From a virus, in the IMG/VR virus record IMGVR_UViG_3300024054_000008, positions 64,001-128,000 of that record: 64,000 nt of DNA, one strand, 5' to 3'. Position 1 is the stretch's first letter. Every line of letters starts with the position of its first letter. The translations under genes were made by a program, and so were the position numbers. Shown here in pieces: positions 1 to 64,000 of this stretch. The notes under the pieces were generated by a model, which saw only the letters and a list, made by a program, of their open reading frames with translations, was not told where the DNA came from and ran no database searches.

Positions 1-883
1 AGGCTGAAGAATCTATAACAGAATTGAAATTTTTTCTGAGGATTTCGTCAGCAATTTCAAAATTTTCAGTCGATTCAATTTTGAAATTATCTAGTGGGTC
101 TATGTTCCTGAACCCAACTAATTCGTAATTAAGATCAATCCTTGGTCTCATGTTTATGATTAAATTTCTTTCACGTTTTGAACAGCCTGGAAAACCAGAT
201 GCGTACAACGCATCGATCGTCAAATTCTGACTTAAATTTGCAGCAATTAATCTTCTCAATCTTGGTACGCCAGGTATGTTGTCTGATGTATCACCAGTCA
301 ATGATTTAAATAATCTTATACAGTTTGGTCTAACTTTTACGTCTTTAAAACCTTCTTCATAGACACGTTCCGGATCATAAAACCAATTGTCAGAATTTGA
401 TTTAGGTCTAAATAAAATAACATTATCATTGACCAATTGATAAAAGTCTTTGTCAGAAGATATAATAATGTTCAATTTATCACAATTTTGTTTTACGAAG
501 CTACTAATAAGATCATCGGCTTCTTCATGAGGATGCCAAAATATGTCAACACCGAATAAACCAAATAAATGAACAATAGCGTCAAAATCACTTTTTGCTT
601 CAAAACCATCACTGAGTTCCACACTTAAATTCGAAAAGATTGGTTCACGCTCCCTGTTCTTATAACTTGGATCAAGACGCAAACGCATTTCTGGTTTTCC
701 ATCCAAGAACAAAAAAATTTTTCCACGGTTTGGAATTTTCCTAATCCAAGATGACAAAACATCAAATACACCAGTGACAAGCGGCCTGTTAGAATCAGAT
801 TTTACAAATGCATGAAAGATTCTATGAATAATGTTATTACCATCAATCAAAATATTAGATTCTATTGATTTACGTCCAAACAT
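1..883 (-). CDS. 5'-3' exonuclease / flap endonuclease (PolA N-terminal-like), partial, runs off window start
   Basis: Not in the ORF track because no stop lies in the window. Manual translation from ATG 883: MFGRKSIESNILIDGNNIIHRIFHAF...FLDGKPEMRLRLDPSYK...HEEADDLI...IISSDKDFYQL...LTGDTSDNIPGV. These are the LIDG, YK, EADD, SSDKD and GDxSDNIPGV motifs of the FEN/PolA 5' nuclease. Confidence 0.92.
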   Translation of the reverse strand, partial: MFGRKSIESNILIDGNNIIHRIFHAFVKSDSNRPLVTGVFDVLSSWIRKIPNRGKIFLFLDGKPEMRLRLDPSYKNREREPIFSNLSVELSDGFEAKSDFDAIVHLFGLFGVDIFWHPHEEADDLISSFVKQNCDKLNIIISSDKDFYQLVNDNVILFRPKSNSDNWFYDPERVYEEGFKDVKVRPNCIRLFKSLTGDTSDNIPGVPRLRRLIAANLSQNLTIDALYASGFPGCSKRERNLIINMRPRIDLNYELVGFRNIDPLDNFKIESTENFEIADEILRKNFNSVIDSSA

Positions 884-891
884 AATATATA

Positions 892-1515
892 TTACAATCT
901 AGACAAATAAGTTGCTGGAAAATCTATAACAATTTTTTTAGATCTTAATTCAACATAAACCTGGACTGTTTTATTATCATCCAACACTTCAATTACTTCA
1001 GCGTTCAAATTCCTATAATTTCCTTTTATAACTTTTACTATTTCACCAGGTTTAAAATCACCACGGTCTAATGACTCCATGTTTTTTCTCATGTGCGAGA
1101 GATCGGAGTCATCTAATAACGACACAACATATTTTTTCCTTCTTCCTTCGTAAACTGGCTTAGTCAAAATGGATTTGAAATAATTTGTGTCTTGTAATCT
1201 TGTATAAAACACATCTTCTTTATATAGAATAAATATATACCCATCCAAAAATGACAAAACAGAAAATTCATCCCTAACTTTCTGCGTGACAGCTGGTATG
1301 AACACATCTAATGATACGTCACCAAGTATTTGACGGGCTGATCTTGAAATCAGGTCTAATTTCTTTTCCTTCTCACCAATTAATGTTAATTCAACACACA
1401 CCCATTTTTTGTTTGTGCCATTATTTGTATCAGGTAATTTATTTGAATGATTTGAGACCTTCGAGTAACGAAGACGCGAATTCTTTTTCAGAGATCGGGA
1501 CATAGCGTGAATCAT
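892..1515 (-). CDS. nusG: NusG-family transcription factor (NGN + KOW)
   Basis: N-terminal WVCV...VFIP...GYIFI NGN-like segment. C-terminal KOW FKPGEIVKVIKGNYRNLNAEVIEV...VQVYV. True start may lie downstream of 1515. Confidence 0.8.
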   Translation of the reverse strand: MIHAMSRSLKKNSRLRYSKVSNHSNKLPDTNNGTNKKWVCVELTLIGEKEKKLDLISRSARQILGDVSLDVFIPAVTQKVRDEFSVLSFLDGYIFILYKEDVFYTRLQDTNYFKSILTKPVYEGRRKKYVVSLLDDSDLSHMRKNMESLDRGDFKPGEIVKVIKGNYRNLNAEVIEVLDDNKTVQVYVELRSKKIVIDFPATYLSRL

Positions 1516-2719
1516 TTTTCGATTGAAAAACTGGCTTGTCTTTTATAACAGACGCCGGTTTTTCAATTTTACCATCTAAAGTAGTTAGTTTCTCATCTGA
1601 CGAAAAAGAAACACCATCTACAGTTATAACTTTTTGTTTCTTGTCTAAAGAAACATTAACTTCAACTGGTTTAGTTACAACTTCAACAGTTGTTTTTTGA
1701 ACGAGATCGCGACTGACATTATGATATAATACAGCTTCTATATCATAAAGATTTGGATGATATATGGATGATAATTTTGAAGCAACGTTTGAAAAATAAT
1801 CATAATCAAATTTGTTACAAACAATCGGTAATGGAAAATTGTGTTTTATGCCAAAATTTTGTCTAACAGCACATACGATGGCTAAAACTAGTTTTTCTTT
1901 TATCCACGTTGGGCTTTCTGCATTAGATAATTCATCAAAATACTTTATCATATTTGGTTTATTAAAATTAAGATTTGAAATAATTTTTGTAACTAAATCA
2001 TAACTACCCATTCTAAAATGTTCCCAAACCAATTCTTTTGATAATTTTCCTGCACTTGATAATAATTCGATCGTATTCAAACAAACACGAGGGCACCTTT
2101 CAGTCATAACTGATATTGAATTTAAGGCCTCACTATCAAATTCTATGCGTTCTGATTTGCATATTCGTTCAAGAAACCCAAACAACAACTCATTAGATGG
2201 AGCTATAACAGGATATTCCTCCATCCTTGATCTAATAGCATCTTGAACATTATCTGGGTCTGTAGTACAAAATATGACAGTTATTCTTCTGTCTTCTATT
2301 GGCCTTAATAGGACATCTTGTGCCGCTTTAGAAAGACGATGAGCTTCATCAAGAATACAAACGCGTGGTTTTCCATCAATTGGAACAAATTCCAAATCTT
2401 TGACTATAAGCCTTATCTTTTCAGCAGTGCCGTGAACAGCAGCATCAAATTCATCAAAACTTGATGAAGTTTCATTCAATATAGACAAACAACTATCGCA
2501 TAGATTACACGGTTCACCGTCATTCAACGCATCACAATAAATAGCCCTTGACACTATCCTAGCTAGAGTTGTTTTACCGCAACCTTTTGACCCACCAAAT
2601 ATCATTGATTGATTAGTTAAAGTTTTTGCAATACTTCTTCTCTTTAACAATTTAATAACACCATCATTACCAATTACTTGGTCAAACCTAGTTGGCCTAT
2701 ATTTCAAATCAAGAGGCAT
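1439..2719 (-). CDS. dnaX: DNA polymerase III gamma/tau clamp-loader ATPase
   Basis: KYRPTRFDQVIG, Walker A GSKGCGKTT, Zn module C..PCNLCDSC, Walker B ILDEAH, DAIRSR arginine-finger region. Confidence 0.93.
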   Translation of the reverse strand: MPLDLKYRPTRFDQVIGNDGVIKLLKRRSIAKTLTNQSMIFGGSKGCGKTTLARIVSRAIYCDALNDGEPCNLCDSCLSILNETSSSFDEFDAAVHGTAEKIRLIVKDLEFVPIDGKPRVCILDEAHRLSKAAQDVLLRPIEDRRITVIFCTTDPDNVQDAIRSRMEEYPVIAPSNELLFGFLERICKSERIEFDSEALNSISVMTERCPRVCLNTIELLSSAGKLSKELVWEHFRMGSYDLVTKIISNLNFNKPNMIKYFDELSNAESPTWIKEKLVLAIVCAVRQNFGIKHNFPLPIVCNKFDYDYFSNVASKLSSIYHPNLYDIEAVLYHNVSRDLVQKTTVEVVTKPVEVNVSLDKKQKVITVDGVSFSSDEKLTTLDGKIEKPASVIKDKPVFQSKNDSRYVPISEKEFASSLLEGLKSFK

Positions 2720-3162
2720 TATTCATCTTTCTGAACAAAAACATCAGCAATTTTCACTAAATCATCAGTCCACTGCCCATGTCTCTCAGCTATTTCAATA
2801 AATTCTTGCACTTCTGGGGCTCTTATCTTCCATTTCATTTCACCTGATTTTTCATCTTCTTCACCCCAACATTTTTGCAAAAGATGGTCAACCAAAGCTG
2901 ATCTTTGTTTTGAGGATAAATCATTCCAAAAATCAAGAGCAACTTCTATCAAAAAATCTGAACTAAGTAAAAATTCATATTTCCCAGACAATTTTGCAAC
3001 ATTGCCTGGGATATTTACACCCCCACGCTTTGTTGATTTACTTCTAAATACATATTTTATTCTAGCTGATGCTAAATGTGTATGATATTTTGGTATTAAC
3101 TTTTGTGCTATTGTTTCAACGGCTTCAGCATCACCAAAAAGCGTTTTTGAATTGTTCTCCAT
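2719..3162 (-). CDS. Putative phage metallopeptidase-family protein, degenerate metal site
   Basis: Family-like pattern IKYVF...DFLIEVALDFW..LS..QR.ALVDH.L..C...W.I...V.EF.EI.ERHG. The usual HELxH reads HLLQK. Confidence 0.6.
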   Translation of the reverse strand: MENNSKTLFGDAEAVETIAQKLIPKYHTHLASARIKYVFRSKSTKRGGVNIPGNVAKLSGKYEFLLSSDFLIEVALDFWNDLSSKQRSALVDHLLQKCWGEEDEKSGEMKWKIRAPEVQEFIEIAERHGQWTDDLVKIADVFVQKDE

Positions 3163-3172
3163 TTCATTCCTT

Positions 3173-3961
3173 TCAGATACAAGACAACAAATGACTTTTA
3201 AATTTATCGTCTCCTATTTTTTTCCACAGGTCATTGACATCTTTTGAATCAAATCCAAGACGTTTATATTTAACATCTCTTATCTCGAAATCTCTATCCG
3301 AACATAACAATTTTTTGAACCCGGATCTGCCAGCACCATCTAAATCAAGACAAGAATAAACCAAATCAATAAAACGATCTAAAAATTTTTTCTGTTGTCT
3401 ATTTACTGAGTTAGTAGTAAGAGCCAACACGTTAGGCGTTATAAGACGTTCTATAGTCAATTGATCAACAGGCCCTTCAGTTATCCAAACTTCTTTTGAA
3501 GACCACACACTATGGATAGCAGAACTGGTGCCAAAAAAATACGCTTCAGGCCGTCTTGACACCATATAGGTGTCATATGATTTTTCGCGCAATGACCTAA
3601 CTTGAAAACCGATTGGGTTACCGGAATACGACGTAAGAGGAAAAACTATGCAATCTTTTATTCTATTTCCAACATTCTGTATTTTTCTGCCTTCAAAATT
3701 ATCGATTGTAGAGGACCATCTTATATATTTACATGTGTCACACTGTTTTGATTTTTCTTCATTATTACAGTCAAGACTGTGTGATTTATCGGATTTTGGA
3801 TCAGGGCTAAAATTACCAACAGTAAAACCGATACAATGACGAACAAATTGTTCGTTCGATACACCACGACTCAATAAATAGTTGGAAGCTTCGTCATTTG
3901 ATAAAAGACCAGCATTTGCCCATTCTAAGAAATTCATTAAAAACATTATGCATTGTCCCAA
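3173..3961 (-). CDS. DnaG-type primase catalytic core (TOPRIM)
   Basis: YLLSRG...IGF, IVFPL...IGFQVR, VWITEGPVDQL, LDLDGAG (DxD). No N-terminal CHC2 zinc-binding domain. Confidence 0.85.
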   Translation of the reverse strand: MGQCIMFLMNFLEWANAGLLSNDEASNYLLSRGVSNEQFVRHCIGFTVGNFSPDPKSDKSHSLDCNNEEKSKQCDTCKYIRWSSTIDNFEGRKIQNVGNRIKDCIVFPLTSYSGNPIGFQVRSLREKSYDTYMVSRRPEAYFFGTSSAIHSVWSSKEVWITEGPVDQLTIERLITPNVLALTTNSVNRQQKKFLDRFIDLVYSCLDLDGAGRSGFKKLLCSDRDFEIRDVKYKRLGFDSKDVNDLWKKIGDDKFKSHLLSCI

Positions 3962-4626
3962 AATGCGATACCGAGTTTTACATTATGAAGTAATATGGCA
4001 GACTTTCCGCCCAAAAATTGGGTGTACATACCAACAAAATCTGGTCTTGAAAGAAAAACCGGAGATTTCACATTACATTCAATAAGTCTGCAAGTTTTTC
4101 TGTAAAAAGTCCTGTAACTCACGTCATGTTTTGTATCACCTTCAAGTTCAATTGATATTGACTTTTGCGTTAAATTTTTCTTACCAAATTTATTAACATC
4201 AAAATCAAATGGTATCAAACAAACATGAGGTTGATTAATGAACCCGCTCGAATCTTTTATGTACGAAAATGCCAATTCTGGTTGGTTAAACACATTTCCA
4301 AAGTTTTCTTTAATTGACAAACAATAAGCTGCATCAAAAAGTTCATTTATAAGATCATCAATTCTATCCTGAGCATGATCAAACACACCAACCCGCACCA
4401 TTCCATTATCAAATATTGATGAGCTTACAATAAATTCACCTCTACTATTACTAATAATTGCTGGGAAAAACCACGGTTTTGCAGGATGTTCTAACATATA
4501 CGGAATTTTCGTATCACCCTTCGATCTATGAAGATCATGATCTAGAATTCTATTTAAGATTATCATCCCAAAGTCCATCAAGTCGAGGAACCGGCACAAC
4601 CACGTGTTTTTTATGTTTGGAACCAA
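3946..4626 (-). CDS. Hypothetical protein
   Basis: Long ORF co-oriented within the replication operon; no recognised motif. Confidence 0.6.
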   Translation of the reverse strand: MVPNIKNTWLCRFLDLMDFGMIILNRILDHDLHRSKGDTKIPYMLEHPAKPWFFPAIISNSRGEFIVSSSIFDNGMVRVGVFDHAQDRIDDLINELFDAAYCLSIKENFGNVFNQPELAFSYIKDSSGFINQPHVCLIPFDFDVNKFGKKNLTQKSISIELEGDTKHDVSYRTFYRKTCRLIECNVKSPVFLSRPDFVGMYTQFLGGKSAILLHNVKLGIAFWDNA

Positions 4627-5131
4627 AAATTAAATATTTCAAACGAACAAAAAACAAAATCATTTTTTCAAAAAATGAAAATTTATATAATGCTATTCGT
4701 TCATCAAGAACCCACTGCAACACGGCTACATCTTTATAATGCTCAGATACGTACTTGTCATTCGACACCAGATTTTGAAAATTTTTTAATGAATCACTAA
4801 GGACAACCTTTGGAGTAAAATATTTACACGAATACGACACAGAATCGTTGTCACATACGACATCACCATTCCAATCATTTGGGAATTTTGATCCGTATGT
4901 GCATATCCTAATAGATGAAGAATTGTTTATAACAATTAAAGTTTTGCTTATGCGTGGGGCCCTTTCAAATTCTTTCTGAATTGAGTTGTCGTGAGTATCA
5001 TTCTGATATTCATAATTGTATACACAGTTACTTGGTTTTTTTGATTGAGATAATTCAACATATTGTTTTGCATACGCAATACGAAGTTTTTTTAGACGTC
5101 TTCTAATCGTGTCTTCCGATTTCACATTCAC
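4550..5131 (-). CDS. Hypothetical protein, Cys-containing, hydrophobic segment near C-terminus
   Basis: 193 aa ORF abutting its neighbours; FSFFEKMILFFVRLKYLIF segment. Confidence 0.55.
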   Translation of the reverse strand: MNVKSEDTIRRRLKKLRIAYAKQYVELSQSKKPSNCVYNYEYQNDTHDNSIQKEFERAPRISKTLIVINNSSSIRICTYGSKFPNDWNGDVVCDNDSVSYSCKYFTPKVVLSDSLKNFQNLVSNDKYVSEHYKDVAVLQWVLDERIALYKFSFFEKMILFFVRLKYLIFGSKHKKHVVVPVPRLDGLWDDNLK

Positions 5132-5766
5132 CCCAATTCAGATGTATGAACCTTACTAAGTTTTAGACAACCATCTTTAGAACCCTTATACGCTGTATGC
5201 GCACGCTGTAAAAATTCATTATTATGAGTTACCATAAGTATATTTATGCCAGTTTGCTCAGAAAGTTTTTTCATAAAAGATGCTGCATTCGGAATATAAT
5301 GATTCGCAAGAGAAGCCATTGACTCATCAAGTAGCAACAAATTCCCCATACCAAGTCTCGTCATCATGGCTAAACGGAGTATATACGATATTACTACCGC
5401 CGGTCCGCCACCAAAAGAATCCAACGGGTCTCCTTCAGTGCCGTCGTCATTTAATGTGAATTTCATAGAAATTCTGTTGTATTTTGGTTCTTGTTCTATC
5501 TTAAAAGATAACCTTTGATCATGAACAACATGATCCAAACCCTGTGTCACTAATTCAGAAATCGAATCTATGTTTTGCTTTATTGAATCTTCCAACAATT
5601 TCTTAAATATCTCTGAACATCTCTGATTCAGATTAGCATTATAGTTCGAATCATGTATTACTTGTTCAGCCTCTATAGCTTGACTCTCAAGAAAAGATCT
5701 GTAAGATTTTAATTTATTGATGTTGTTAGTCATATTTTGTAATCTCGTCTGAATTATTGACTCCAT
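5128..5766 (-). CDS. Rad50/SbcC-like ABC ATPase, C-terminal half only
   Basis: Coiled coil, then signature SFGGG, Walker B LLLLDESMASL and H-loop MVTHN. No Walker A. Probable start ATG 5766 (MESIIQ) just after the clamp stop; track start is 5862. Confidence 0.88.
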   Translation of the reverse strand: MESIIQTRLQNMTNNINKLKSYRSFLESQAIEAEQVIHDSNYNANLNQRCSEIFKKLLEDSIKQNIDSISELVTQGLDHVVHDQRLSFKIEQEPKYNRISMKFTLNDDGTEGDPLDSFGGGPAVVISYILRLAMMTRLGMGNLLLLDESMASLANHYIPNAASFMKKLSEQTGINILMVTHNNEFLQRAHTAYKGSKDGCLKLSKVHTSELG

Positions 5767-5768
5767 TA

Positions 5769-6878
5769 TTACCTTTCTTTCATTTTTTGCATCATGTGTG
5801 TTATTTTCAGCGGACCACTTTCGTAATAGATCTGAAATAAATTGGCAGATTTCGGATGACAAGTTAATAAGTCGACATACTCAGACTCCAAATTTTCAAT
5901 TACAGTATTAAGCACCCTAGCTGGTAAATCTATCTTAAGACCATCACCAAGCAGAAAATTAACATCAATAGAAGCAAGATCATTCGTGCCTTGCATAAAT
6001 TTGCATGTGTTTGATTTACAATCTGCGAGAAGTGTTATTCTTTGTGTACCTTCTATTGCAGCATCAACCCAATTCAATGACTCAGACAATAATTTAGATT
6101 TTATACGTATTCTAATTTTAAATTCATCAACACCAAAAACTGACGGTGTTGGACGATTCAAACATTGGACTTTACTAAGTGTCAAAAATGAATTATTAGA
6201 TGAAAAATGTATGCGCGATCCATCGTCATGAATGAAAATGTTATTTTTTGTTCCAATTTTGGAACAAAAAGATTTAATGAGAGGGATATCGGAACTAACT
6301 ATTGATGTTTCGCTTGGAAAATTTTCTAATTCGACGACAGAAGCATAAAATCTAGCACTAGCAACCACATGGTTTTTAAAAAAATGGACTTGATTAAGTC
6401 TCATGTCTTCTTCTGACTTAGTCTCATCTATTTTAGCAGATGGAGACACGTGATTTATTATATCAATTAAAGCATTTGATTTTATTGGTTCAATGTTATC
6501 AGGAATATCAGGAATTTTAAACAAAGACAACTTATTGTTTACACGTTTTTTAATAGAAGCTCTCTTTTTATTAACATCGGATTTACCAGATATAGATATA
6601 GACTCATCATTAATTGATATAGACATCATATCAGATTCAGGTTCAAATAAAATTTTCTTCTCAAATGGTATGCTAAATTCATCAGACATATAACCGACTG
6701 ATGTACTTGAATCAACTGATGCAACTATGCTTGTTGACTTTCTTCTTTTATCAGCTGACGAAACTATCATAGAATTTTCACTAAATTTAATTCTAAAATC
6801 ATCATCTTCTGGTTTAACAGTTCTAATGATCGATAACGCTTTCTTAACATTTTGGACTTGAAAAATGTATGACGTCAT
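5769..6878 (-). CDS. dnaN: DNA polymerase III beta sliding clamp-like protein
   Basis: 369 aa, the typical beta-clamp length. Three repeated alpha/beta modules (IKSNALIDIINHV; RIKSKLLSESLNWV; LPARVLNTVIENL). Neighbours are clamp-loader genes. Sequence is divergent. Confidence 0.7.
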   Translation of the reverse strand: MTSYIFQVQNVKKALSIIRTVKPEDDDFRIKFSENSMIVSSADKRRKSTSIVASVDSSTSVGYMSDEFSIPFEKKILFEPESDMMSISINDESISISGKSDVNKKRASIKKRVNNKLSLFKIPDIPDNIEPIKSNALIDIINHVSPSAKIDETKSEEDMRLNQVHFFKNHVVASARFYASVVELENFPSETSIVSSDIPLIKSFCSKIGTKNNIFIHDDGSRIHFSSNNSFLTLSKVQCLNRPTPSVFGVDEFKIRIRIKSKLLSESLNWVDAAIEGTQRITLLADCKSNTCKFMQGTNDLASIDVNFLLGDGLKIDLPARVLNTVIENLESEYVDLLTCHPKSANLFQIYYESGPLKITHMMQKMKER

Positions 6879-7177
6879 TTATTACGCTCTATCAATTCTA
6901 CAATTGGTTTTAATATACTCTCTGCATGATCTAAATCAGCTGATATTAGTTGCATTTTAGTTGTTAATATTTCTTTAGATTTTCTTATATCATCAGGTAG
7001 ATTATCAGGATCAAACCCAGCTTTTGTGGCTTCGTCTATCATCTCTTTAAGTTCTCTTCTTCTGCTTGCAAGTTCAGCTTCTATTTTCATTTTATGTTCT
7101 TTACACAAAGTTATTCTTGACACAATGCTGTTAAATTCTGTTTCAATTTCTTCAAACGTCATGTTTTTATCCATCAT
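6875..7177 (-). CDS. Small coiled-coil protein
   Basis: Heptad-rich helices; operonic overlap with neighbours. Confidence 0.6.
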   Translation of the reverse strand: MMDKNMTFEEIETEFNSIVSRITLCKEHKMKIEAELASRRRELKEMIDEATKAGFDPDNLPDDIRKSKEILTTKMQLISADLDHAESILKPIVELIERNK

Positions 7178-8019
7178 ATCCTCTCCATGTCTAATGAGCT
7201 CTGCTTTGACTCAAACGACAAAAACTTTTTTCCATCATCACAAATTTTTTTATAATCGCACATTTCACAATTAAATGAAGTGGACGCTACAAACTTACCA
7301 GAGTTTATGTTTGAAATAGTGTTCATTGCTTTAGACAAAAGCGACCGCATCGAGTCAGCATCGTATTGAACCCATTGAATCGGATCATCATAGAATCTAT
7401 AGTACCAAAATCCAAGACGGGCGGGAGCTTTCTGATATTTTAGATAATGTTGGATAGCATACCAAACTAATTGATCAGTATCAGTATACTGTTCCCTATA
7501 CTTTGAACCTTTACCATCAATTATCCAAACTTGATCTTCAATATAATGAATAAAATCAGCTCTGCCACCAAGTTTAATTTTAGTATTATTATACGAATAA
7601 TCAACATTTAATTTGACTTCAGAATGGCTGTTCATCGATAATAATTTATGTTTTCTTATTACTGACATTGATTTTGGAACAAAACACAAAAGGTCAGATT
7701 TAATCTGATCTAGAAAAGACTGGTCAGACGAAACATCGAAACGTTTCTCAGAACATGCATAACCAATACATGTGTCGATCAAATTTAATACATAAACATC
7801 GCAATCTTCCCTTTTCCACAAATTTTCGTTATAAAATATTTCAAATATTCTGCCAATTGCTAAACCAAACAATGCGTTTCTTGGGTCTCTATCAATAATT
7901 GGTTTGCTAATATACGAAAACCAATATTTTTTTGGGCATGTATTATAACATTTAAAACTAGAATAACTAATGTAATTATTCATCCAAAACCCCGGCTTCA
8001 GCAGCTTCCAATATCTCAA
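7174..8019 (-). CDS. PD-(D/E)XK Cas4/RecB-like exonuclease
   Basis: SYSSF..Y.TCP..Y, G...H-like IGRIFE, GRADFI...IIDGKG, QL.WY, and C-terminal CEMCDYKKIC (Fe-S cluster-type cysteines). Confidence 0.85.
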   Translation of the reverse strand: MRYWKLLKPGFWMNNYISYSSFKCYNTCPKKYWFSYISKPIIDRDPRNALFGLAIGRIFEIFYNENLWKREDCDVYVLNLIDTCIGYACSEKRFDVSSDQSFLDQIKSDLLCFVPKSMSVIRKHKLLSMNSHSEVKLNVDYSYNNTKIKLGGRADFIHYIEDQVWIIDGKGSKYREQYTDTDQLVWYAIQHYLKYQKAPARLGFWYYRFYDDPIQWVQYDADSMRSLLSKAMNTISNINSGKFVASTSFNCEMCDYKKICDDGKKFLSFESKQSSLDMERI

Positions 8020-8974
8020 TAGCAGTCTGTTTTAGACTGGAGTCAAATTGACTCCAATCGAATTTATCAAACCAAGTTCTAGCAGTGATTGATTTTGACA
8101 ATTCAGCATTTTTTCTAAGGTTTTTAATAAAATCATCTAAGCTTTTTCGTTCTTCCTCTAATTTAGTCTTTTTCTCTAAATCAAAAATAACAGAAGCGTC
8201 AGCATGTGGAACAATATGCTCTTCTACCGAGACACCGCGAGAGTTGAAAATTAAAGAACAAATTTTTGGCTTTCTTTCAAGATTATCAAATGTTAAAGCT
8301 CCTCTTGAAATAGCACCAAGATTTACAAATTTAACACCGTGCAAATCCTGTATGCCTTGATCTTTATGATAATGCCCAAAAACATACACATCTGGGCAAC
8401 CATCAAAAACTAAATCACGGTAGTCAAAAATTGTTTCATTGAAAAATCTCTGTATACGCTCTTCTGGACTAAATGCAGCAAGTGCATGTATGAATGCAAC
8501 TGTATAAACGTCATCTTTCTGTTTCTTACAAATACTATTAATCTTTTCTACCGTAAGATCAGACGAATAAGAAATTCCAATAACTCTAACCTTAAGAGTC
8601 TTTGATGTTATGATTTCAGTGTTAAGACATCTAAAAATGTTGGTTTCAAAAAGAACACCTAGTGGTTGACGTGATATAGTTTCACAATCATTATATGTTA
8701 TATCATGATTACCTATAATTGAGTATACCGGGCAAGAATAATTACGATGAATTTGAGCAGATAAAGCTACGGTGGCGTGTGATGTTTTATTAGCTGCTTT
8801 TGTATGAAAGAAGTCGCCACCCCTAAGAAAAACATTGGCATTAAATTTTTTAGCAAATTCACCTTGCCATTCTAATTTTTTAAGAATCGAATCTCTATAA
8901 TTATCTTTCCTGAACCCGGGATTTTGATCACATAGATGCTCATCCGATGATGTGATAATTCTAATTTCAGACAT
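7976..8974 (-). CDS. Mre11/SbcD-type metallophosphoesterase nuclease
   Basis: SDEH, GGDFFH, IGNHD, FIH, GHYH motifs, and NLGAISR. Confidence 0.9.
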   Translation of the reverse strand: MSEIRIITSSDEHLCDQNPGFRKDNYRDSILKKLEWQGEFAKKFNANVFLRGGDFFHTKAANKTSHATVALSAQIHRNYSCPVYSIIGNHDITYNDCETISRQPLGVLFETNIFRCLNTEIITSKTLKVRVIGISYSSDLTVEKINSICKKQKDDVYTVAFIHALAAFSPEERIQRFFNETIFDYRDLVFDGCPDVYVFGHYHKDQGIQDLHGVKFVNLGAISRGALTFDNLERKPKICSLIFNSRGVSVEEHIVPHADASVIFDLEKKTKLEEERKSLDDFIKNLRKNAELSKSITARTWFDKFDWSQFDSSLKQTAIEILEAAEAGVLDE

Positions 8975-8984
8975 AAATCACCAA

Positions 8985-9010
8985 TCTTGTGTTGAAGATA
9001 CAACACAAGA
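8985..9010. promoter_or_regulatory. Perfect 10-bp hairpin 10 nt upstream of the Mre11-like start
   Basis: TCTTGTGTTG-aagata-CAACACAAGA; no U-tract on the minus strand. Confidence 0.55.
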
Positions 9011-9082
9011 GCTTATTCAAAAAAGAATTTCCGCTATAGAATTTATGTTCAGAAAACAGAAATTAATACGATTTGCTTAGAC

Positions 9083-11335
9083 TCATCCATCGACCACATC
9101 TTCAGTTTTCAATTCTCTAAGTTTGTCACTAACAAACTGCGATAAATTTGTATTCCTAATTGTTTCTTTATTGTTTGATACAGAAACATCTAATGCTCTC
9201 GGGTCACCAAACAAAAACACTTTCTTTTTTGCTCTGGTTATGGCAGTGTATACAAGATTCCTGTAAAGCATCGGACCGTAAGACATTGTCATTGGCAACA
9301 AAATATAATCACCTTCTAAACCTTGATAACGATGAGCAGTGCAAGCATACGCAACACGTAATACTTGTCTGGCTTCATCAATCGAAAAATTGAATATTCT
9401 ATCAATATATTTTGGCGGATTCGATTCGGAATCAAACCAATTAAATATTTTAATTTCAATTATTCCTTTTTTAATTGATATCTTTTGAACTTTTCCAACA
9501 TCACCATTAAATACCATTCTGTCGTAATCATTTTTAATAATCATAACTCTGTCACCTTCATACAGATCTGACTCACCATGATTTAATTTGGCGGCCGTTC
9601 CATTTATAAAATTAGAATTTAATACTTTTCTAAGTTCTGTGTTTAAATTATTAACACCGAGATCGCCGTCATACATTGGTGCTATTACTTGAAAATTGGC
9701 GTCTTTTTCCTTTAATTCAGATGTTATTTTACGTAGTTCACAAACAACATCAGATGGATTAAATTTGAAGAATAAAAAATCATTTTTAGCGTGGAACGCT
9801 ATGTCAACTGGACCACCGTTCAAAATTTGGTGTGCAGCCCTTATAATACCTGATTCACCTTCTTGCCTATAAATACGAGTTAAGTTAATGTGCGGAACGT
9901 CAGAACAACTAAATAAGCTTTTAAGAACAGCTCCGGGGCCAACTGACGGAAGCTGCGCAGAATCACCAACCATAATTAATATAACATTATCAGGAAGTGC
10001 GCTAACTAAATGATAAAATGTTGATGAATCTAACATACTAACTTCGTCAACAATCACTGCATCAACACGATATTTATTATATTTATTAAATTCCCAAACC
10101 CCGTCTCTACCGCACCCAAGAGCCCTATGAACTGTGTACGCTGGTTCTTTGGTCAATTGTGAAAGACGTTTAGCTGCTATGCCAGTTGGTGACATGAGAG
10201 TAAAATCTAACTTATTCTTTTTAAATAAGTAAACAAATAAACTCATTAAAAGTGTTTTACCAGTTCCTGGGTAACCAGAAACGACACAAACTTTTGAATT
10301 TTTCAACAAGTAAAAGGCTTGCTTTTGTTCATCGGATAACTCAAGATCATTCAAAGACTCAAATTCTTTTAAACATACTTCAAGATCACCAAGATTTCTA
10401 GTTGGTTTAGATAATATTTTAGCCAATGAATAAGAGGATTGGTTTTCTTGTTCCCAAGAATGACTTTGGTAAATTGATGTATTGTGCAATACTATTCTAC
10501 CATCTTTTTCAAGATCAAGAAGATTTGGATAATAAACTGGGTCTGAAATTGTGTTACCATTTGAGAACAATTCAAGATTGTGTTTTTTAAACAATTTGCT
10601 AACAGAATTTTTTATTTGGTCAGATGTTGCAAACACATGTCCTTCACTTGTTGAAAGTTCATTCAAGGCAAACATTATTATTGCTTTGATCCTTCTAGGA
10701 TCATCAACTCCAATACCAAGTTTTCTGGCGGCTTGATCAGCCGTGTAAAACCCAATCCCAGAACAATCAGCAAGTAAATATGGGTTACTCCTAATAGCAA
10801 GATTTGTGTTAACGCCAAATTTGTTAAATACAGATCTAATTTGAGATGGACCTAACCCCAAATCTCCAAGAAATATTGCTGCAGTTCTTTTTTCAGAAGA
10901 TTCTGACCATTCTTTCAATATTGAATCAATTTGTGTTTTCTTTAAAAAATCAAGAGCTTTTATTTTTCCCGGGTCTGAATCAAGAACATTTGGAAGATCA
11001 TCACCAAATATATCATACAAACGATTCGCCGTTATTATGCCAATAGATGGAACACTAGAAATTAAATAAGACACTATTCCATTTTTACCCTTCTCTGGTA
11101 TAACTTCGCATGAAGTTGCATGAAGTTGTTTACCATAAGTTTGATGATCTACATATTTACCGTTAAATCTAACCTTAAGTCCCTTACTTAATAAAATTTC
11201 TGGGAACGATCCCTTTACATCTACTGTTTTTTTATTACCATCAAGTTCAACTTTAAGTATATGAAATCCAGTATCTTTCTTCTGAAAGATAATAGACGAA
11301 ATATTACCAACTATTGTCTCTGATTGATCAGACAT
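9083..11335 (-). CDS. recD2: RecD2-family SF1B helicase
   Basis: N-terminal OB-like/HhH region, Walker A SGYPGTGKT, VDEVSM, GDSAQLPSVGPG, IYRQ, YACTAHRYQGLE, LVYTAITRAK. Confidence 0.95.
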   Translation of the reverse strand: MSDQSETIVGNISSIIFQKKDTGFHILKVELDGNKKTVDVKGSFPEILLSKGLKVRFNGKYVDHQTYGKQLHATSCEVIPEKGKNGIVSYLISSVPSIGIITANRLYDIFGDDLPNVLDSDPGKIKALDFLKKTQIDSILKEWSESSEKRTAAIFLGDLGLGPSQIRSVFNKFGVNTNLAIRSNPYLLADCSGIGFYTADQAARKLGIGVDDPRRIKAIIMFALNELSTSEGHVFATSDQIKNSVSKLFKKHNLELFSNGNTISDPVYYPNLLDLEKDGRIVLHNTSIYQSHSWEQENQSSYSLAKILSKPTRNLGDLEVCLKEFESLNDLELSDEQKQAFYLLKNSKVCVVSGYPGTGKTLLMSLFVYLFKKNKLDFTLMSPTGIAAKRLSQLTKEPAYTVHRALGCGRDGVWEFNKYNKYRVDAVIVDEVSMLDSSTFYHLVSALPDNVILIMVGDSAQLPSVGPGAVLKSLFSCSDVPHINLTRIYRQEGESGIIRAAHQILNGGPVDIAFHAKNDFLFFKFNPSDVVCELRKITSELKEKDANFQVIAPMYDGDLGVNNLNTELRKVLNSNFINGTAAKLNHGESDLYEGDRVMIIKNDYDRMVFNGDVGKVQKISIKKGIIEIKIFNWFDSESNPPKYIDRIFNFSIDEARQVLRVAYACTAHRYQGLEGDYILLPMTMSYGPMLYRNLVYTAITRAKKKVFLFGDPRALDVSVSNNKETIRNTNLSQFVSDKLRELKTEDVVDG

Positions 11336-11344
11336 AAATGTTAT

Positions 11345-12136
11345 TCAGCTCCTACCGCACATAGAATAAAGATCAGACTCGGATATGACTCTAACTCCAT
11401 GTTGTGTTGCTTTCTTCATTTTTGAAGAAGTCGTATTATTGTCATTAGTTACGAGATATGACAACCCTACACCAACAGTTCCCTTCACAATTCCACCAGC
11501 ATCCATTATTATCTTTTCGACAGTTTTTCTTGGTTTAGTTAAAGCACCAGTAATACAAAATGACAAATTAGAAAGTGGGCCAGGAACATCACTAATGATG
11601 TTCAATACAGTTGACAAATCAATAATAATATCTTTCTTATCTTGTATTCCATGGTATATTATGTCAGCTGTCTTATTTCCTATATTTTGAACTCTAGCAA
11701 AATCATCAATGCTGGCTGAAATAACTTTATCAACTGTGTTTAAACCGCAGCTAACTATGTCTGTTGCTGTTGCTATACCAAGTAATTGAATATTCAAAGC
11801 TGATAATAATAATTGTAATGGTACTGATTTTTGGTCATGTAATTGTTTATAACATTTTTCGGCAACTTTTTTACCAGAACAACACTTAGAAATATCATCA
11901 ATACTTAGTCTATATAAATCAGCAATAGACGACACATTTGGGTTATTCTGGTCTGTAAGTTTATTTATAAGGGAATCACCCCAAAACAAAAGTCCAAGCT
12001 TTTCAACCCAAACTGAAACAGCCCCGGATAATTTAGATGGGCATGCTTTTGATCTACAATATAAAAATTGTCCTTCTTGCGTTAAAGATGAATTGCATTC
12101 TGGGCAAAAATCAGGTATTTGAAAGTATTCATTCAC
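11345..12136 (-). CDS. ligA: NAD-dependent DNA ligase C-terminal part (Zn finger, HhH, BRCT) as a stand-alone gene
   Basis: Starts IPDFCPECNS...LYCRSKACP (Zn4), HhH repeats, BRCT FCITGAL...GG.VKGTV...LVT...SSKMKKA...GVRVISE. Confidence 0.9.
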   Translation of the reverse strand: MNEYFQIPDFCPECNSSLTQEGQFLYCRSKACPSKLSGAVSVWVEKLGLLFWGDSLINKLTDQNNPNVSSIADLYRLSIDDISKCCSGKKVAEKCYKQLHDQKSVPLQLLLSALNIQLLGIATATDIVSCGLNTVDKVISASIDDFARVQNIGNKTADIIYHGIQDKKDIIIDLSTVLNIISDVPGPLSNLSFCITGALTKPRKTVEKIIMDAGGIVKGTVGVGLSYLVTNDNNTTSSKMKKATQHGVRVISESDLYSMCGRS

Positions 12137-12151
12137 TTAATAAATGTACAT

Positions 12152-12685
12152 TTATTCTTCAGGCTCTTTTTCTTCCTCTTTTGGCCCTTCTTCTGTTTCT
12201 TCTTCAGTACCAGCACCCTCAGCAGGTGCTTCAAACTCATCGTAAGAAGGTGGCGGAGAAGCGCCGGGGGGCGGCCCTGGTGGAGGTCCGGACGATTCAA
12301 GTTCGGAATGCTGAACTTCTGCACCACCACCAAAAACAGTTTCAGATGGTACTATGTCTAAATCACCTTTATAGAAAGCCCTAGAAAATTCAGAAACATC
12401 CCTACCAAGATCTAAAACTCTTTCAGAAATATTCTCTAATGTGGAGAGTTCATTGCCAGCAAAATCAGTTTGAAGTCTGGCCAATTTTGCAAACGTCATA
12501 TGTATATCCTTTAAGATATCTGCAATATAACTATTAACTCTGTGCCAATTTTCATCTCTTTCAACTAACAACTTTTCTTGAACAGCCTGAGCCACAATAT
12601 GAAATGGGCTAGAAATTTTCTTGTTCATATCAAGTTTTTCCAGATTATTTCTAACTTCCAAAGCTGATTTAGCAAATGAACTCAT
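12152..12685 (-). CDS. Hypothetical protein with Pro-rich and acidic C-terminal tail
   Basis: SGPPPGPPPGASPPP and EETEEGPKEEEKEPEE; lies between the two ligase halves. Confidence 0.65.
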   Translation of the reverse strand: MSSFAKSALEVRNNLEKLDMNKKISSPFHIVAQAVQEKLLVERDENWHRVNSYIADILKDIHMTFAKLARLQTDFAGNELSTLENISERVLDLGRDVSEFSRAFYKGDLDIVPSETVFGGGAEVQHSELESSGPPPGPPPGASPPPSYDEFEAPAEGAGTEEETEEGPKEEEKEPEE

Positions 12686-12749
12686 GTTATACTCCGGTGT
12701 CTAAATCAAAAAATAACAAAGAGCCTATTATTTCAGCGTACTATTTTAC

Positions 12750-13826
12750 ATGAGTGAAATAACGGAACTGTCAGAAAAATTAAAGAATGCCAGAAATGCT
12801 TATTACAATTTAGATCCGATACTATCAGATTTAGAATATGACGCATTAAAGTCAAGATTACAAGAATTGGACCCGTTAAATGAAGAAATAATATCAATTG
12901 GTGCAGAAATACAATCTAATACGCCATGGGAGAAAATTGCTCATAATATACCAATGGGATCACTCGAAAAGGTAAATTCAAAAAATGAATTTTTTGAATG
13001 GTGCTCAAACACAAAGTCTAAAGAATTTCTTATTACACACAAAATCGATGGTTCAAGTTTAGAAGTGATATATGAACACGGAAAACTTACTAAATGTTTA
13101 TCAAGAGGTGATGGTTACGAAGGCGAAAATATAACAATAAATGCCATCAAGATACCAAATGTGCCAAGGATTATAAATGCACATGAAGACATAACAGTCC
13201 GTGGTGAAGTGGTTATGTTAAAATCAATTTTCAAAGAAAAATATTCAGATGAATATGCAAATCCAAGAAACACAGCGGCTGGAAAATTAAGAGATAAGAA
13301 AAACAAAGGTGAAGATTGTAAAAACCTTCATTTCTTTGCATATACGATGTTTGGGCCAAAATTAAATACAGAAGCAGAGCAATTCAAAACACTATCAAAT
13401 TTAGGATTTGATACACCAAATGTTAATGTTGGTGATATTGATATGATGATTCAAACATTTGAATCAATTAACAGAGAAAATATACCATATGAAATAGATG
13501 GAATGGTAATAAGAATAAATGATTTACAACATCAGGCATCAATGGGTGAAAAAAACATGAGACCGCTTGGCCAAATTGCTTGGAAATTTGATCCAGCAAC
13601 AAGCGTGTCAACAGTTGTTAACATTAAATGGCAAGTTGGACCGTCTGGCAGAGTTTCACCTGTGGCAGTTGTAAAACCAATAAATATAGGTGGAGTTGAG
13701 ATAACAAATATTTCTTTACACAATTTATCCATGTTTAAAGATTTGAGTCTTTACAAAAATTGCAAAGTTCTCATATCAAAAAGGAATGATTTAATACCAT
13801 TCATCGAAAAGCGCATTGATGATTAA
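12750..13826 (+). CDS. ligA: NAD-dependent DNA ligase N-terminal part (Ia, adenylation, OB)
   Basis: YYNLDPILSDLEYD (Ia), KIDG adenylation motif, SRGDG..GE, VRGEV, ANPRN.AAG, IDGMVI, AWKF, WQVGPSGRVSPVA; ends RNDLIP (motif VI). Confidence 0.95.
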   Translation: MSEITELSEKLKNARNAYYNLDPILSDLEYDALKSRLQELDPLNEEIISIGAEIQSNTPWEKIAHNIPMGSLEKVNSKNEFFEWCSNTKSKEFLITHKIDGSSLEVIYEHGKLTKCLSRGDGYEGENITINAIKIPNVPRIINAHEDITVRGEVVMLKSIFKEKYSDEYANPRNTAAGKLRDKKNKGEDCKNLHFFAYTMFGPKLNTEAEQFKTLSNLGFDTPNVNVGDIDMMIQTFESINRENIPYEIDGMVIRINDLQHQASMGEKNMRPLGQIAWKFDPATSVSTVVNIKWQVGPSGRVSPVAVVKPINIGGVEITNISLHNLSMFKDLSLYKNCKVLISKRNDLIPFIEKRIDD

Positions 13827-14104
13827 TCGTCTGATGGAACAATAACAGACGTTTTATTAGAATTTTTCACCATATCGGCCAATTTTTGCATTGATTCAAA
13901 TGGAATCAAGGTAACTCTTACAGTTTTACCGACCATAGACGACAACGAAGCCTGAACATCAAACATTACGCCTTCATCATCAACCAAAACATGTCTTTTT
14001 AGTTCGTCATTAAAAATAACAACACCATCCACAATTAGACCGGCGTCATACCCATACGCATACCTATCACGTTCATTATCAATTTCCATATCAAATAATA
14101 CCAA
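13823..14104 (-). CDS. Hypothetical protein
   Basis: 93 aa ORF; no motif recognised. Confidence 0.5.
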   Translation of the reverse strand: MVLFDMEIDNERDRYAYGYDAGLIVDGVVIFNDELKRHVLVDDEGVMFDVQASLSSMVGKTVRVTLIPFESMQKLADMVKNSNKTSVIVPSDD

Positions 14105-14189
14105 TCAGGCCAATTGTTCGTCTTTCTTCGGAAAGTTCAAGTGAGCAAACTTACCACAGTAACAATCATGTCAAATATAGTTCTATCTA

Positions 14190-17100
14190 CTAAGAACATC
14201 CACTTGTGGACCCACACGATTTACACAAATAACAACTACCATTTCTAACTGTCAATGACCCGCATGTTGTACATGGCGGTCCACTAAAATCTCTCTTATT
14301 ATTTTGTTCAATTTGGGTAATAGGCGCAATAGATTCACTATTCTTTGAGATTGAAGCCGCTGGTTGTGAATCTGGTTCTTCGAGTCTATAAGCTATGCCA
14401 GTTACTTCACCACTATAATAACGAATATCAAGATATTTCATTAAATAATCATATAGACTCTTAGCAAAACGAATTTTTGGGTTCCTTGTCATACCAGCCG
14501 GTTCAAATCTAGTATCGACAAAACTGCGTATGAGTTTCTCAAGTGGCACCCCATATTGAAGCGCAATCGAAAGAAGTTGAGTGTAGCCGTCAATCAATCC
14601 TGATATGGTAGAACCAGGCTTACCCAATTTCAAAAATACTTCACCAAGTTTTCCATCCGGATATTCATTCATTTGTATATAACCTTTATATCCGTCAATT
14701 TCAAATCGATGACGGTGTCCGCTTATATCCTCTGGAAGACGCCTTCGTTGTTGTATTGGTGATGGACCAGAATCAGAAAACACAATTGCTCCGTTTTGTT
14801 CACCAACTCGTTCTTTTGTAGCAAGTGGCTGTGATAATTTCGAACCATCTCTGTATACAGATACACATTTCAAACCAAGTTTCCATGATTCCATATAAAT
14901 GTCTGATATATCTTGCGGTGTAGCACTATTTGGTAAATTGACAGTTTTGCTTTGAGCACAAGTAATTAACGGCTGTATAGCAGCCATCATTGTTATATGT
15001 GCCATTGGATCTAAACATCTACTTGAATCACCAGATGGCATTGCACAATCAAATACATGCAAATGTTCATTCTTGAATTCTGGCGCACCCTCTATACAGT
15101 CATTATCTTCTATATATTTAGATATGACAGCGGTTTCTTCATCGGTATAACCTAAAGCTCTCAAACCATCCTTTGTGGCCTGATTAACGAGTTTTAACAC
15201 GCCACCGCCAACTAATGTCTTGTAACTAACTAAAGAAAACGCTGGTTCTATTCCAGTCGTATTCATACCCATCAAGAATGACACAGTCCCAAGCGGGGCT
15301 TGAAGACTTGCTTGAGAAATTGAATACCCATATTTTTTACCAAGACGTATTGTTTCTTCCCAAACTTCTGCACTCTTACTAACAATATCATCACCAAGTG
15401 GGTCAGAGGATAGAGACCACCTTCTCAAAATATCATCATCAGCCCGTTGATGTTTTTCCATTATTGAAAGCATATCTTCACAATTTTTTTCAAAGTCAGC
15501 AAACGTTCCAATTCTTGCGGCTAATTGTGCTGATACCTGATAAGCTAGACCAGTCATTAAACTAGCCATTCTTGCAGCAATAACTCTTCCTTCATTCGAA
15601 TCATAACTATAGCCTTGGCTCATAATCAATGAACCAAGGTCACCATAATTTAATCCAATCGGGCGCAGTTTATGTGAATTTTTTGTAATTAAATCGGTCG
15701 GATAATCAGCTTTTTCAATAATTGAATTTTGTGAAATCACAAAAACACGTACAGCTTGTTTAAATTTCTCAAAATTAAAAACACCACCATCAAAAAATTT
15801 TGTCAAATTCAAAGCACACAAATTGCACGCAGTGTTGTCAATATGCGCAAATTCGCTACACTGTGGAATTCGTACACCTTCAGCTATAATTGTGTGGGTC
15901 GTGAATTCGGTCATATTGTAAGTCAACTCGACACGTCCAGTATCATCAACAGATGCTACGCTGTCGTGCCACACGTCATGAATTGGATCAGAATGACCAT
16001 CCGGAAGAAAATCATCCAATTGAGCCTGCTTGCGATCGGACAAAAGACCGCCAATTTCTTTCATGCCATCACGCAATTTCCTGAGAGAATGCCCATAAAC
16101 AGCCAACTCGTGAAGCGTCCGTTTCGAATCGTACGTACAAACCTCGCCAGAAGCTGATGTATATGTAAACTTCCCGGACCTAGAAGCAGAATTTCTATCC
16201 TGCATTATGGTCGATTTGATGCCCATATTAAGCAAAATCGCCTGGACATCCTGAAGTAATCCAAGGCTCATACTCGAAAGCCTTAATTCTCTCGTCGGAA
16301 TGTTATCGCCGTGACCTTTCGCTGACATACGAAAGGTCCCATCGGCTGATATAAGACCAGACAGGAATGCAAGTTGATTCAGACGAGGCGATTCAAACAC
16401 ACCAGGTTGTATCCGCTTGTTATAAGATCTAGATCCAGCAGGGCAAGCAATAGCCTCAATGGATCGAAAGAGACCAATACGACGAATTCTCATATAATCA
16501 GGTGATTCACCAATAGACCCACTCTGAGTTTTTAGTGAAAATGGAATTTCCTGTTTATGCAAAAAAGACGAAATCTTCGATAGAATGTCCTTGTCATGCT
16601 TTCCGAAACACATTCCGATTTCGCCATGTTGGAAATCAGACTTCCATCCTTTTTCGGTGTGTTTGCGAGAATGACGTACAGTCTCTGTCATCCACCCATC
16701 GCCAACAACAAACCCAGCAATCTTGAACCATTCAACAGAATCAGAAAGACCACAGTCGAAATTCCCAAAAGAACCTTCAGCGCACTGAATATCAACCTGG
16801 TCTCCTACCACCAATTCGGCCGCCGGCTTCTTTGTTCCATCTGAAAGCAAAAAATTATGATTCGGAGTAACTACAAGTTCTCTTCCGGACTTGAACTTCA
16901 CAGACAAAAGCGGATTTTCACCAGTCGGGAAGACAACAGCTGGTCTCATCTCAACACGGTCACCAAGATGAACGGCTACTTTCACATCTCCGTCAAAGAT
17001 GCGTTCATAAAGGTCGGCGATTTGAATAAGTCCAAATTCGGTTGCAATTTTCGTCTCGGCAGCAAAACACGGATTCGTTGATCGTATTCTTCCACTGTTT

Positions 17101-18206
17101 GGAACAGTATGCCATTTATTTAATGTTGTACTAAATTGGACGCCAGGGTCAGCACATAACCAAGCAGCTTCAGATATTTCTTTCCACAATTCTTTTGCTT
17201 TGTAAGTCTTAACTGGTTTGTCGGAGCAATCTAACGTCGTCCAGTCATCGTCATTCAAAACTGCCTGCATAAATTCATCAGAAATGCTGACTGAATGATT
17301 AGCATTCTGATATAAAACATTCTTATATGCACCATTTGGATCATCATAATCTCTACTGTATCCACATTTCAAAATCAAATCATGCGCACGTTTTTCTTCT
17401 ACAGCTTTGGACTTAATAAAACCTGGTCTACCGTCTTTTGTTTCCAAAATATCAGGATGGTCAATATCCAAAACAACCATTTTTGCAGCATTCCGGCAAG
17501 AACCTCCAGATTTCATAGCTTGTGCATATTGATCAAGACCGCGCATCCAAGCAAGCGGTCCACTCACATAAGCACCGCTTGATAACTTTTCATAAGAACT
17601 TCTTAAACTAGAAAGATTAGCACCAGACCCAGAACCGCCAGCAAATATAATTGCTTCTGATTTTTGAAACTCCATAATGGAATCTAATGTATCGTCAACA
17701 CCGGATATAAAACATGCAGAGGCAGCTTGCTTTCTGTCTGGTATTCCTAAATTAAACCAAACCGGAGAGTTAAAAGCCCCGAGTTGGTGAAGAAGTGCCC
17801 AAATTAATTCTTCTTCGTAAATCTTTGCGTCAAGTTCAGTATTAAAATAGCCCTGTTCATCTGCCCATTTTCTCAATGTCTTTGCAACACGCAAAAAGAC
17901 TTGTTTAACAGATGATTCTTTCGTTTCACCAACATACCTGAAGTATTTACTTGCAACTATATTTGTGCAATTTTGCTCCCACCAATCTGGAACTTCAACA
18001 TTTTTTTGCTCAAAAATAACCTTTCCATCTGAATTTTTTATGCAAGCGTCAACAAATTTCCATTTGATCTCATCAAATGGATGGATGTTGTCTTTAGTAA
18101 AAACTCTGGACCAGCGCCCTATATCTTCAGCAATTTTTGATTTACCATTCGATTCTTCACGAATTGGAATAACATTATCAATTACCGCTGTTCCGAGACT
18201 TGACAT
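14190..18206 (-). CDS. nrdJ: Class II (B12-dependent) ribonucleotide reductase with intein; C-terminal TSCPD and Zn-ribbon
   Basis: FNSPVWFN, SACFI, GGGSG-like GGSGSG, TNPC..E active-site loop interrupted by an intein, NLCALNL, IGLNYGDLG, APLGT, SKTVN, YRDGSK, terminal CTTCG...CYLCKSCG. Ends TAG TAG. Confidence 0.95.
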   Translation of the reverse strand: MSSLGTAVIDNVIPIREESNGKSKIAEDIGRWSRVFTKDNIHPFDEIKWKFVDACIKNSDGKVIFEQKNVEVPDWWEQNCTNIVASKYFRYVGETKESSVKQVFLRVAKTLRKWADEQGYFNTELDAKIYEEELIWALLHQLGAFNSPVWFNLGIPDRKQAASACFISGVDDTLDSIMEFQKSEAIIFAGGSGSGANLSSLRSSYEKLSSGAYVSGPLAWMRGLDQYAQAMKSGGSCRNAAKMVVLDIDHPDILETKDGRPGFIKSKAVEEKRAHDLILKCGYSRDYDDPNGAYKNVLYQNANHSVSISDEFMQAVLNDDDWTTLDCSDKPVKTYKAKELWKEISEAAWLCADPGVQFSTTLNKWHTVPNSGRIRSTNPCFAAETKIATEFGLIQIADLYERIFDGDVKVAVHLGDRVEMRPAVVFPTGENPLLSVKFKSGRELVVTPNHNFLLSDGTKKPAAELVVGDQVDIQCAEGSFGNFDCGLSDSVEWFKIAGFVVGDGWMTETVRHSRKHTEKGWKSDFQHGEIGMCFGKHDKDILSKISSFLHKQEIPFSLKTQSGSIGESPDYMRIRRIGLFRSIEAIACPAGSRSYNKRIQPGVFESPRLNQLAFLSGLISADGTFRMSAKGHGDNIPTRELRLSSMSLGLLQDVQAILLNMGIKSTIMQDRNSASRSGKFTYTSASGEVCTYDSKRTLHELAVYGHSLRKLRDGMKEIGGLLSDRKQAQLDDFLPDGHSDPIHDVWHDSVASVDDTGRVELTYNMTEFTTHTIIAEGVRIPQCSEFAHIDNTACNLCALNLTKFFDGGVFNFEKFKQAVRVFVISQNSIIEKADYPTDLITKNSHKLRPIGLNYGDLGSLIMSQGYSYDSNEGRVIAARMASLMTGLAYQVSAQLAARIGTFADFEKNCEDMLSIMEKHQRADDDILRRWSLSSDPLGDDIVSKSAEVWEETIRLGKKYGYSISQASLQAPLGTVSFLMGMNTTGIEPAFSLVSYKTLVGGGVLKLVNQATKDGLRALGYTDEETAVISKYIEDNDCIEGAPEFKNEHLHVFDCAMPSGDSSRCLDPMAHITMMAAIQPLITCAQSKTVNLPNSATPQDISDIYMESWKLGLKCVSVYRDGSKLSQPLATKERVGEQNGAIVFSDSGPSPIQQRRRLPEDISGHRHRFEIDGYKGYIQMNEYPDGKLGEVFLKLGKPGSTISGLIDGYTQLLSIALQYGVPLEKLIRSFVDTRFEPAGMTRNPKIRFAKSLYDYLMKYLDIRYYSGEVTGIAYRLEEPDSQPAASISKNSESIAPITQIEQNNKRDFSGPPCTTCGSLTVRNGSCYLCKSCGSTSGCS
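15861..17069 (-). mobile_element. Intein (403 aa) with LAGLIDADG homing endonuclease, at the RNR NP|C site
   Basis: STNP|CFAAETKI (Cys1, codon 17069), block B TPNH, LAGLIDADG-like IAGFVVGDG and LSGLISADG, ends GVRIPQ|CSEF. Visibly GC-richer than the flanks. Confidence 0.93.
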
Positions 18207-19017
18207 TCTTAATTTCCTCCGACAACCTTAGCAATCCGAGTTCCAAATCAACAAAAGCCGAATGATTACCTTTTCTTAGTTTTAGATCGATTGATTTAAA
18301 AAAATTAATCTCATTAATTAAAAAATCACGATTCAATTTAATGTCAGAATCAAATTGAAAGATTTCTACGAGCTTGTTTAATAACGGATAAATGACACTA
18401 GCATGTGAATTTGATTTCTTCATTTTGTCGACAAAAGCTGAAACAGATTTTGTCTCACCACCAAACACAAGATCAATTAAAAGAAATGGGCTGAAATCAA
18501 TTGATGAACACATCACTGATTTTGCCATTTCGGGTGAAATCATTTGCGACTCATGATCAGCTACAACAGAAAGTTTCTCTATCTCAGAAGAAAGTTTACG
18601 AAGACATGTTCCATGGTTCACAAAAAGAGCACCAACAACACGGTTTAGATTTATTTTACGACGTTCACCTTCATCAAGAATCCACTTAATGTAATCGTTT
18701 TTATACTTGTTGTATTTTAATTTTTGAATGTCAATCGTTTTAGTCGCTCTTTTGCTGTTTAATTTCTTGTCTTCTTTTGACAAAACAATCAACAAACTGT
18801 TATTAATTGGCAATTCAGGTATTCTATCGGAATTTCTTATCAAGAATGCTGTTCTTTTATCAGATAAATAACACTGCGACAATTCTGTGTATTTAAGTTC
18901 ATCATCTGGAAAATCAAATTTTAAGATTTCGTCGGCTAAGAATCCATCAGTATATTCATAAGCAGCCCTTTCTTTCAGAAATTCATCATCACCATTTATG
19001 ATAATTAAATCCGACAA
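18178..19017 (-). CDS. holA: DNA polymerase III delta (HolA)-like subunit
   Basis: LIIINGDDEFL N-terminus, WILDE..RRKI, L.SEIEKL, F.LID pattern of the delta subunit. Confidence 0.7.
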   Translation of the reverse strand: MSDLIIINGDDEFLKERAAYEYTDGFLADEILKFDFPDDELKYTELSQCYLSDKRTAFLIRNSDRIPELPINNSLLIVLSKEDKKLNSKRATKTIDIQKLKYNKYKNDYIKWILDEGERRKINLNRVVGALFVNHGTCLRKLSSEIEKLSVVADHESQMISPEMAKSVMCSSIDFSPFLLIDLVFGGETKSVSAFVDKMKKSNSHASVIYPLLNKLVEIFQFDSDIKLNRDFLINEINFFKSIDLKLRKGNHSAFVDLELGLLRLSEEIKNVKSRNSGN

Positions 19018-19028
19018 TGCTATTGACG

Positions 19029-19820
19029 TTACATCAAATCACACACCAACGAAACCCAATGCGATTCGATGCTAGCGTTCGTTTTAATCAAACTAGAAGC
19101 AAACAACAAAACCTTTTCAATATTATCAGAAAATTCAGGTTTAAAATCCAAACTTTTAACAGCTTTTGAACATATATGTGCTATGGCTTCTCTGTATGGT
19201 GCATAAGTTTTTTTGCAAAAAGAAATAGCTTCAGGCATTTCAACCCTTGAAGGTTTATTTGTTATTAATTTTCTCAAAATAACAAAAAAATTTCTGAGTC
19301 TTTCATCACCATAAACAATTTCATATAACCCTGGTCTGCCATCACAAACATTTATTGAAAAGTCGTCGACAACTGACTTAGAAGCAAATTTAAAAATTTC
19401 ATCTTTGTCTAAAATGCTCCATTTTATTTCTTTTCTGATTCTAGATGAAAATGCGCTAGATAGTAAACCAGTATCGTGGCATATTAAAATAAATATTGAT
19501 TCTGACGACATGTCTTCAAAAGTTTTGAGACACGCATCTTGCGCTGGCAAACTTAATTTATCAACGTCATTTATAAGTATTATTCTAGTTTCACTCTCTA
19601 AAGGTGAAAATTTAGAAAATTCTAAAGCATTTTTGATTTCATTTATTGACGTATCAGAAATGAAAATATCAGAATTAGAAAAATTTGATGTTACAAAATC
19701 TTTCGAAAATGAAAATTTACCCAGACCTCTCTGGCCCGTTAAAGCCACCACTTTTGTCGGGCTCTCCAACAGAATCTTTATTAGTTGATTCTGAGCCTCT
19801 AAGTTGCCGAAAATTTCCAT
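19029..19820 (-). CDS. holB: DNA polymerase III delta-prime (HolB)-like subunit
   Basis: IFGN..A, degenerate Walker A GQRGLGK, IILINDVDKL..PAQDACLK.FE, LL.A..SR. Confidence 0.75.
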   Translation of the reverse strand: MEIFGNLEAQNQLIKILLESPTKVVALTGQRGLGKFSFSKDFVTSNFSNSDIFISDTSINEIKNALEFSKFSPLESETRIILINDVDKLSLPAQDACLKTFEDMSSESIFILICHDTGLLSSAFSSRIRKEIKWSILDKDEIFKFASKSVVDDFSINVCDGRPGLYEIVYGDERLRNFFVILRKLITNKPSRVEMPEAISFCKKTYAPYREAIAHICSKAVKSLDFKPEFSDNIEKVLLFASSLIKTNASIESHWVSLVCDLM

Positions 19821-19974
19821 CTATTTCCACAAATTCAATTTTTATGATGAATGACTTTCCACAATTTGAACATACAACTGCGTTAACGTTACTAAGTTGT
19901 TGTAACGAACTCTGGCATTCTGGGCAAAATAAAATCATTAATACTGAAACACACCACCGACGCCAACTGTCCAC
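19717..19974 (-). CDS. Small Zn-ribbon protein
   Basis: CPEC...CSNCG; true start probably MILFCPEC. Confidence 0.5.
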   Translation of the reverse strand: MDSWRRWCVSVLMILFCPECQSSLQQLSNVNAVVCSNCGKSFIIKIEFVEIDGNFRQLRGSESTNKDSVGEPDKSGGFNGPERSG

Positions 19975-20138
19975 GTGTATCTACATTTCTCGCACGTGTA
20001 CCTTTGCTCCGTAGAACCGTCTTGATTATGTTTCTTAACAAACATACCATCGCAAGTTTGACCAGCGGTTAATCTATCAGAACCGCGGCGACATTTCATC
20101 AAAATCGGTTTATCTTTTATTTTATTTTCAACTGTCAT
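19938..20138 (-). CDS. Small Zn-ribbon protein
   Basis: KC...C...YTCEKCRYTW, TFIIS/RPB9-like C-terminal ribbon pattern. Confidence 0.5.
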   Translation of the reverse strand: MTVENKIKDKPILMKCRRGSDRLTAGQTCDGMFVKKHNQDGSTEQRYTCEKCRYTWTVGVGGVFQY

Positions 20139-20482
20139 GGTCTGTTCCGATATGCTTCACTAACCATACCATGCGCTCGTTTGATCAAATCTTCTATTTT
20201 GTCAGAAGAAAACAAAGGAACAGATAAATTCAAAGCTATATTCTTACAAATATCAAAATCTTCTCTCAATAACAAAAACTGTAACTCTTGACGTTGAGGT
20301 ACATGAACACTTACTATTTCTCTGCCATTCAAATTGTTTGAAATAGTTATGTGATTGTTTAATTTTCCAAGAGCTAAATAAACAATCATCAATGGGAACG
20401 TTTTAACAGCATAATCAAATGTAGCTGGTCTTACAAGTCTGCCGTTTCGTTTCTTGTTTGAATAAGAACCGTCGAGTGTCAA
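20135..20482 (-). CDS. Hypothetical protein
   Basis: Operonic ORF; no motif. Confidence 0.55.
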   Translation of the reverse strand: MTLDGSYSNKKRNGRLVRPATFDYAVKTFPLMIVYLALGKLNNHITISNNLNGREIVSVHVPQRQELQFLLLREDFDICKNIALNLSVPLFSSDKIEDLIKRAHGMVSEAYRNRP

Positions 20483-21633
20483 ATCGCCTCTTCAACACTT
20501 TCAGAACCTTTAGATTTTGGTTCCATAGGTTGAATTGCATCAACGTTAACACCTTGTTTTTTTAGTTTTTTCTTCAAATTATCGTATGATCTTTGATCAA
20601 GTGGAGATAACGGACCTTGTAGCTCCATCCATTTGAATCTAGCAAATTTTCTCTCATCAATGCCGCGTTGATATAGTTCACGCTCTTCAATTTTCTTACG
20701 TTCAATTTTTTCAATTTCACGCGGTGAGACATCAGAAAAAAATGACTCATACAAAGTCTCATAGTCAACCATCGGAAGTTTATTTTCTATAAAATTATGT
20801 ATTTCACTCAAAAGTTGTTTTCTCAAATCACCAACAAATCCAGACCATCGTTTTTCGTTAGCTTTATATAACTCTGGGTGCTTTTCTTTCAGAGTTGAAG
20901 CCTGACCCATATTTTCTTTAATGTCTGACCCAAAACTTCCGACTTCATCAATAAAAATCAAATCGAACAATTTACTGGTGTTTTCTGACAAAGAAGACCT
21001 TAAAGCCGGTATGTAATCACCTATTTGATCATAAAATTCTTTAACAGCGGCTCTTTCGTCTAAAGCCTTACTTATGTCATTTTCATCAATATCCGGAATA
21101 CGACCTTCACCACCCTCTGGAACGCCCCCACCTTCCGGCCTTCTGCCAAATGCTTCCTGTATCCCAGTCTCTTTTTCTTTTTTTCTAAATTTTTCCTTTG
21201 ATTTCGTTATACTGCGACGACGTATATTGCTATATATAGCACCAAGAGCCTCTTTCCAAGAATCAAAATCTTTTCTAAAATTCCATGGCTCAGCAGTTTT
21301 TCGCTTTATAGTTCTGATTTCGCCGTCTTCTGTCTCTTCCTCTACAAATTCAGTCCCAGTTGAAATGTATGTAAGAAAATCTTGAACAGAATCCATAGCG
21401 TCAGCTTCATTATACTGAAGCTGTTTCTTAGCTATGGCTAACATCTTTCCACCAACTTGGTGTGGATGAGCGTCAACTGTTTGATCTGGATATTGTTTTT
21501 TTAAAATATCAATAATCGCCCTACCGAAGCCTTCTTCAATATCAAGAGCTAGCCTGATTATTGTGTAAGCTAGCCTAACCCCAGGAGTTATATTAAATGA
21601 TACGGATTTTGCTATAGAATCAAAATTTGGCAT
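20479..21633 (-). CDS. Hypothetical protein, possibly a divergent sigma70-like factor
   Basis: ADAMDSVQDFLTYI and FDSWKEALGAIYSNIRRRSI resemble ECF region 2; LRSSLSENTSKLFDLIF resembles the start of region 4. Weak similarity. Confidence 0.4.
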   Translation of the reverse strand: MPNFDSIAKSVSFNITPGVRLAYTIIRLALDIEEGFGRAIIDILKKQYPDQTVDAHPHQVGGKMLAIAKKQLQYNEADAMDSVQDFLTYISTGTEFVEEETEDGEIRTIKRKTAEPWNFRKDFDSWKEALGAIYSNIRRRSITKSKEKFRKKEKETGIQEAFGRRPEGGGVPEGGEGRIPDIDENDISKALDERAAVKEFYDQIGDYIPALRSSLSENTSKLFDLIFIDEVGSFGSDIKENMGQASTLKEKHPELYKANEKRWSGFVGDLRKQLLSEIHNFIENKLPMVDYETLYESFFSDVSPREIEKIERKKIEERELYQRGIDERKFARFKWMELQGPLSPLDQRSYDNLKKKLKKQGVNVDAIQPMEPKSKGSESVEEAI

Positions 21634-21657
21634 TTATAGAAATTATTTAATAACAAT

Positions 21658-23040
21658 TTAAGAACTAATTTGTTTGTGCTTTGCCCTATTCAATGCAGCT
21701 ACAACTCTATCAATCGGATAAGAAAGTCTTGACGATATGTCTTCCGGACTCATTCCGATTGAATTTAAAGAATTAAAAAAATCGGTCCTGGCTTTGACTG
21801 GCGCTCCAAACAATTCATCACCTAATAATTTGTGAACATCACAACCATTCCTATTGCAAGCTTCTTGAGCCAACCTATTTATGTGTTCATCGCTGTGATT
21901 ATAATTTCTAAGTTTATTAATGGCTGATGTTCTTAATTTGTTGACACGATTTGATGATACACCAATACTAGATGCATATTTTCTTATTGGAATATCAGAA
22001 ACATCTATTGCAACCAAAACGTTATGTTCATCTTGGCTAAGGTTTGCCCTATCAACACAATTGATCAAATCAATGCGTTTCTCCAACCTTTCATAATCCA
22101 TCATTGATGATGGATCTCTAAAAGATCTCGTTATACTATCAGGACCATTTTCGTCATCACCTTTTTCTATAGATACAATTTCATCATCTGAATACTCAGG
22201 CGATACACCATTATTGTAAATCATTATGCTCGTGTCATCTGACCGAGACATTCTCTTGAAATCGTTTACAACTTCATTGTCAATTACCATTTGAGCATAT
22301 TTTAGTAATCCAGCTGTTACATCGTGATTAGTCTTCCTCATGATATATCTTGGAACTGATTTAACAAGATTTGACCTTCTCCAGTCACGAAGAAACAACT
22401 TTAATTGATTGTCATTCCAACGCAATTTTAACACTTCTTCTGCATTGGAAAGATCAGTCCAATTGTGGGCCAAACTTAATCCTTTAGAATAAAGTAACTC
22501 TTTGCCATGTTTGCATCCAGTACAAGAATGGCGATCATCTGAACAAACATGTTCAGTCATTTCAGAAGGAAGCAAACGGCCTTGCCTATACAAAGACTGC
22601 AAAGAGCCAAAGTCAACATCTGAATAACCAAGAAGACGTAAAACACGAGCAGTGTCTATCGTATGGCCTTGTGGTGAATAATAATACCTAGAATAGTCAA
22701 ATTTTGCATATCTGAGAATATCAGATATCATCCACAAAGAATTTTGGTCAGATCTCTTTCCTTCAACAGGCGAAACATATGATATATACGTTAATGGTGC
22801 CCCTCCAAGAATTGATTCAGCTTGAGTACGATCAACAAGTTCGTCAGTTAAATGTTTAAAAAACCACCTACCAATGAAGTCTTTGCTCAAAAGACGCAAA
22901 CGAACATTTTGGACGGTGTCCATCATTCGTTCTTTGTCACGCTTAAAATGTCTAGAAACTTTTGCGTGAGTCCACGCGTAATATTGTTTGAGAAATTCTT
23001 GGTTCGTCGGGATTTGAATCGGGAACATCTTTACCTCCAT
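21658..23040 (-). CDS. Sigma70-family (ECF-like) factor with a large region-2 insertion and an extra C-terminal helical domain
   Basis: Region 2.1-2.2 (YYAWTHAKVSR..MDTVQNVRLRL), region 2.4 (LKYAQMVIDNEVVNDFKR), region 4 HTH (LSQDEHNVL...IRKYASSIGVSSNRVNKLRTSAINKLR). Confidence 0.65.
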   Translation of the reverse strand: MEVKMFPIQIPTNQEFLKQYYAWTHAKVSRHFKRDKERMMDTVQNVRLRLLSKDFIGRWFFKHLTDELVDRTQAESILGGAPLTYISYVSPVEGKRSDQNSLWMISDILRYAKFDYSRYYYSPQGHTIDTARVLRLLGYSDVDFGSLQSLYRQGRLLPSEMTEHVCSDDRHSCTGCKHGKELLYSKGLSLAHNWTDLSNAEEVLKLRWNDNQLKLFLRDWRRSNLVKSVPRYIMRKTNHDVTAGLLKYAQMVIDNEVVNDFKRMSRSDDTSIMIYNNGVSPEYSDDEIVSIEKGDDENGPDSITRSFRDPSSMMDYERLEKRIDLINCVDRANLSQDEHNVLVAIDVSDIPIRKYASSIGVSSNRVNKLRTSAINKLRNYNHSDEHINRLAQEACNRNGCDVHKLLGDELFGAPVKARTDFFNSLNSIGMSPEDISSRLSYPIDRVVAALNRAKHKQISS

Positions 23041-23161
23041 GCAGCAAATAATTTGCTGACTTACAGAGTATTGGGCACAAAGCCCAATTTACGATGTGGT
23101 GTTACCCTACCATAGTCTGAGCCATTTTGTCAATATACGGCAAATAATCATAAATTTTCAC

Positions 23162-24145
23162 TTATTGAATAGTTGAAGCGTATTTCTGATTATTTTCAAC
23201 AATCTGCTCTGGCTTCTGTTTAAACAAAATAGCTTGTGCATTTTTATCAAGGATTGAAACTTTGTATCTGGAAATTAAAGTGACAGCAAATCCGACTCTA
23301 GATCGTGACTCAGTCTGGTTATCTTTACACGACCCGGTAGCATACGCACTAAGACGATCCAAAGTATCCTGCTTTCTGCAGGCACTAAATGACCTACGCA
23401 TTGCGTTTAACCCGGCTGTAAAACATTTTGTACGGTCTTGCACAAGATCTTGACCAGACCAACCCTCTGGGGTCTTACCATTACCAATGTGCATTTGCAT
23501 TAAACACCAACTTTTGCCTTTATCGCCCCTAGCAAATTTTCCTAAACCGTAGTCTATGTCACGTCTAAAACCAGATTCAAAAAAAGCCACAGATATCATC
23601 AACATGGCCGTCCTGGCTCTTCCATATTTGCCATTGAAAATTGGTTTAGAGTTTGGATTATAAACAACTTTTGCAAGATCAAGAGCTATAGACTCATACC
23701 TGTCTTTAGCATCTTCTTTGCTTTCTTTTGCATGTTCATAATACGAAACCATCCCCGGGGTCCTTAATTTAGTAAGAACTTGATAAATCCAAAAATACGA
23801 TTCTTTAAATTTAAGTTCAGCAAGGTATTTATTTGCTTCGTCTTTGTGTAATGAAGATGCTCTCTCATCTGTAGACGCTAAGAAAACGTCAAAGTTTTTT
23901 GTTGCAGATTCATTGTCTTTAAACATAAAATAAGCGACTGCCATGTTATATCTGACAATCGCTTTATCTTCTAATTCTAAAGACCGTTTGTAGTTGTCTA
24001 TTGCAGTTTGCCAATTTTTTGCAGAAGCCGCCGATTGTCCATCTTTAAAATAAGACTCAGCGTTCGTTTTAGAATCTTGTGCATGAGAATTGTTAAACAA
24101 AAGCAAAATTGCAATTGCAACAAAAAACTTTAATTGTGACTTCAT
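23162..24145 (-). CDS. Secreted TPR + lysozyme-like (transglycosylase-type) protein
   Basis: N-terminal signal peptide; TPRs (AESYFKDG, AIDNYKRS, VRYNMAVAY); catalytic-like AFFESGF and GKSWCLMQM. Confidence 0.6.
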   Translation of the reverse strand: MKSQLKFFVAIAILLLFNNSHAQDSKTNAESYFKDGQSAASAKNWQTAIDNYKRSLELEDKAIVRYNMAVAYFMFKDNESATKNFDVFLASTDERASSLHKDEANKYLAELKFKESYFWIYQVLTKLRTPGMVSYYEHAKESKEDAKDRYESIALDLAKVVYNPNSKPIFNGKYGRARTAMLMISVAFFESGFRRDIDYGLGKFARGDKGKSWCLMQMHIGNGKTPEGWSGQDLVQDRTKCFTAGLNAMRRSFSACRKQDTLDRLSAYATGSCKDNQTESRSRVGFAVTLISRYKVSILDKNAQAILFKQKPEQIVENNQKYASTIQ

Positions 24146-24210
24146 GTCATTACCTCGTTCAAGCCGAATAGCTAAGCACTTGCACCAAATTTTGTCAAAT
24201 CAAAATTATT

Positions 24211-24474
24211 TTATTTCTTAAATGGAGAAAGCTCTAAATACTGAATAAAACCATTTAAACTTGATTGCACTGAAATGTGTTTGTATTTCTTTTTTGTAAC
24301 AACATACTCACCTTGAACAATCCTTTTCTTGTTCAAATGTTTTGGATGGCGCAAATTAGCATCAATTTCTACAACATCACCTTCATTCAATAATGGCCAA
24401 TCTGAAACTCGAAGTTCATAATGTCTAGGAACATCAGTAAAAATAATAATTGTTTTAAAGTATGGTGAAATCAT
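24211..24474 (-). CDS. Hypothetical protein
   Basis: 87 aa ORF. Confidence 0.45.
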   Translation of the reverse strand: MISPYFKTIIIFTDVPRHYELRVSDWPLLNEGDVVEIDANLRHPKHLNKKRIVQGEYVVTKKKYKHISVQSSLNGFIQYLELSPFKK

Positions 24475-24475
24475 T

Positions 24476-25195
24476 GTGAAATACTACAGTACACTAAACA
24501 AAAAAGAAAAATTTTTGTTGGAAGAAAAATTAGAAGAAATTCTAAACAAAAGATTCGGAAAATCAAAAGAAAATGAACAATTGAAACAAATTTTGTCAAA
24601 AATGATAGAAAAAAAGTCAATACCGGTTGAATTAATAGAAAAAATACCGAAGAAGCCGGAAGAAGCAGGAAGAACAAAATTCGATCAAATTTATGAAGCA
24701 GCAATAGAATTGGCTTTTCCAAGTTATGGCAAAAACACGTTATCAAATTTAACAAAAATAAACGACAACAAAATAAAGATATGGAGGATAGTAGCACCGA
24801 ACAAATACAAAATACCACACGTTTTGATCAGAGCAGAATCAATACAAGAAGCGTTTGCTTTAGCATGCGATTACGTTTGTAGAGCTTCTCTACGTTTATT
24901 AGGTGAAATACCAGCGGATTTACAAATAAGAGTAATATTTATGTCTGAAAAAGCTGTTAGAAGATATTTGGGCATAAAATGGGCAAATAGATTGAATAAA
25001 AGAAAAAAATTGAATTTGATGGAACGTGAATTCTCAAATGATGAAATACAAAAAGCGACTGAAGTTGCTTTGAATGGACCAAAAGACGAAACTTATAGGA
25101 TAGTAAAATATATGGAAGAAAAAGATTTATTAAAAATAAAGAAAACATTTAACAGAATAAGAATTTCACCAATAGAAAAAAAATCAACAAAATAA
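24476..25195 (+). CDS. Hypothetical basic protein
   Basis: 239 aa Lys-rich ORF upstream of the PurZ-like gene. Confidence 0.55.
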   Translation: MKYYSTLNKKEKFLLEEKLEEILNKRFGKSKENEQLKQILSKMIEKKSIPVELIEKIPKKPEEAGRTKFDQIYEAAIELAFPSYGKNTLSNLTKINDNKIKIWRIVAPNKYKIPHVLIRAESIQEAFALACDYVCRASLRLLGEIPADLQIRVIFMSEKAVRRYLGIKWANRLNKRKKLNLMEREFSNDEIQKATEVALNGPKDETYRIVKYMEEKDLLKIKKTFNRIRISPIEKKSTK

Positions 25196-25231
25196 TCAAA
25201 CTTCAGATGTATTGTTTCGTACGAGGAACCA

Positions 25232-26431
25232 ATGATAAAAGGCAGATTTAACGTATTGTTGGACCAAGCTTGGGGTTCGAGCGGGAAAGGCTTGATGTCA
25301 ACATGGCTTGCAGATCACTTTAACATCAACCACGTATCTTCAGCTAATCATCCCAATGCCGGACACTCGGCAATAATTGATGACATAAAATTCGTTGCTA
25401 AGGCCATACCAACAGCCGCAATTTTAAAAAAAGCAAAAGGCGTTGATATAAAGTGTTTCATATCACCAGGTTCTGGTTTCACTTGGAAACAGTTGTGTAA
25501 AGAATGGATTGAAACAGAAAAACCAGAAATTTTCATACACTCTCGTGCATCAATTGTGACCGAAGAACACGCAAAGCGCGAACGTGAAGGTGCAGAATCA
25601 ACAAAGCATATTGCATCAACAATGCAGGGCACAGCAACGGCAATAGCAGACAAAATTTTAAGAAAAAAAGATGTTAAATTGGCAGGAACATTGCCTTTAA
25701 ATGAATTTATCGAACACGAATTTAAATCAAATTCAGAATTCAAAATTTTCAGCGCTTATCTTGATGAATTTTACGAAAAAGTTCGTATAATTGACGCGAT
25801 GGAATTCAGAAATTTGACTCATTCAATAATCAAATCAGGAAATCAATGGTTACACGAAGGAAGCCAAGGATACGCTTTATCAATTGATCACGGATCTCAC
25901 TATCCACAATCAACATCAAGAAACTGTTCATTGCAAGCAGCAATGGACTACATGGCTATACCGCCCCAAATGGTTGGAGATGTTTATTTGAATTTAAGAT
26001 CATTTCCGATAAGGGTAGGAAATGTTATAGAGGATGGGGTTCAAAAAGGATACTCTGGTGATTTCTATCCAGATTCAAAAGAATTAACCTGGGAAGAGGT
26101 CGGAAAAAACGCTGGCATGCCAGAAGAAGAAATACAAAAATTAAGAGAACGCGAGTTGACAACAGTTACAAAAAGACTTAGAAGAGTTGCTACATTTAGT
26201 TGGATCGGACTTCGAGATGCTGTTCAAACAAACGGAGTGACTAAGATCTGTGTGAATTTTATCCAATACATAAATTGGAAAGATGCTGGTCTAAAAGGCG
26301 GAAAAGAAGCGTTCGATCGACTTTCAAGTGAAAGTCGGTCTTTTATTTCAAAAGTCGAAGAAGTTTCTGATTTACCAGTCGTTCTTGTTGGAACTGGACC
26401 GCGACACGAAGACATCATTTCTATCTTGTAA
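25232..26431 (+). CDS. purZ: PurZ-type 2-aminodeoxyadenylosuccinate synthetase (PurA paralog)
   Basis: P-loop WGSSGKG (Ser where PurA has the catalytic Asp of GDEGKG), NAGH, EGSQG, FPIRVGN, GYSG.FYPDS.E, TTVTKRLRRV.TFS, NFIQY in place of PurA TKLD. Confidence 0.8.
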   Translation: MIKGRFNVLLDQAWGSSGKGLMSTWLADHFNINHVSSANHPNAGHSAIIDDIKFVAKAIPTAAILKKAKGVDIKCFISPGSGFTWKQLCKEWIETEKPEIFIHSRASIVTEEHAKREREGAESTKHIASTMQGTATAIADKILRKKDVKLAGTLPLNEFIEHEFKSNSEFKIFSAYLDEFYEKVRIIDAMEFRNLTHSIIKSGNQWLHEGSQGYALSIDHGSHYPQSTSRNCSLQAAMDYMAIPPQMVGDVYLNLRSFPIRVGNVIEDGVQKGYSGDFYPDSKELTWEEVGKNAGMPEEEIQKLRERELTTVTKRLRRVATFSWIGLRDAVQTNGVTKICVNFIQYINWKDAGLKGGKEAFDRLSSESRSFISKVEEVSDLPVVLVGTGPRHEDIISIL

Positions 26432-27863
26432 ACAGAAACTTTAGTTTCTCTTTCCCAAAAACTTTCTTGTAGTTATGTTTTTCAGCATAACTACTTTCTT
26501 TCATCTTGCACGACCTTGCATGGTTATATAATGTCTTCTTGTGCATCATCCATCCATTAGAATCAACATAAACATAGTCAGGTTTAACAGTTGAAACTAG
26601 AACCCAATTGGCGGCTTTGTATATTGTACCAACATGCCCATACGTTGTGTCAGCAAATGAAACAACGGCTTTTACATTTTTGAATTCATTCAAAAACATT
26701 TTGGTACATCTAGACAAAAACCAAGTTGCAAAATTTTTCTTATGACGATTTGGGCTGATGCAAAAACGGTCAAGTTCGAAAATTTCTTTGGTTGTATATC
26801 CAGAAGATAATGCAGTTTCCTTCCTAGAAAGCGGAGAAAACTTGCAAACAGCTATTAATTCACTTTCTAAATATGCACCAATCACAAATTTTGGCTTTTT
26901 GCCTTCTTGAGCATAATGCCACGTCCTTAAAAAGATCTCCGAATCCGATATTTGACAGATTCTAACTTTAACAGACCTGATATCGAAATCATCTAAACAC
27001 TGGATTGATAATTTTAACTGATTTTTTAGTTTTTCAGCAACCTTTCCAGTCGACAATAATTCATTCTCCCAGATATAGATTAGTTTAGAATTTGGAAAAG
27101 ATTTCATTAAATAAGACAGCTTGGCTTTATCTCTCTTAGAGTTATGCGGGAGGTTATGCCAATATTCACCTTGAACATCGATAAATGCGTCATGTTTTGG
27201 TAAATAAAAATCAAAATTATACGGACCAACTGCCCTTTCCGATTCATATTCTATATTGAGATTGTTCAAAATGTTAGCAAATATTTTCTCAGGTCTAGAA
27301 CGATTTCCAGATGAATAAAATTTTTCAATACCCTTTGCAATTTTGATTTTATATTCATCATTTTTAAATCTGTTTTTTGCAAGCTCTCTGTGCAAATCTT
27401 TGTATTTTTGTTTATTTACAGCTTTTTTGTGATTCTTTCTAGCCTTCTCTGTGTGCAATGCGTATACTTTCTCTCTCAAATACTTACCGGGGTCAATTTT
27501 GTATTCACTTTTGTTTCGTTCAGAAACTAATTTTTTATGTTCTTCAGATTTAAATAATTTGTTGATTCTATCAATTTGACATTTTCGGTACGATTTGTTC
27601 TTCCACGCCTGTTTTGACTGCTTAGACCTTTGCAATTTTGCTTCGTCGGTATTAAATGTGCACTTCATACATGAATAAATGCCATTTTTCTTTTTGTTTT
27701 GTAAATAATTATAATAGGTAACTATTGATTCTCTATCACATAACTCACATTTCGCCCAAGTTTTTCTTTTTTGTTTGCTAGACCCGAACCAAATTGTCGG
27801 TGGAATTTTATATCCAAAATCATCTAAATTTTTATTTTCAAGTAACACATACAATCGTAACAC
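26421..27863 (-). CDS. Fusion: Zn-finger/basic repeats + Vsr/DUF559-like endonuclease + Mom-like GNAT domain
   Basis: CELC..CMKC; GPYNFDFYL...IDVQGEYWH; HY...IGAY...LIAVCKF...ELDRFC...VVSFAD...HVGTIYKAANW. Confidence 0.75.
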   Translation of the reverse strand: MLRLYVLLENKNLDDFGYKIPPTIWFGSSKQKRKTWAKCELCDRESIVTYYNYLQNKKKNGIYSCMKCTFNTDEAKLQRSKQSKQAWKNKSYRKCQIDRINKLFKSEEHKKLVSERNKSEYKIDPGKYLREKVYALHTEKARKNHKKAVNKQKYKDLHRELAKNRFKNDEYKIKIAKGIEKFYSSGNRSRPEKIFANILNNLNIEYESERAVGPYNFDFYLPKHDAFIDVQGEYWHNLPHNSKRDKAKLSYLMKSFPNSKLIYIWENELLSTGKVAEKLKNQLKLSIQCLDDFDIRSVKVRICQISDSEIFLRTWHYAQEGKKPKFVIGAYLESELIAVCKFSPLSRKETALSSGYTTKEIFELDRFCISPNRHKKNFATWFLSRCTKMFLNEFKNVKAVVSFADTTYGHVGTIYKAANWVLVSTVKPDYVYVDSNGWMMHKKTLYNHARSCKMKESSYAEKHNYKKVFGKEKLKFLFTR

Positions 27864-27884
27864 GAAGATCGAAAAGAATCAATT

Positions 27885-30530
27885 CTATGCAAAAGCAATA
27901 ACATTAGCTATCAATTCTATGTTAGATGAAGTTTTTGTTTCTTTGCCTTTCTCATTCTGAAGACGGAATTTGACCGTAGCTCGTACACGTGAACTTCTGT
28001 CTCTTAACATTTTTTCAAGATGTTCATATGGAATTCGTTTTGAAACCGCCCATCTAACACCAGGGTTCGGGTCTTTTAACATTTCTTCAAGATGTGACGG
28101 GTCTATTCTTTCAGCCACGATCCGTCTAATATTTGAATCTGAATCATCAATTAATTTTGGTAAATGCGATTCATCAATATTTCTAGCAACAGCCATTCTC
28201 ACGCCATGTTTATTACTATCAATGTGTTTCAAGAGAAAATCTTGGTCAACCTTCTTAAATATTTTATTTACCACGTCAGCATACCATTTTGAGAAATCAA
28301 GCTTTTCAAAAACATCAGGATAGAATTTTTTATCAATTTTACCGAGTATAAGACCTAAAACCGTATTTTTTTCATCAAACAACTCAATTTTTTCAAGAAC
28401 CTTATGCGCGTATTCTTTAGGAAGAAGCCTGACAACCTGTTGTTCAACTCCATAACCTAGTTTAGGAGCTTCTGCTTTACCATCAAAATATCGCATTAAT
28501 TCATGCAGTTTAATAACAACAGAAGCATGCCTTTTAACATGCTCAATGCCATCATCTTCAAGATTCGGAAAATTTTCTAATTTAGCACGTTCTTCGTTAC
28601 TACCGATCCATGCGATTACATCATTTGGATCATCAGATTTATCAAACCCAGTTTCATCGTACTTTCCACCATAGTTCATCATAACGCTGTTAGCAAGTAA
28701 TCTGATCTGTTCATTTTCGTCGTTAAGAAAACGTTGCACAAATTCGCGCGTTTCTTTTCTGCCGGAACTTGAGAAACTGTGAACTCCAGGCAAGCCTTTT
28801 CTTTTTATATATTCAAGAACAAAACATTTTTTGTCCACATCACTACTTTTAGAAAATTCATCTAACTGTTCTCTACTTACACTACGATTTATAATTATTG
28901 CTTTTCTAACAAATTTAGAACTATCAGATAATGGCTTTAATTTTTCAGGAACTGAAGAATTTGATTGAATACTTGCTCTAACTTTTTCATTCGGATGATT
29001 TATCAATTTATTCAATAACTTGTCATCAATTTCCTTTAAATTAACTTTTGCAACTTCTGCCACAACTTCATCATCTGGGTCATTTAACAATTCAATAACA
29101 GCTTTTTTGTACAAGCCACTATGTTGCCCACGTAGCCAACGTTTCAATCCTTCAGCAAAAGCTTTTCTAACATCAACATCTGGATCTTTTAATAAATTCC
29201 AAATCAAATTAAAATTTACTTCATCAGGTTTACTAAACAAATTTATCAAAATTGATTTTCTAATATTTGGATTTTCACTATTTGAGTATTCTTTTATTTG
29301 TTCTTCGTTTAATGTTGCCCTTTCAATAACAATATGTTCATTAGCATCACTTAATTCTTTACGAAATTTTGGGTCACTTATTCTATTTATCAAATCAATT
29401 GCAGGTTTTGACCAACCAACTCCATGATAATTACCAGCAAAAAATTCTGGATTGCGTTCAAGATAAAACCTTATTAATTCGTCAAATTGCGGACCATCGT
29501 TCATTAAATCAAAATTTACAGGATAATTTTTCTTGCTTAGATCAATAAGAATGTCATCTAATTCCGGTGACTTAGAACAAATTTTGTTAGTCATATGATA
29601 AACGAGACTGTCAGATAAATCTCCTTTCAGTACTCTATCTAATATTGGTTTATCAAGTTCTTCTTTTGGTTCTATATAAGGTATAATTGGTGACAACCCT
29701 TCATCATCTAAAGACATAAAATAGTGTCTGGCATCACTAGGTGAAATCGTCCCTTTCTTAAGCGAAACTATAGGACCATCTGGAGCATTTGGCGCATCTT
29801 CTAAAACAATTTGGTTGATATGACTAAATTCTGGTATTCCAGGTATGGACTGTCTAGTTATAACTTTATCTCTAGCATTGAAAATTGTGACACGCTCAAC
29901 TTCGTTATCAATACCTCTACGAACGTCCCAAGCAATTTTTGAAAACTCTTTTGGAGTTTTAACATCGCGAAAATCAACGTTTTCTTTCTGACCTTCTTCT
30001 TCAGCTCGTTTGTCTATCAAAAAATAAAAAACACTATTGCCACCCTTATATGATTCCCAGTAATGATGGGCTCTCATTGTTATGCACCATTTGGTGCCTT
30101 TACCATATTGTATACACGCATCACGGGTATCAATTCTAAATAAAACGTGCGTATCACTTTCCCAAAGTTTAGTAGCACCTTCGGATTTGATACGTTCTTT
30201 CTGTTTAGTTTTGGACTCAGGCAAATCTTTAATAGTGTTTTCAAGTTCCTTCAATGATTTATATTGATTAATATCTTTCTTATCTAATCTCTGTTGATTT
30301 TTATGAAATGCCTCAACAGTTGGGATGAGATCTTCTAATTTTGCTTTTTGTTTTAATTGTTTAACAGACCATTCTAAATATTTACCCTTTTTAGATGGAT
30401 CTGATTCAGACAATTGTTTGATTTCATCTTCTAAATCAGGGTTAGCTGATATCAAATCATCAACTTTTGCAGCAACAAGAATGCGAAAAGCTATTTTTGA
30501 TAATCTATACGGATACAACAAAAATAACAT
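27885..30530 (-). CDS. Large protein: N-terminal GTKWCI-type domain + HEAT/LRV-like repeats
   Basis: KYLEW..K, KDINQYKSL.EL, GKGTKWCIT; repeated L..DP..xVR.AVA units (DSDSNIRRIVA, DPNPGVRWAVS, DRSSRVRATV). Confidence 0.7.
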   Translation of the reverse strand: MLFLLYPYRLSKIAFRILVAAKVDDLISANPDLEDEIKQLSESDPSKKGKYLEWSVKQLKQKAKLEDLIPTVEAFHKNQQRLDKKDINQYKSLKELENTIKDLPESKTKQKERIKSEGATKLWESDTHVLFRIDTRDACIQYGKGTKWCITMRAHHYWESYKGGNSVFYFLIDKRAEEEGQKENVDFRDVKTPKEFSKIAWDVRRGIDNEVERVTIFNARDKVITRQSIPGIPEFSHINQIVLEDAPNAPDGPIVSLKKGTISPSDARHYFMSLDDEGLSPIIPYIEPKEELDKPILDRVLKGDLSDSLVYHMTNKICSKSPELDDILIDLSKKNYPVNFDLMNDGPQFDELIRFYLERNPEFFAGNYHGVGWSKPAIDLINRISDPKFRKELSDANEHIVIERATLNEEQIKEYSNSENPNIRKSILINLFSKPDEVNFNLIWNLLKDPDVDVRKAFAEGLKRWLRGQHSGLYKKAVIELLNDPDDEVVAEVAKVNLKEIDDKLLNKLINHPNEKVRASIQSNSSVPEKLKPLSDSSKFVRKAIIINRSVSREQLDEFSKSSDVDKKCFVLEYIKRKGLPGVHSFSSSGRKETREFVQRFLNDENEQIRLLANSVMMNYGGKYDETGFDKSDDPNDVIAWIGSNEERAKLENFPNLEDDGIEHVKRHASVVIKLHELMRYFDGKAEAPKLGYGVEQQVVRLLPKEYAHKVLEKIELFDEKNTVLGLILGKIDKKFYPDVFEKLDFSKWYADVVNKIFKKVDQDFLLKHIDSNKHGVRMAVARNIDESHLPKLIDDSDSNIRRIVAERIDPSHLEEMLKDPNPGVRWAVSKRIPYEHLEKMLRDRSSRVRATVKFRLQNEKGKETKTSSNIELIANVIAFA

Positions 30531-30576
30531 GCTAATAGTTATTTGTCATAAAAAACTAAAGTAATGTAATAAATTA

Positions 30577-30801
30577 ATGAACAAGCCGCGCGTTTTTGAA
30601 AACGGGTCAGTTACAATTGTTTCGAACGATAAAGATATAAGATTATACGTTGGGGTACATGAAATAAAAAAATTTTCAAAAATTGAATTAATTCATGATA
30701 AACTAAATAAATTAATAATATCTATTGATGGCAAATCAATTGAATCTGAAGAATCAGAAAGAATTCTATCGACATTAACTTGGGTAACAATCAAGGAATA
30801 A
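30577..30801 (+). CDS. Small hypothetical protein
   Basis: 74 aa ORF with an upstream TGTAAT element. Confidence 0.5.
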   Translation: MNKPRVFENGSVTIVSNDKDIRLYVGVHEIKKFSKIELIHDKLNKLIISIDGKSIESEESERILSTLTWVTIKE

Positions 30802-31387
30802 TTTCAATCTTAGTCTTCTTTATCTCTTGATCCAAATTCTTTTTTCGTTTTAGATGGATGCCAATTTGTTCGGGGTTGTCCAACATATATTTATAACAGG
30901 ATTCGAAATAACCAACAACTGGGTTCAATGCGTCCTTTATCATTAATTCTTCCAAAATTAATTTACCGCTAGATGCATCAGAAAACAACCATTCTTCAGT
31001 AATTGGTGTGTCATTATTAATTTGACTCCAAACATTCCCATACGGAAGCATAACTAATGTATACTCGGTTTTTTTCAAATGCGGGGTAGGCTCAGTAACA
31101 AAATCTTCACGCCGCTTAATTGAAAAAAATACTCCATCGGGTAAATCAATACCTAACATTGATGTGGTCACCCATCTTTTAATACTCATAAGTTTTACCT
31201 CGGGGGTCTTCAAATGTAATTTTTTCCTAAGAGGAAGGCTACAATTATATAAAGCTGATGGTGATAATTTGACTACCCAAGGCCTAAAGTCACTAGGAAC
31301 TGTAGGAAATGTGTGTAATGATTCAATATATAATATTCCTATTTTATTAACTTTTTCCTGTATTAATTTTAGTTGATCAGAATCCAT
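30791..31387 (-). CDS. Hypothetical protein
   Basis: Probable start MDSDQL at 31387; the track extension to 31573 overlaps the next gene. Confidence 0.55.
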   Translation of the reverse strand: MDSDQLKLIQEKVNKIGILYIESLHTFPTVPSDFRPWVVKLSPSALYNCSLPLRKKLHLKTPEVKLMSIKRWVTTSMLGIDLPDGVFFSIKRREDFVTEPTPHLKKTEYTLVMLPYGNVWSQINNDTPITEEWLFSDASSGKLILEELMIKDALNPVVGYFESCYKYMLDNPEQIGIHLKRKKNLDQEIKKTKIEIIP

Positions 31388-33332
31388 GATTCGTCCTGTC
31401 CAAAACCAAACATTACCGGACAACAAATCAAATGCAAAATATGTTGAATTTATTTGTGATTGCGGCAACACATTCAAGCGAAGATGGAGGTCATTCAAAG
31501 ATGGTAACAACAAATCTTGTGGAAAATGCAATATATTTCGGATACATAATACAAAACAAATCACATTCGGCAAACTTAAGTTATTACAACAAATAACAAA
31601 AGATAATAAATCATCTGATCTAATTAAGGCAATATGTAACTGTGGAACACATAAAACTATTAAAATAAAATCACTGTTAGAAGGTGTTGAAAGTTGTGGT
31701 TGTTCAAGATATAAAGAAATAAAACATCATGAGACAAAACCAATAAACCAATGGAAAGAAGAACTACCAGAATTGGTCATAGACGAATCAACGCCGCAAA
31801 ACCTAAGTAGAAAAAGTTCTCAAGTTTGCAAATTTAAATGTAAATGCGGAAGTGTTTATTCAAAGAGGTTTGAGCATTACAAACCAAATAAGAGTTCTTG
31901 TGGCAAATGCGATGAAATAATAATTAAAAATGGCGACAAAATAAATAATTTTACGTACGTAGGGCACAAACTAAAATTAAAAACTAAGTCGATTAAAAAA
32001 GAACCATTTTTGTGTAAATGTGGAAAAACAAAACTTTTAAGACCTTATGCAGTGTTTCACTTACACCAGAAAATTTGCGGATCATGTTCAATTAAAGACA
32101 AACAATGGTGGGGCACAACAAAGTTCGGAAAAGTTAAAGCATTATATCCAGAAAAAATTGCGAACAAGAAACCAAAAAGCAACGACATGGGTTGGTTTAT
32201 TTGTGATTGTGGACAAAAATTTACGAGAAAAATTTGCATTGTGACAAATGGCAGAAACCAATCTTGCGGAAAATGTAGAAAAGTCTCTGGAAGTTGGTTC
32301 TTCTTAAATAAAGAAAATTTAGAAAAATTAAAATTTCCATTAAAGAAAGAAAATTTTCCGAAAGGTGGCCCGATACCATTATCAGATATAAAATCTAAGA
32401 GCAAAAAAACATTGTTTGAATGTTGGTTATGCAAAAGACGTTATGAATGCGTTGTAACGGACATAATACGAGGAGTTTCATTATCATGCGGATGTTCTTC
32501 AGGATCAATATCAAAAATGAATTTTGAGGTAAATTCATTTTTAAATTCGATCGGAGTCAATTCAGAACTCGAATATGATTTAAACAAATTAAAATATGAC
32601 ATTGCAATTCCAACAAAAAAATTGCTCATAGAAATGCACGGACTAAAATGGCATTCGGAACAAGAATCAAAATCAAGAGATGCGTTAAAATTCAATAATG
32701 CAATAAAAAATAATAACGAATTAATCGTAATATATGAAGACGAATGGGCAAACAAAAATTTGATATTTAAAAATATAATATCTAATCGTCTTGGAATAAA
32801 AAACATTAAAACAGCAAGAGCAAACAAATGCTCAATATTACAAATTGACAACAAAACAATCAATGCATTTTATGAAAAATTTCATTATATAGGTCCAACC
32901 AACTCAAAATATAATTACGGTGCTTTCTTAGATAATGAGTTGGTGGCAGCAATGTCATTTAGGAAACCAACAAGACCAACAAATGCAGAATTTGAACTAT
33001 CACGGATGGCCGGCGATTTTGATATAAAAATTCATGGTATATGGAGTAAATTATTAAGAAAATTCATACAAGACCAAAATCCGAATTCAATAGTAACATA
33101 TTCGGACAATCGATTGTTTTCTGGCAAAACTTACCAAAAAATTGGGTTTAAATTAGACGGACACATAAAACCAGATTATTATTGGGTGTTAAATATGAAA
33201 AGATTCAATAAGTCAGCTCTAAGAAAACCAAAAAACACAACAATTACAGAAACTCAATTAAGAACCTCACAAGGATATAGAAAAATTTGGGATTACGGTA
33301 AAACCAGATGGTTGTGGAAAAAGGAGCTATAA
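31386..33332 (+). CDS. Multi-Zn-finger + PD-(D/E)XK (Hef-like) endonuclease + GNAT-like domain
   Basis: At least 6 CxCG...SCG repeats; KYDIAI...LIEMHGLKWH; FHYIG...GAF..ELVAAMSF...ELSR...IVTYSDNR..SG..Y..IGF. Confidence 0.75.
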   Translation: MIRPVQNQTLPDNKSNAKYVEFICDCGNTFKRRWRSFKDGNNKSCGKCNIFRIHNTKQITFGKLKLLQQITKDNKSSDLIKAICNCGTHKTIKIKSLLEGVESCGCSRYKEIKHHETKPINQWKEELPELVIDESTPQNLSRKSSQVCKFKCKCGSVYSKRFEHYKPNKSSCGKCDEIIIKNGDKINNFTYVGHKLKLKTKSIKKEPFLCKCGKTKLLRPYAVFHLHQKICGSCSIKDKQWWGTTKFGKVKALYPEKIANKKPKSNDMGWFICDCGQKFTRKICIVTNGRNQSCGKCRKVSGSWFFLNKENLEKLKFPLKKENFPKGGPIPLSDIKSKSKKTLFECWLCKRRYECVVTDIIRGVSLSCGCSSGSISKMNFEVNSFLNSIGVNSELEYDLNKLKYDIAIPTKKLLIEMHGLKWHSEQESKSRDALKFNNAIKNNNELIVIYEDEWANKNLIFKNIISNRLGIKNIKTARANKCSILQIDNKTINAFYEKFHYIGPTNSKYNYGAFLDNELVAAMSFRKPTRPTNAEFELSRMAGDFDIKIHGIWSKLLRKFIQDQNPNSIVTYSDNRLFSGKTYQKIGFKLDGHIKPDYYWVLNMKRFNKSALRKPKNTTITETQLRTSQGYRKIWDYGKTRWLWKKEL

Positions 33333-33334
33333 GT

Positions 33335-34687
33335 ATGAACAAAATAGAAGTATTTTGTTTGATGGATGAACACGGTAAGTTCCTTGAACCAGCGATACAA
33401 GCAACAACTCTTGCTAAATATTCAAGATCATCAGAATCTGCAAAAGAAATAGTCAAATCAATATCATTGGAATCGGCTGAAAAATTTCAAGAAAAATGGG
33501 TTGTTGAATATGGTCACAACTCTGTTGCAGAATTGGCGTGCATACCAGTTTGCTTTGAAAATGTATCAATAATAGCATCTAAATTCATAGAATCTTGGCA
33601 AAGACCAGGCTTTTCAGAAAAGAGCACAAGGTATCAAAAATTTAGTATAGACAATTTTGTTACTCCGCCGGGTTGTTCAGACACAATGAAAAGATTCGTT
33701 AAAAAATTTTACGATACATATGAATCTTTACATTCAAAAATGCTAAAACGATGTGCAAAACTAATGGGTTATAATTCAAATGATGAAAAAATTCTGTTAA
33801 AGAATTCTGTTAAAGCAAGAACTTTCGATAATCTAAGATATTTGCTTCCAGCCGGCACTGGAACAAATCTAGCAGCTGTAATCAACATGAGAGATGCAAG
33901 AAATTTGATAACAAGTATGAAAGGACACCAAAATTCTGAATTTAGAGAAATAGGTGATAAAACACAACACGCAATAGAAAAAATATGCCCGGTTCTATTA
34001 CGACACACAGAACCAGACAATTACTCATTAGACACAAAACATCTTGGTGATATAAGTACAAAATTCAAAATAACAAATCCAAATTGGTATGTTGATTTTT
34101 ATGAATCATTTTGTTCGAAAAATGAAAACAGTGAAGAAACACAGAAAAGATTTATGAAGTCAATAAAAGATGTATATGGCATGGATTTTGATACATTTTC
34201 AAAATTCATGGAAGCAAGACCTGAACATAAAGAGATACCAGACTTATTTAAAACGATAAGAATAGCATTCGACATAATGACAGATTATGGATCATTCAGA
34301 GATTTACAAAGACACAGGCGATGTGAACAATTCATAGAACCATTAACTATAAATTATGGTTACATAATACCAGATGACATGTCTGGAACAGATATTGAAG
34401 AATCATATGTACAAGCTATGGAATCGATTAATTCGTATGGCGATGACAAAATTTTACATAGTCAATATTATCAATATATGATACCACTTGGTTATTTACA
34501 TAGGTCAGTCTTTGTTATGGATTTAAAAGAACTATATTACATAGTTGAATTAAGAACAAAACCGCACGGGCATCAATCTTATCGAAAAGTAGCATACGAG
34601 ATGTATGAACTAGCAAAAAACAAATATCCATTATTAATGCAGTGGTGCAGAGCGACACACCCAAGCATAGTTGGTGAACACCTTTGA
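33335..34687 (+). CDS. thyX: Flavin-dependent thymidylate synthase (long, two-domain form)
   Basis: YGHNSVAE, SEKSTRY, ARTFDNLRYLLP, FRDLQRHR, ELRT..GH.SYR. SD AAGGAG before ATG 33335. Confidence 0.88.
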   Translation: MNKIEVFCLMDEHGKFLEPAIQATTLAKYSRSSESAKEIVKSISLESAEKFQEKWVVEYGHNSVAELACIPVCFENVSIIASKFIESWQRPGFSEKSTRYQKFSIDNFVTPPGCSDTMKRFVKKFYDTYESLHSKMLKRCAKLMGYNSNDEKILLKNSVKARTFDNLRYLLPAGTGTNLAAVINMRDARNLITSMKGHQNSEFREIGDKTQHAIEKICPVLLRHTEPDNYSLDTKHLGDISTKFKITNPNWYVDFYESFCSKNENSEETQKRFMKSIKDVYGMDFDTFSKFMEARPEHKEIPDLFKTIRIAFDIMTDYGSFRDLQRHRRCEQFIEPLTINYGYIIPDDMSGTDIEESYVQAMESINSYGDDKILHSQYYQYMIPLGYLHRSVFVMDLKELYYIVELRTKPHGHQSYRKVAYEMYELAKNKYPLLMQWCRATHPSIVGEHL

Positions 34688-34702
34688 ATGTAATTTCAAT
34701 TT

Positions 34703-35056
34703 ATGGATCTAAGTCAACTAATTTGGCCAGTCAGAAAAGCACTTTTAGACAGAAGAGAGGTTCTTCAAAAAGAGCTAGATCAAATTAACATGCTATTAGA
34801 AACGGCTGGCATTGTTTCCAACGGTGAAATCAAAACTAGTAAAAGAATTAAACACAAAATATCAATAGTAGAAGCAGTTCTAAAATATATTAAGAGTAAC
34901 CAAGGGTGCTCAATGAGCCAGATAATAGAAGGCATTGAAAAAATTAGGCCGGGAACTCCTCGTGGTAGTGTAGCACCACAAGTGGCAAAACTTAAAAAAG
35001 ATAAATTGATAACATCAAAGGGTAAAATTAAAAACTTCAAATACTTTGCTAAATAA
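34703..35056 (+). CDS. Winged-helix DNA-binding protein
   Basis: N-terminal coiled coil; VLKYIK...SMSQIIE...SVAPQVAKLKKDKLI.S.G wHTH pattern. Confidence 0.55.
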   Translation: MDLSQLIWPVRKALLDRREVLQKELDQINMLLETAGIVSNGEIKTSKRIKHKISIVEAVLKYIKSNQGCSMSQIIEGIEKIRPGTPRGSVAPQVAKLKKDKLITSKGKIKNFKYFAK

Positions 35057-35085
35057 TTGACAAAGTAACGTTTTGAATGTAAGAT
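35057..35085 (+). promoter_or_regulatory. Near-consensus sigma70 promoter
   Basis: TTGACA (35057-62), 17-nt spacer, TAAGAT (35080-85). Confidence 0.7.
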
Positions 35086-35131
35086 GGTGTTGAAAATGAC
35101 TTTCCAATAGGTTCAAAGAATAATTAATTAC

Positions 35132-36478
35132 GTGAGTTGCTGCCAGACCAAGGCAAAGAACAACTCACAGTTTCTCTATTTAAAGAAACTCAGCGTAGAT
35201 TATGCAATGCTGAGTATATCAAGATTAATAAATATTATAAGCAAAAAGAAGGATAAAAAGATGCAAAAAAGCGAATTTGTATTCAACGATATGACGCCTG
35301 AGTTGCAGGCGTACATTGACCATGAAGAAAACTATTTGAAATCATATACCAAAAGCGGCAAAGATAAAGATTTCTACAAGAAGTACAAAGAAAAATCGGA
35401 AGAGTTATTAAAGTCAGTTCAAGATGGATTGTTGGTCGAATACAAACAAGCGCGGAAAGCTTGGATGTGTAGAGACGAAATAAAGACGAACGAAAAATGC
35501 TATGAAAGTCCGTCTAAGAAATACAAACTTGTAATAACTTGGCATAAAACAGGAGAAAATTCGTGGAACTACACAAAGGGAAAAATTTATAAGAACGACG
35601 AGTTAATAACAGAGATATTACGAAATTATAGTTCTTTCCCGTTTTTGTTCATAGAGGGACATCAAAAAGGCGATTTTCTTGTATGCGGTGAAGATTATCA
35701 GGGGCAAACAATAGTTGAGTTGTCAACCGGAAAATATAGAAGCAATTCATCGAATGGAGCCGATGAAGGTTACGGATTCTGTTGGGCTGAGTATAAATTT
35801 GACGAAAAAAGCAACATTCTGACGGTATGCGGATGCCACTGGGCATGCCCATACGAATTTCGGTTTTTCGATTTTTCTGACCCAATGTCAGGTTGGCCAG
35901 AAATTGAATTAGATGAAACGGTTAACGAGGCAATCTATGAAGATAATGAATGGCCATTAATAGATGGCGAAACAATTAAAACATTTAACACAAATGAAGA
36001 AAATGATGAAAATGATGAACAAACAAAACAATCAATAAAAACGTTTAAACGAGAAAACAACAAATTAATATTAATTGACGAATGGATGTCAGATTCTGAA
36101 AAAGAACGACGTAAACATTTAGAAAAAACTAACCACGAATTTGAATTTTGGAAAAATGAGTTTAGATCATCAGATCCATTGTATTTAGTATATAAATCAA
36201 AACTAAAAGAAAAATGGTTGAATCCATCAGGTCATGAATCAATTGGCATAACTTATGATGGTTGGTGTCAAAATTTCAAGAAACAAGAACGTAGATGGTG
36301 TAGACGTATACACGAAGATGAACACAATACGTTTGATTTAGAATGGGCGGTTGAATCTGGTCCAGTAAAACTCGTTGTGTATAAAGATGGAAAACACATA
36401 GAAGACAAATTTTTCGATCATACACCAGACGGAATTAATAAAGCATTTGATTCAGCACAGTTAATAATTAGAGGGTAA
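35132..36478 (+). CDS. Hypothetical acidic protein
   Basis: Long ORF, first in the operon; true start may be 35204 or 35261. Confidence 0.7.
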   Translation: MSCCQTKAKNNSQFLYLKKLSVDYAMLSISRLINIISKKKDKKMQKSEFVFNDMTPELQAYIDHEENYLKSYTKSGKDKDFYKKYKEKSEELLKSVQDGLLVEYKQARKAWMCRDEIKTNEKCYESPSKKYKLVITWHKTGENSWNYTKGKIYKNDELITEILRNYSSFPFLFIEGHQKGDFLVCGEDYQGQTIVELSTGKYRSNSSNGADEGYGFCWAEYKFDEKSNILTVCGCHWACPYEFRFFDFSDPMSGWPEIELDETVNEAIYEDNEWPLIDGETIKTFNTNEENDENDEQTKQSIKTFKRENNKLILIDEWMSDSEKERRKHLEKTNHEFEFWKNEFRSSDPLYLVYKSKLKEKWLNPSGHESIGITYDGWCQNFKKQERRWCRRIHEDEHNTFDLEWAVESGPVKLVVYKDGKHIEDKFFDHTPDGINKAFDSAQLIIRG

Positions 36479-36479
36479 C

Positions 36480-36950
36480 ATGTCAATTTCTGAAGAAATA
36501 ACAAAGACAGAAAAAGAAGCCGCTGCTAAATTAGAGGAGATCGAACATCTTAAAAAATTAGAAAAAAATTTTCCAGACATAAAAAAACACATTGGTCGCT
36601 GGAACAAAGTAGCTTATTATTCTAAAACCATAAACGAAAAAGCTGACAGATTCGATAAGAGGTACAACTGCGGCTGCTGCAATGACTCACCGCTAGAAAT
36701 CTGGCCGTACTTAGAAACAGAGTTTGGAAAAATTTACACAGACCCACCAGTTTTTCGAGTAGGAGAAAAACATTGGATAAGTGGAAGTGTACCTTATAAG
36801 AATTGGGAAAAAAATTTGATAGAAGCCGGTATACAAGAATCAGTTATAGGTGCGATACAAATGCATTTTGAATATTCAAATAAAGAAAGATTAAAAATGG
36901 CAGAGGATGCAAACGAAACACAGAGAGGATCAAACGACGATGACTACTAA
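36480..36950 (+). CDS. Hypothetical protein
   Basis: Operonic ORF; CGCC motif. Confidence 0.6.
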   Translation: MSISEEITKTEKEAAAKLEEIEHLKKLEKNFPDIKKHIGRWNKVAYYSKTINEKADRFDKRYNCGCCNDSPLEIWPYLETEFGKIYTDPPVFRVGEKHWISGSVPYKNWEKNLIEAGIQESVIGAIQMHFEYSNKERLKMAEDANETQRGSNDDDY

Positions 36951-37716
36951 TGGACAAAACAGAACCTTAAAACTCCATCAAATATTGGCCGTTGACAACA
37001 GCACAAGAACACAAATACAAAAAGATCTGACAGAACTGTATCATTTGTTGCAAAAAACACAACTTTTGTCAGGTCTTTCTAGAACGTATGAACCAACAAA
37101 AGAAAATGGTGAACAATTAACACCAGAAGAGACATTGCTACAAGTCAGAACCCCAGACATAATAAGAAAGACTTCTGACATACTAGTGAATTTGTATGAC
37201 ACAGTCTCAACACGTGATTTCGCAAATTGCGATGCAAAAGCTGATGTTATATTGGAAGACGGATCTATCTTGATAAAAGATGCTCCTGCAACCTTTCTTC
37301 TTTGGCTTGAAAAGAAATTGGATGACGTACACACGTTAGTTTCAAATTTACCAGTTCTTCCAGCCGACACAGAATGGGTCTTTGACGAAGCTCAAAATTG
37401 TTACAAAAATAAAAATGCTGTTAAAACTGCAAAAACCGAGAAAGTCTTTTATCCATTAGTTTTATTTGAAGGAAATGACAAACACCCACCACAAGTCTCA
37501 GAAAAATCAAGAGAAGAAGTGATCGGATATTGGACAACAATAAAATATTCTGGATCTTTAGAGGCAAAAGAAGTAGCAAAAATAAAAAATAGAGTTGAAA
37601 AACTACAAAAGGCGGTAAAATTTGCAAGAGAAAAAGCAAATTCAGTTGATGCACCAAAAATAGAGGTGGGCAAGAAAATCATGGATTACATTTTCAGGGA
37701 ATACCTGCAAGTGTAA
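36907..37716 (+). CDS. Conserved uncharacterised coiled-coil/beta-insert protein (KLHQIxAV family; possibly DUF7873, unverified)
   Basis: KLHQILAV...GLSRTYEP..E.GE.L.PE...AN..AKADV...PATFLL.LEKKL...W..D...TAKT.K...V.GYW....SG...RVEKL..AVK.ARE.AN. I recall this pattern from a family in bacteria and phages. Confidence 0.7.
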   Translation: MQTKHREDQTTMTTNGQNRTLKLHQILAVDNSTRTQIQKDLTELYHLLQKTQLLSGLSRTYEPTKENGEQLTPEETLLQVRTPDIIRKTSDILVNLYDTVSTRDFANCDAKADVILEDGSILIKDAPATFLLWLEKKLDDVHTLVSNLPVLPADTEWVFDEAQNCYKNKNAVKTAKTEKVFYPLVLFEGNDKHPPQVSEKSREEVIGYWTTIKYSGSLEAKEVAKIKNRVEKLQKAVKFAREKANSVDAPKIEVGKKIMDYIFREYLQV

Positions 37717-37725
37717 TCTGAAGAC

Positions 37726-37895
37726 TAGGGTATAAGATAAGAATCAGAATAAAGATCAGAGAAGCATCTTGATGTGGGAGAGATCCCTGTGCATGTTCGA
37801 ATCGTGCCCTCCACGCCAAACAAAAACATTCTGTGGAGGTAGCCCAACTGGCAAGAGGCACATCAAGGTGTGGAAAAGATAAAGCTGATACCCTA
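37726..37895 (+). ncRNA. Circularly permuted tRNA-like RNA #1 (T arm and CCA upstream of D arm)
   Basis: Outer stem TAGGGTAT 37726-33 / ATACCCTA 37888-95. Stem CATCTTGATG 37765-74 / CATCAAGGTG 37861-70. GGGA-GAGA-TCCC arm. T arm GCATG-TTCGAAT-CGTGC 37791-807. CCTCCAC-G-CCA 37808-18 pairs with GTGGAGG 37833-39. D arm TA-GCC-CAACTGGCAAGA-GGC. Confidence 0.75.
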
Positions 37896-37929
37896 AGATA
37901 AGAAAACAGCACACGTGCCTAATCGACCA

Positions 37930-38155
37930 GGAGAGAAACAAATTGACGTATGCTGGTTCAAGTCCAGCGGCCCTGGCAATGGATATAACCAAAGTGCATT
38001 TTGCGCAACCAGCTGCATGCCCAACAGACCAGCAGTGGGCACAGGACAGATAGTCCGAGTCCCGTGTGGTTTCTGGTTGCGTAAATCACGGTTATGCCCG
38101 TTGCCAGGGCCTCGTCTAAAGGCAGGACGCGTCTCTCTCAGAGATAAAGCTCTCC
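37930..38155 (+). ncRNA. Circularly permuted tRNA-like RNA #2 with a long rod replacing the acceptor end
   Basis: GGAGAG 37930-35 / CTCTCC 38150-55; GACG 37945-48 / CGTC 38130-33. T arm GCTGG-TTCAAGT-CCAGC 37952-68. 22-bp stem 37969-90 / 38090-111. Inner GCGCAACCAG/CTGGTTGCGT stem and hairpins. tRNA-Glu-like D arm TCGTCTAAAGGCAGGAC 38112-28. Confidence 0.7.
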
Positions 38156-38200
38156 AAACCGTTGTAGATGCGTTAAAAAGTGTAGAGATAACATCTCTGA

Positions 38201-38241
38201 ACTGGGGCCGAGGTGAGGCTTTTATCCTCGGCCCTGGTTTT
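38201..38241 (+). terminator. Rho-independent terminator
   Basis: GGGCCGAGG / CCTCGGCCC stem followed by TGGTTTT. Confidence 0.7.
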
Positions 38242-38252
38242 GTATTTAACAT

Positions 38253-38326
38253 CCAGGGTTAGCTCAGTCGGCAGAGCTGGGGATTCTAGATCCCTGAAAG
38301 CGCGGGTTCGAACCCCGCACCCTGGG
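38253..38326 (+). tRNA. tRNA with CUA anticodon (amber suppressor type), no encoded CCA
   Basis: Acceptor CCAGGGT/ACCCTGG, D arm GCTC-AGTCGGCA-GAGC, anticodon arm GGGGA-TT CTA GA-TCCCT, T arm GCGGG-TTCGAAC-CCCGC, discriminator G. Confidence 0.88.
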
Positions 38327-38366
38327 CTATTTTGAAAATACATTTTATTTTATTGTAATATAATTT

Positions 38367-38633
38367 ATGAGATCGATCGACAGATCGCCAAATGGCGCTG
38401 AGATTGTAAACAAAGCCAGAAGCAGCCTGTGTGTTTTTGTTCCGGAACAAAAAGTAGAAGCCTGCGGGAAGCAGGCTACTCACTTTTACATTTTCGACAA
38501 GAAATGGCCTTTATGTTATTGCAATGAACATGATAAAGATAAAATTACCGACGAAGAAAATTACATAGCGCCCAATAGAATGGAACCTTGTTCAAAAGAA
38601 GACTTCGACGCTGCAATTTTTCTGAATTACTAA
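38367..38633 (+). CDS. Small Cys-containing hypothetical protein
   Basis: ORF with a TGTAATAT-N5-ATG leader. Confidence 0.55.
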   Translation: MRSIDRSPNGAEIVNKARSSLCVFVPEQKVEACGKQATHFYIFDKKWPLCYCNEHDKDKITDEENYIAPNRMEPCSKEDFDAAIFLNY

Positions 38634-38634
38634 A

Positions 38635-38856
38635 ATGAGAAAATACGGACCAAAACACGAAATTATAGGGGAAGCTTTAATTAGACTAGGTGATGGATTT
38701 AGTTATATACATGAGATTTTATCTTGCGGCCATTACGTTCTAACCAAAACGGATGGTGAAGGTCTTTATGCTGTAAAATCGAGGTGTTGTAAGCAATGTA
38801 GAGACAGAAAACCTGTAATCTCACCAGGAAAAATAATAAATGTCACAAGATTTTGA
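38635..38856 (+). CDS. Small Zn-finger-like protein
   Basis: LSCGH...RCCKQC. Confidence 0.5.
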   Translation: MRKYGPKHEIIGEALIRLGDGFSYIHEILSCGHYVLTKTDGEGLYAVKSRCCKQCRDRKPVISPGKIINVTRF

Positions 38857-39082
38857 ACAAATGGGCACGTGGACAAGATTCATAATCGGATTTACAGATT
38901 TGCACGTATGCCCAAATTCTGGAAAAATATTAACAAGCCCAAAGTCAGATGACAAAGTTTTGTGCAGTTGTGGCATAGTAAATCCAAGGAACAGCACAGA
39001 ACCAAGAAATTTGCACACAAAATTGTTCTTGGAAACTGCAACAGTAGATGAATTTCTAACACAGGAGTTAATCAATGACTAA
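38840..39082 (+). CDS. Small hypothetical protein
   Basis: HVCP...LCSCG; operonic overlap with neighbours. Confidence 0.5.
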   Translation: MSQDFEQMGTWTRFIIGFTDLHVCPNSGKILTSPKSDDKVLCSCGIVNPRNSTEPRNLHTKLFLETATVDEFLTQELIND

Positions 39083-39437
39083 AATCAAATTTGCTGGGGT
39101 AGCTGCAGTTGACTCTGGTCAGTTAATGGTGATTGATCCGTGTTATTGTAAATATTGGGAAGACAAAAGAGCAAAAAGATTGGATGAAAAATTTGGTATA
39201 GAAAGAGAGAAACACCCAGATTTAGAATATGGAATAGCCTGCAAGAAAAATCAATTAAAATTTTCAAACGGAAATCTGGCTGCAGTTGTCGTCAAAACAT
39301 CTGGTGATGGGTTCTATCCAGTATTAGTCGAGTATGACGATGACAGCGGCGAACCAACAGCTATCAAAATAGCATTAAATATAAGTATCGAAGAAGCAAA
39401 AAACATTGAAAAAACTAATGAACTGATTGGCTCCTAA
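39075..39437 (+). CDS. Conserved phage hypothetical protein (VDSGQL..IDPCY family)
   Basis: GVAAVDSGQLMVIDPCY...SGDG.YPV, a motif I recall from phage proteins. Confidence 0.6.
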   Translation: MTKIKFAGVAAVDSGQLMVIDPCYCKYWEDKRAKRLDEKFGIEREKHPDLEYGIACKKNQLKFSNGNLAAVVVKTSGDGFYPVLVEYDDDSGEPTAIKIALNISIEEAKNIEKTNELIGS

Positions 39438-39796
39438 ACTTTCGGATCAAACGATTTTGGGTATAACATGTCATATTGCCACGGAACATTTTCTCTAGCA
39501 TGTATTATGGGTGGGGAGAATATTTTTGTCAATTTGAAATTGATTATGTTTGAACAATCGTCAAATTCAGGAATTTCTGCAATTGTCAAACATGGACCAT
39601 TTTTTTCAGACAATTTTTTGCTTTCATCAGATAGAATTGATTGATCTACAGGATCCCTACCATAACCACCAATAAGTCTGCATTTTGCCAATTTATTATT
39701 TACGATTAGTGGGCTCGATCCAGATTTGGGACAGTATTCACTAACTTGACATTTAGAACATATAATTTCAAGTACTTGTGACGGCATTGATAACAA
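39434..39796 (-). CDS. Hypothetical protein
   Basis: Cys-containing ORF. Confidence 0.5.
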   Translation of the reverse strand: MLSMPSQVLEIICSKCQVSEYCPKSGSSPLIVNNKLAKCRLIGGYGRDPVDQSILSDESKKLSEKNGPCLTIAEIPEFDDCSNIINFKLTKIFSPPIIHARENVPWQYDMLYPKSFDPKV

Positions 39797-39799
39797 TAC

Positions 39800-40207
39800 T
39801 CAACCTTCAATTATGTTTTGAATTGATTTTGCAGATTGATCTGCTAAAATTGGATAATGTTTAGGGTCATTACCCAACACAAAATAAAATTTGAACTTTA
39901 TATTGCCCATCTGTTCAATACCGACAGTATCTATATTACATAATGAGTAAAGATCATCACGTGTTATATTCGATATACGGCCAAAACAAACAAGCTCATA
40001 CGCCATTCTACTTAAACGGAACAATTCCAAAAAATAAATATTTGGTTTATCGAACATTTCTCTACGAGCAACCTTTTGAATATGTGAATATATCTTGTTT
40101 ACAAAATATTCTTTATCCAATTTGTGTGGAATAATAGTTAATAATCCATCTCTAACAAAAAATTCCCATGTCTTATTGTAGTGAGTCGAAGTATAATCAT
40201 GATTCAT
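39800..40207 (-). CDS. Hypothetical protein with shared C-terminal tag (..IQNIIEG)
   Basis: ATG 40207 preceded by TGTAATAT-N5. Confidence 0.55.
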   Translation of the reverse strand: MNHDYTSTHYNKTWEFFVRDGLLTIIPHKLDKEYFVNKIYSHIQKVARREMFDKPNIYFLELFRLSRMAYELVCFGRISNITRDDLYSLCNIDTVGIEQMGNIKFKFYFVLGNDPKHYPILADQSAKSIQNIIEG

Positions 40208-40246
40208 AAACAATATTACATAAAAATTAATGTTATTTACATAAAA

Positions 40247-40999
40247 TTATCCTAGTTTATCATAATTAGGAGCAACCGTTTTTGTTTCTTCAATTTTCAG
40301 CTTAGCTTCTTTAAGTATATCATTTATATCTTTTCTCCTCATAAATTTAATTATATCTTTTACTGGGTCATCAGTTCTTTGAGATACGCTTATATCACCA
40401 CCAATAACTTCTAAGTTATAATCCCAAATAAGCGTATCAATTAATATCTCAGCTTCAAACTGGTCACCTATATCAACATTAATTTGGAGTGGGTTAACCT
40501 CAAACACGTCCCACCCTTTATCCTTCATACGTTTCTTCAGACCTTCAATGGTTGTTTTTTCGAATTCGTTCTGACGTTTAGCTACTCTATTTGCACAAAC
40601 ATCAAGAAACGCAAAAAGAGTCAAAGAAACGGCGAGACGACGAAGTATTTTTACTGAATTATTGTCTATCAAACCAGAAGCTATTTGTCTCAATATTTTC
40701 GAAACCGTCTTTGGTTTCAAAGACGTCATTTTAGTAAGAAATTCTTCACCAACTCCAGTCCCAATAAACTCAACAAGAGTCCGGAGCGGATCATGGGTTA
40801 TTTCTTCTATTGAATCAGATGCGTCATCTTTAGCATTAACTTTAACTTCGTATAATACTTCATCTGGGATAATGGTTAACTTAATTACACCACGGTATGT
40901 AGCAACAATCTTACCTGTTTCTTTGTCATCTTCAAGAATTTTGAAATTCTTGTCATTCAAAAAATCGAAAACAAACTTTGGTGGTGTTAAATTTGGCAT
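40247..40999 (-). CDS. Protein with an internally duplicated domain
   Basis: Two similar units (F.I.E...I....YEV.V...S.E.T.DP...V.F) separated by LKPKTVSKILRQIAS. Confidence 0.6.
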   Translation of the reverse strand: MPNLTPPKFVFDFLNDKNFKILEDDKETGKIVATYRGVIKLTIIPDEVLYEVKVNAKDDASDSIEEITHDPLRTLVEFIGTGVGEEFLTKMTSLKPKTVSKILRQIASGLIDNNSVKILRRLAVSLTLFAFLDVCANRVAKRQNEFEKTTIEGLKKRMKDKGWDVFEVNPLQINVDIGDQFEAEILIDTLIWDYNLEVIGGDISVSQRTDDPVKDIIKFMRRKDINDILKEAKLKIEETKTVAPNYDKLG

Positions 41000-41028
41000 A
41001 TTAACATTTTATATTTTGTAACAAAAAT

Positions 41029-41751
41029 CTATTCAATTGAATTACTATTAATAGTTTGTTCAGGAACTCCGAACCCAAATACATAAGAAACTACCTTTTC
41101 GACCTGATAATGCAAACATGGTACGTCAAAATTATTGTCTATGATGAAATTGAATTCAGAGTCAGGTATTGTCGATTGCTCAATTTCAGATCTATGATCA
41201 AATGGTGGTTTTTGTATTGAAGGTCTCTTGATTCTAATTAAGACCGGAATAAATTTATCAGATTTAAATACCAACGGGCGCTTTATGTCATGCCAGTGTC
41301 TAAAGTCAGAAAAAACAGTTATTACTGGAGAACTTATTGGGTAACAAATGTTTTCTTGACTAGAAATTAAACCAACTATCTTTGAATAACTGTATTTAAA
41401 TACATAATCGTCTTTAAATATATCAACATCGGCTATGTCCATTGCAATTGATAGACCTTTGTCAATCCAAGTATATGAATACATGTCTTGCATAATCCTC
41501 ATATACTCCTGTAGAATATGCCTTGGTGTTAGTCCGTACCTTGAGTCTAATTTGTTTCTGTTCTCAGACGGGCCAAACATTTGATCAACTGTAAATTGAT
41601 ATAAATCCATCACGTGACGTTTTGCTACGTCTGCCAATCCTATGTGGATGGCATTATGTTTTTCAACCAAAGGTTTTACACATTCATCTTTGCCAACTCC
41701 GGAATAACCAGAAAAGGCAAACATGTAATGTTTTGGAATCATCCAAAACAT
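41029..41751 (-). CDS. Deoxynucleoside monophosphate kinase (T4 gp1-like)
   Basis: GYSGVGKD P-loop, LAD.AK, TPR.ILQ, WID, SDFR, IRIKRP, HRSE. Confidence 0.82.
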   Translation of the reverse strand: MFWMIPKHYMFAFSGYSGVGKDECVKPLVEKHNAIHIGLADVAKRHVMDLYQFTVDQMFGPSENRNKLDSRYGLTPRHILQEYMRIMQDMYSYTWIDKGLSIAMDIADVDIFKDDYVFKYSYSKIVGLISSQENICYPISSPVITVFSDFRHWHDIKRPLVFKSDKFIPVLIRIKRPSIQKPPFDHRSEIEQSTIPDSEFNFIIDNNFDVPCLHYQVEKVVSYVFGFGVPEQTINSNSIE

Positions 41752-41755
41752 TACA

Positions 41756-42043
41756 TCAATTCAATACTGATGTACAAACTAACTTTGATGTTGTCGAATT
41801 TTCAATCTCAAATATTATAGCTTCATCCTCATTCCAATGGGTTTGCATAAAATTGCTTTCATCTTGGAAAGAATTCCAACAACACAAACAAACTATTGCA
41901 TAATTCATATCTTGGCTACAAGTTAGCCATCTGACAGTACAATTTTTGTCACAAAAATCACAATCACCAGTTTCTGGGTTCCAAAGTATTTGAACCATCC
42001 AACAAAATTGTTTGAATAAAGAGCGACCGAATTGATGAAACAT
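41756..42043 (-). CDS. Small Cys-rich hypothetical protein
   Basis: CDFCDKNC...CLCC. Confidence 0.4.
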   Translation of the reverse strand: MFHQFGRSLFKQFCWMVQILWNPETGDCDFCDKNCTVRWLTCSQDMNYAIVCLCCWNSFQDESNFMQTHWNEDEAIIFEIENSTTSKLVCTSVLN

Positions 42044-42051
42044 TTATGCAA

Positions 42052-42246
42052 TTATTTTGACTTTAATCCTTTTTCAATTAAATCAACTAAAGTTTTCATG
42101 CCAGTCGCTAAGTCAGACTCATTCAATTTAAAATTTCCTATAGACGAATTCCTTCTTTTGAATTCGTTAGACACGGAATCCAACAATTCCATTAATTCTT
42201 GATCGGACATATCTTTGAGTGATTTTAAAAGTAAACCATCGATCAT
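42052..42246 (-). CDS. Small hypothetical protein
   Basis: ATG 42246 preceded by TGTATAAT-N6. Confidence 0.5.
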   Translation of the reverse strand: MIDGLLLKSLKDMSDQELMELLDSVSNEFKRRNSSIGNFKLNESDLATGMKTLVDLIEKGLKSK

Positions 42247-42662
42247 GATTTTATTATACAATGTGAATAGTGTTCTTCGATCGCCTTTAATGCTTCATCA
42301 AAGCTCATTTTACCTGAGATGTTTTGCTCTTCTAGTAAAGAGCAAAACCATCTGTGCCTTAATAATTTATCAAGACCCTCAACATCAAATTCATTTAAAT
42401 TAAATTTACCATCTTGAAATTGGCTGAAACACTTATTTACAACTATCTCAGCAATTTTAATTTCTGGAAGAGCATGCCAATTCGAATCGTAATCGTGGAT
42501 AACGTTGTCGATAGTAGTACCATCGATTATTTTGATTGTTCTAATACGTCGAGAAGAATTAAACGATAACCTAATACTTAAATATCCGGACGGCCCTTTA
42601 TCATCAGAATTTATCTTGTTTATATCATAATCGAATACCATATAACATTTTACGACAAACAA
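42243..42662 (-). CDS. Hypothetical protein
   Basis: 139 aa ORF ending HCIIKS. Confidence 0.5.
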   Translation of the reverse strand: MFVVKCYMVFDYDINKINSDDKGPSGYLSIRLSFNSSRRIRTIKIIDGTTIDNVIHDYDSNWHALPEIKIAEIVVNKCFSQFQDGKFNLNEFDVEGLDKLLRHRWFCSLLEEQNISGKMSFDEALKAIEEHYSHCIIKS

Positions 42663-42679
42663 ACAAAGATTTCCAAATA

Positions 42680-43864
42680 TTATGCAGCATGAACTTCAGT
42701 ATGACCAACCGGCCTATTACAAGTCGGGCATTTTGGAATCAATTCTAACTGATTGTTCAGATCATCTTCTTGACTTGAAATCACTTTAAGTTCATTCGTA
42801 AGATTGTCCACAATTGTTTTTATGTCAGTAATTGACGAATTTAACATTGAACCGCGTTTGATATTACTTATGTCAAAATTAATGTTTGGCAATTTTATGG
42901 ATTTTGCTGATTCAAGTTTCGATATTATCGTCTTCAATGACTCAGTTGACTTCAATTTATTTAATTTAGAATAAATATTGAATTCAGCAATAGGCGGATC
43001 TGATATTGATATATTTGAACCATCAATAATGGAAAGTACGTGTTTAGCTTTTGATTCTAAAGCAGCCCAATATTTTACTAATTCTTTTAGTTCAAAAAAC
43101 TTATTAGAAATTTCATCTGAAGATGGTATCTCATTATCATATTGTTTAAGTTTTATTATTAAATTAGCCTTAGAATTGATCTGTTCATAGTATTTTTCAC
43201 CATCCAGTATTCTATTTTCGTATAACTTGATTGATTCAGCCTGCTCTAATAATTCATCATAGATTTGGCCAACTTCATCAAGACTGGAAAGACCGTCCAA
43301 TTTTGATTTCAAATTATTCAAATCTTCTTGTTTTAATTTGACTTTATCAAGGTTTTTCTTCTTTCTTCTCAAACTTATGGTTATTGCATCTTGTAAAACA
43401 TTTAACCTTGATATATCAGATATGAATTCCGTAACGGCTGGCCCAGAATCATTTAACAAGAATATTGGGTCAAATTGCGAAGCATGCCACGGATAAACAT
43501 CTTTGGAACCAACTTTAACGGACCCATAACCAAAATCTTTCAACTCCTGAAGTTGAGCTTGCCCAATTTTTTCATACTTTTTACCATTTAAATTGTATGT
43601 CCCAGAATATTTGTCGCCCTTTTCCCATACAAATTCAAGGCCATCGGTTTTAAATTCAACAGAACAAAATTTTTCGTCTGACCGAACCATTCCAACAACA
43701 GAAGAATTTTTTAAAGATGACGATATGGCTCTTATTATTGCCGTTTTGCCTATGTTTGAGCTGCCTGTAATACACGTAAAACCATATATTTCGAACTCAA
43801 GTTCTTCTATTGATTGGAAAGATTTTATTTTAATGTTTATTGGTTTAAGGTTTGAATCTGACAT
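42680..43864 (-). CDS. Rad50/SbcC-like ABC ATPase, N-terminal half ending at the zinc hook
   Basis: IKIKSFQSI, Walker A GSSNIGKT, Q-loop ASQFD, coiled coil, CPTC hook 12 aa from the C-terminus. No Walker B. Confidence 0.88.
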   Translation of the reverse strand: MSDSNLKPINIKIKSFQSIEELEFEIYGFTCITGSSNIGKTAIIRAISSSLKNSSVVGMVRSDEKFCSVEFKTDGLEFVWEKGDKYSGTYNLNGKKYEKIGQAQLQELKDFGYGSVKVGSKDVYPWHASQFDPIFLLNDSGPAVTEFISDISRLNVLQDAITISLRRKKKNLDKVKLKQEDLNNLKSKLDGLSSLDEVGQIYDELLEQAESIKLYENRILDGEKYYEQINSKANLIIKLKQYDNEIPSSDEISNKFFELKELVKYWAALESKAKHVLSIIDGSNISISDPPIAEFNIYSKLNKLKSTESLKTIISKLESAKSIKLPNINFDISNIKRGSMLNSSITDIKTIVDNLTNELKVISSQEDDLNNQLELIPKCPTCNRPVGHTEVHAA

Positions 43865-43865
43865 A

Positions 43866-45242
43866 TTAAATGTCCACTGTTACAGACGCTACACCAACGC
43901 TGTCATCAAGTTCCGCTAATTCGTTTGCATCAGCTTCAATTTCATCAGGCAAATCACCATCCAAATAAACGTCATTATCATCATCCATACTCTTGAATTC
44001 AGCACCTTCAACTAGATTAGCAAGTTCTTCATCATCAATTTGCCTAAACCCTTGCAAAATTCTTTCTGTGCAAATGCTTTTGAAATCTTCGAAAACATCT
44101 GGTTCCTTGACCAGAGATATCCTAAATCTCTCTATACCTTTAGCACTTATCAATTTTCCAGTCGACGAAGATTTAAATGAGTACTCTATGCTTTTTTCAG
44201 AATTTTTTTTATCTTTATCATCTTTATCATCTTTATCTTTATCTTTTTTCTTTTTGCCAGAGGTATTTACTATGTTATAAGCTTCGGCTACATTCATTAA
44301 CGTTCTCAATTCATCAATCCCAACTCCATATCTAATCGTTATTAATCCTGAATGCCCCTGCCTAGCGTCAATTTTGTTTTTATACATTCTGCATTCAATA
44401 TCAGTTGCTATCTGAACATCTTCATGTTTATTCAATAGTGGGTTGAAAAGTTTAGCTTTTGTAGCCATTTTTGGTTTTAGCCACATTCTAATTGACGCCC
44501 AAAATTTTAATGCGTTTCCACCAGTCGTACTCTTTGTTGATTCCTCAGTATAGCCGACTGAGCCGATTTTGTCTCTGGTTTGATTTGTAAATATAACACA
44601 AGTCTTTGTTCTAGCTATAATTTGTTGCAATTTTGGCATCCACGCTGACATCAACCTCGGTACTTCGGCTATTCCTTGCTTTTCTTTAGGATTCGACGGA
44701 TCACGGTGTATGTCTCTCCTAGACACAAGACCAGCAACTGAATCTATTACAATAATGTCAATACCCTGCAAAGCAGCGGCGGTAACAATTGCTTCAGTCT
44801 CTTCAAAAGTATGTGGCGAAGCTCTTACAGCTTTACCATCACCACCAAGCTCTGGCGATCTAAAATCTACACCAAGTTTCATAGCATAATGGTCTTTTAC
44901 GGCGCATTCAAGATCAACGTATAAACCGCACCCACCAATTGCCAAAGCCTGAGCCATAGCGGTTAAAGCAACTGTAGTTTTGCCGGAACTCTCTCTACCA
45001 ATAATTTCAGAAATTGATCCTTTCGGCCAACCAGGACAAACAAATGAACCATTTGCTAATCGGCTACCACCAATCAGCAAATTCAACATTGTGCTTCCAG
45101 TATTTATATAACCAACTTCGAATGACGGGTTTATAATTATATCTTTCAATTCCATACGCTTCTCGACATTTCCGAGAAACCTGGCTAACTTAGGATGCAA
45201 TTTTATCTGAGATTTTGCCATTCTAATCTCATTTACAATCAA
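43866..45242 (-). CDS. recA: RecA recombinase with a KD-rich insertion and acidic tail
   Basis: INTGS..LN, EI.GRESSGKTT, YVDLE, VIDSVA, VIFTNQTR, TTGG.ALKF.AS.R, KNK. Confidence 0.93.
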   Translation of the reverse strand: MIVNEIRMAKSQIKLHPKLARFLGNVEKRMELKDIIINPSFEVGYINTGSTMLNLLIGGSRLANGSFVCPGWPKGSISEIIGRESSGKTTVALTAMAQALAIGGCGLYVDLECAVKDHYAMKLGVDFRSPELGGDGKAVRASPHTFEETEAIVTAAALQGIDIIVIDSVAGLVSRRDIHRDPSNPKEKQGIAEVPRLMSAWMPKLQQIIARTKTCVIFTNQTRDKIGSVGYTEESTKSTTGGNALKFWASIRMWLKPKMATKAKLFNPLLNKHEDVQIATDIECRMYKNKIDARQGHSGLITIRYGVGIDELRTLMNVAEAYNIVNTSGKKKKDKDKDDKDDKDKKNSEKSIEYSFKSSSTGKLISAKGIERFRISLVKEPDVFEDFKSICTERILQGFRQIDDEELANLVEGAEFKSMDDDNDVYLDGDLPDEIEADANELAELDDSVGVASVTVDI

Positions 45243-45251
45243 ATCAGAAAA

Positions 45252-45989
45252 TTAAACACCAATTTCAGCTTCTTCATTCAGTTCCAAAAATTTAAGCAGA
45301 TTTTTGTTTATATCTCTTTTATCAGGCAAATTCACACTACCAATTGGAACTGAACTGAATCTAAAAAATCTACTATTTTCCCTAAAAATATGTGCTATAC
45401 GCTTCATTAATTTTTTACCGGACGGCAACTTTCTATTCTTAGAACGTTCTAGAAACACAATAGATTCTGAAGGTGTTAAATCGCTTGGTTGTATAACATT
45501 ATCAGCCAACATTATCATTCTAGAAGTGAACTTAGCACAAACGTAAGCATCAGCTTCATTATTATTTATTAGTTTTGGGTCGTTCGTGTCAAATGACACG
45601 AATTTTTGCATATCAAGTTTGTTCATCTTGCCTTTTCTTTTTGAAGGGTCGATCTTGGCAAGTAACTTTAAGGTTTCGGGGTCAAACAATACACAATCTT
45701 TTCTGTGTTCAAACACAGATTCTAAACTGAACATCATAAGACCAAAATGAGTCTCAGAAAACGGACCGCCTGAATAAGCCGGACTTTCTATACCGACAGC
45801 ATCAACGTTGTATTTTATAATTAAATCATTTACCATTGATCTAAAGTGGATGAATCTCGCAACTGGAACAGTTGAAGTTAATGTTCCTTCATATCCACTG
45901 GCAATTCTTCTCCTGTTTGGTTTGGCAGAAGAATCAAAGATCGCAAAGCCAAACGCGCGTAAACTTGGATCTAACCCTAATGTTAACAT
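45252..45989 (-). CDS. ruvC: RuvC-like Holliday junction resolvase
   Basis: LGLDPSL...G, VGIESP, NNEADA acidic triad pattern. Confidence 0.8.
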   Translation of the reverse strand: MLTLGLDPSLRAFGFAIFDSSAKPNRRRIASGYEGTLTSTVPVARFIHFRSMVNDLIIKYNVDAVGIESPAYSGGPFSETHFGLMMFSLESVFEHRKDCVLFDPETLKLLAKIDPSKRKGKMNKLDMQKFVSFDTNDPKLINNNEADAYVCAKFTSRMIMLADNVIQPSDLTPSESIVFLERSKNRKLPSGKKLMKRIAHIFRENSRFFRFSSVPIGSVNLPDKRDINKNLLKFLELNEEAEIGV

Positions 45990-45995
45990 GTTGAT

Positions 45996-46024
45996 GCCCG
46001 GAGCAAGGTGATCTTGCTCCGGGC
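45996..46024. promoter_or_regulatory. Perfect 12-bp GC-rich hairpin between ssb and ruvC
   Basis: GCCCGGAGCAAG-gtgat-CTTGCTCCGGGC, 6 nt upstream of the ruvC ATG; no U-tract on the coding strand. Confidence 0.6.
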
Positions 46025-46039
46025 GTTATCTTTTATTCA

Positions 46040-46897
46040 TCAATCATTTAACAAAGCACTATATGATTGAAGTTGCGGTGCGTCTTCTTGCTTAGGTTGT
46101 GAAGAACCGCCTCCAAGTCTCTCTATGAGATTTTCTTTCTTCATGGCAAAACCAAGATGATCAGGTGTGTATTTCCTGGCTCTCAAACCTTGGTCCAAAA
46201 CCCACTGTCTAATTTCTGGATCGACGTCTTCACGAGCCCAATACGCAGAAGCAAGCTTCGAAATCATTTGCTTTTGATACTTTGCATCACCATCTAACGA
46301 AACTTTCAAATCTATGACTTCTTGCTTGTCTTCGCGAGCCGTTTTGTAAGCAACTTCAACTTGCTTATATTTTTTCCAATTCAAACGCCAAACATAAAAG
46401 TTAATTTGCTTTTTACGTTTAAACGTCTCAACGTCAACTGCAAAATCTTCGTCGACAGGATATGTCATAATTGCTACCGCAACTGTCTGATCTGCATCTT
46501 CCAATTGCCGACAACAAATTTCGGGTTTGACAAGCGTGGTTCCGCTGTATTCGCTCAAACAACGAATAAAACCAACACCATCACCGAAATGTGTGAAAGC
46601 CACAGAAAACTTTGGCTTTGTTATATTAAGCCTATCTGCATCTGTCAGTTCATTAGGTTTTTTGTTTAACTTTTCAGCCAAATTCTTGTCAATTTTGTCT
46701 ATAAATTCAGCTTTTTCCTTGTCGGTTAAAGCTGAACCTTTTTCTTTAGTTTTATCAGCCAAAATCGATTCGTGAAATGTTTTGAATGAAACAACTGAAA
46801 CTCTATGGGTTTCATTTTTGTTTTGAACAAATTTTTCTATGCCAGTCTGCTTAATAACCTTGCCGTCATCAAATCCGAAATCCATTATATCACTCAT
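46040..46897 (-). CDS. Single-stranded DNA-binding protein (gp32-like)
   Basis: H...C...CC zinc-type ligands, aromatic-rich core, flexible tail; located between recombination genes. Confidence 0.55.
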   Translation of the reverse strand: MSDIMDFGFDDGKVIKQTGIEKFVQNKNETHRVSVVSFKTFHESILADKTKEKGSALTDKEKAEFIDKIDKNLAEKLNKKPNELTDADRLNITKPKFSVAFTHFGDGVGFIRCLSEYSGTTLVKPEICCRQLEDADQTVAVAIMTYPVDEDFAVDVETFKRKKQINFYVWRLNWKKYKQVEVAYKTAREDKQEVIDLKVSLDGDAKYQKQMISKLASAYWAREDVDPEIRQWVLDQGLRARKYTPDHLGFAMKKENLIERLGGGSSQPKQEDAPQLQSYSALLND

Positions 46898-46993
46898 TTT
46901 GCCCTTACCTTGCTAGTACATTTACTTTGCACATAGACCCATTTTTCGGGTCTGCAACACTTTACATCAATAATTAAACAATAGCTAGTAATT

Positions 46994-47767
46994 TCAATCT
47001 TCCAAAAGCGAACGATAGTTTATGTTGTTTGTAGGTTGAATCTCTGGTAATTTCTGTTCATCTTGATTGTTTTGTGTTTTAGATGTGTTAATCAACTGTG
47101 ATGTTCTGTTATAGAATGCGGATAATTGAGACAAATGAACTTTGTCTATTGGTTCAGGTATGTCTTCAGGCCTAGATTTTGGATCCAATAAATCAGTTGG
47201 ATCAATCTTCGCTATAGTAACAACTGGTGGCAAACCACCAGGAACAGTCCCATCTTTATTCACACTTGGAGGGATATATGAACCATCAAATGGATTAAGC
47301 TCTTCTTTTACCATTTGTCTTTGCAATCTTATGTCATTGTTGGTACTTCTCAAATGATCATATTTATGTTTGATTATTTTAACAGTTTCTTCCAAATCAA
47401 GAAGTTCTAATTTTTTCTCATTTAAATTTTTATGCTCAACAGAGAGCTTATAAATTACCATAGCTTCGCGATCTCGTATGTTTGGCATACGACGTACGCT
47501 TTCATCATCGGCCAAAAGCCTTTTACTTTTGAAATCAATATCAAGTTCTAATTCTTTAACTTCTAATTTTAAATTTCTCTCTTTTTGTCTGACTAAACCA
47601 AGATAATATTGAACTCGATTTAAATAATTTCTACATGAACTCAAAATTTTGTGTAAGTATTTACTTTGTAGATGCGGCTGTGTAGGGTCTGGTTCAATTC
47701 CAACTTCGTAAGTTGAAATTTCATTTAGTATCTGCTCCAATCTTTCTGATGACAAATCATCAATCAT
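46994..47767 (-). CDS. Coiled-coil protein, possibly a UvsY-like recombination mediator
   Basis: Long helical hairpin (LLADDESV...REAMV...LEETVKII..K...LR); adjacent to ssb/recA. Confidence 0.4.
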   Translation of the reverse strand: MIDDLSSERLEQILNEISTYEVGIEPDPTQPHLQSKYLHKILSSCRNYLNRVQYYLGLVRQKERNLKLEVKELELDIDFKSKRLLADDESVRRMPNIRDREAMVIYKLSVEHKNLNEKKLELLDLEETVKIIKHKYDHLRSTNNDIRLQRQMVKEELNPFDGSYIPPSVNKDGTVPGGLPPVVTIAKIDPTDLLDPKSRPEDIPEPIDKVHLSQLSAFYNRTSQLINTSKTQNNQDEQKLPEIQPTNNINYRSLLED

Positions 47768-47773
47768 GGCGTT

Positions 47774-48070
47774 TTACTTTTCGCTAACATCGAACGTTTT
47801 GTTAAAATGAGAAGACATTTGTTCAAAATTATCCTTCATAATTTTAATGCGTTCATTTGCTTGATCTATAGTCAATGCTCCTCTCATGAGAGCGTCATAA
47901 ACAGCAGAGACAGAAACTCTATAACTCAAATTTAATTGAGTTTTTGGTATTTCATCAATTTCGATTGACGGATCGATCTCAATTGTAGCAGAAACAAAAT
48001 GTGAAGTTCTTTCGCCAGATTTATGAAGATCGATAGCATAAGAAGATGAAATACTTGTAACTTTGTTCAT
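47774..48070 (-). CDS. Hypothetical protein
   Basis: TGTAATAT-N6-ATG leader. Confidence 0.55.
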   Translation of the reverse strand: MNKVTSISSSYAIDLHKSGERTSHFVSATIEIDPSIEIDEIPKTQLNLSYRVSVSAVYDALMRGALTIDQANERIKIMKDNFEQMSSHFNKTFDVSEK

Positions 48071-48079
48071 TTTAACATA

Positions 48080-49264
48080 TTACATTCGTTTATCTGTCGA
48101 TTCTTGAACAGCCTCAATTGCTAACTTAGACATACTTAATTTAACCATATTCTTTATGTCTTCTTTAAATGAATCAGAAATTATTACGTCTCTACATGCT
48201 AAAAGAGCTGATATAGTCTTATCATCAACATTGCCAGTTTGATTTATGCCATTAATTTGTTGAAAAAGCAAAATAGCAAGTTTTGTCTTTCCACCAAGTA
48301 CACCATCATCACGTTTTGGACCAAGGTCAAAACCAAGTTTAAGCAAAATCTGCTGGACCTCTTTAGTATCAATAAATTTATCCTCACCAATGTTATTTGA
48401 CCAATTTTTTAAGTCGGACGAAAAATCAATCAGATTTATACCATATAATTTTTCAATGACAGGTCTAATTTTATCATATCGGCCAGGATATATAGTTATA
48501 CCAGGCCCAAATGTTAACTCTTTAAGAATAAAAATAAACCAATCAATACTCCAAGCTTGATATGGATTATTTTTTACACCAACCTCAAGATGTTTATTTG
48601 CAATTGTCGGGTTATTGGCTGCAAAACTCAAATATGCAGCTTTAAATGCTCTACCAATGTTTGAATCTGGAGCTTGGTTTATTAATCCTTTGGCAAATGG
48701 CAAACAAAACCACGACAAACGCTTCGCCGTAAATTTTAATTGTTCTTTTTTAGCAATTTCATTTTCGAAAATAGAAGCAATACTGATTACCCATTGCTTT
48801 GCATATTCGGTCGAATCATCATCCCATGTTCCTACTTTCCCAGTACTATTTAATAAGAACATCTGACGCTGTTCTTCCAAACGATCAACTTCGCCACGAA
48901 CATCGTTAAAGAAAAACCTGCATCTTGATTTTTGGTTTTTCTTGAATGACAAATTTATAGTTGAACATAAATCATCAACCGGTTTTATTAATTGTCTATC
49001 TATATCAACCAATTGGCACAACATGTCACTGACAGAATATTGACCAGATTCAATCCACTGAATTATGCCAGTCGAACAAATTCCAGAATCATACATGTTA
49101 ACGGCGTTAAACGAACCACCTTCTGTAGCTGTAATAACAGCTATTATTTTTTCATCTTCAGACGGATTATCAGAAAGTATAAATTTACCGTTTTGGTTGC
49201 CTAAAAAATATGGACCTTCATACTGAAGGTAGCCGCCCCACTTAATATCTGTTTTGGATATCAT
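48080..49264 (-). CDS. Lysozyme-like hydrolase with C-terminal peptidoglycan-binding domain
   Basis: ATEGG..AVN.YD...S.G.IQW; PG_binding_1 EVQQIL..LGF..G...DG..G..T..AI..FQ..NG...TG.VD..T. Confidence 0.75.
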   Translation of the reverse strand: MISKTDIKWGGYLQYEGPYFLGNQNGKFILSDNPSEDEKIIAVITATEGGSFNAVNMYDSGICSTGIIQWIESGQYSVSDMLCQLVDIDRQLIKPVDDLCSTINLSFKKNQKSRCRFFFNDVRGEVDRLEEQRQMFLLNSTGKVGTWDDDSTEYAKQWVISIASIFENEIAKKEQLKFTAKRLSWFCLPFAKGLINQAPDSNIGRAFKAAYLSFAANNPTIANKHLEVGVKNNPYQAWSIDWFIFILKELTFGPGITIYPGRYDKIRPVIEKLYGINLIDFSSDLKNWSNNIGEDKFIDTKEVQQILLKLGFDLGPKRDDGVLGGKTKLAILLFQQINGINQTGNVDDKTISALLACRDVIISDSFKEDIKNMVKLSMSKLAIEAVQESTDKRM

Positions 49265-49301
49265 GGCGTACTATACCATGATATCCAAAACATAACATGA
49301 C

Positions 49302-49694
49302 CTAAGCTCTACTATCCATTATTCTTGATGCATAGTTACGTGATCTAGGAATTCTCTTTTTTGGTTCAACAACACCATTGTTTAGTTTAACAAATACTTT
49401 TCTTTTGTCTGCTGCTCCAACACCTTGAAATACGTGCTGAATAGCCTTTATCATCTTTCCTTGCCTACCAATTACTTTTGCCAAATCTTCTGGGTGAACA
49501 GATATAGTTAATATCGTATCTGGACCATTTATTTTTTCGTCAATGTCTATGTTTTTCGGATGAGCAGTTAGAGCTTGAAGCAACTCAAAAAGCAACTCTT
49601 TATCTTCAAGCGGAGTATAGTCAGATTCATCTTTGTCGGATTGTCTTATTACCTCTACCATTTTGTCCTCGTATCGTTGATGCAAACTTATCAA
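49302..49694 (-). CDS. khpA: KH-domain RNA-binding protein (KhpA/UPF0109-like)
   Basis: LL..LT.HP..I.I...ISVHPEDLAKVIGRQGKMIKAI. Confidence 0.82.
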   Translation of the reverse strand: MISLHQRYEDKMVEVIRQSDKDESDYTPLEDKELLFELLQALTAHPKNIDIDEKINGPDTILTISVHPEDLAKVIGRQGKMIKAIQHVFQGVGAADKRKVFVKLNNGVVEPKKRIPRSRNYASRIMDSRA

Positions 49695-49925
49695 GGCAGG
49701 ATTCTACCTGTTGCAATCGGTAAATTCTGGTTATTCATCAATACTAATTCACCAGAATTTACATTCAAAGTATCTGGATAAGATTTAACCACTTCAAAAC
49801 ACTTGTTCAAGTTAGTCCTTTTGAGCAATAATCTAAACCTTTGTGATCTATGTAAAACAATAAATGAGAACGTGTCACTGATCGGCTGATTAATTAACCA
49901 GGTTAACTTTACAATGTTTGCCATG

Positions 49926-50147
49926 TCAATGTAATGAATTACACTTATGCAAAATACACCCATGGATAGAGTTTTCTATAAGAAAATTCATCAGATCCTG
50001 CAGGTCAGGGTTTGTAGCAACAACCGTTCCTATCATTGGCATATTTAAATCGTGGTTAATTATAGCATTTTCTAAAGCTACCCATTTACCCGGATGTTTA
50101 AAACATATTTCTTTCCACGACTCCGTTTTTTGTGGACCAAAACACAT
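49926..50147 (-). CDS. Small hypothetical protein (PGKWVA motif)
   Basis: KHPGKWVALE...VVA pattern. Confidence 0.45.
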   Translation of the reverse strand: MCFGPQKTESWKEICFKHPGKWVALENAIINHDLNMPMIGTVVATNPDLQDLMNFLIENSIHGCILHKCNSLH

Positions 50148-50180
50148 AACGCATCTAATTTTGCCGTTATCATAAAAAAG

Positions 50181-50591
50181 TCAGTTGTCTTTTTCAATTT
50201 TATTAAAAATTTCGCTTACTTTGTTGACTTGGTCTAAAGCTTTCTTCAAAACAATCTCAGCATTTCCTTCATCTGGTCCATAGCATCCTATCAATGAATC
50301 TAATTTTACCAGATTTCCAGTTGTTGGATGAACCGGAACCAAATTTGGCAACGCCTTGTCAAATAAATGTTGTATCGGAATGTTGTCTGAACCATTTAAA
50401 GATTCAGGAGAAGTTGGGCTAAGACCAGTTTGAAACATGCCCCATTCTTTTATTTGGAAAATAATTACCTGCGGCTTTCCATCAATTACCTCAAGGTAAG
50501 CACAATGCCATCCAGGGATGGCCTGCAATTTGGCTGCGATAGGAAGACTAGAAACAGACTTTAAATAGTTTTTTATTGAATCAATATCCAT
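50181..50591 (-). CDS. Hypothetical protein
   Basis: ATG 50591 preceded by TGTAATGT-N5. Confidence 0.55.
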   Translation of the reverse strand: MDIDSIKNYLKSVSSLPIAAKLQAIPGWHCAYLEVIDGKPQVIIFQIKEWGMFQTGLSPTSPESLNGSDNIPIQHLFDKALPNLVPVHPTTGNLVKLDSLIGCYGPDEGNAEIVLKKALDQVNKVSEIFNKIEKDN

Positions 50592-50728
50592 GTTAAACAT
50601 TACAATGAATAAAGATAAAGATAAAGATTTTCACCATCTATTAGACATATTAATACCATTGTTTATTTATGGAACGTTGGCATTTATTTTAATAGATGGT
50701 GAATTAAAACTAATTAAAAACAAAGTAA

Positions 50729-51013
50729 CTAAGATTCAACAACGTCTTCACAATATATTAAATCACGACAAAAATGACAAATCGGAAACCTAAATTTAAA
50801 TTTACTTGTAGTAAACCACGCTGGTCTATAAAACTCAACATCAACAACGTTTTCCAAGTCTGCTGTATTAAATTTCCAATCCAAATCGCTGTGTTTAGCT
50901 GCTAAATCGCGCAATATTTCTACTATGGTCGAAAATCTATCGGCATAAATTTTTATGTTAGCAACATCTCTATTTAATAACTCGTCATAAAAATCTCTAA
51001 TTATGTTGTTCAT
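50729..51013 (-). CDS. Hypothetical protein with shared C-terminal tag (..CEDVVES)
   Basis: 94 aa ORF. Confidence 0.55.
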   Translation of the reverse strand: MNNIIRDFYDELLNRDVANIKIYADRFSTIVEILRDLAAKHSDLDWKFNTADLENVVDVEFYRPAWFTTSKFKFRFPICHFCRDLIYCEDVVES

Positions 51014-51249
51014 AATTTAGAACGTAAGTTAAGCAACTCATTCTCGGCTAATATCGCACGAGATTTCCATTGATCGCGCTCCAGTTTAAGCTTTCGTACA
51101 AACAAACGCACACGAGTTGACTCAAGCTGCCCAGTAAATCCAATGTCAAGTTCATTCAATACTAATTGAAGCTCGTGTAAACGGTTGCCGACCAAATTTG
51201 ATTCACCAGTGTCTAAATTAAAACCACAATTTGAACAAACTGAAGACAT
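51010..51249 (-). CDS. Small Zn-finger + coiled-coil protein
   Basis: MSSVCSNCG; TGTAATAT-N5-ATG leader. Confidence 0.5.
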   Translation of the reverse strand: MSSVCSNCGFNLDTGESNLVGNRLHELQLVLNELDIGFTGQLESTRVRLFVRKLKLERDQWKSRAILAENELLNLRSKL

Positions 51250-51293
51250 GTAGTATATTACAATGAGGAAAATTTTATAAACCTTAAACATAA

Positions 51294-51758
51294 ATGGGCA
51301 AACTAAAACACATAGCAAATAACATAGCAAAAACAGCAAATCAACCAATTGAGTTAAAAGGTCCGTTCAAAAAATGGAAGCCTCTATCATTTGGAGGAAG
51401 CTTACATACAGTCGTAGAACAAATAGACATATCAGGAAAACCATATTTTGATTCAATGCAAGAATTAATGAATGTGCCAGAAGAAGACATACGTGAAAAT
51501 CAAACTCACGAATTTATTGTTGATATTGATTGGTTTTATGACAAACCAGATAAAAGCGTTGGGTGGGTGGGAGGCTATGAAATTCAAGGCTATGAAATAT
51601 TAGCTATAGACGAATTAGAAATACTAAACAAAGAAGACTCAAAAATATTAGAGAAAGCGCTAAGTAAAGCTATTTATAGTAAACAAAACGAATTAGCAGA
51701 TGAAGCTAGGAAAAAAGATGAAGAAAATTTTGATGTTCCGGACGATTTTTACTATTGA
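51294..51758 (+). CDS. Acidic hypothetical protein
   Basis: 154 aa; starts MGKLKHIANNIA. Confidence 0.55.
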   Translation: MGKLKHIANNIAKTANQPIELKGPFKKWKPLSFGGSLHTVVEQIDISGKPYFDSMQELMNVPEEDIRENQTHEFIVDIDWFYDKPDKSVGWVGGYEIQGYEILAIDELEILNKEDSKILEKALSKAIYSKQNELADEARKKDEENFDVPDDFYY

Positions 51759-52558
51759 TTCAAAACTGCAAGTTCAAAATGCATGCCGTCCAACCTGTCC
51801 CACCAACCTCCCCAATAAAACCCATTGTCGGCGGCAATTGAAACCAACTCTCTGACTGACCCTTTCTTACCAACTAAAGCAGGAGTCATTCTAAGACCGT
51901 TCCACGGAGCATTTATATCGAATGCGGTCCCGTACGCATGATTAGACAAAACTGACCTTGAACCGCGTACAAATCTAGGAACCCACATTCCTGACCAAGT
52001 AATAACGAGATCAAGCAGTCCTTCTTTTTCCCAAGCCTTCCAAAGTTTTATCATCGGATCAACCACAAGTTTATGAACACTTATAACAGATGAAGTTTTA
52101 CCAACAAGTTGGTTGTTTTGATAAATACCTGGTATTTTTGATAACTGTGGGATTTCAACCCTTACTATGTTATTTTTTGTCCAATCATTTGTTATAATTA
52201 TTGCTTCTGGATCAGAAACAGCATTTGCTGATTTGTATTCTATATGTCCAAACATTTTTTCACGATCGGCATAGTTTAAAGATGAAAAATTTGGTTTTGG
52301 CGGCCAATTAGCCCCAGATTTGTCTAAGTTATTATCATCTAAAATTTTAAACCCAAGCATTAAAGCTTTTCCAAGTGTTTCTCCACCAACTTCACCATCA
52401 TCACCTAAATTGTTTTCACGTTGGAAATCTTTGGTGGCGTCTTTAGTTGCCTGATCAAAATTACCATCAACCTCCAACCAATAAAACCCAAGACCCCTGA
52501 GAAATTCTTCCCAAACTAGAACGTCATCGCCAACACACCCAACACGAAGAACTCTCAT
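51752..52558 (-). CDS. Endolysin: peptidoglycan-binding domain + M15 peptidase
   Basis: LR.G..GDDV...DG.F...T..A.KDFQ...L..DG.VG..T; R....S.HAYG.AFDIN; WGG.W...DGMHFE. Confidence 0.9.
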   Translation of the reverse strand: MRVLRVGCVGDDVLVWEEFLRGLGFYWLEVDGNFDQATKDATKDFQRENNLGDDGEVGGETLGKALMLGFKILDDNNLDKSGANWPPKPNFSSLNYADREKMFGHIEYKSANAVSDPEAIIITNDWTKNNIVRVEIPQLSKIPGIYQNNQLVGKTSSVISVHKLVVDPMIKLWKAWEKEGLLDLVITWSGMWVPRFVRGSRSVLSNHAYGTAFDINAPWNGLRMTPALVGKKGSVRELVSIAADNGFYWGGWWDRLDGMHFELAVLNQ

Positions 52559-53352
52559 TTATCATCTCCATATATTGTTGTTTCTGGAAGAACCACAATG
52601 TTTGTCTCAAGTTGAGGAACGCCTGGCTGTCTGAACACAGACATTACGCCTTGATGGCTAGCTAATTCAGCAAGTTCTTTACTTTTTAATATATTTTGTA
52701 GTTTTTCTTCATTGTCATTAACAACACATGCATTTAGAACCAAAACACAATTTTGTGAATAATCAACATGATGCATATCATGAGCTGTCCCACGACCTTG
52801 TATAACCCTATAATACATGCCAGTTATGGGATCTTTTGTTAAAGACGCACAGACTTCACCCTTTATTCCATGAAAATCATTACCAGTAAAATGCCACCCA
52901 TAATTAACTGCACGATTAGGCTTCTGTGACAAAATTTGGTCAATGCACCAATGTTTTCCTACGGTTGATACAAGTTCATGACCGGTATAATTTGATTGTT
53001 TTGACAACAAATTATCAATTGCCTGGCTTTGTTCTACCATAATTTTAGTAGACGCTGTTATTGACCTAGTAATTGGGGTTATTCTAATTTGAGCCTGATC
53101 AAATATTAAATCAGCTAATTTAGCCGTTAGAAGTGATGCTCCAACTATATCAGCTATTTGTTGTTCAAGATGAGCTGAGACATTTACACGTATACCATCT
53201 ATTTTTAATGCATCAGATGAAACCCAAAATTTTGCTTTATGTTGACCAACAACTGAAACAATAGGAACCCACTCAATCTGATAGTTACCATCCTTCACAC
53301 ATTGTAAAATATAAGATTCGCGTTCTTCTATAGACTCAGGAAATTGAATCAT
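52555..53352 (-). CDS. Conserved hypothetical protein next to the endolysin
   Basis: DAL.IDG.R...A...Q.IAD...L.T, GKHW, NYGWH, IQ.RG..H...HVDYSQ motifs. Confidence 0.6.
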   Translation of the reverse strand: MIQFPESIEERESYILQCVKDGNYQIEWVPIVSVVGQHKAKFWVSSDALKIDGIRVNVSAHLEQQIADIVGASLLTAKLADLIFDQAQIRITPITRSITASTKIMVEQSQAIDNLLSKQSNYTGHELVSTVGKHWCIDQILSQKPNRAVNYGWHFTGNDFHGIKGEVCASLTKDPITGMYYRVIQGRGTAHDMHHVDYSQNCVLVLNACVVNDNEEKLQNILKSKELAELASHQGVMSVFRQPGVPQLETNIVVLPETTIYGDDK

Positions 53353-53583
53353 CTTAAAAATAATACGAATCAGGAACTTAACATGTTTTGGGCTAGAAAA
53401 ATAAAAGAAGACAAGACACCTTGGAGATGGACGTTAAGACGCAAAGACGGGTCAGTATTGGCATTTGCTACTGAACCAATACAACTAAAATCTCTCTTCG
53501 ACAAAAAGACTTTGATAGAAGGAAGCGAGATTTACGATAAAAAACTTGACAAAATAATCAAAAGCCTGGATGATATCAAATGA
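53344..53583 (+). CDS. Small hypothetical protein
   Basis: ORF overlapping the next gene by ATGA. Confidence 0.45.
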   Translation: MNHLKNNTNQELNMFWARKIKEDKTPWRWTLRRKDGSVLAFATEPIQLKSLFDKKTLIEGSEIYDKKLDKIIKSLDDIK

Positions 53584-54017
53584 ACCAAAATATTGTAAAA
53601 TCTTTAGAACCGGAATTCGAGTTAAAAGAAAGAACGTCTGGTTCTGTACTACATAGACCGGCACCAGGAAAAACAAAATATGAAATAAGGATCGAAACCA
53701 ATGTCTGGACAACAGATAATGAAATCATACACAGAAGACATTCAAAATTAATTGGGATAGTATTTGTGGGTAATAACGCTGAAATAGCATTCACAAAATC
53801 AGCGAATAAAAAACAATCAACCAAACCAAAAATCTTTAGAATTTATAAAGTTTTTACTTCAAAGAAGTCAAAACAAGCAATTGATCATGCTGAAAACATG
53901 ATCTGCGAATGCATAGCACCAAGAAATCTGTTGGAAATAAAACGGGCAAAACTGGGAGAAAAAATGTTCAAATTTATAAACGAACAATTAGCTGTAATCG
54001 ACGTCATCGAATCTTAA
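53580..54017 (+). CDS. Hypothetical protein with shared C-terminal tag (..AVIDVIES)
   Basis: 145 aa ORF. Confidence 0.55.
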   Translation: MNQNIVKSLEPEFELKERTSGSVLHRPAPGKTKYEIRIETNVWTTDNEIIHRRHSKLIGIVFVGNNAEIAFTKSANKKQSTKPKIFRIYKVFTSKKSKQAIDHAENMICECIAPRNLLEIKRAKLGEKMFKFINEQLAVIDVIES

Positions 54018-54126
54018 TTCTTGGATGAAATGATCAACATCTAAGTCAAAACTAAATTTTGACAAAAAATCACAAGAGACTGATATTTCATACCAATCTT
54101 TGGAAGAAATACCGTCTAGTTTATAA

Positions 54127-54414
54127 TCAAACTTTTGCGGCACGTCCAAGAGCTTCATAATTTTTCTTAAACTCTGCTTCATTACCAGATTCAAACGCAT
54201 CATTCATTTTTTCAAGCAAACCCCTAACCATATCTTGGCCAGGCTTTGACTGTGGAAGAGCTGTCTGCTCTTGACTTTCTTCAACACTGCATTCATCAAG
54301 AGCGACCAAGATGCGCTTTATGTCATTCACTACTAAATTACGGTCTGGTTTTTTAGAACTTTCAACAGCGGAAGCTATATTGTTCAATGCCTTAACAACT
54401 TCTGATGGTTTCAT
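54127..54414 (-). CDS. Small protein with a shared N-terminal motif
   Basis: MKPSEVVKALNNIASAVESSKKPDRNLV. Confidence 0.6.
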   Translation of the reverse strand: MKPSEVVKALNNIASAVESSKKPDRNLVVNDIKRILVALDECSVEESQEQTALPQSKPGQDMVRGLLEKMNDAFESGNEAEFKKNYEALGRAAKV

Positions 54415-54441
54415 TTGTCATAACGTTCAATAAAAACCGTA

Positions 54442-54978
54442 TTATGATATAATTATATATTCGGTCATAAGTTCATTTATTTTTTGTTTATCTTCAACAC
54501 ACCATAAAAGCGGGTCTGGAATTTTGGCCAGCTCTTCAAGCATCTGATAAAATCTTGAGTTAAAAACCATTTTGTGACCATTCAAATATTTTATGAACTC
54601 GATAAACGAATCCATGACATGATCCGGGTAATCATTACAAAATTTGGTACTATACCGATTGCACATAAATCTAGATATCAATTCATTAAGATAATATACA
54701 AACGGAGAATCGAGATTAAAATCAGCCGATAGGCGAGTTCTTAACATTTTATCTTTCAATATTACCGAATAGAGTTCCGTGTCATTAAATATAAATCTAT
54801 ATATAGATTTGCATTCAATATTCTCAACATGCAATAATCCGCCAAATTTCATATCAAAAAATGATTGTAAAGACCTTTTGACATTTTCAGTACTTGGTTT
54901 ATTTTTAAATACTACAAGACATCTTGTACCTTTCGGTTCGAGATGCGAAATAAACATATTTCTATTAAGTTTGGACAC
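54442..54978 (-). CDS. Hypothetical protein
   Basis: 178 aa; ends MTEYIIIS. Confidence 0.5.
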   Translation of the reverse strand: MSKLNRNMFISHLEPKGTRCLVVFKNKPSTENVKRSLQSFFDMKFGGLLHVENIECKSIYRFIFNDTELYSVILKDKMLRTRLSADFNLDSPFVYYLNELISRFMCNRYSTKFCNDYPDHVMDSFIEFIKYLNGHKMVFNSRFYQMLEELAKIPDPLLWCVEDKQKINELMTEYIIIS

Positions 54979-55019
54979 AACCTAATGTAAATTACAATTA
55001 TTAAGATTTACGGACAAAA

Positions 55020-55493
55020 ATGAATTTGCCGCCTGGACCATGGGACAACGAACCTGATAAGTTAGAATTTGAATTTGATGGAGTACCATGTAGAATAACA
55101 CGTAATGACAGTTTCGGCAATCTTTGCGGATACGCAGCTCTAACAGAATACCATCCATACTTCAAGTGCGGGTACAACAATATACATTATAACGTACACG
55201 GTGGACTCACATTTTGTGGCTTCCAACATTCAGAAAATTCATTGTGGTGGATAGGATTCGATTGTGCACATAGCGATGATGTTATTCCAAGTTTTGACAA
55301 AATAAATTTTAAAGACGCGACTTATAAGACTATAGATTTTGTAAAATCTGAATTAACGAAATTGGTGAAACAAATAAATGAAGAATTGTGTATTGCGTGT
55401 TTGCACAAATATTCAGAACATCAAAACGGAATATGCTCCCATGAATGTGAATGCGCAAAGCTATTAAAAACAAGACAGGTCATAACAGGATGA
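55020..55493 (+). CDS. Conserved phage hypothetical protein
   Basis: GPWDNEPD...CGY...VHGGLTF...WWIGFDCAH motif, which I recall from phage proteins. Confidence 0.65.
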   Translation: MNLPPGPWDNEPDKLEFEFDGVPCRITRNDSFGNLCGYAALTEYHPYFKCGYNNIHYNVHGGLTFCGFQHSENSLWWIGFDCAHSDDVIPSFDKINFKDATYKTIDFVKSELTKLVKQINEELCIACLHKYSEHQNGICSHECECAKLLKTRQVITG

Positions 55494-55732
55494 AAAGAAT
55501 AAATGTTGATGGCGTTTTAGCTAAATTTCACGAGCGAGCCGTTGAGTTTATTTATGAAAATTCTTTGGTTGCTGACATGATTGACGACAAACCATCAAAT
55601 GTAAGAAATTGATCCGGGTAAAGTTGCGATTTTGTGGTCAACAGTTTACAATGTTAATGAACATGAACTAATCAGATCAAATTCATGGGAAAAGATTTTG
55701 GGGTTATTGAGTGGTTCTAAGGGCTGAATGAA

Positions 55733-55981
55733 ATGAAATCAAAACGCGGAAAAAACGAATCGATAATACAAATATGTAATGATTTAGATTTATATACATC
55801 ATGCATATACCTACCAGATATTCCGAATGCAAAATTAATAGACTTTGACTTTTTAGGACATGCGTACAAGCTAACAGTTGAAATAAGCGAAAACAAATTT
55901 CAAGATTTCATCCTAGAACCACATAAATGTTTGGGAACTTTATGTGAAAAAGTTAAAAATTATTTAAGAATCAACAACTAA
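55733..55981 (+). CDS. Small hypothetical protein
   Basis: 82 aa ORF. Confidence 0.4.
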   Translation: MKSKRGKNESIIQICNDLDLYTSCIYLPDIPNAKLIDFDFLGHAYKLTVEISENKFQDFILEPHKCLGTLCEKVKNYLRINN

Positions 55982-56195
55982 CTTTGCCTTACATTCATCT
56001 TCTTCACACTCTTCAAGTGGTTGATCCTTTATGATTTTCATTTTTACACAATCTAAATGCTAAATCATTTAATTCTTCAAGTATTTTTTTTGTCTTCTTC
56101 GACCATAATTGAATGTTTAAGTTGATTTACGATTTTCTTATCCCAATCATTATTCCGATCAATAGTCATAGCCGTCTAATTGCCATTTTATTAAA

Positions 56196-57143
56196 ATGGC
56201 GTATAGTTACAATACCAATAATACACCAGCTACTGGATCAGTATCTATATATACATTTAAAGAATTGCTAAAAACAGCTGGGTGGACTGTCATGAGTTCA
56301 AGTGATGGAACCACTTATAATTCATCTGGTGATCAAATAACATCAGGGTCATCAGGTGCTAACGGCATGGCTAACAACTCTGCTTGGTTTCGAATACGCA
56401 TGCCATCAACAGACGGGGTTACACGTGAATACACTTTTCAGAGGGGGACAACAAATGTGGCTTGGCGCATAAAATATAGTTATTCAGCTGGATTCACGGG
56501 CGGATCACCAGGAGCAACACAAACTCCATCAGCAACAGATGAACAGACATTATTTGGTGGCGGAACAGACGCGGCACCAAGCTTTTCAACATTGTTTGGA
56601 ACTGATGCTGGGTATAGGTTTAACGTAATAGCCGGCGGATCAGCAGAAGGGTATGTGTTCTTCGCTTTTGGATTCCCGAATGGCGGCGGTACTCCAACTA
56701 ATTATATGTTTATTGAACGAATGTCAACAGGCTCATTTCCGACATCAAACGTAGAACCGTATGTTATGAAATTTGCTAATAGTTCGCCAACTGTTTCAGA
56801 GATAACGTCAACTACAATTGGTCCAAAAGGCTGGCTGGCAAAAGGGCTGGCTGGTGAGGGGTTCGTGTTTATACCAGCTGACAGTATGACGGATAACACT
56901 TCAACAATGCAAAAAGCATTAGGAGCAAATTCGTATACAGGAATTGATGATTTGCTTCCAATCTTATATGCACGACGTTCTGCATTAGGGGCTCCGTCGG
57001 GTTATATGGGTATAGGATCAATGTTAAGATATCCAAGCACAACTAGAACGACTGGTGATACATATACAATTAGTTCAACTAGAGATCGTATTGTAGTTGG
57101 AGACGTGGTCGTTCCTTGGGACGGTTCAACACCAACAATATAA
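56196..57143 (+). CDS. Gly/Ser/Thr-rich beta-type structural or adhesin-like protein, paralog 1
   Basis: Composition, and strong similarity to 57432..58403. Confidence 0.7.
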   Translation: MAYSYNTNNTPATGSVSIYTFKELLKTAGWTVMSSSDGTTYNSSGDQITSGSSGANGMANNSAWFRIRMPSTDGVTREYTFQRGTTNVAWRIKYSYSAGFTGGSPGATQTPSATDEQTLFGGGTDAAPSFSTLFGTDAGYRFNVIAGGSAEGYVFFAFGFPNGGGTPTNYMFIERMSTGSFPTSNVEPYVMKFANSSPTVSEITSTTIGPKGWLAKGLAGEGFVFIPADSMTDNTSTMQKALGANSYTGIDDLLPILYARRSALGAPSGYMGIGSMLRYPSTTRTTGDTYTISSTRDRIVVGDVVVPWDGSTPTI

Positions 57144-57580
57144 CATGGCAACCGCTGTTTCAGGCTCAAATTATTCATCACCAACGTCTTTGTTGGCAAC
57201 AATAGGACCAGTTCCTGGTGATGATTTGAAGTTTGGTGGAAGAGTTGCTGTTAAATATTTTCGTATGAGAGCCGTTGACGCGAACGCAGCAACATCACCG
57301 CCGACATACAGAACGTGGACAGTAAAAAACGACCCAGACTACACAGGTGCACAATATACAGGACAATATAGTGGAGCATCACCAAACTTAACGTCAATAG
57401 TAATACAAGATACAATAGAAGTTGAAGAGTAATGGCCTATATTTTTGATCATAATTTATCACCATCGACAGGTTCTATTGTAGTTTACCGTTTAAAGCAA
57501 TTGCTAAAAACAGCTGGGTGGACCGTCATGAGTTCAAGTGATGGAACCACTTATAATTCATCTGGTGATCAAATAACATC
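56263..57580 (+). repeat. Direct repeat, 82 nt, copies 56263-56344 and 57499-57580
   Basis: AATTGCTAAAAACAGCTGGGTGGAC(T/C)GTCATGAG...CAAATAACATC, one mismatch. Further shorter identical blocks lie downstream. Confidence 0.85.
57145..57432 (+). CDS. Small structural-type protein between the paralogs
   Basis: ATG 57145 just after the paralog 1 stop; its TAA overlaps the next ATG. Confidence 0.6.
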   Translation: MATAVSGSNYSSPTSLLATIGPVPGDDLKFGGRVAVKYFRMRAVDANAATSPPTYRTWTVKNDPDYTGAQYTGQYSGASPNLTSIVIQDTIEVEE

Positions 57581-58403
57581 GGGAAGTTCTGGGTCCGGAG
57601 GTTATGGTAACAACTCTGCTTGGTTTCGAATACGCATGCCGTTAATGGACGGGGTTACACGCGAATTCATTTTTCAACGTGGCTTGGGAACTGACACTAG
57701 CCTAAGAATGAAATATAGTTATTCAGCTGGGTTCACAGGCGGATCACCAAGCGCCACACAAACCCCAAGCGCCACAGACGAACAATACGTTACTGGTGGC
57801 GGAACAGACGCGGCACCAAGCTTCGCTGCATTATTTGCAGCAAATGGAACATATAAAGCTAACATTATAGCAGGCGGAGAAAACGAAGGGTACGTGTTTG
57901 TAGTACTGACTCCAGCCAACTCAAACACAACTGTATCATCTACTACTTGGTATTTAGAACGAATGCAGGCAAACACTTATCCGCAATCAGACCCAGACCC
58001 ATATGTAATGGGCGGCAACGCAACAAATCCAACTTCATCAAACATATCATCTGCAACATCTATAATAAAAGGTTGGCTTGGGAAAGGAACATCTATACAA
58101 GGTTTTGTTAGTATAGCACCAGGATTTCCATCTGACACAACAACAACGTTTGTAAACAATTTAGGGTTAAATGCAAACACAAGACAAGAAGACCTGCTTC
58201 CTATGATTTATGCCAGGAGATCAGCTTTAGGGTCTCCTGCCGGGTATAAAGGAATTGGGTCTATGTTGAGATGGAATAGTTATTTTCACGGATCATCAGG
58301 ATCAATGTCAATAACTAAAGTCATATCAATAAACTCAACGAATGATTACATCATTGTGGGTGATTTAGTTGCACCGTGGAATGGGTCTACGCCAATAACT
58401 TAA
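57432..58403 (+). CDS. Gly/Ser/Thr-rich structural or adhesin-like protein, paralog 2
   Basis: Shares LLKTAGWTVMSSSDGTTYNSSGDQITSG, NNSAWFRIRMP, KYSYSAGFTGGSP, GGGTDAAPSF and DLLP..YARRSALG with paralog 1. Confidence 0.7.
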   Translation: MAYIFDHNLSPSTGSIVVYRLKQLLKTAGWTVMSSSDGTTYNSSGDQITSGSSGSGGYGNNSAWFRIRMPLMDGVTREFIFQRGLGTDTSLRMKYSYSAGFTGGSPSATQTPSATDEQYVTGGGTDAAPSFAALFAANGTYKANIIAGGENEGYVFVVLTPANSNTTVSSTTWYLERMQANTYPQSDPDPYVMGGNATNPTSSNISSATSIIKGWLGKGTSIQGFVSIAPGFPSDTTTTFVNNLGLNANTRQEDLLPMIYARRSALGSPAGYKGIGSMLRWNSYFHGSSGSMSITKVISINSTNDYIIVGDLVAPWNGSTPIT

Positions 58404-58609
58404 CCTTCTACAACTTCTTTAACTGCTTCATCAACACAAATTTCTTTTATGTTCGAGCTATTTAAAGATTCAGATGGCTTATCTGTCATAAAGTCTACGA
58501 ATCCGTTATAAATTTTATTGTCACCATATTCTTCAATTTGGTAATTTTTACAGTCAAATTCTTTCTTAGATGGTACATAAATTGGTGTTTTTAATTTTGA
58601 TCCATCCAT
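58400..58609 (-). CDS. Small protein with shared C-terminal tag (..AVKEVVEG)
   Basis: 69 aa ORF. Confidence 0.5.
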   Translation of the reverse strand: MDGSKLKTPIYVPSKKEFDCKNYQIEEYGDNKIYNGFVDFMTDKPSESLNSSNIKEICVDEAVKEVVEG

Positions 58610-58621
58610 AATAACTATACC

Positions 58622-58810
58622 TCAAGATTCGACCACATCTTTTGCGTGGTCTTCACGTTCGAGCTGAATTTGAACAGCATTACTCATTAGATACTTATTT
58701 AAAGTTATTGGGTCAATCCAAAACCAATCATCTTTTTTCCATCCACGAGATTCAAGAAAACTAATATCGTTGCATTTAGCTTTCCAAGCTTCGTACATTG
58801 CATCACTCAT
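58622..58810 (-). CDS. Small protein with shared C-terminal tag (..HAKDVVES)
   Basis: 62 aa ORF. Confidence 0.55.
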   Translation of the reverse strand: MSDAMYEAWKAKCNDISFLESRGWKKDDWFWIDPITLNKYLMSNAVQIQLEREDHAKDVVES

Positions 58811-58828
58811 GTTGTATTTTACAACATG
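58808..58828. promoter_or_regulatory. Palindromic bidirectional leaderless promoter element
   Basis: CATGTTGTATTTTACAACATG contains both divergent ATGs, each with G-TAnnnT-N5-ATG. Confidence 0.6.
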
Positions 58829-59185
58829 ACGTTTGATCTTCAGAGTTTACAACTTAGAACATCATGGGCAAAGTCCACATCAGAAAGACTTGTACGTGGG
58901 GTACAAGAATTTAAAACTGACGCACGCATGAGCGAAAGATTGAAACAAAGGAAATGTCTAGCATGTTTTTATTTAAGAGGGCCTTCCGTAGCCGGCCAAG
59001 CTTTTACTGAATGGACATGTTTAGGTTGTAGCAAAACTGATATGCACTCCTGCACAGCCGTGCCAATGCTGTGCAATGAGTGTTCAGATAAATTCGGGGC
59101 CTGTGATAAATGTGGCTCAGATTTAGATTTAAAGATTAGGAAAGAATTGATTAGAAAACGTAAAGTTGATAATGTTAAACGTTAA
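58826..59185 (+). CDS. Cys-rich Zn-finger protein
   Basis: CLAC...CLGC...C...CNEC...CDKCG. Confidence 0.6.
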   Translation: MTFDLQSLQLRTSWAKSTSERLVRGVQEFKTDARMSERLKQRKCLACFYLRGPSVAGQAFTEWTCLGCSKTDMHSCTAVPMLCNECSDKFGACDKCGSDLDLKIRKELIRKRKVDNVKR

Positions 59186-59399
59186 AATAATTGGATACTC
59201 AGAAACAAAAGATGTCGAAAAAGTCTATAGTCCTTATTCAGAAAAAATCATAGAACTAAATCCGCAAAATGATACTTACAGAGCAACATTATGTTTAGAA
59301 CTACCAAATGGTAAAAAATTGAAAGTCAAAATAACAAAAGAAGAACTAAACGAAGTAATTTCATTGTTCAACCAAGAACAACTTCATGAGTCGCAATAA
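59166..59399 (+). CDS. Small hypothetical protein
   Basis: 77 aa ORF. Confidence 0.45.
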   Translation: MIMLNVKIIGYSETKDVEKVYSPYSEKIIELNPQNDTYRATLCLELPNGKKLKVKITKEELNEVISLFNQEQLHESQ

Positions 59400-59784
59400 A
59401 ATCAAAAGAATCTTCCATGAATTTAGAATAAAAAATTTCATCAAAAATAACTCTTCTATTTGTTATTTCAGCGATTTCAGATGCTAAAATGTCTGAATAG
59501 GCGTTTTGACTAACTTTGCCATTATAATTTATAAACAAAACTTTGCGATCTTTGATTTCAGCAACAGACAATTTCTTGATCTCATAAAATTCTATTTCAT
59601 GTACATCAGATTTAACAACAATTATTTCAAATTTATTTGTCAAAACCAAAACTAAACAAATCGAGAGATCTGAATAAACAGGTAGATCTCTGCGTAACAT
59701 TATTTTAGGAATTATCATGGAACGTTTAAATCCATCTGTACTAATTTCTTCATATGCGAAAAAACCAATTTTTTTGTCATTCAT
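59368..59784 (-). CDS. Hypothetical protein with shared C-terminal tag (..IATHEVVLG)
   Basis: 138 aa ORF. Confidence 0.55.
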   Translation of the reverse strand: MNDKKIGFFAYEEISTDGFKRSMIIPKIMLRRDLPVYSDLSICLVLVLTNKFEIIVVKSDVHEIEFYEIKKLSVAEIKDRKVLFINYNGKVSQNAYSDILASEIAEITNRRVIFDEIFYSKFMEDSFDFIATHEVVLG

Positions 59785-60110
59785 GATTCTAAAACCGATA
59801 TTGTTTTTAGATAGTCTTCTGAGATGTCTTCTATCGGGATGAACATTGTGTCTACGGCAAGGTTAGTCATACGACCGACGCTTTCATGTTTTTTAATTGG
59901 TCTACTAGAAACTGCAGCATAATGCGGCATCAAATTATAAATGCAATCTGAACAAATAACTTTTATGTTACCATCAACTGAATGGAAAAAATCCAACAAA
60001 GACTTTGAATACATTACATGAGAAGGCTTAGAATTATTAGTATGCCAAGCACTTCGTATACAGCCGAACGACACATCCCCATATTTGATACAAAACTCTT
60101 CGAGAGTCAT
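59781..60110 (-). CDS. Hypothetical protein with shared C-terminal tag (..LKTISVLES)
   Basis: ATG 60110 preceded by TGTATATT-N5. Confidence 0.55.
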   Translation of the reverse strand: MTLEEFCIKYGDVSFGCIRSAWHTNNSKPSHVMYSKSLLDFFHSVDGNIKVICSDCIYNLMPHYAAVSSRPIKKHESVGRMTNLAVDTMFIPIEDISEDYLKTISVLES

Positions 60111-60145
60111 AAGAAAATATACAAACAAGAAATGTAATTTACGAT

Positions 60146-60505
60146 ATGGGCGTACCGAGAAGTGGTAGAAAAATAACTGTTGATAGTGTTCAATTCAAAT
60201 GGAAATTAGCGTGTAAATGGGAACGTTCTGTTTGGAACGGTGACAATGAAGATAGACTTGGTGGCGTGCTTTTGATTTGGGTTGACAATGATAACATGAG
60301 AAACATTTGTAAATTAAAAATTAGTTGGAAACGTGATTTTTCAGTAACACCAGAAGTAGTGTCAATAATTATAAAACAAGCTGTAAAATCTGGATGGGAT
60401 ATAAAAAGACCGAAGAATCAATTTAATTTTAAAGAAATCAAAGTTGAAGATATGGAAACAAAAATGAAAGACTTGATGAAAACAAAAGAACTTTTAGAAT
60501 TGTGA
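60146..60505 (+). CDS. Hypothetical protein
   Basis: MGVPRSGRKITVD...VTP.VV..IIK.A..GW; TGTAATTT-N5-ATG leader. Confidence 0.6.
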   Translation: MGVPRSGRKITVDSVQFKWKLACKWERSVWNGDNEDRLGGVLLIWVDNDNMRNICKLKISWKRDFSVTPEVVSIIIKQAVKSGWDIKRPKNQFNFKEIKVEDMETKMKDLMKTKELLEL

Positions 60506-60724
60506 ATTCTTTTCTATTTCGATAAGTATTTTCAACAATTCACGTCCATGTTGTTGAGAATTACGTAGTAATTCATTCAATTGTGAGATCGTATTTGGTT
60601 GTGAGATCGTATTTGGGTATGCCTCAGATCTTATTCGCTTACTAAAATTTTCAATTTCAAGTTTTGCGTGATCAAGAGCGTCTAAAATTCTCTGTTGATT
60701 TTCTATTGTTCTATATGAAGTCAT
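60494..60724 (-). CDS. Small coiled-coil protein
   Basis: Contains an 18-nt tandem duplication (PNTISQ PNTISQ). Confidence 0.5.
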   Translation of the reverse strand: MTSYRTIENQQRILDALDHAKLEIENFSKRIRSEAYPNTISQPNTISQLNELLRNSQQHGRELLKILIEIEKNSQF

Positions 60725-61176
60725 TCGCTTACTATTTCGTGAGTTTTAATGACATCAAATACATCTTTTAAAAATTGCTTAATGACATTTAATACATCAT
60801 GATCAAATTCAAATTTAATAGAACTCTTTGTTATTTCAAGAATACATTGAGCTAACATGTGTTCCGGAGAGTATTTATCAGACAGCCTCATATATGTTGG
60901 TTTACTATTAAACGAAATAAAATCGTCTAATACTTTAGCTACAGGAATTACAGAATCAAAATTAACATCAGCAAAGACAGCCTCTATTATAAAATCATCT
61001 TGTTTATTTAATCTCAAAAACACACCATTTATATTATCACTTTGTAATAATATAAATGGTTTTGACATACTCATTCCGGTAACACCAGAAAAAACTGATC
61101 TACTTGGACCGCTTGGACCGATTGGACCCCTTGGACCCAAGGGGCTCATTGCACCAAATATTGGGTTATTTTTCAT
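60721..61176 (-). CDS. Hypothetical protein with a short collagen-like GPx run and C-terminal tag (..IKTHEIVSE)
   Basis: GPRGPIGPSGPS. Confidence 0.55.
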   Translation of the reverse strand: MKNNPIFGAMSPLGPRGPIGPSGPSRSVFSGVTGMSMSKPFILLQSDNINGVFLRLNKQDDFIIEAVFADVNFDSVIPVAKVLDDFISFNSKPTYMRLSDKYSPEHMLAQCILEITKSSIKFEFDHDVLNVIKQFLKDVFDVIKTHEIVSE

Positions 61177-61197
61177 GATTATTTATTTTACATCCTA

Positions 61198-61593
61198 TTA
61201 AGAAAAAATTCTTTGAGTCAAAACGATTGAGGTTGCTTCTTCTTTATCAATTTCACGCCAAACGAACGGAACGTCAAATCTCGGGCTACGTTTATTACAT
61301 GAACCACATTTAACAGTAACTGAGGATAAAGTTGAGAACGAAACGTAAAAATGCAGTGCCAAATTCTCGCAATGTGAAAAGCCAACCTTTTCACCGTTTT
61401 CCCAAAGAGAGCCGCAGATGAAAATTGGATTTCCTGCTTCATCAAATTGATTTGCATACGGGTTAAGAATTGTTTTATTGGATTTTGAATTCGAATTCGA
61501 ACGAGTGAATTTCCAAGTTAAAGAAAAAAGAAAAATTAATAAAACTGATAAAATTGGCCAAGTCAAAATTATAGTTAACTGAAGGTTTGTCAT
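61198..61593 (-). CDS. Membrane-anchored Cys-containing protein
   Basis: N-terminal transmembrane segment; CG...C...CGSC. Confidence 0.55.
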   Translation of the reverse strand: MTNLQLTIILTWPILSVLLIFLFSLTWKFTRSNSNSKSNKTILNPYANQFDEAGNPIFICGSLWENGEKVGFSHCENLALHFYVSFSTLSSVTVKCGSCNKRSPRFDVPFVWREIDKEEATSIVLTQRIFS

Positions 61594-61595
61594 TC

Positions 61596-61880
61596 TTAAT
61601 CTAAAACGATGTCACGAGTTTTCAAAAAATTTATTGCGTCAGAAACAAAGTTTTGTATTTTATCTGACCTAGGTTGACCTGGTCTAAACAAAATTTCTAA
61701 ATCTGGACCGATAACTTCACAAATTATACGAGCGTAAGTTTCACCTGGAATTGATATGTGAAATTGATAGACTCTAGAATCTATTGTATGAGAATTTAAA
61801 GAGCGTAATTCAAGAATTCCAAAACGCTCAGTTCTGGAAAAACGTTTCTCAAAAATATAATTAAATTTTGGCTTTCTCAC
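61596..61880 (-). CDS. Small protein with shared C-terminal tag (..LKTRDIVLD)
   Basis: 94 aa ORF. Confidence 0.5.
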   Translation of the reverse strand: MRKPKFNYIFEKRFSRTERFGILELRSLNSHTIDSRVYQFHISIPGETYARIICEVIGPDLEILFRPGQPRSDKIQNFVSDAINFLKTRDIVLD

Positions 61881-61903
61881 GAAAAAAGTTACGCCGAAGA
61901 AAT

Positions 61904-62863
61904 TTAAATTTTCAAGAGATAACGCTGCGCGGCGCGTTGTGAAGTTGTTGCTAAAACTGGCGGAACGCCTTGAACGGCCTTTAGACCGTTTGACTTCAGG
62001 GCGTCAGCAATGTCCTTATTTGTCATTTTCGGATTGTTTTTCCTGATTTCCTTTATATCATCAAACGTATATCTAGCTGGTGTTCCAAAATATTCATGAT
62101 GTTTTAAGAAATCTTCAATTGATTTATGTTTTCTCTTTATGAGTGTTTCTTCAAGCTTTAGAGGATCAATTTCCCGTTCTTCTTCAGTTTCCTCAACTTC
62201 TTCTAAAACCGGACCGCCTTTGCCTGTGCTACGTTCAGAAAAAATCTTCGATGAAAGAGCTTTGGCAGCGTTTATAACGTCATGCAAACCCTTCACAACG
62301 TCTGATGGTTTATCAAACTTGAAATTAAGAATATTTTCCCCTTCGTCTATTTCAAACTCAGCATTAAATGGTCCGGCCGTAGCCCCAGTTTGTTTACCGC
62401 TAGGCAGCAAAGGAGAAGAAGACTTATGATACCACCTAAATGTGATCTCACAAGGAACTGCAATGTCTTTGTGACTTTGGTTACCGCCTTGCTCCAGCCA
62501 ACTTTGATATTGGCTACTTGATTCTTCTGGTGCTTCTGATTCAATTAAGTGATAGCCAGTGACGAGAATATCGCCTGGAACGCCGGATGAGTCAAAATCG
62601 CTTGGTCTTATGCCGAAAGAAAAATATGTGCCCTTGAAACGACGAACGCCAAGATCGCTCGGAACGTCTGTTTTGGCTTCTAGAAAAACGTCTGAGATTG
62701 ACTTCAATGCTTCAACGGCTGCTTCGGATAACTTTCTAGCCAGCCCTCTTTCAGTTGCTAGTCGAAATGACCAGAGTGACGCTAAAACGAAATTTCTGTT
62801 TGGATTTTGCGAAGTTTCAAGATATGAGGCGAGTTGAATCAGAGATGATGTGAGTGATTTCAT
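61904..62863 (-). CDS. Hypothetical protein with a shared N-terminal motif
   Basis: MKSLTSSLIQLASYLETSQNPNRNFV; acidic internal stretch. Confidence 0.65.
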   Translation of the reverse strand: MKSLTSSLIQLASYLETSQNPNRNFVLASLWSFRLATERGLARKLSEAAVEALKSISDVFLEAKTDVPSDLGVRRFKGTYFSFGIRPSDFDSSGVPGDILVTGYHLIESEAPEESSSQYQSWLEQGGNQSHKDIAVPCEITFRWYHKSSSPLLPSGKQTGATAGPFNAEFEIDEGENILNFKFDKPSDVVKGLHDVINAAKALSSKIFSERSTGKGGPVLEEVEETEEEREIDPLKLEETLIKRKHKSIEDFLKHHEYFGTPARYTFDDIKEIRKNNPKMTNKDIADALKSNGLKAVQGVPPVLATTSQRAAQRYLLKI

Positions 62864-62881
62864 TTTTAAAATGAAATGATA

Positions 62882-63493
62882 TTAACGGCGGAAAAGAAAA
62901 TGAACGCTGCGATTTGAAATTTGGATTGAAAGCGGTGTGAAATGTTGAAAAGACGAAACGAGACATGAAACGGTGTGATGACGAAAAATTGAAATGTCTG
63001 CGTTCAAAAAATTTGACTGGAGGTGAAAAACGAAATTTGAAACGTGACCGGACGCCTCGAAAAAACGTTTATTTTCGAATGTGTAAGAAGAAAATTTCCA
63101 ACGCGGCTTGATGAACGTGTTGAAAACGAGCTTTCCGCCGGGTTTTATGACGGATGCTAAAACTGGTGAAAGTTTAACTGGGTTGAGATAACCGATGGAC
63201 TGACGGATGACGCAAAGGTCGAACTGTGAGAGGTTTTCAAATGTTGACGGGTTATGAACGTCGCCTTTGACTTGAAAAACGCGCGTGTCTGTGCAACGAG
63301 GCGAAAGATCGACGAGAGTGGGGCGGGACGCGTTTCTGCGGAGCGCTTCTAGTGAGACGGCGCCCGTGCCACCGCAAAGATCGAGAAGAGATTGTGACGG
63401 ATCGAACGAAGCGAAGTCAAGAAGGGCGCCCGGGTTGGAAAGCCAACGGGAGTAAAGAGAGCTGTATTTTGGGGTTGTTGCGTTAAATGCCAA
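62882..63493 (-). CDS. Class I SAM-dependent methyltransferase
   Basis: LLDLCGGTG, LVDLS, GDV, FDL.V, IKPGGKLVF. Confidence 0.85.
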   Translation of the reverse strand: MAFNATTPKYSSLYSRWLSNPGALLDFASFDPSQSLLDLCGGTGAVSLEALRRNASRPTLVDLSPRCTDTRVFQVKGDVHNPSTFENLSQFDLCVIRQSIGYLNPVKLSPVLASVIKPGGKLVFNTFIKPRWKFSSYTFENKRFFEASGHVSNFVFHLQSNFLNADISIFRHHTVSCLVSSFQHFTPLSIQISNRSVHFLFRR

Positions 63494-63998
63494 GAATGTT
63501 TCCTGATTGGTCTAAAAAGGCGATGAAACCGTGAGAAGCGATGTTGAACGGTGGGCTGGTGTTTCGAAAGGTGTCGCGAAGCGTGCCGGGCGGGGCGTAA
63601 GGGAGCGTGTTGACGTTCGGAAGAAACTCATGAAGGTGAAGGGCTGCGATGGCGTTTGGATGTTCGGATAAAACGGAAGCTAAAAGAGGGGCGTTCATGG
63701 TTGCCTTTCCGGTGTCTGTATAAATGGTTCTTTTTTGATGATTGACGTGAACTAAAACGCAGTTGGAAGAAAGAATGTCGATTGTTTTCTTTCTTGGCGT
63801 CATTAAAAAGAAATTTGGTTGGGTTGGAACGCGAATTGCTATTGAACCGAAAACTTTGTTGTTTTTTAAAAACCTGTGCCTGAATTTGTCTAGAAATTTA
63901 TTTATCAAAATTTCCGATTCAAAATTTGGATTTCTGTGAAGAACGCCTTGGATTGTGGTGAAATGAACGTCGGTTAGGATTTCTGTTAAGGCGTTGAA
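63483..63998 (-). CDS. Class II aldolase/adducin-like metalloprotein, partial (frame open to window end)
   Basis: GS.A.R...F..TP...P.A.AALHLH...Y.PPGT...N...HG pattern. The frame stays open beyond the track's TTG start up to the window edge. Confidence 0.6.
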   Translation of the reverse strand, partial: FNALTEILTDVHFTTIQGVLHRNPNFESEILINKFLDKFRHRFLKNNKVFGSIAIRVPTQPNFFLMTPRKKTIDILSSNCVLVHVNHQKRTIYTDTGKATMNAPLLASVLSEHPNAIAALHLHEFLPNVNTLPYAPPGTLRDTFRNTSPPFNIASHGFIAFLDQSGNILGI

Positions 63999-64000
63999 AA

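Follow-up and report, generated by a model that had tools for sequence, protein, structure and literature searches.

A divergent PurZ-type enzyme conserved in uncultured huge phages and its predicted place in 2-aminoadenine DNA synthesis

Known PurZ systems and the huge-phage locus

The closest described systems are Z phages such as phiVC8, S-2L and SH-Ab 15497, whose PurZ enzymes are structurally characterised (6fm1/6tnh, 7odx). Known Z phages carry a tight purZ-mazZ-datZ cluster in a 40-kb phage, and published ones are described as dependent on host PurB. The PurZ0 phages of Arthrobacter, Gordonia and Microbacterium (Wayne, 7vf6) use DutZ, DmtZ and DUF5664 (PMC12884076). A cellular point of comparison is provided by short archaeal PurA (Pyrococcus horikoshii 2d7u/5k7x; NF003295). 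PurZ homology has already led to the prediction of more than 2000 viruses as Z phages (PMC13128860), and in the phage collection that we searched every purZ-carrying record measures at most 83 kb, bacterial sequence misfiled as phage aside.

We analysed a 64-kb stretch of viral DNA (the window), which is a portion of a 183-kb fragment and thereby of a huge-phage genome, about 43% of which the fragment covers. A preliminary description had drawn attention to an open reading frame with PurZ-like motifs and to ThyX and a class II ribonucleotide reductase (RNR) in its surroundings. The reading frame is real and contains all of the quoted motifs, and Pfam confirmed both neighbours. A dNMP kinase named in the same description was not recovered, as none of the 40 window proteins gave such a Pfam match and no Walker-A protein below 330 aa was present. 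The features of the locus are as follows.

14190..18206, minus strand: class II (B12) RNR with a LAGLIDADG intein (PF02867, 1.8e-107; PF08471; PF14528; PF14890)
18178..23040, minus strand: conserved replication block adjoining purZ, with a clamp-loader subunit and proteins without a family
19029-19820, minus strand: clamp-loader subunit in the replication block (PF13177, 1.4e-10; phrog_5846)
24476..25195, plus strand: 239-aa protein with no family match, co-directional with purZ and 36 nt upstream of it
25222..25226, plus strand: GAGGA ribosome-binding site, 5 nt before the purZ ATG, read from the sequence
25232..26431, plus strand: purZ-type gene, 399 aa (ATG-started reading frame; PF00709, phrog_1211, signature residues, trees)
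26421..27863, minus strand: Mom-domain and Vsr/HNH-like nuclease fusion (PF25680, 89 bits; phrog_559)
33308..34687, plus strand: ThyX, FAD-dependent thymidylate synthase (PF02511, 4.6e-31)

Uncultured phages of 350-440 kb conserve the purZ-type gene, whose homologues at 60-69% identity form more than 120 clusters on contigs of up to 436 kb. The gene sits in the clade's conserved nucleotide-supply and replication module, to which the class II RNR, the clamp loader and ThyX also belong. Of 23 close relatives, 14-16 have the genes of the replication block and 15 have thyX no more than 10 kb from purZ; variable insertions separate the two by ~7 kb here, and merely two small reading frames do so in record G001. 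The best-conserved neighbour of purZ is the 239-aa protein, which adjoins it in 18 of the 23 relatives and is 45% identical to its counterpart in G001. Pfam, PHROGs and NCBIfam returned no match for this protein, and an Atlas search gave nothing usable. Downstream, the end of the Mom-domain fusion gene overlaps the purZ stop by 11 nt. We rejected a functional link between this fusion and PurZ; the fusion gene is an insertion of variable position that can occur in several copies, with five copies each in G000 and G001 and none in G002 and G003, and it is close to purZ in only four of the 23 close relatives.

Fold, family placement and specificity residues

From its first residue onwards the 399-aa protein aligns with 17 homologues, and it matches the adenylosuccinate synthetase fold in Pfam (PF00709, E 1e-32), phrog_1211 ('2-aminooxy adenylosuccinate synthetase', 9e-53) and the phiVC8 PurZ structure 6fm1 (3e-29), all far above chance. 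It has the same fold as phiVC8, S-2L and SH-Ab 15497 PurZ and is 30-31% identical to them (31% to phiVC8 PurZ, about 30% to the assayed PurZ enzymes). It differs from them by insertions of ~35 aa (150-190), 9 aa (264-272) and ~13 aa (293-305) and by a longer C-terminal part. An AF2 model of only moderate confidence (pLDDT 66, pTM 0.71; active-site loops below pLDDT 50) matched both PurA and PurZ structures in Foldseek, with target TM-scores of 0.69-0.75. The top match was P. horikoshii PurA. We rejected Foldseek rank as a discriminator between PurA and PurZ, the target TM-scores being 0.72-0.75 for archaeal PurA and 0.69-0.70 for PurZ. When the PDB was searched with the N-terminal third of the protein, P. 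horikoshii PurA was absent from the matches listed.

Among family models, NCBIfam PurZ (NF038379) scored best, at 179.9 bits. This is under the model's 300-bit cut-off, which phiVC8 (397 bits) and Wayne (367 bits) exceed, so the protein represents a divergent subfamily to which NCBI's rule does not give the PurZ name. The archaeal PurA model scored 164 bits, near the 180 bits on the PurZ model, and the protein falls under every NCBIfam purA cut-off. For phylogeny, trees were rooted on long PurA, and archaeal PurA sequences were gathered through a degenerate DNA pattern; a homologue search from Wayne PurZ0 had returned PurZ0 phages only and no archaeal PurA. The phage clade split from cellular PurA with a support of 99, which sets archaeal PurA apart from all phage enzymes, and PurZ0 formed a group with a support of 100. 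The best trees put the query on the PurZ side (SH-aLRT 90 and 96), which comprises phiVC8, S-2L, SH-Ab 15497 and the query's clade (support 96). AU tests, however, rejected neither a union of the query's clade with PurZ0 (p 0.34) nor its placement outside the other PurZ and PurZ0 together (p 0.44), and the AU test alone therefore does not exclude PurZ0 as sister to this clade. Judged by models, structures, signature residues and trees, the protein is a member of the phage PurZ/PurZ0 group and probably of a divergent PurZ subfamily within it, which bears out the PurZ-like assignment of the preliminary description.

The motifs GSSGKG (residues 15-20), YPDS (279-282), TTVTKRLRR (310-318) and NFIQY (342-346) are unchanged across 18 clade members. 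For residue comparison we used both short archaeal and long forms of cellular PurA, and took residue roles from a study of PurZ (bioRxiv 10.1101/2025.10.22.683976). Within GSSGKG, S16 occupies the PurA Asp13 position (phiVC8 S14), which is Ser in 58 of 58 phage rows of the alignment and Asp in all 15 rows of cellular PurA. Replacing this Ser with Asp in PurZ abolishes substrate selectivity (same study). Like S16, T310 (phiVC8 T262, Gly in cellular PurA) and W287 (phiVC8 W252) are common to all phage PurZ and PurZ0, including the PurZ enzymes of phiVC8, S-2L and SH-Ab 15497, and absent from cellular PurA; archaeal PurA instead has GDEGKG, Gly at T262, Ala at W252 and T-x-L-D. The aromatic W14 aligns with phiVC8 F12, a position that is non-discriminating because PurA also has Trp there.

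Other residues set the protein with PurZ and apart from PurZ0. These are S17 (Glu in both PurZ0 and PurA), Y279, and F343 and Y346 of NFIQY, which correspond to F295 and Y298 of the phiVC8 NFxxY motif, where they stack on the ATP adenine (bioRxiv 10.1101/2025.10.22.683976). At the positions of F343 and Y346, PurZ0 has Met and Gln and PurA has Lys and Val within T-K-L-D, the T-x-L-D guanine motif being retained at the NFxxY site in both PurZ0 and archaeal PurA. The protein thus lacks what defines PurZ0, namely Glu after Ser (GSEGKG) and T-M-L-D with GTP use, having GSSGKG and NFIQY instead. It likewise lacks the Asp13 and (T/N)KxD guanine-binding motif that define PurA (EC 6.3.4.4), having Ser16 and NFIQY. 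In common with phiVC8, S-2L and SH-Ab 15497 PurZ, it has NFxxY as its ATP-adenine motif and TTVTK-x-x-RR as its aspartate loop, and dGMP use is predicted for it as for PurZ0.

An arginine at the position of E. coli R303, a residue that contacts the 2'-OH of IMP in PurA, had been read as a step towards PurA and PurZ0. The arginine is present (R315) and invariant in this clade, but the interpretation fails. Arg occupies the position in 47 of 63 metagenomic representatives on the PurZ side and in the cultured phages ZP6 and BCSR129, while PurZ0 has Lys; archaeal PurA, similar in size and fold, has Arg as well. We predict from these residues and placements that the product is an N6-succino-2-amino-2'-deoxyadenylate synthase of a divergent huge-phage subfamily.

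Accessory genes and polymerase in the contig and its relatives

The 183-kb contig contains neither datZ nor mazZ. Searches with known DatZ, MazZ, DpoZ and PrimPol by tblastn gave zero matches in it, and an HMM of HD proteins found nothing better than E 0.5 in its six frames. The absence of datZ and mazZ noted in the preliminary description therefore holds for the contig, but reading it as a feature of the phage is unsupported, since the contig covers ~43% of the genome and all five complete close relatives, together with two partial ones, encode a DatZ-like HD gene and a MazG-like gene that touch each other. The two genes co-occur in precisely the same seven of 18 records, at 47.9-49.0 kb in the complete relative G001, and we infer that the pair is also encoded in the missing 57% of this genome. 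It is missing from the purZ-carrying records G006-G010 and G014, which are complete or near-complete. The arrangement differs from that of known Z phages in that ~200 kb separate purZ from the DatZ-like/MazG-like pair, in genomes of about 400 kb.

The best PHROG for the relatives' HD gene is phrog_7076, the DatZ family (1.5e-18 to 1.5e-20), which is the best PHROG for phiVC8 DatZ as well, and the protein scores far under the NCBI 5'-deoxynucleotidase model. It has Tyr20 and Ser or Thr at 22, unlike S-2L DatZ with Trp20 and Ile22; the Tyr20/Ser-Thr22 type is prevalent in contigs experimentally enriched for dZ DNA (bioRxiv 10.1101/2025.10.22.683976). Compared with S-2L MazZ, the MazG-like protein gives weak profile matches only (phrog_229 at 1e-8 and weak PDB MazG/DCTPP1 profiles). 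The two are likely dATP- and dGTP-clearing enzymes. The 183-kb contig encodes no PurB. PurB passes NCBI's cut-off in five of 18 records and falls just short of it in a sixth, and thus accompanies purZ in roughly a third of the records that carry purZ. Unlike PurZ0 phages, the clade has no associated dUTPase-type or NDT-type gene. Across the contig and four complete relatives, a family search for dUTPase found it only in G005, and neither the NDT family nor DUF550 (PF04447) was found, the latter being a weak result because control genomes were silent too.

The Pol III-like replisome of the preliminary description does not stand. Pol III alpha (PF07733) and PolB were undetected in the contig and four complete relatives, and the only replisome parts seen in the contig are clamp-loader-type subunits. 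Every complete close relative instead encodes a single family A polymerase of ~950 aa, which is absent from the 183-kb contig. Like phiVC8 DpoZ it belongs to family A, but we rejected it as a DpoZ orthologue. It is 21-25% identical to DpoZ and scores 51 and 29 bits on the NCBIfam DpoZ models NF038380 and NF038381, far under their cut-offs of 500 and 350; a generic Pol I model scores highest. The closest entry to it in the phage collection comes from an uncultured phage of 485 kb. We also rejected avoidance of palindromes or restriction sites as a proxy for Z. Patterns in G000 and G001 are mixed and the proven Z phage phiVC8 avoids GATC ~30-fold, making these statistics uninformative.

A candidate 2-aminoadenine pathway and its implications

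The reading that we favour, and think probable on the sequence evidence, is that the enzyme uses dGMP, aspartate and ATP and feeds a Z-DNA pathway. This was one of two options in the preliminary description; the other, a new chemistry, is needed for nothing that we observed. In the proposed scheme, divergent PurZ with ATP as phosphoryl donor would convert dGMP and aspartate to N6-succino-2-amino-2'-deoxyadenylate. An adenylosuccinate lyase, from the host or, in about a third of records, encoded by the phage, would release dZMP, which kinases would raise to dZTP. Removal of dATP would fall to the DatZ-like HD phosphohydrolase, and the supply of dGMP to the MazG-like pyrophosphohydrolase. Copying of the genome by the family A polymerase would then yield virion DNA in which 2-aminoadenine replaces some or all of the adenine. 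Both this substrate use and Z in the DNA of these phages are what we infer from the whole.

An unlikely alternative is auxiliary purine supply, in which a PurA-like enzyme acting on IMP or dIMP would, with PurB, provide more (d)AMP for a very large AT-rich genome that keeps ordinary adenine. Huge phages are rich in nucleotide-metabolism genes (here RNR, ThyX and, in G001, dCMP deaminase), PurB accompanies the gene in the manner of the cellular PurA-PurB pair, and both the close model scores and the first place of P. horikoshii PurA in Foldseek fit such a role. Yet all members carry Ser at the catalytic Asp13 position of PurA, NFxxY replaces the guanine-binding T-K-L-D and Thr replaces Gly at T262, all three changes as in enzymes using dGMP and ATP. 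The loss of selectivity on Ser-to-Asp replacement also counts against a PurA-like enzyme, which would moreover leave the relatives' HD/MazG-like pair without a role. It seems very improbable that the enzyme takes GMP, with PurB making 2-amino-AMP and the class II RNR reducing the di- or triphosphate. The invariant Arg315, at the position of the 2'-OH contact, and a phage RNR encoded within the same conserved module at a distance of 7 kb would suit this ribonucleotide route. However, Arg is also the commonest residue there in ordinary small PurZ phages and so is no marker of a different substrate, Z ribonucleotides would get into RNA, and conversion of dGTP to dGMP by the MazG-like enzyme, as in known Z phages, suits a deoxynucleotide route.

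The enzyme might also serve a purpose other than bulk substitution, such as partial or local Z or an inhibitor or decoy nucleotide against host defence, which we regard as rather improbable. Several complete or near-complete purZ-carrying huge phages lack a recognisable dATP-removing enzyme (G006-G010 and G014), and published work on S-2L and SH-Ab 15497 makes full replacement unlikely when dATP is not removed. Against this, among complete relatives the closest ones encode both the DatZ-like and the MazG-like protein, the purZ-type gene is placed within the replication and nucleotide-supply module, and nothing points to a signalling or inhibitor role.

Returning to the Z-DNA reading, we suggest more tentatively that the 350-440-kb clade may as a whole replace adenine by 2-aminoadenine using an independently assembled gene set, comprising divergent PurZ, an HD dATPase of the Tyr20/Ser22 type, a novel MazG-like enzyme and a family A polymerase that would form a third Z-tolerant lineage, with the phage's own PurB added in several members. 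These contigs may be among the viruses already predicted as Z phages; the literature that we searched does not report PurZ or diaminopurine in huge or jumbo phages as a finding. Since phages of 350-440 kb conserve purZ and their complete genomes encode enzymes that probably clear dATP and dGTP, replacement of A by Z may extend to genomes ~5 times larger than those of any known Z phage in the collection searched. A conserved PurZ lineage at about 400 kb would raise the upper natural size of ZTGC genomes about fivefold. If the reading is true, no other Z genome would come near these in size, and PurB-bearing members would encode both steps from dGMP to dZMP. The pathway would gain as candidates a Tyr20/Ser22 type of DatZ, a new MazG-like enzyme, a large Z-accepting family A polymerase and a phage PurB, and the finding would matter for the restriction, sequencing and binning of huge-phage DNA.

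The purZ-type gene and its neighbourhood

The purZ-type gene sits inside a replication and nucleotide-supply module of the window, together with clamp-loader subunits, a DnaG-type primase, a RecD2-type helicase, a split NAD-dependent ligase, an intein-bearing class II ribonucleotide reductase (RNR), ThyX and RecA.

Features around the purZ-type gene (window coordinates)
11345-12136 (-) and 12750-13826 (+): NAD-dependent DNA ligase split into two divergently oriented genes, one with adenylation and OB domains, the other with HhH and BRCT
14190-18206 (-): class II RNR, 1338 aa
24476-25195 (+): 239-aa protein just upstream of purZ
25232-26431 (+): purZ-type gene, single open frame with an ATG start, 399 aa (the query)
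26421-27863 (-): fusion of a Mom domain (PF25680) with a Vsr/HNH-like nuclease, convergent with purZ and overlapping its stop codon by 11 nt
27885-30530 (-): HEAT-repeat protein, 881 aa, between purZ and thyX
33308-34687 (+): ThyX, unusually long at 459 aa, with the Thy1 domain confined to residues ~35-230 and ~230 aa C-terminal beyond it

A GAGGA site lies 5 nt 5' of the purZ ATG. The most conserved neighbour of purZ is the 239-aa protein (18 of 23 close relatives), which has no family match in Pfam, PHROGs or NCBIfam; ThyX (15/23) and the clamp-loader block (14-16/23) are also conserved. The RNR owes its length to a LAGLIDADG-type intein that splits the barrel domain, whereas its orthologue in G001, a related huge-phage record, has 929 aa. 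No counterpart of the HEAT-repeat protein was found near purZ in 42 related loci. The Mom-nuclease fusion lies close to purZ in just four of the 23 relatives, with five copies in the contig, five in G001 and none in either G002 or G003, two further huge-phage records; additional Mom-domain matches lie at contig (not window) positions 4276-4779, 10034-10561, 32934-33422 and 61204-61665. These fusions behave like mobile homing-type elements, and the copy beside purZ is one of several insertions parting it from thyX in the window.

Specificity residues and phylogeny

All four motifs on which the preliminary description based a PurZ-like call (GSSGKG, YPDS, TTVTKRLRR and NFIQY) are present in the query. 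It matches Adenylsucc_synt in Pfam (E 1e-32) and PHROG 1211, '2-aminooxy adenylosuccinate synthetase' (9e-53), and among solved structures phiVC8 PurZ ranks first (3e-29), followed by S-2L PurZ (3e-26) and Pyrococcus horikoshii PurA (1e-25). Its best NCBIfam match is the PurZ model, at 180 bits against a 300-bit cut-off that phiVC8 (397) and Wayne (367) both pass; the archaeal PurA model scores slightly lower, at 164 bits. Foldseek on a moderate AF2 model of the query did not separate archaeal PurA from PurZ.

Derived residues are more discriminating. Ser16 (Asp13 in PurA), Thr310 (T262 in phiVC8) and Trp287 (W252) are common to every phage enzyme and occur in no cellular PurA, while Ser17, Tyr279 and the Phe343/Tyr346 pair of the NFxxY motif are shared with PurZ only. 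In PurZ0 (the GTP-using phage type) and archaeal PurA, position 13 is instead followed by Glu, and the guanine motif T-x-L-D is retained. A preprint credits phiVC8 F295 and Y298 with binding the adenine moiety of ATP and reports that selectivity is lost when S14 is replaced by Asp (bioRxiv 10.1101/2025.10.22.683976). The preliminary description had also noted Arg at the R303-equivalent position and read it as intermediate. The residue is indeed there (R315), but that reading falls away, since most enzymes of the PurZ side have Arg there (47 of 63 representatives, and phages ZP6 and BCSR129 as well). The equivalent residue is Lys in PurZ0 and Arg in cellular PurA; Arg is an ancestral state retained by most PurZ rather than the mark of an intermediate enzyme.

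Our trees combined cultured PurZ (phiVC8, S-2L, SH-Ab 15497, PMBT28, PSA28, ZP6, BCSR129 and BpsS-140), cultured and metagenomic PurZ0 (Wayne, Archimedes, Johann, Hiyaa and others), metagenomic representatives, and 4 short archaeal and 11 long cellular PurA pulled from genomes by a degenerate pattern. With long PurA as the root, the phage enzymes formed one clade (SH-aLRT 99) adjoining short archaeal PurA. Within it, PurZ0 was a clade (100), as were the remaining phage sequences (96), which took in every cultured PurZ together with the huge-phage clade of the query (99). Omitting archaeal PurA gave the same picture. Neither a grouping of the query's wider clade with PurZ0 (p 0.34) nor a position outside other PurZ and PurZ0 (p 0.44) was rejected by AU tests, and the deep branching order among the three is not firm; enzyme type is shown more clearly by the derived residues. 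Judged by sequence, the query is a predicted PurZ of a divergent subfamily.

Huge-phage relatives and their accessory genes

The query has >1100 homologues; >120 clusters at 60-69% identity are found on contigs of up to 436 kb, and the catalytic motifs are all invariant in an alignment of 18 clade members. Several homologues of the clade (P0121, P0122, P0124, P0129 and P0131) are 747-1197 aa long with the PurZ match broken into 2-4 stretches, probably by inteins or other insertions inside purZ. Direct terminal repeats close eight purZ-carrying IMG/VR records of 356-436 kb. The closest of these is G001 (426,960 bp; PurZ 68% identical to the query), whose ~166-337 kb region is collinear with the contig in inverted orientation, with a few blocks translocated. 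One 5-kb block of the window, at 42680-48070 (-), carries RecA and five other genes and matches G001 at 52-59 kb, beside the HD and MazG-like genes of that phage; it now lies inside a region matching G001 247-249 kb, without those genes.

The IMG/VR contig (182,739 bp, without terminal repeats; the window is bases 64001-128000) is an estimated 43% complete by CheckV, implying a genome of ~425 kb. We found in it no HD phosphohydrolase, MazG-type, DUF550, dUTPase, NDT, PurB or DNA polymerase gene; with over half of the genome missing, this absence is no evidence on the phage as a whole. Every one of the five complete close relatives, as well as two partial ones, carries a YfbR-like HD gene. Its top PHROG, far above the dNMP phosphatase family, is the DatZ family phrog_7076 (1.5e-18 to 1.5e-20), which is also the top family for phiVC8 DatZ. 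S-2L DatZ has Trp20 and Ile22 at its specificity positions, whereas the relatives' protein has Tyr20 and Ser/Thr22, a combination reported as prevalent among YfbR-like proteins on contigs experimentally enriched for dZ DNA (bioRxiv 10.1101/2025.10.22.683976). The gene that abuts the HD gene encodes a conserved protein with MazG-like EXXE and E..D helices (phrog_229 at 1e-8; PF12643 just under cut-off; weak PDB profile matches to MazG-type and DCTPP1 enzymes), and a profile of this protein detected it in exactly the seven records with the HD gene. The pair was not found in the more distant purZ-carrying huge phages G006-G009 (PurZ 43% identical), G010 and G014, so the accessory set is not uniform across the wider group.

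The sole DNA polymerase detectable in the relatives is a family A enzyme of ~950 aa with an exonuclease domain, ~10 kb from the HD/MazG-like pair; searches of the contig and four complete relatives found neither Pol III alpha nor PolB. Within the phage collection, the record closest to the family A enzyme comes from an uncultured phage of 485 kb. At 21-25% identity to DpoZ and 51 bits, where the DpoZ cut-off is 500, the enzyme is not a DpoZ orthologue.

A candidate route to Z in huge phages

From the fold, residues, conservation and gene sets observed here, we infer every enzyme activity in this route, and likewise that the DNA contains Z (2-aminoadenine). PurZ would phosphorylate O6 of dGMP with ATP and let aspartate displace the phosphate, giving dSMP; PurB, from host or phage, would release fumarate to yield dZMP, and kinases would carry this to dZTP. 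The MazG-like enzyme could supply dGMP from dGTP while the HD enzyme destroys dATP, and the family A polymerase, with clamp and clamp loader, would place Z opposite T. One alternative is a PurA-like role in purine supply. The module's class II RNR bears on another, a ribonucleotide-level route through that phage enzyme; in a third, the product is used otherwise than for bulk substitution.

A 2026 survey in NAR described seven Z-phage groups among NCBI viruses, with DatZ/MazZ/DUF550 or DutZ/DmtZ/DUF5664 sets (PMC12884076). Apart from bacterial sequence misfiled as phage, the purZ-carrying records found in the phage collection are all ≤83 kb, and in the library searched no paper describes a huge or jumbo phage with PurZ or diaminopurine. 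What we describe is the known PurZ chemistry, as predicted here, in a divergent subfamily and in genomes ~5x larger, with accessory genes that look independently recruited. The PurB step in known Z phages is the host's (PMC12884076). Six of 18 purZ-carrying records have a PurB (adenylosuccinate lyase) match (G001, G004, G006, G010, G011 and G013), five of them above the NCBI equivalog cut-off, with G006 just below; that of G001, at 82045-83466 (L070:2045-3466), scores 474 bits. Some members would add to the known set a PurB encoded by the phage itself.
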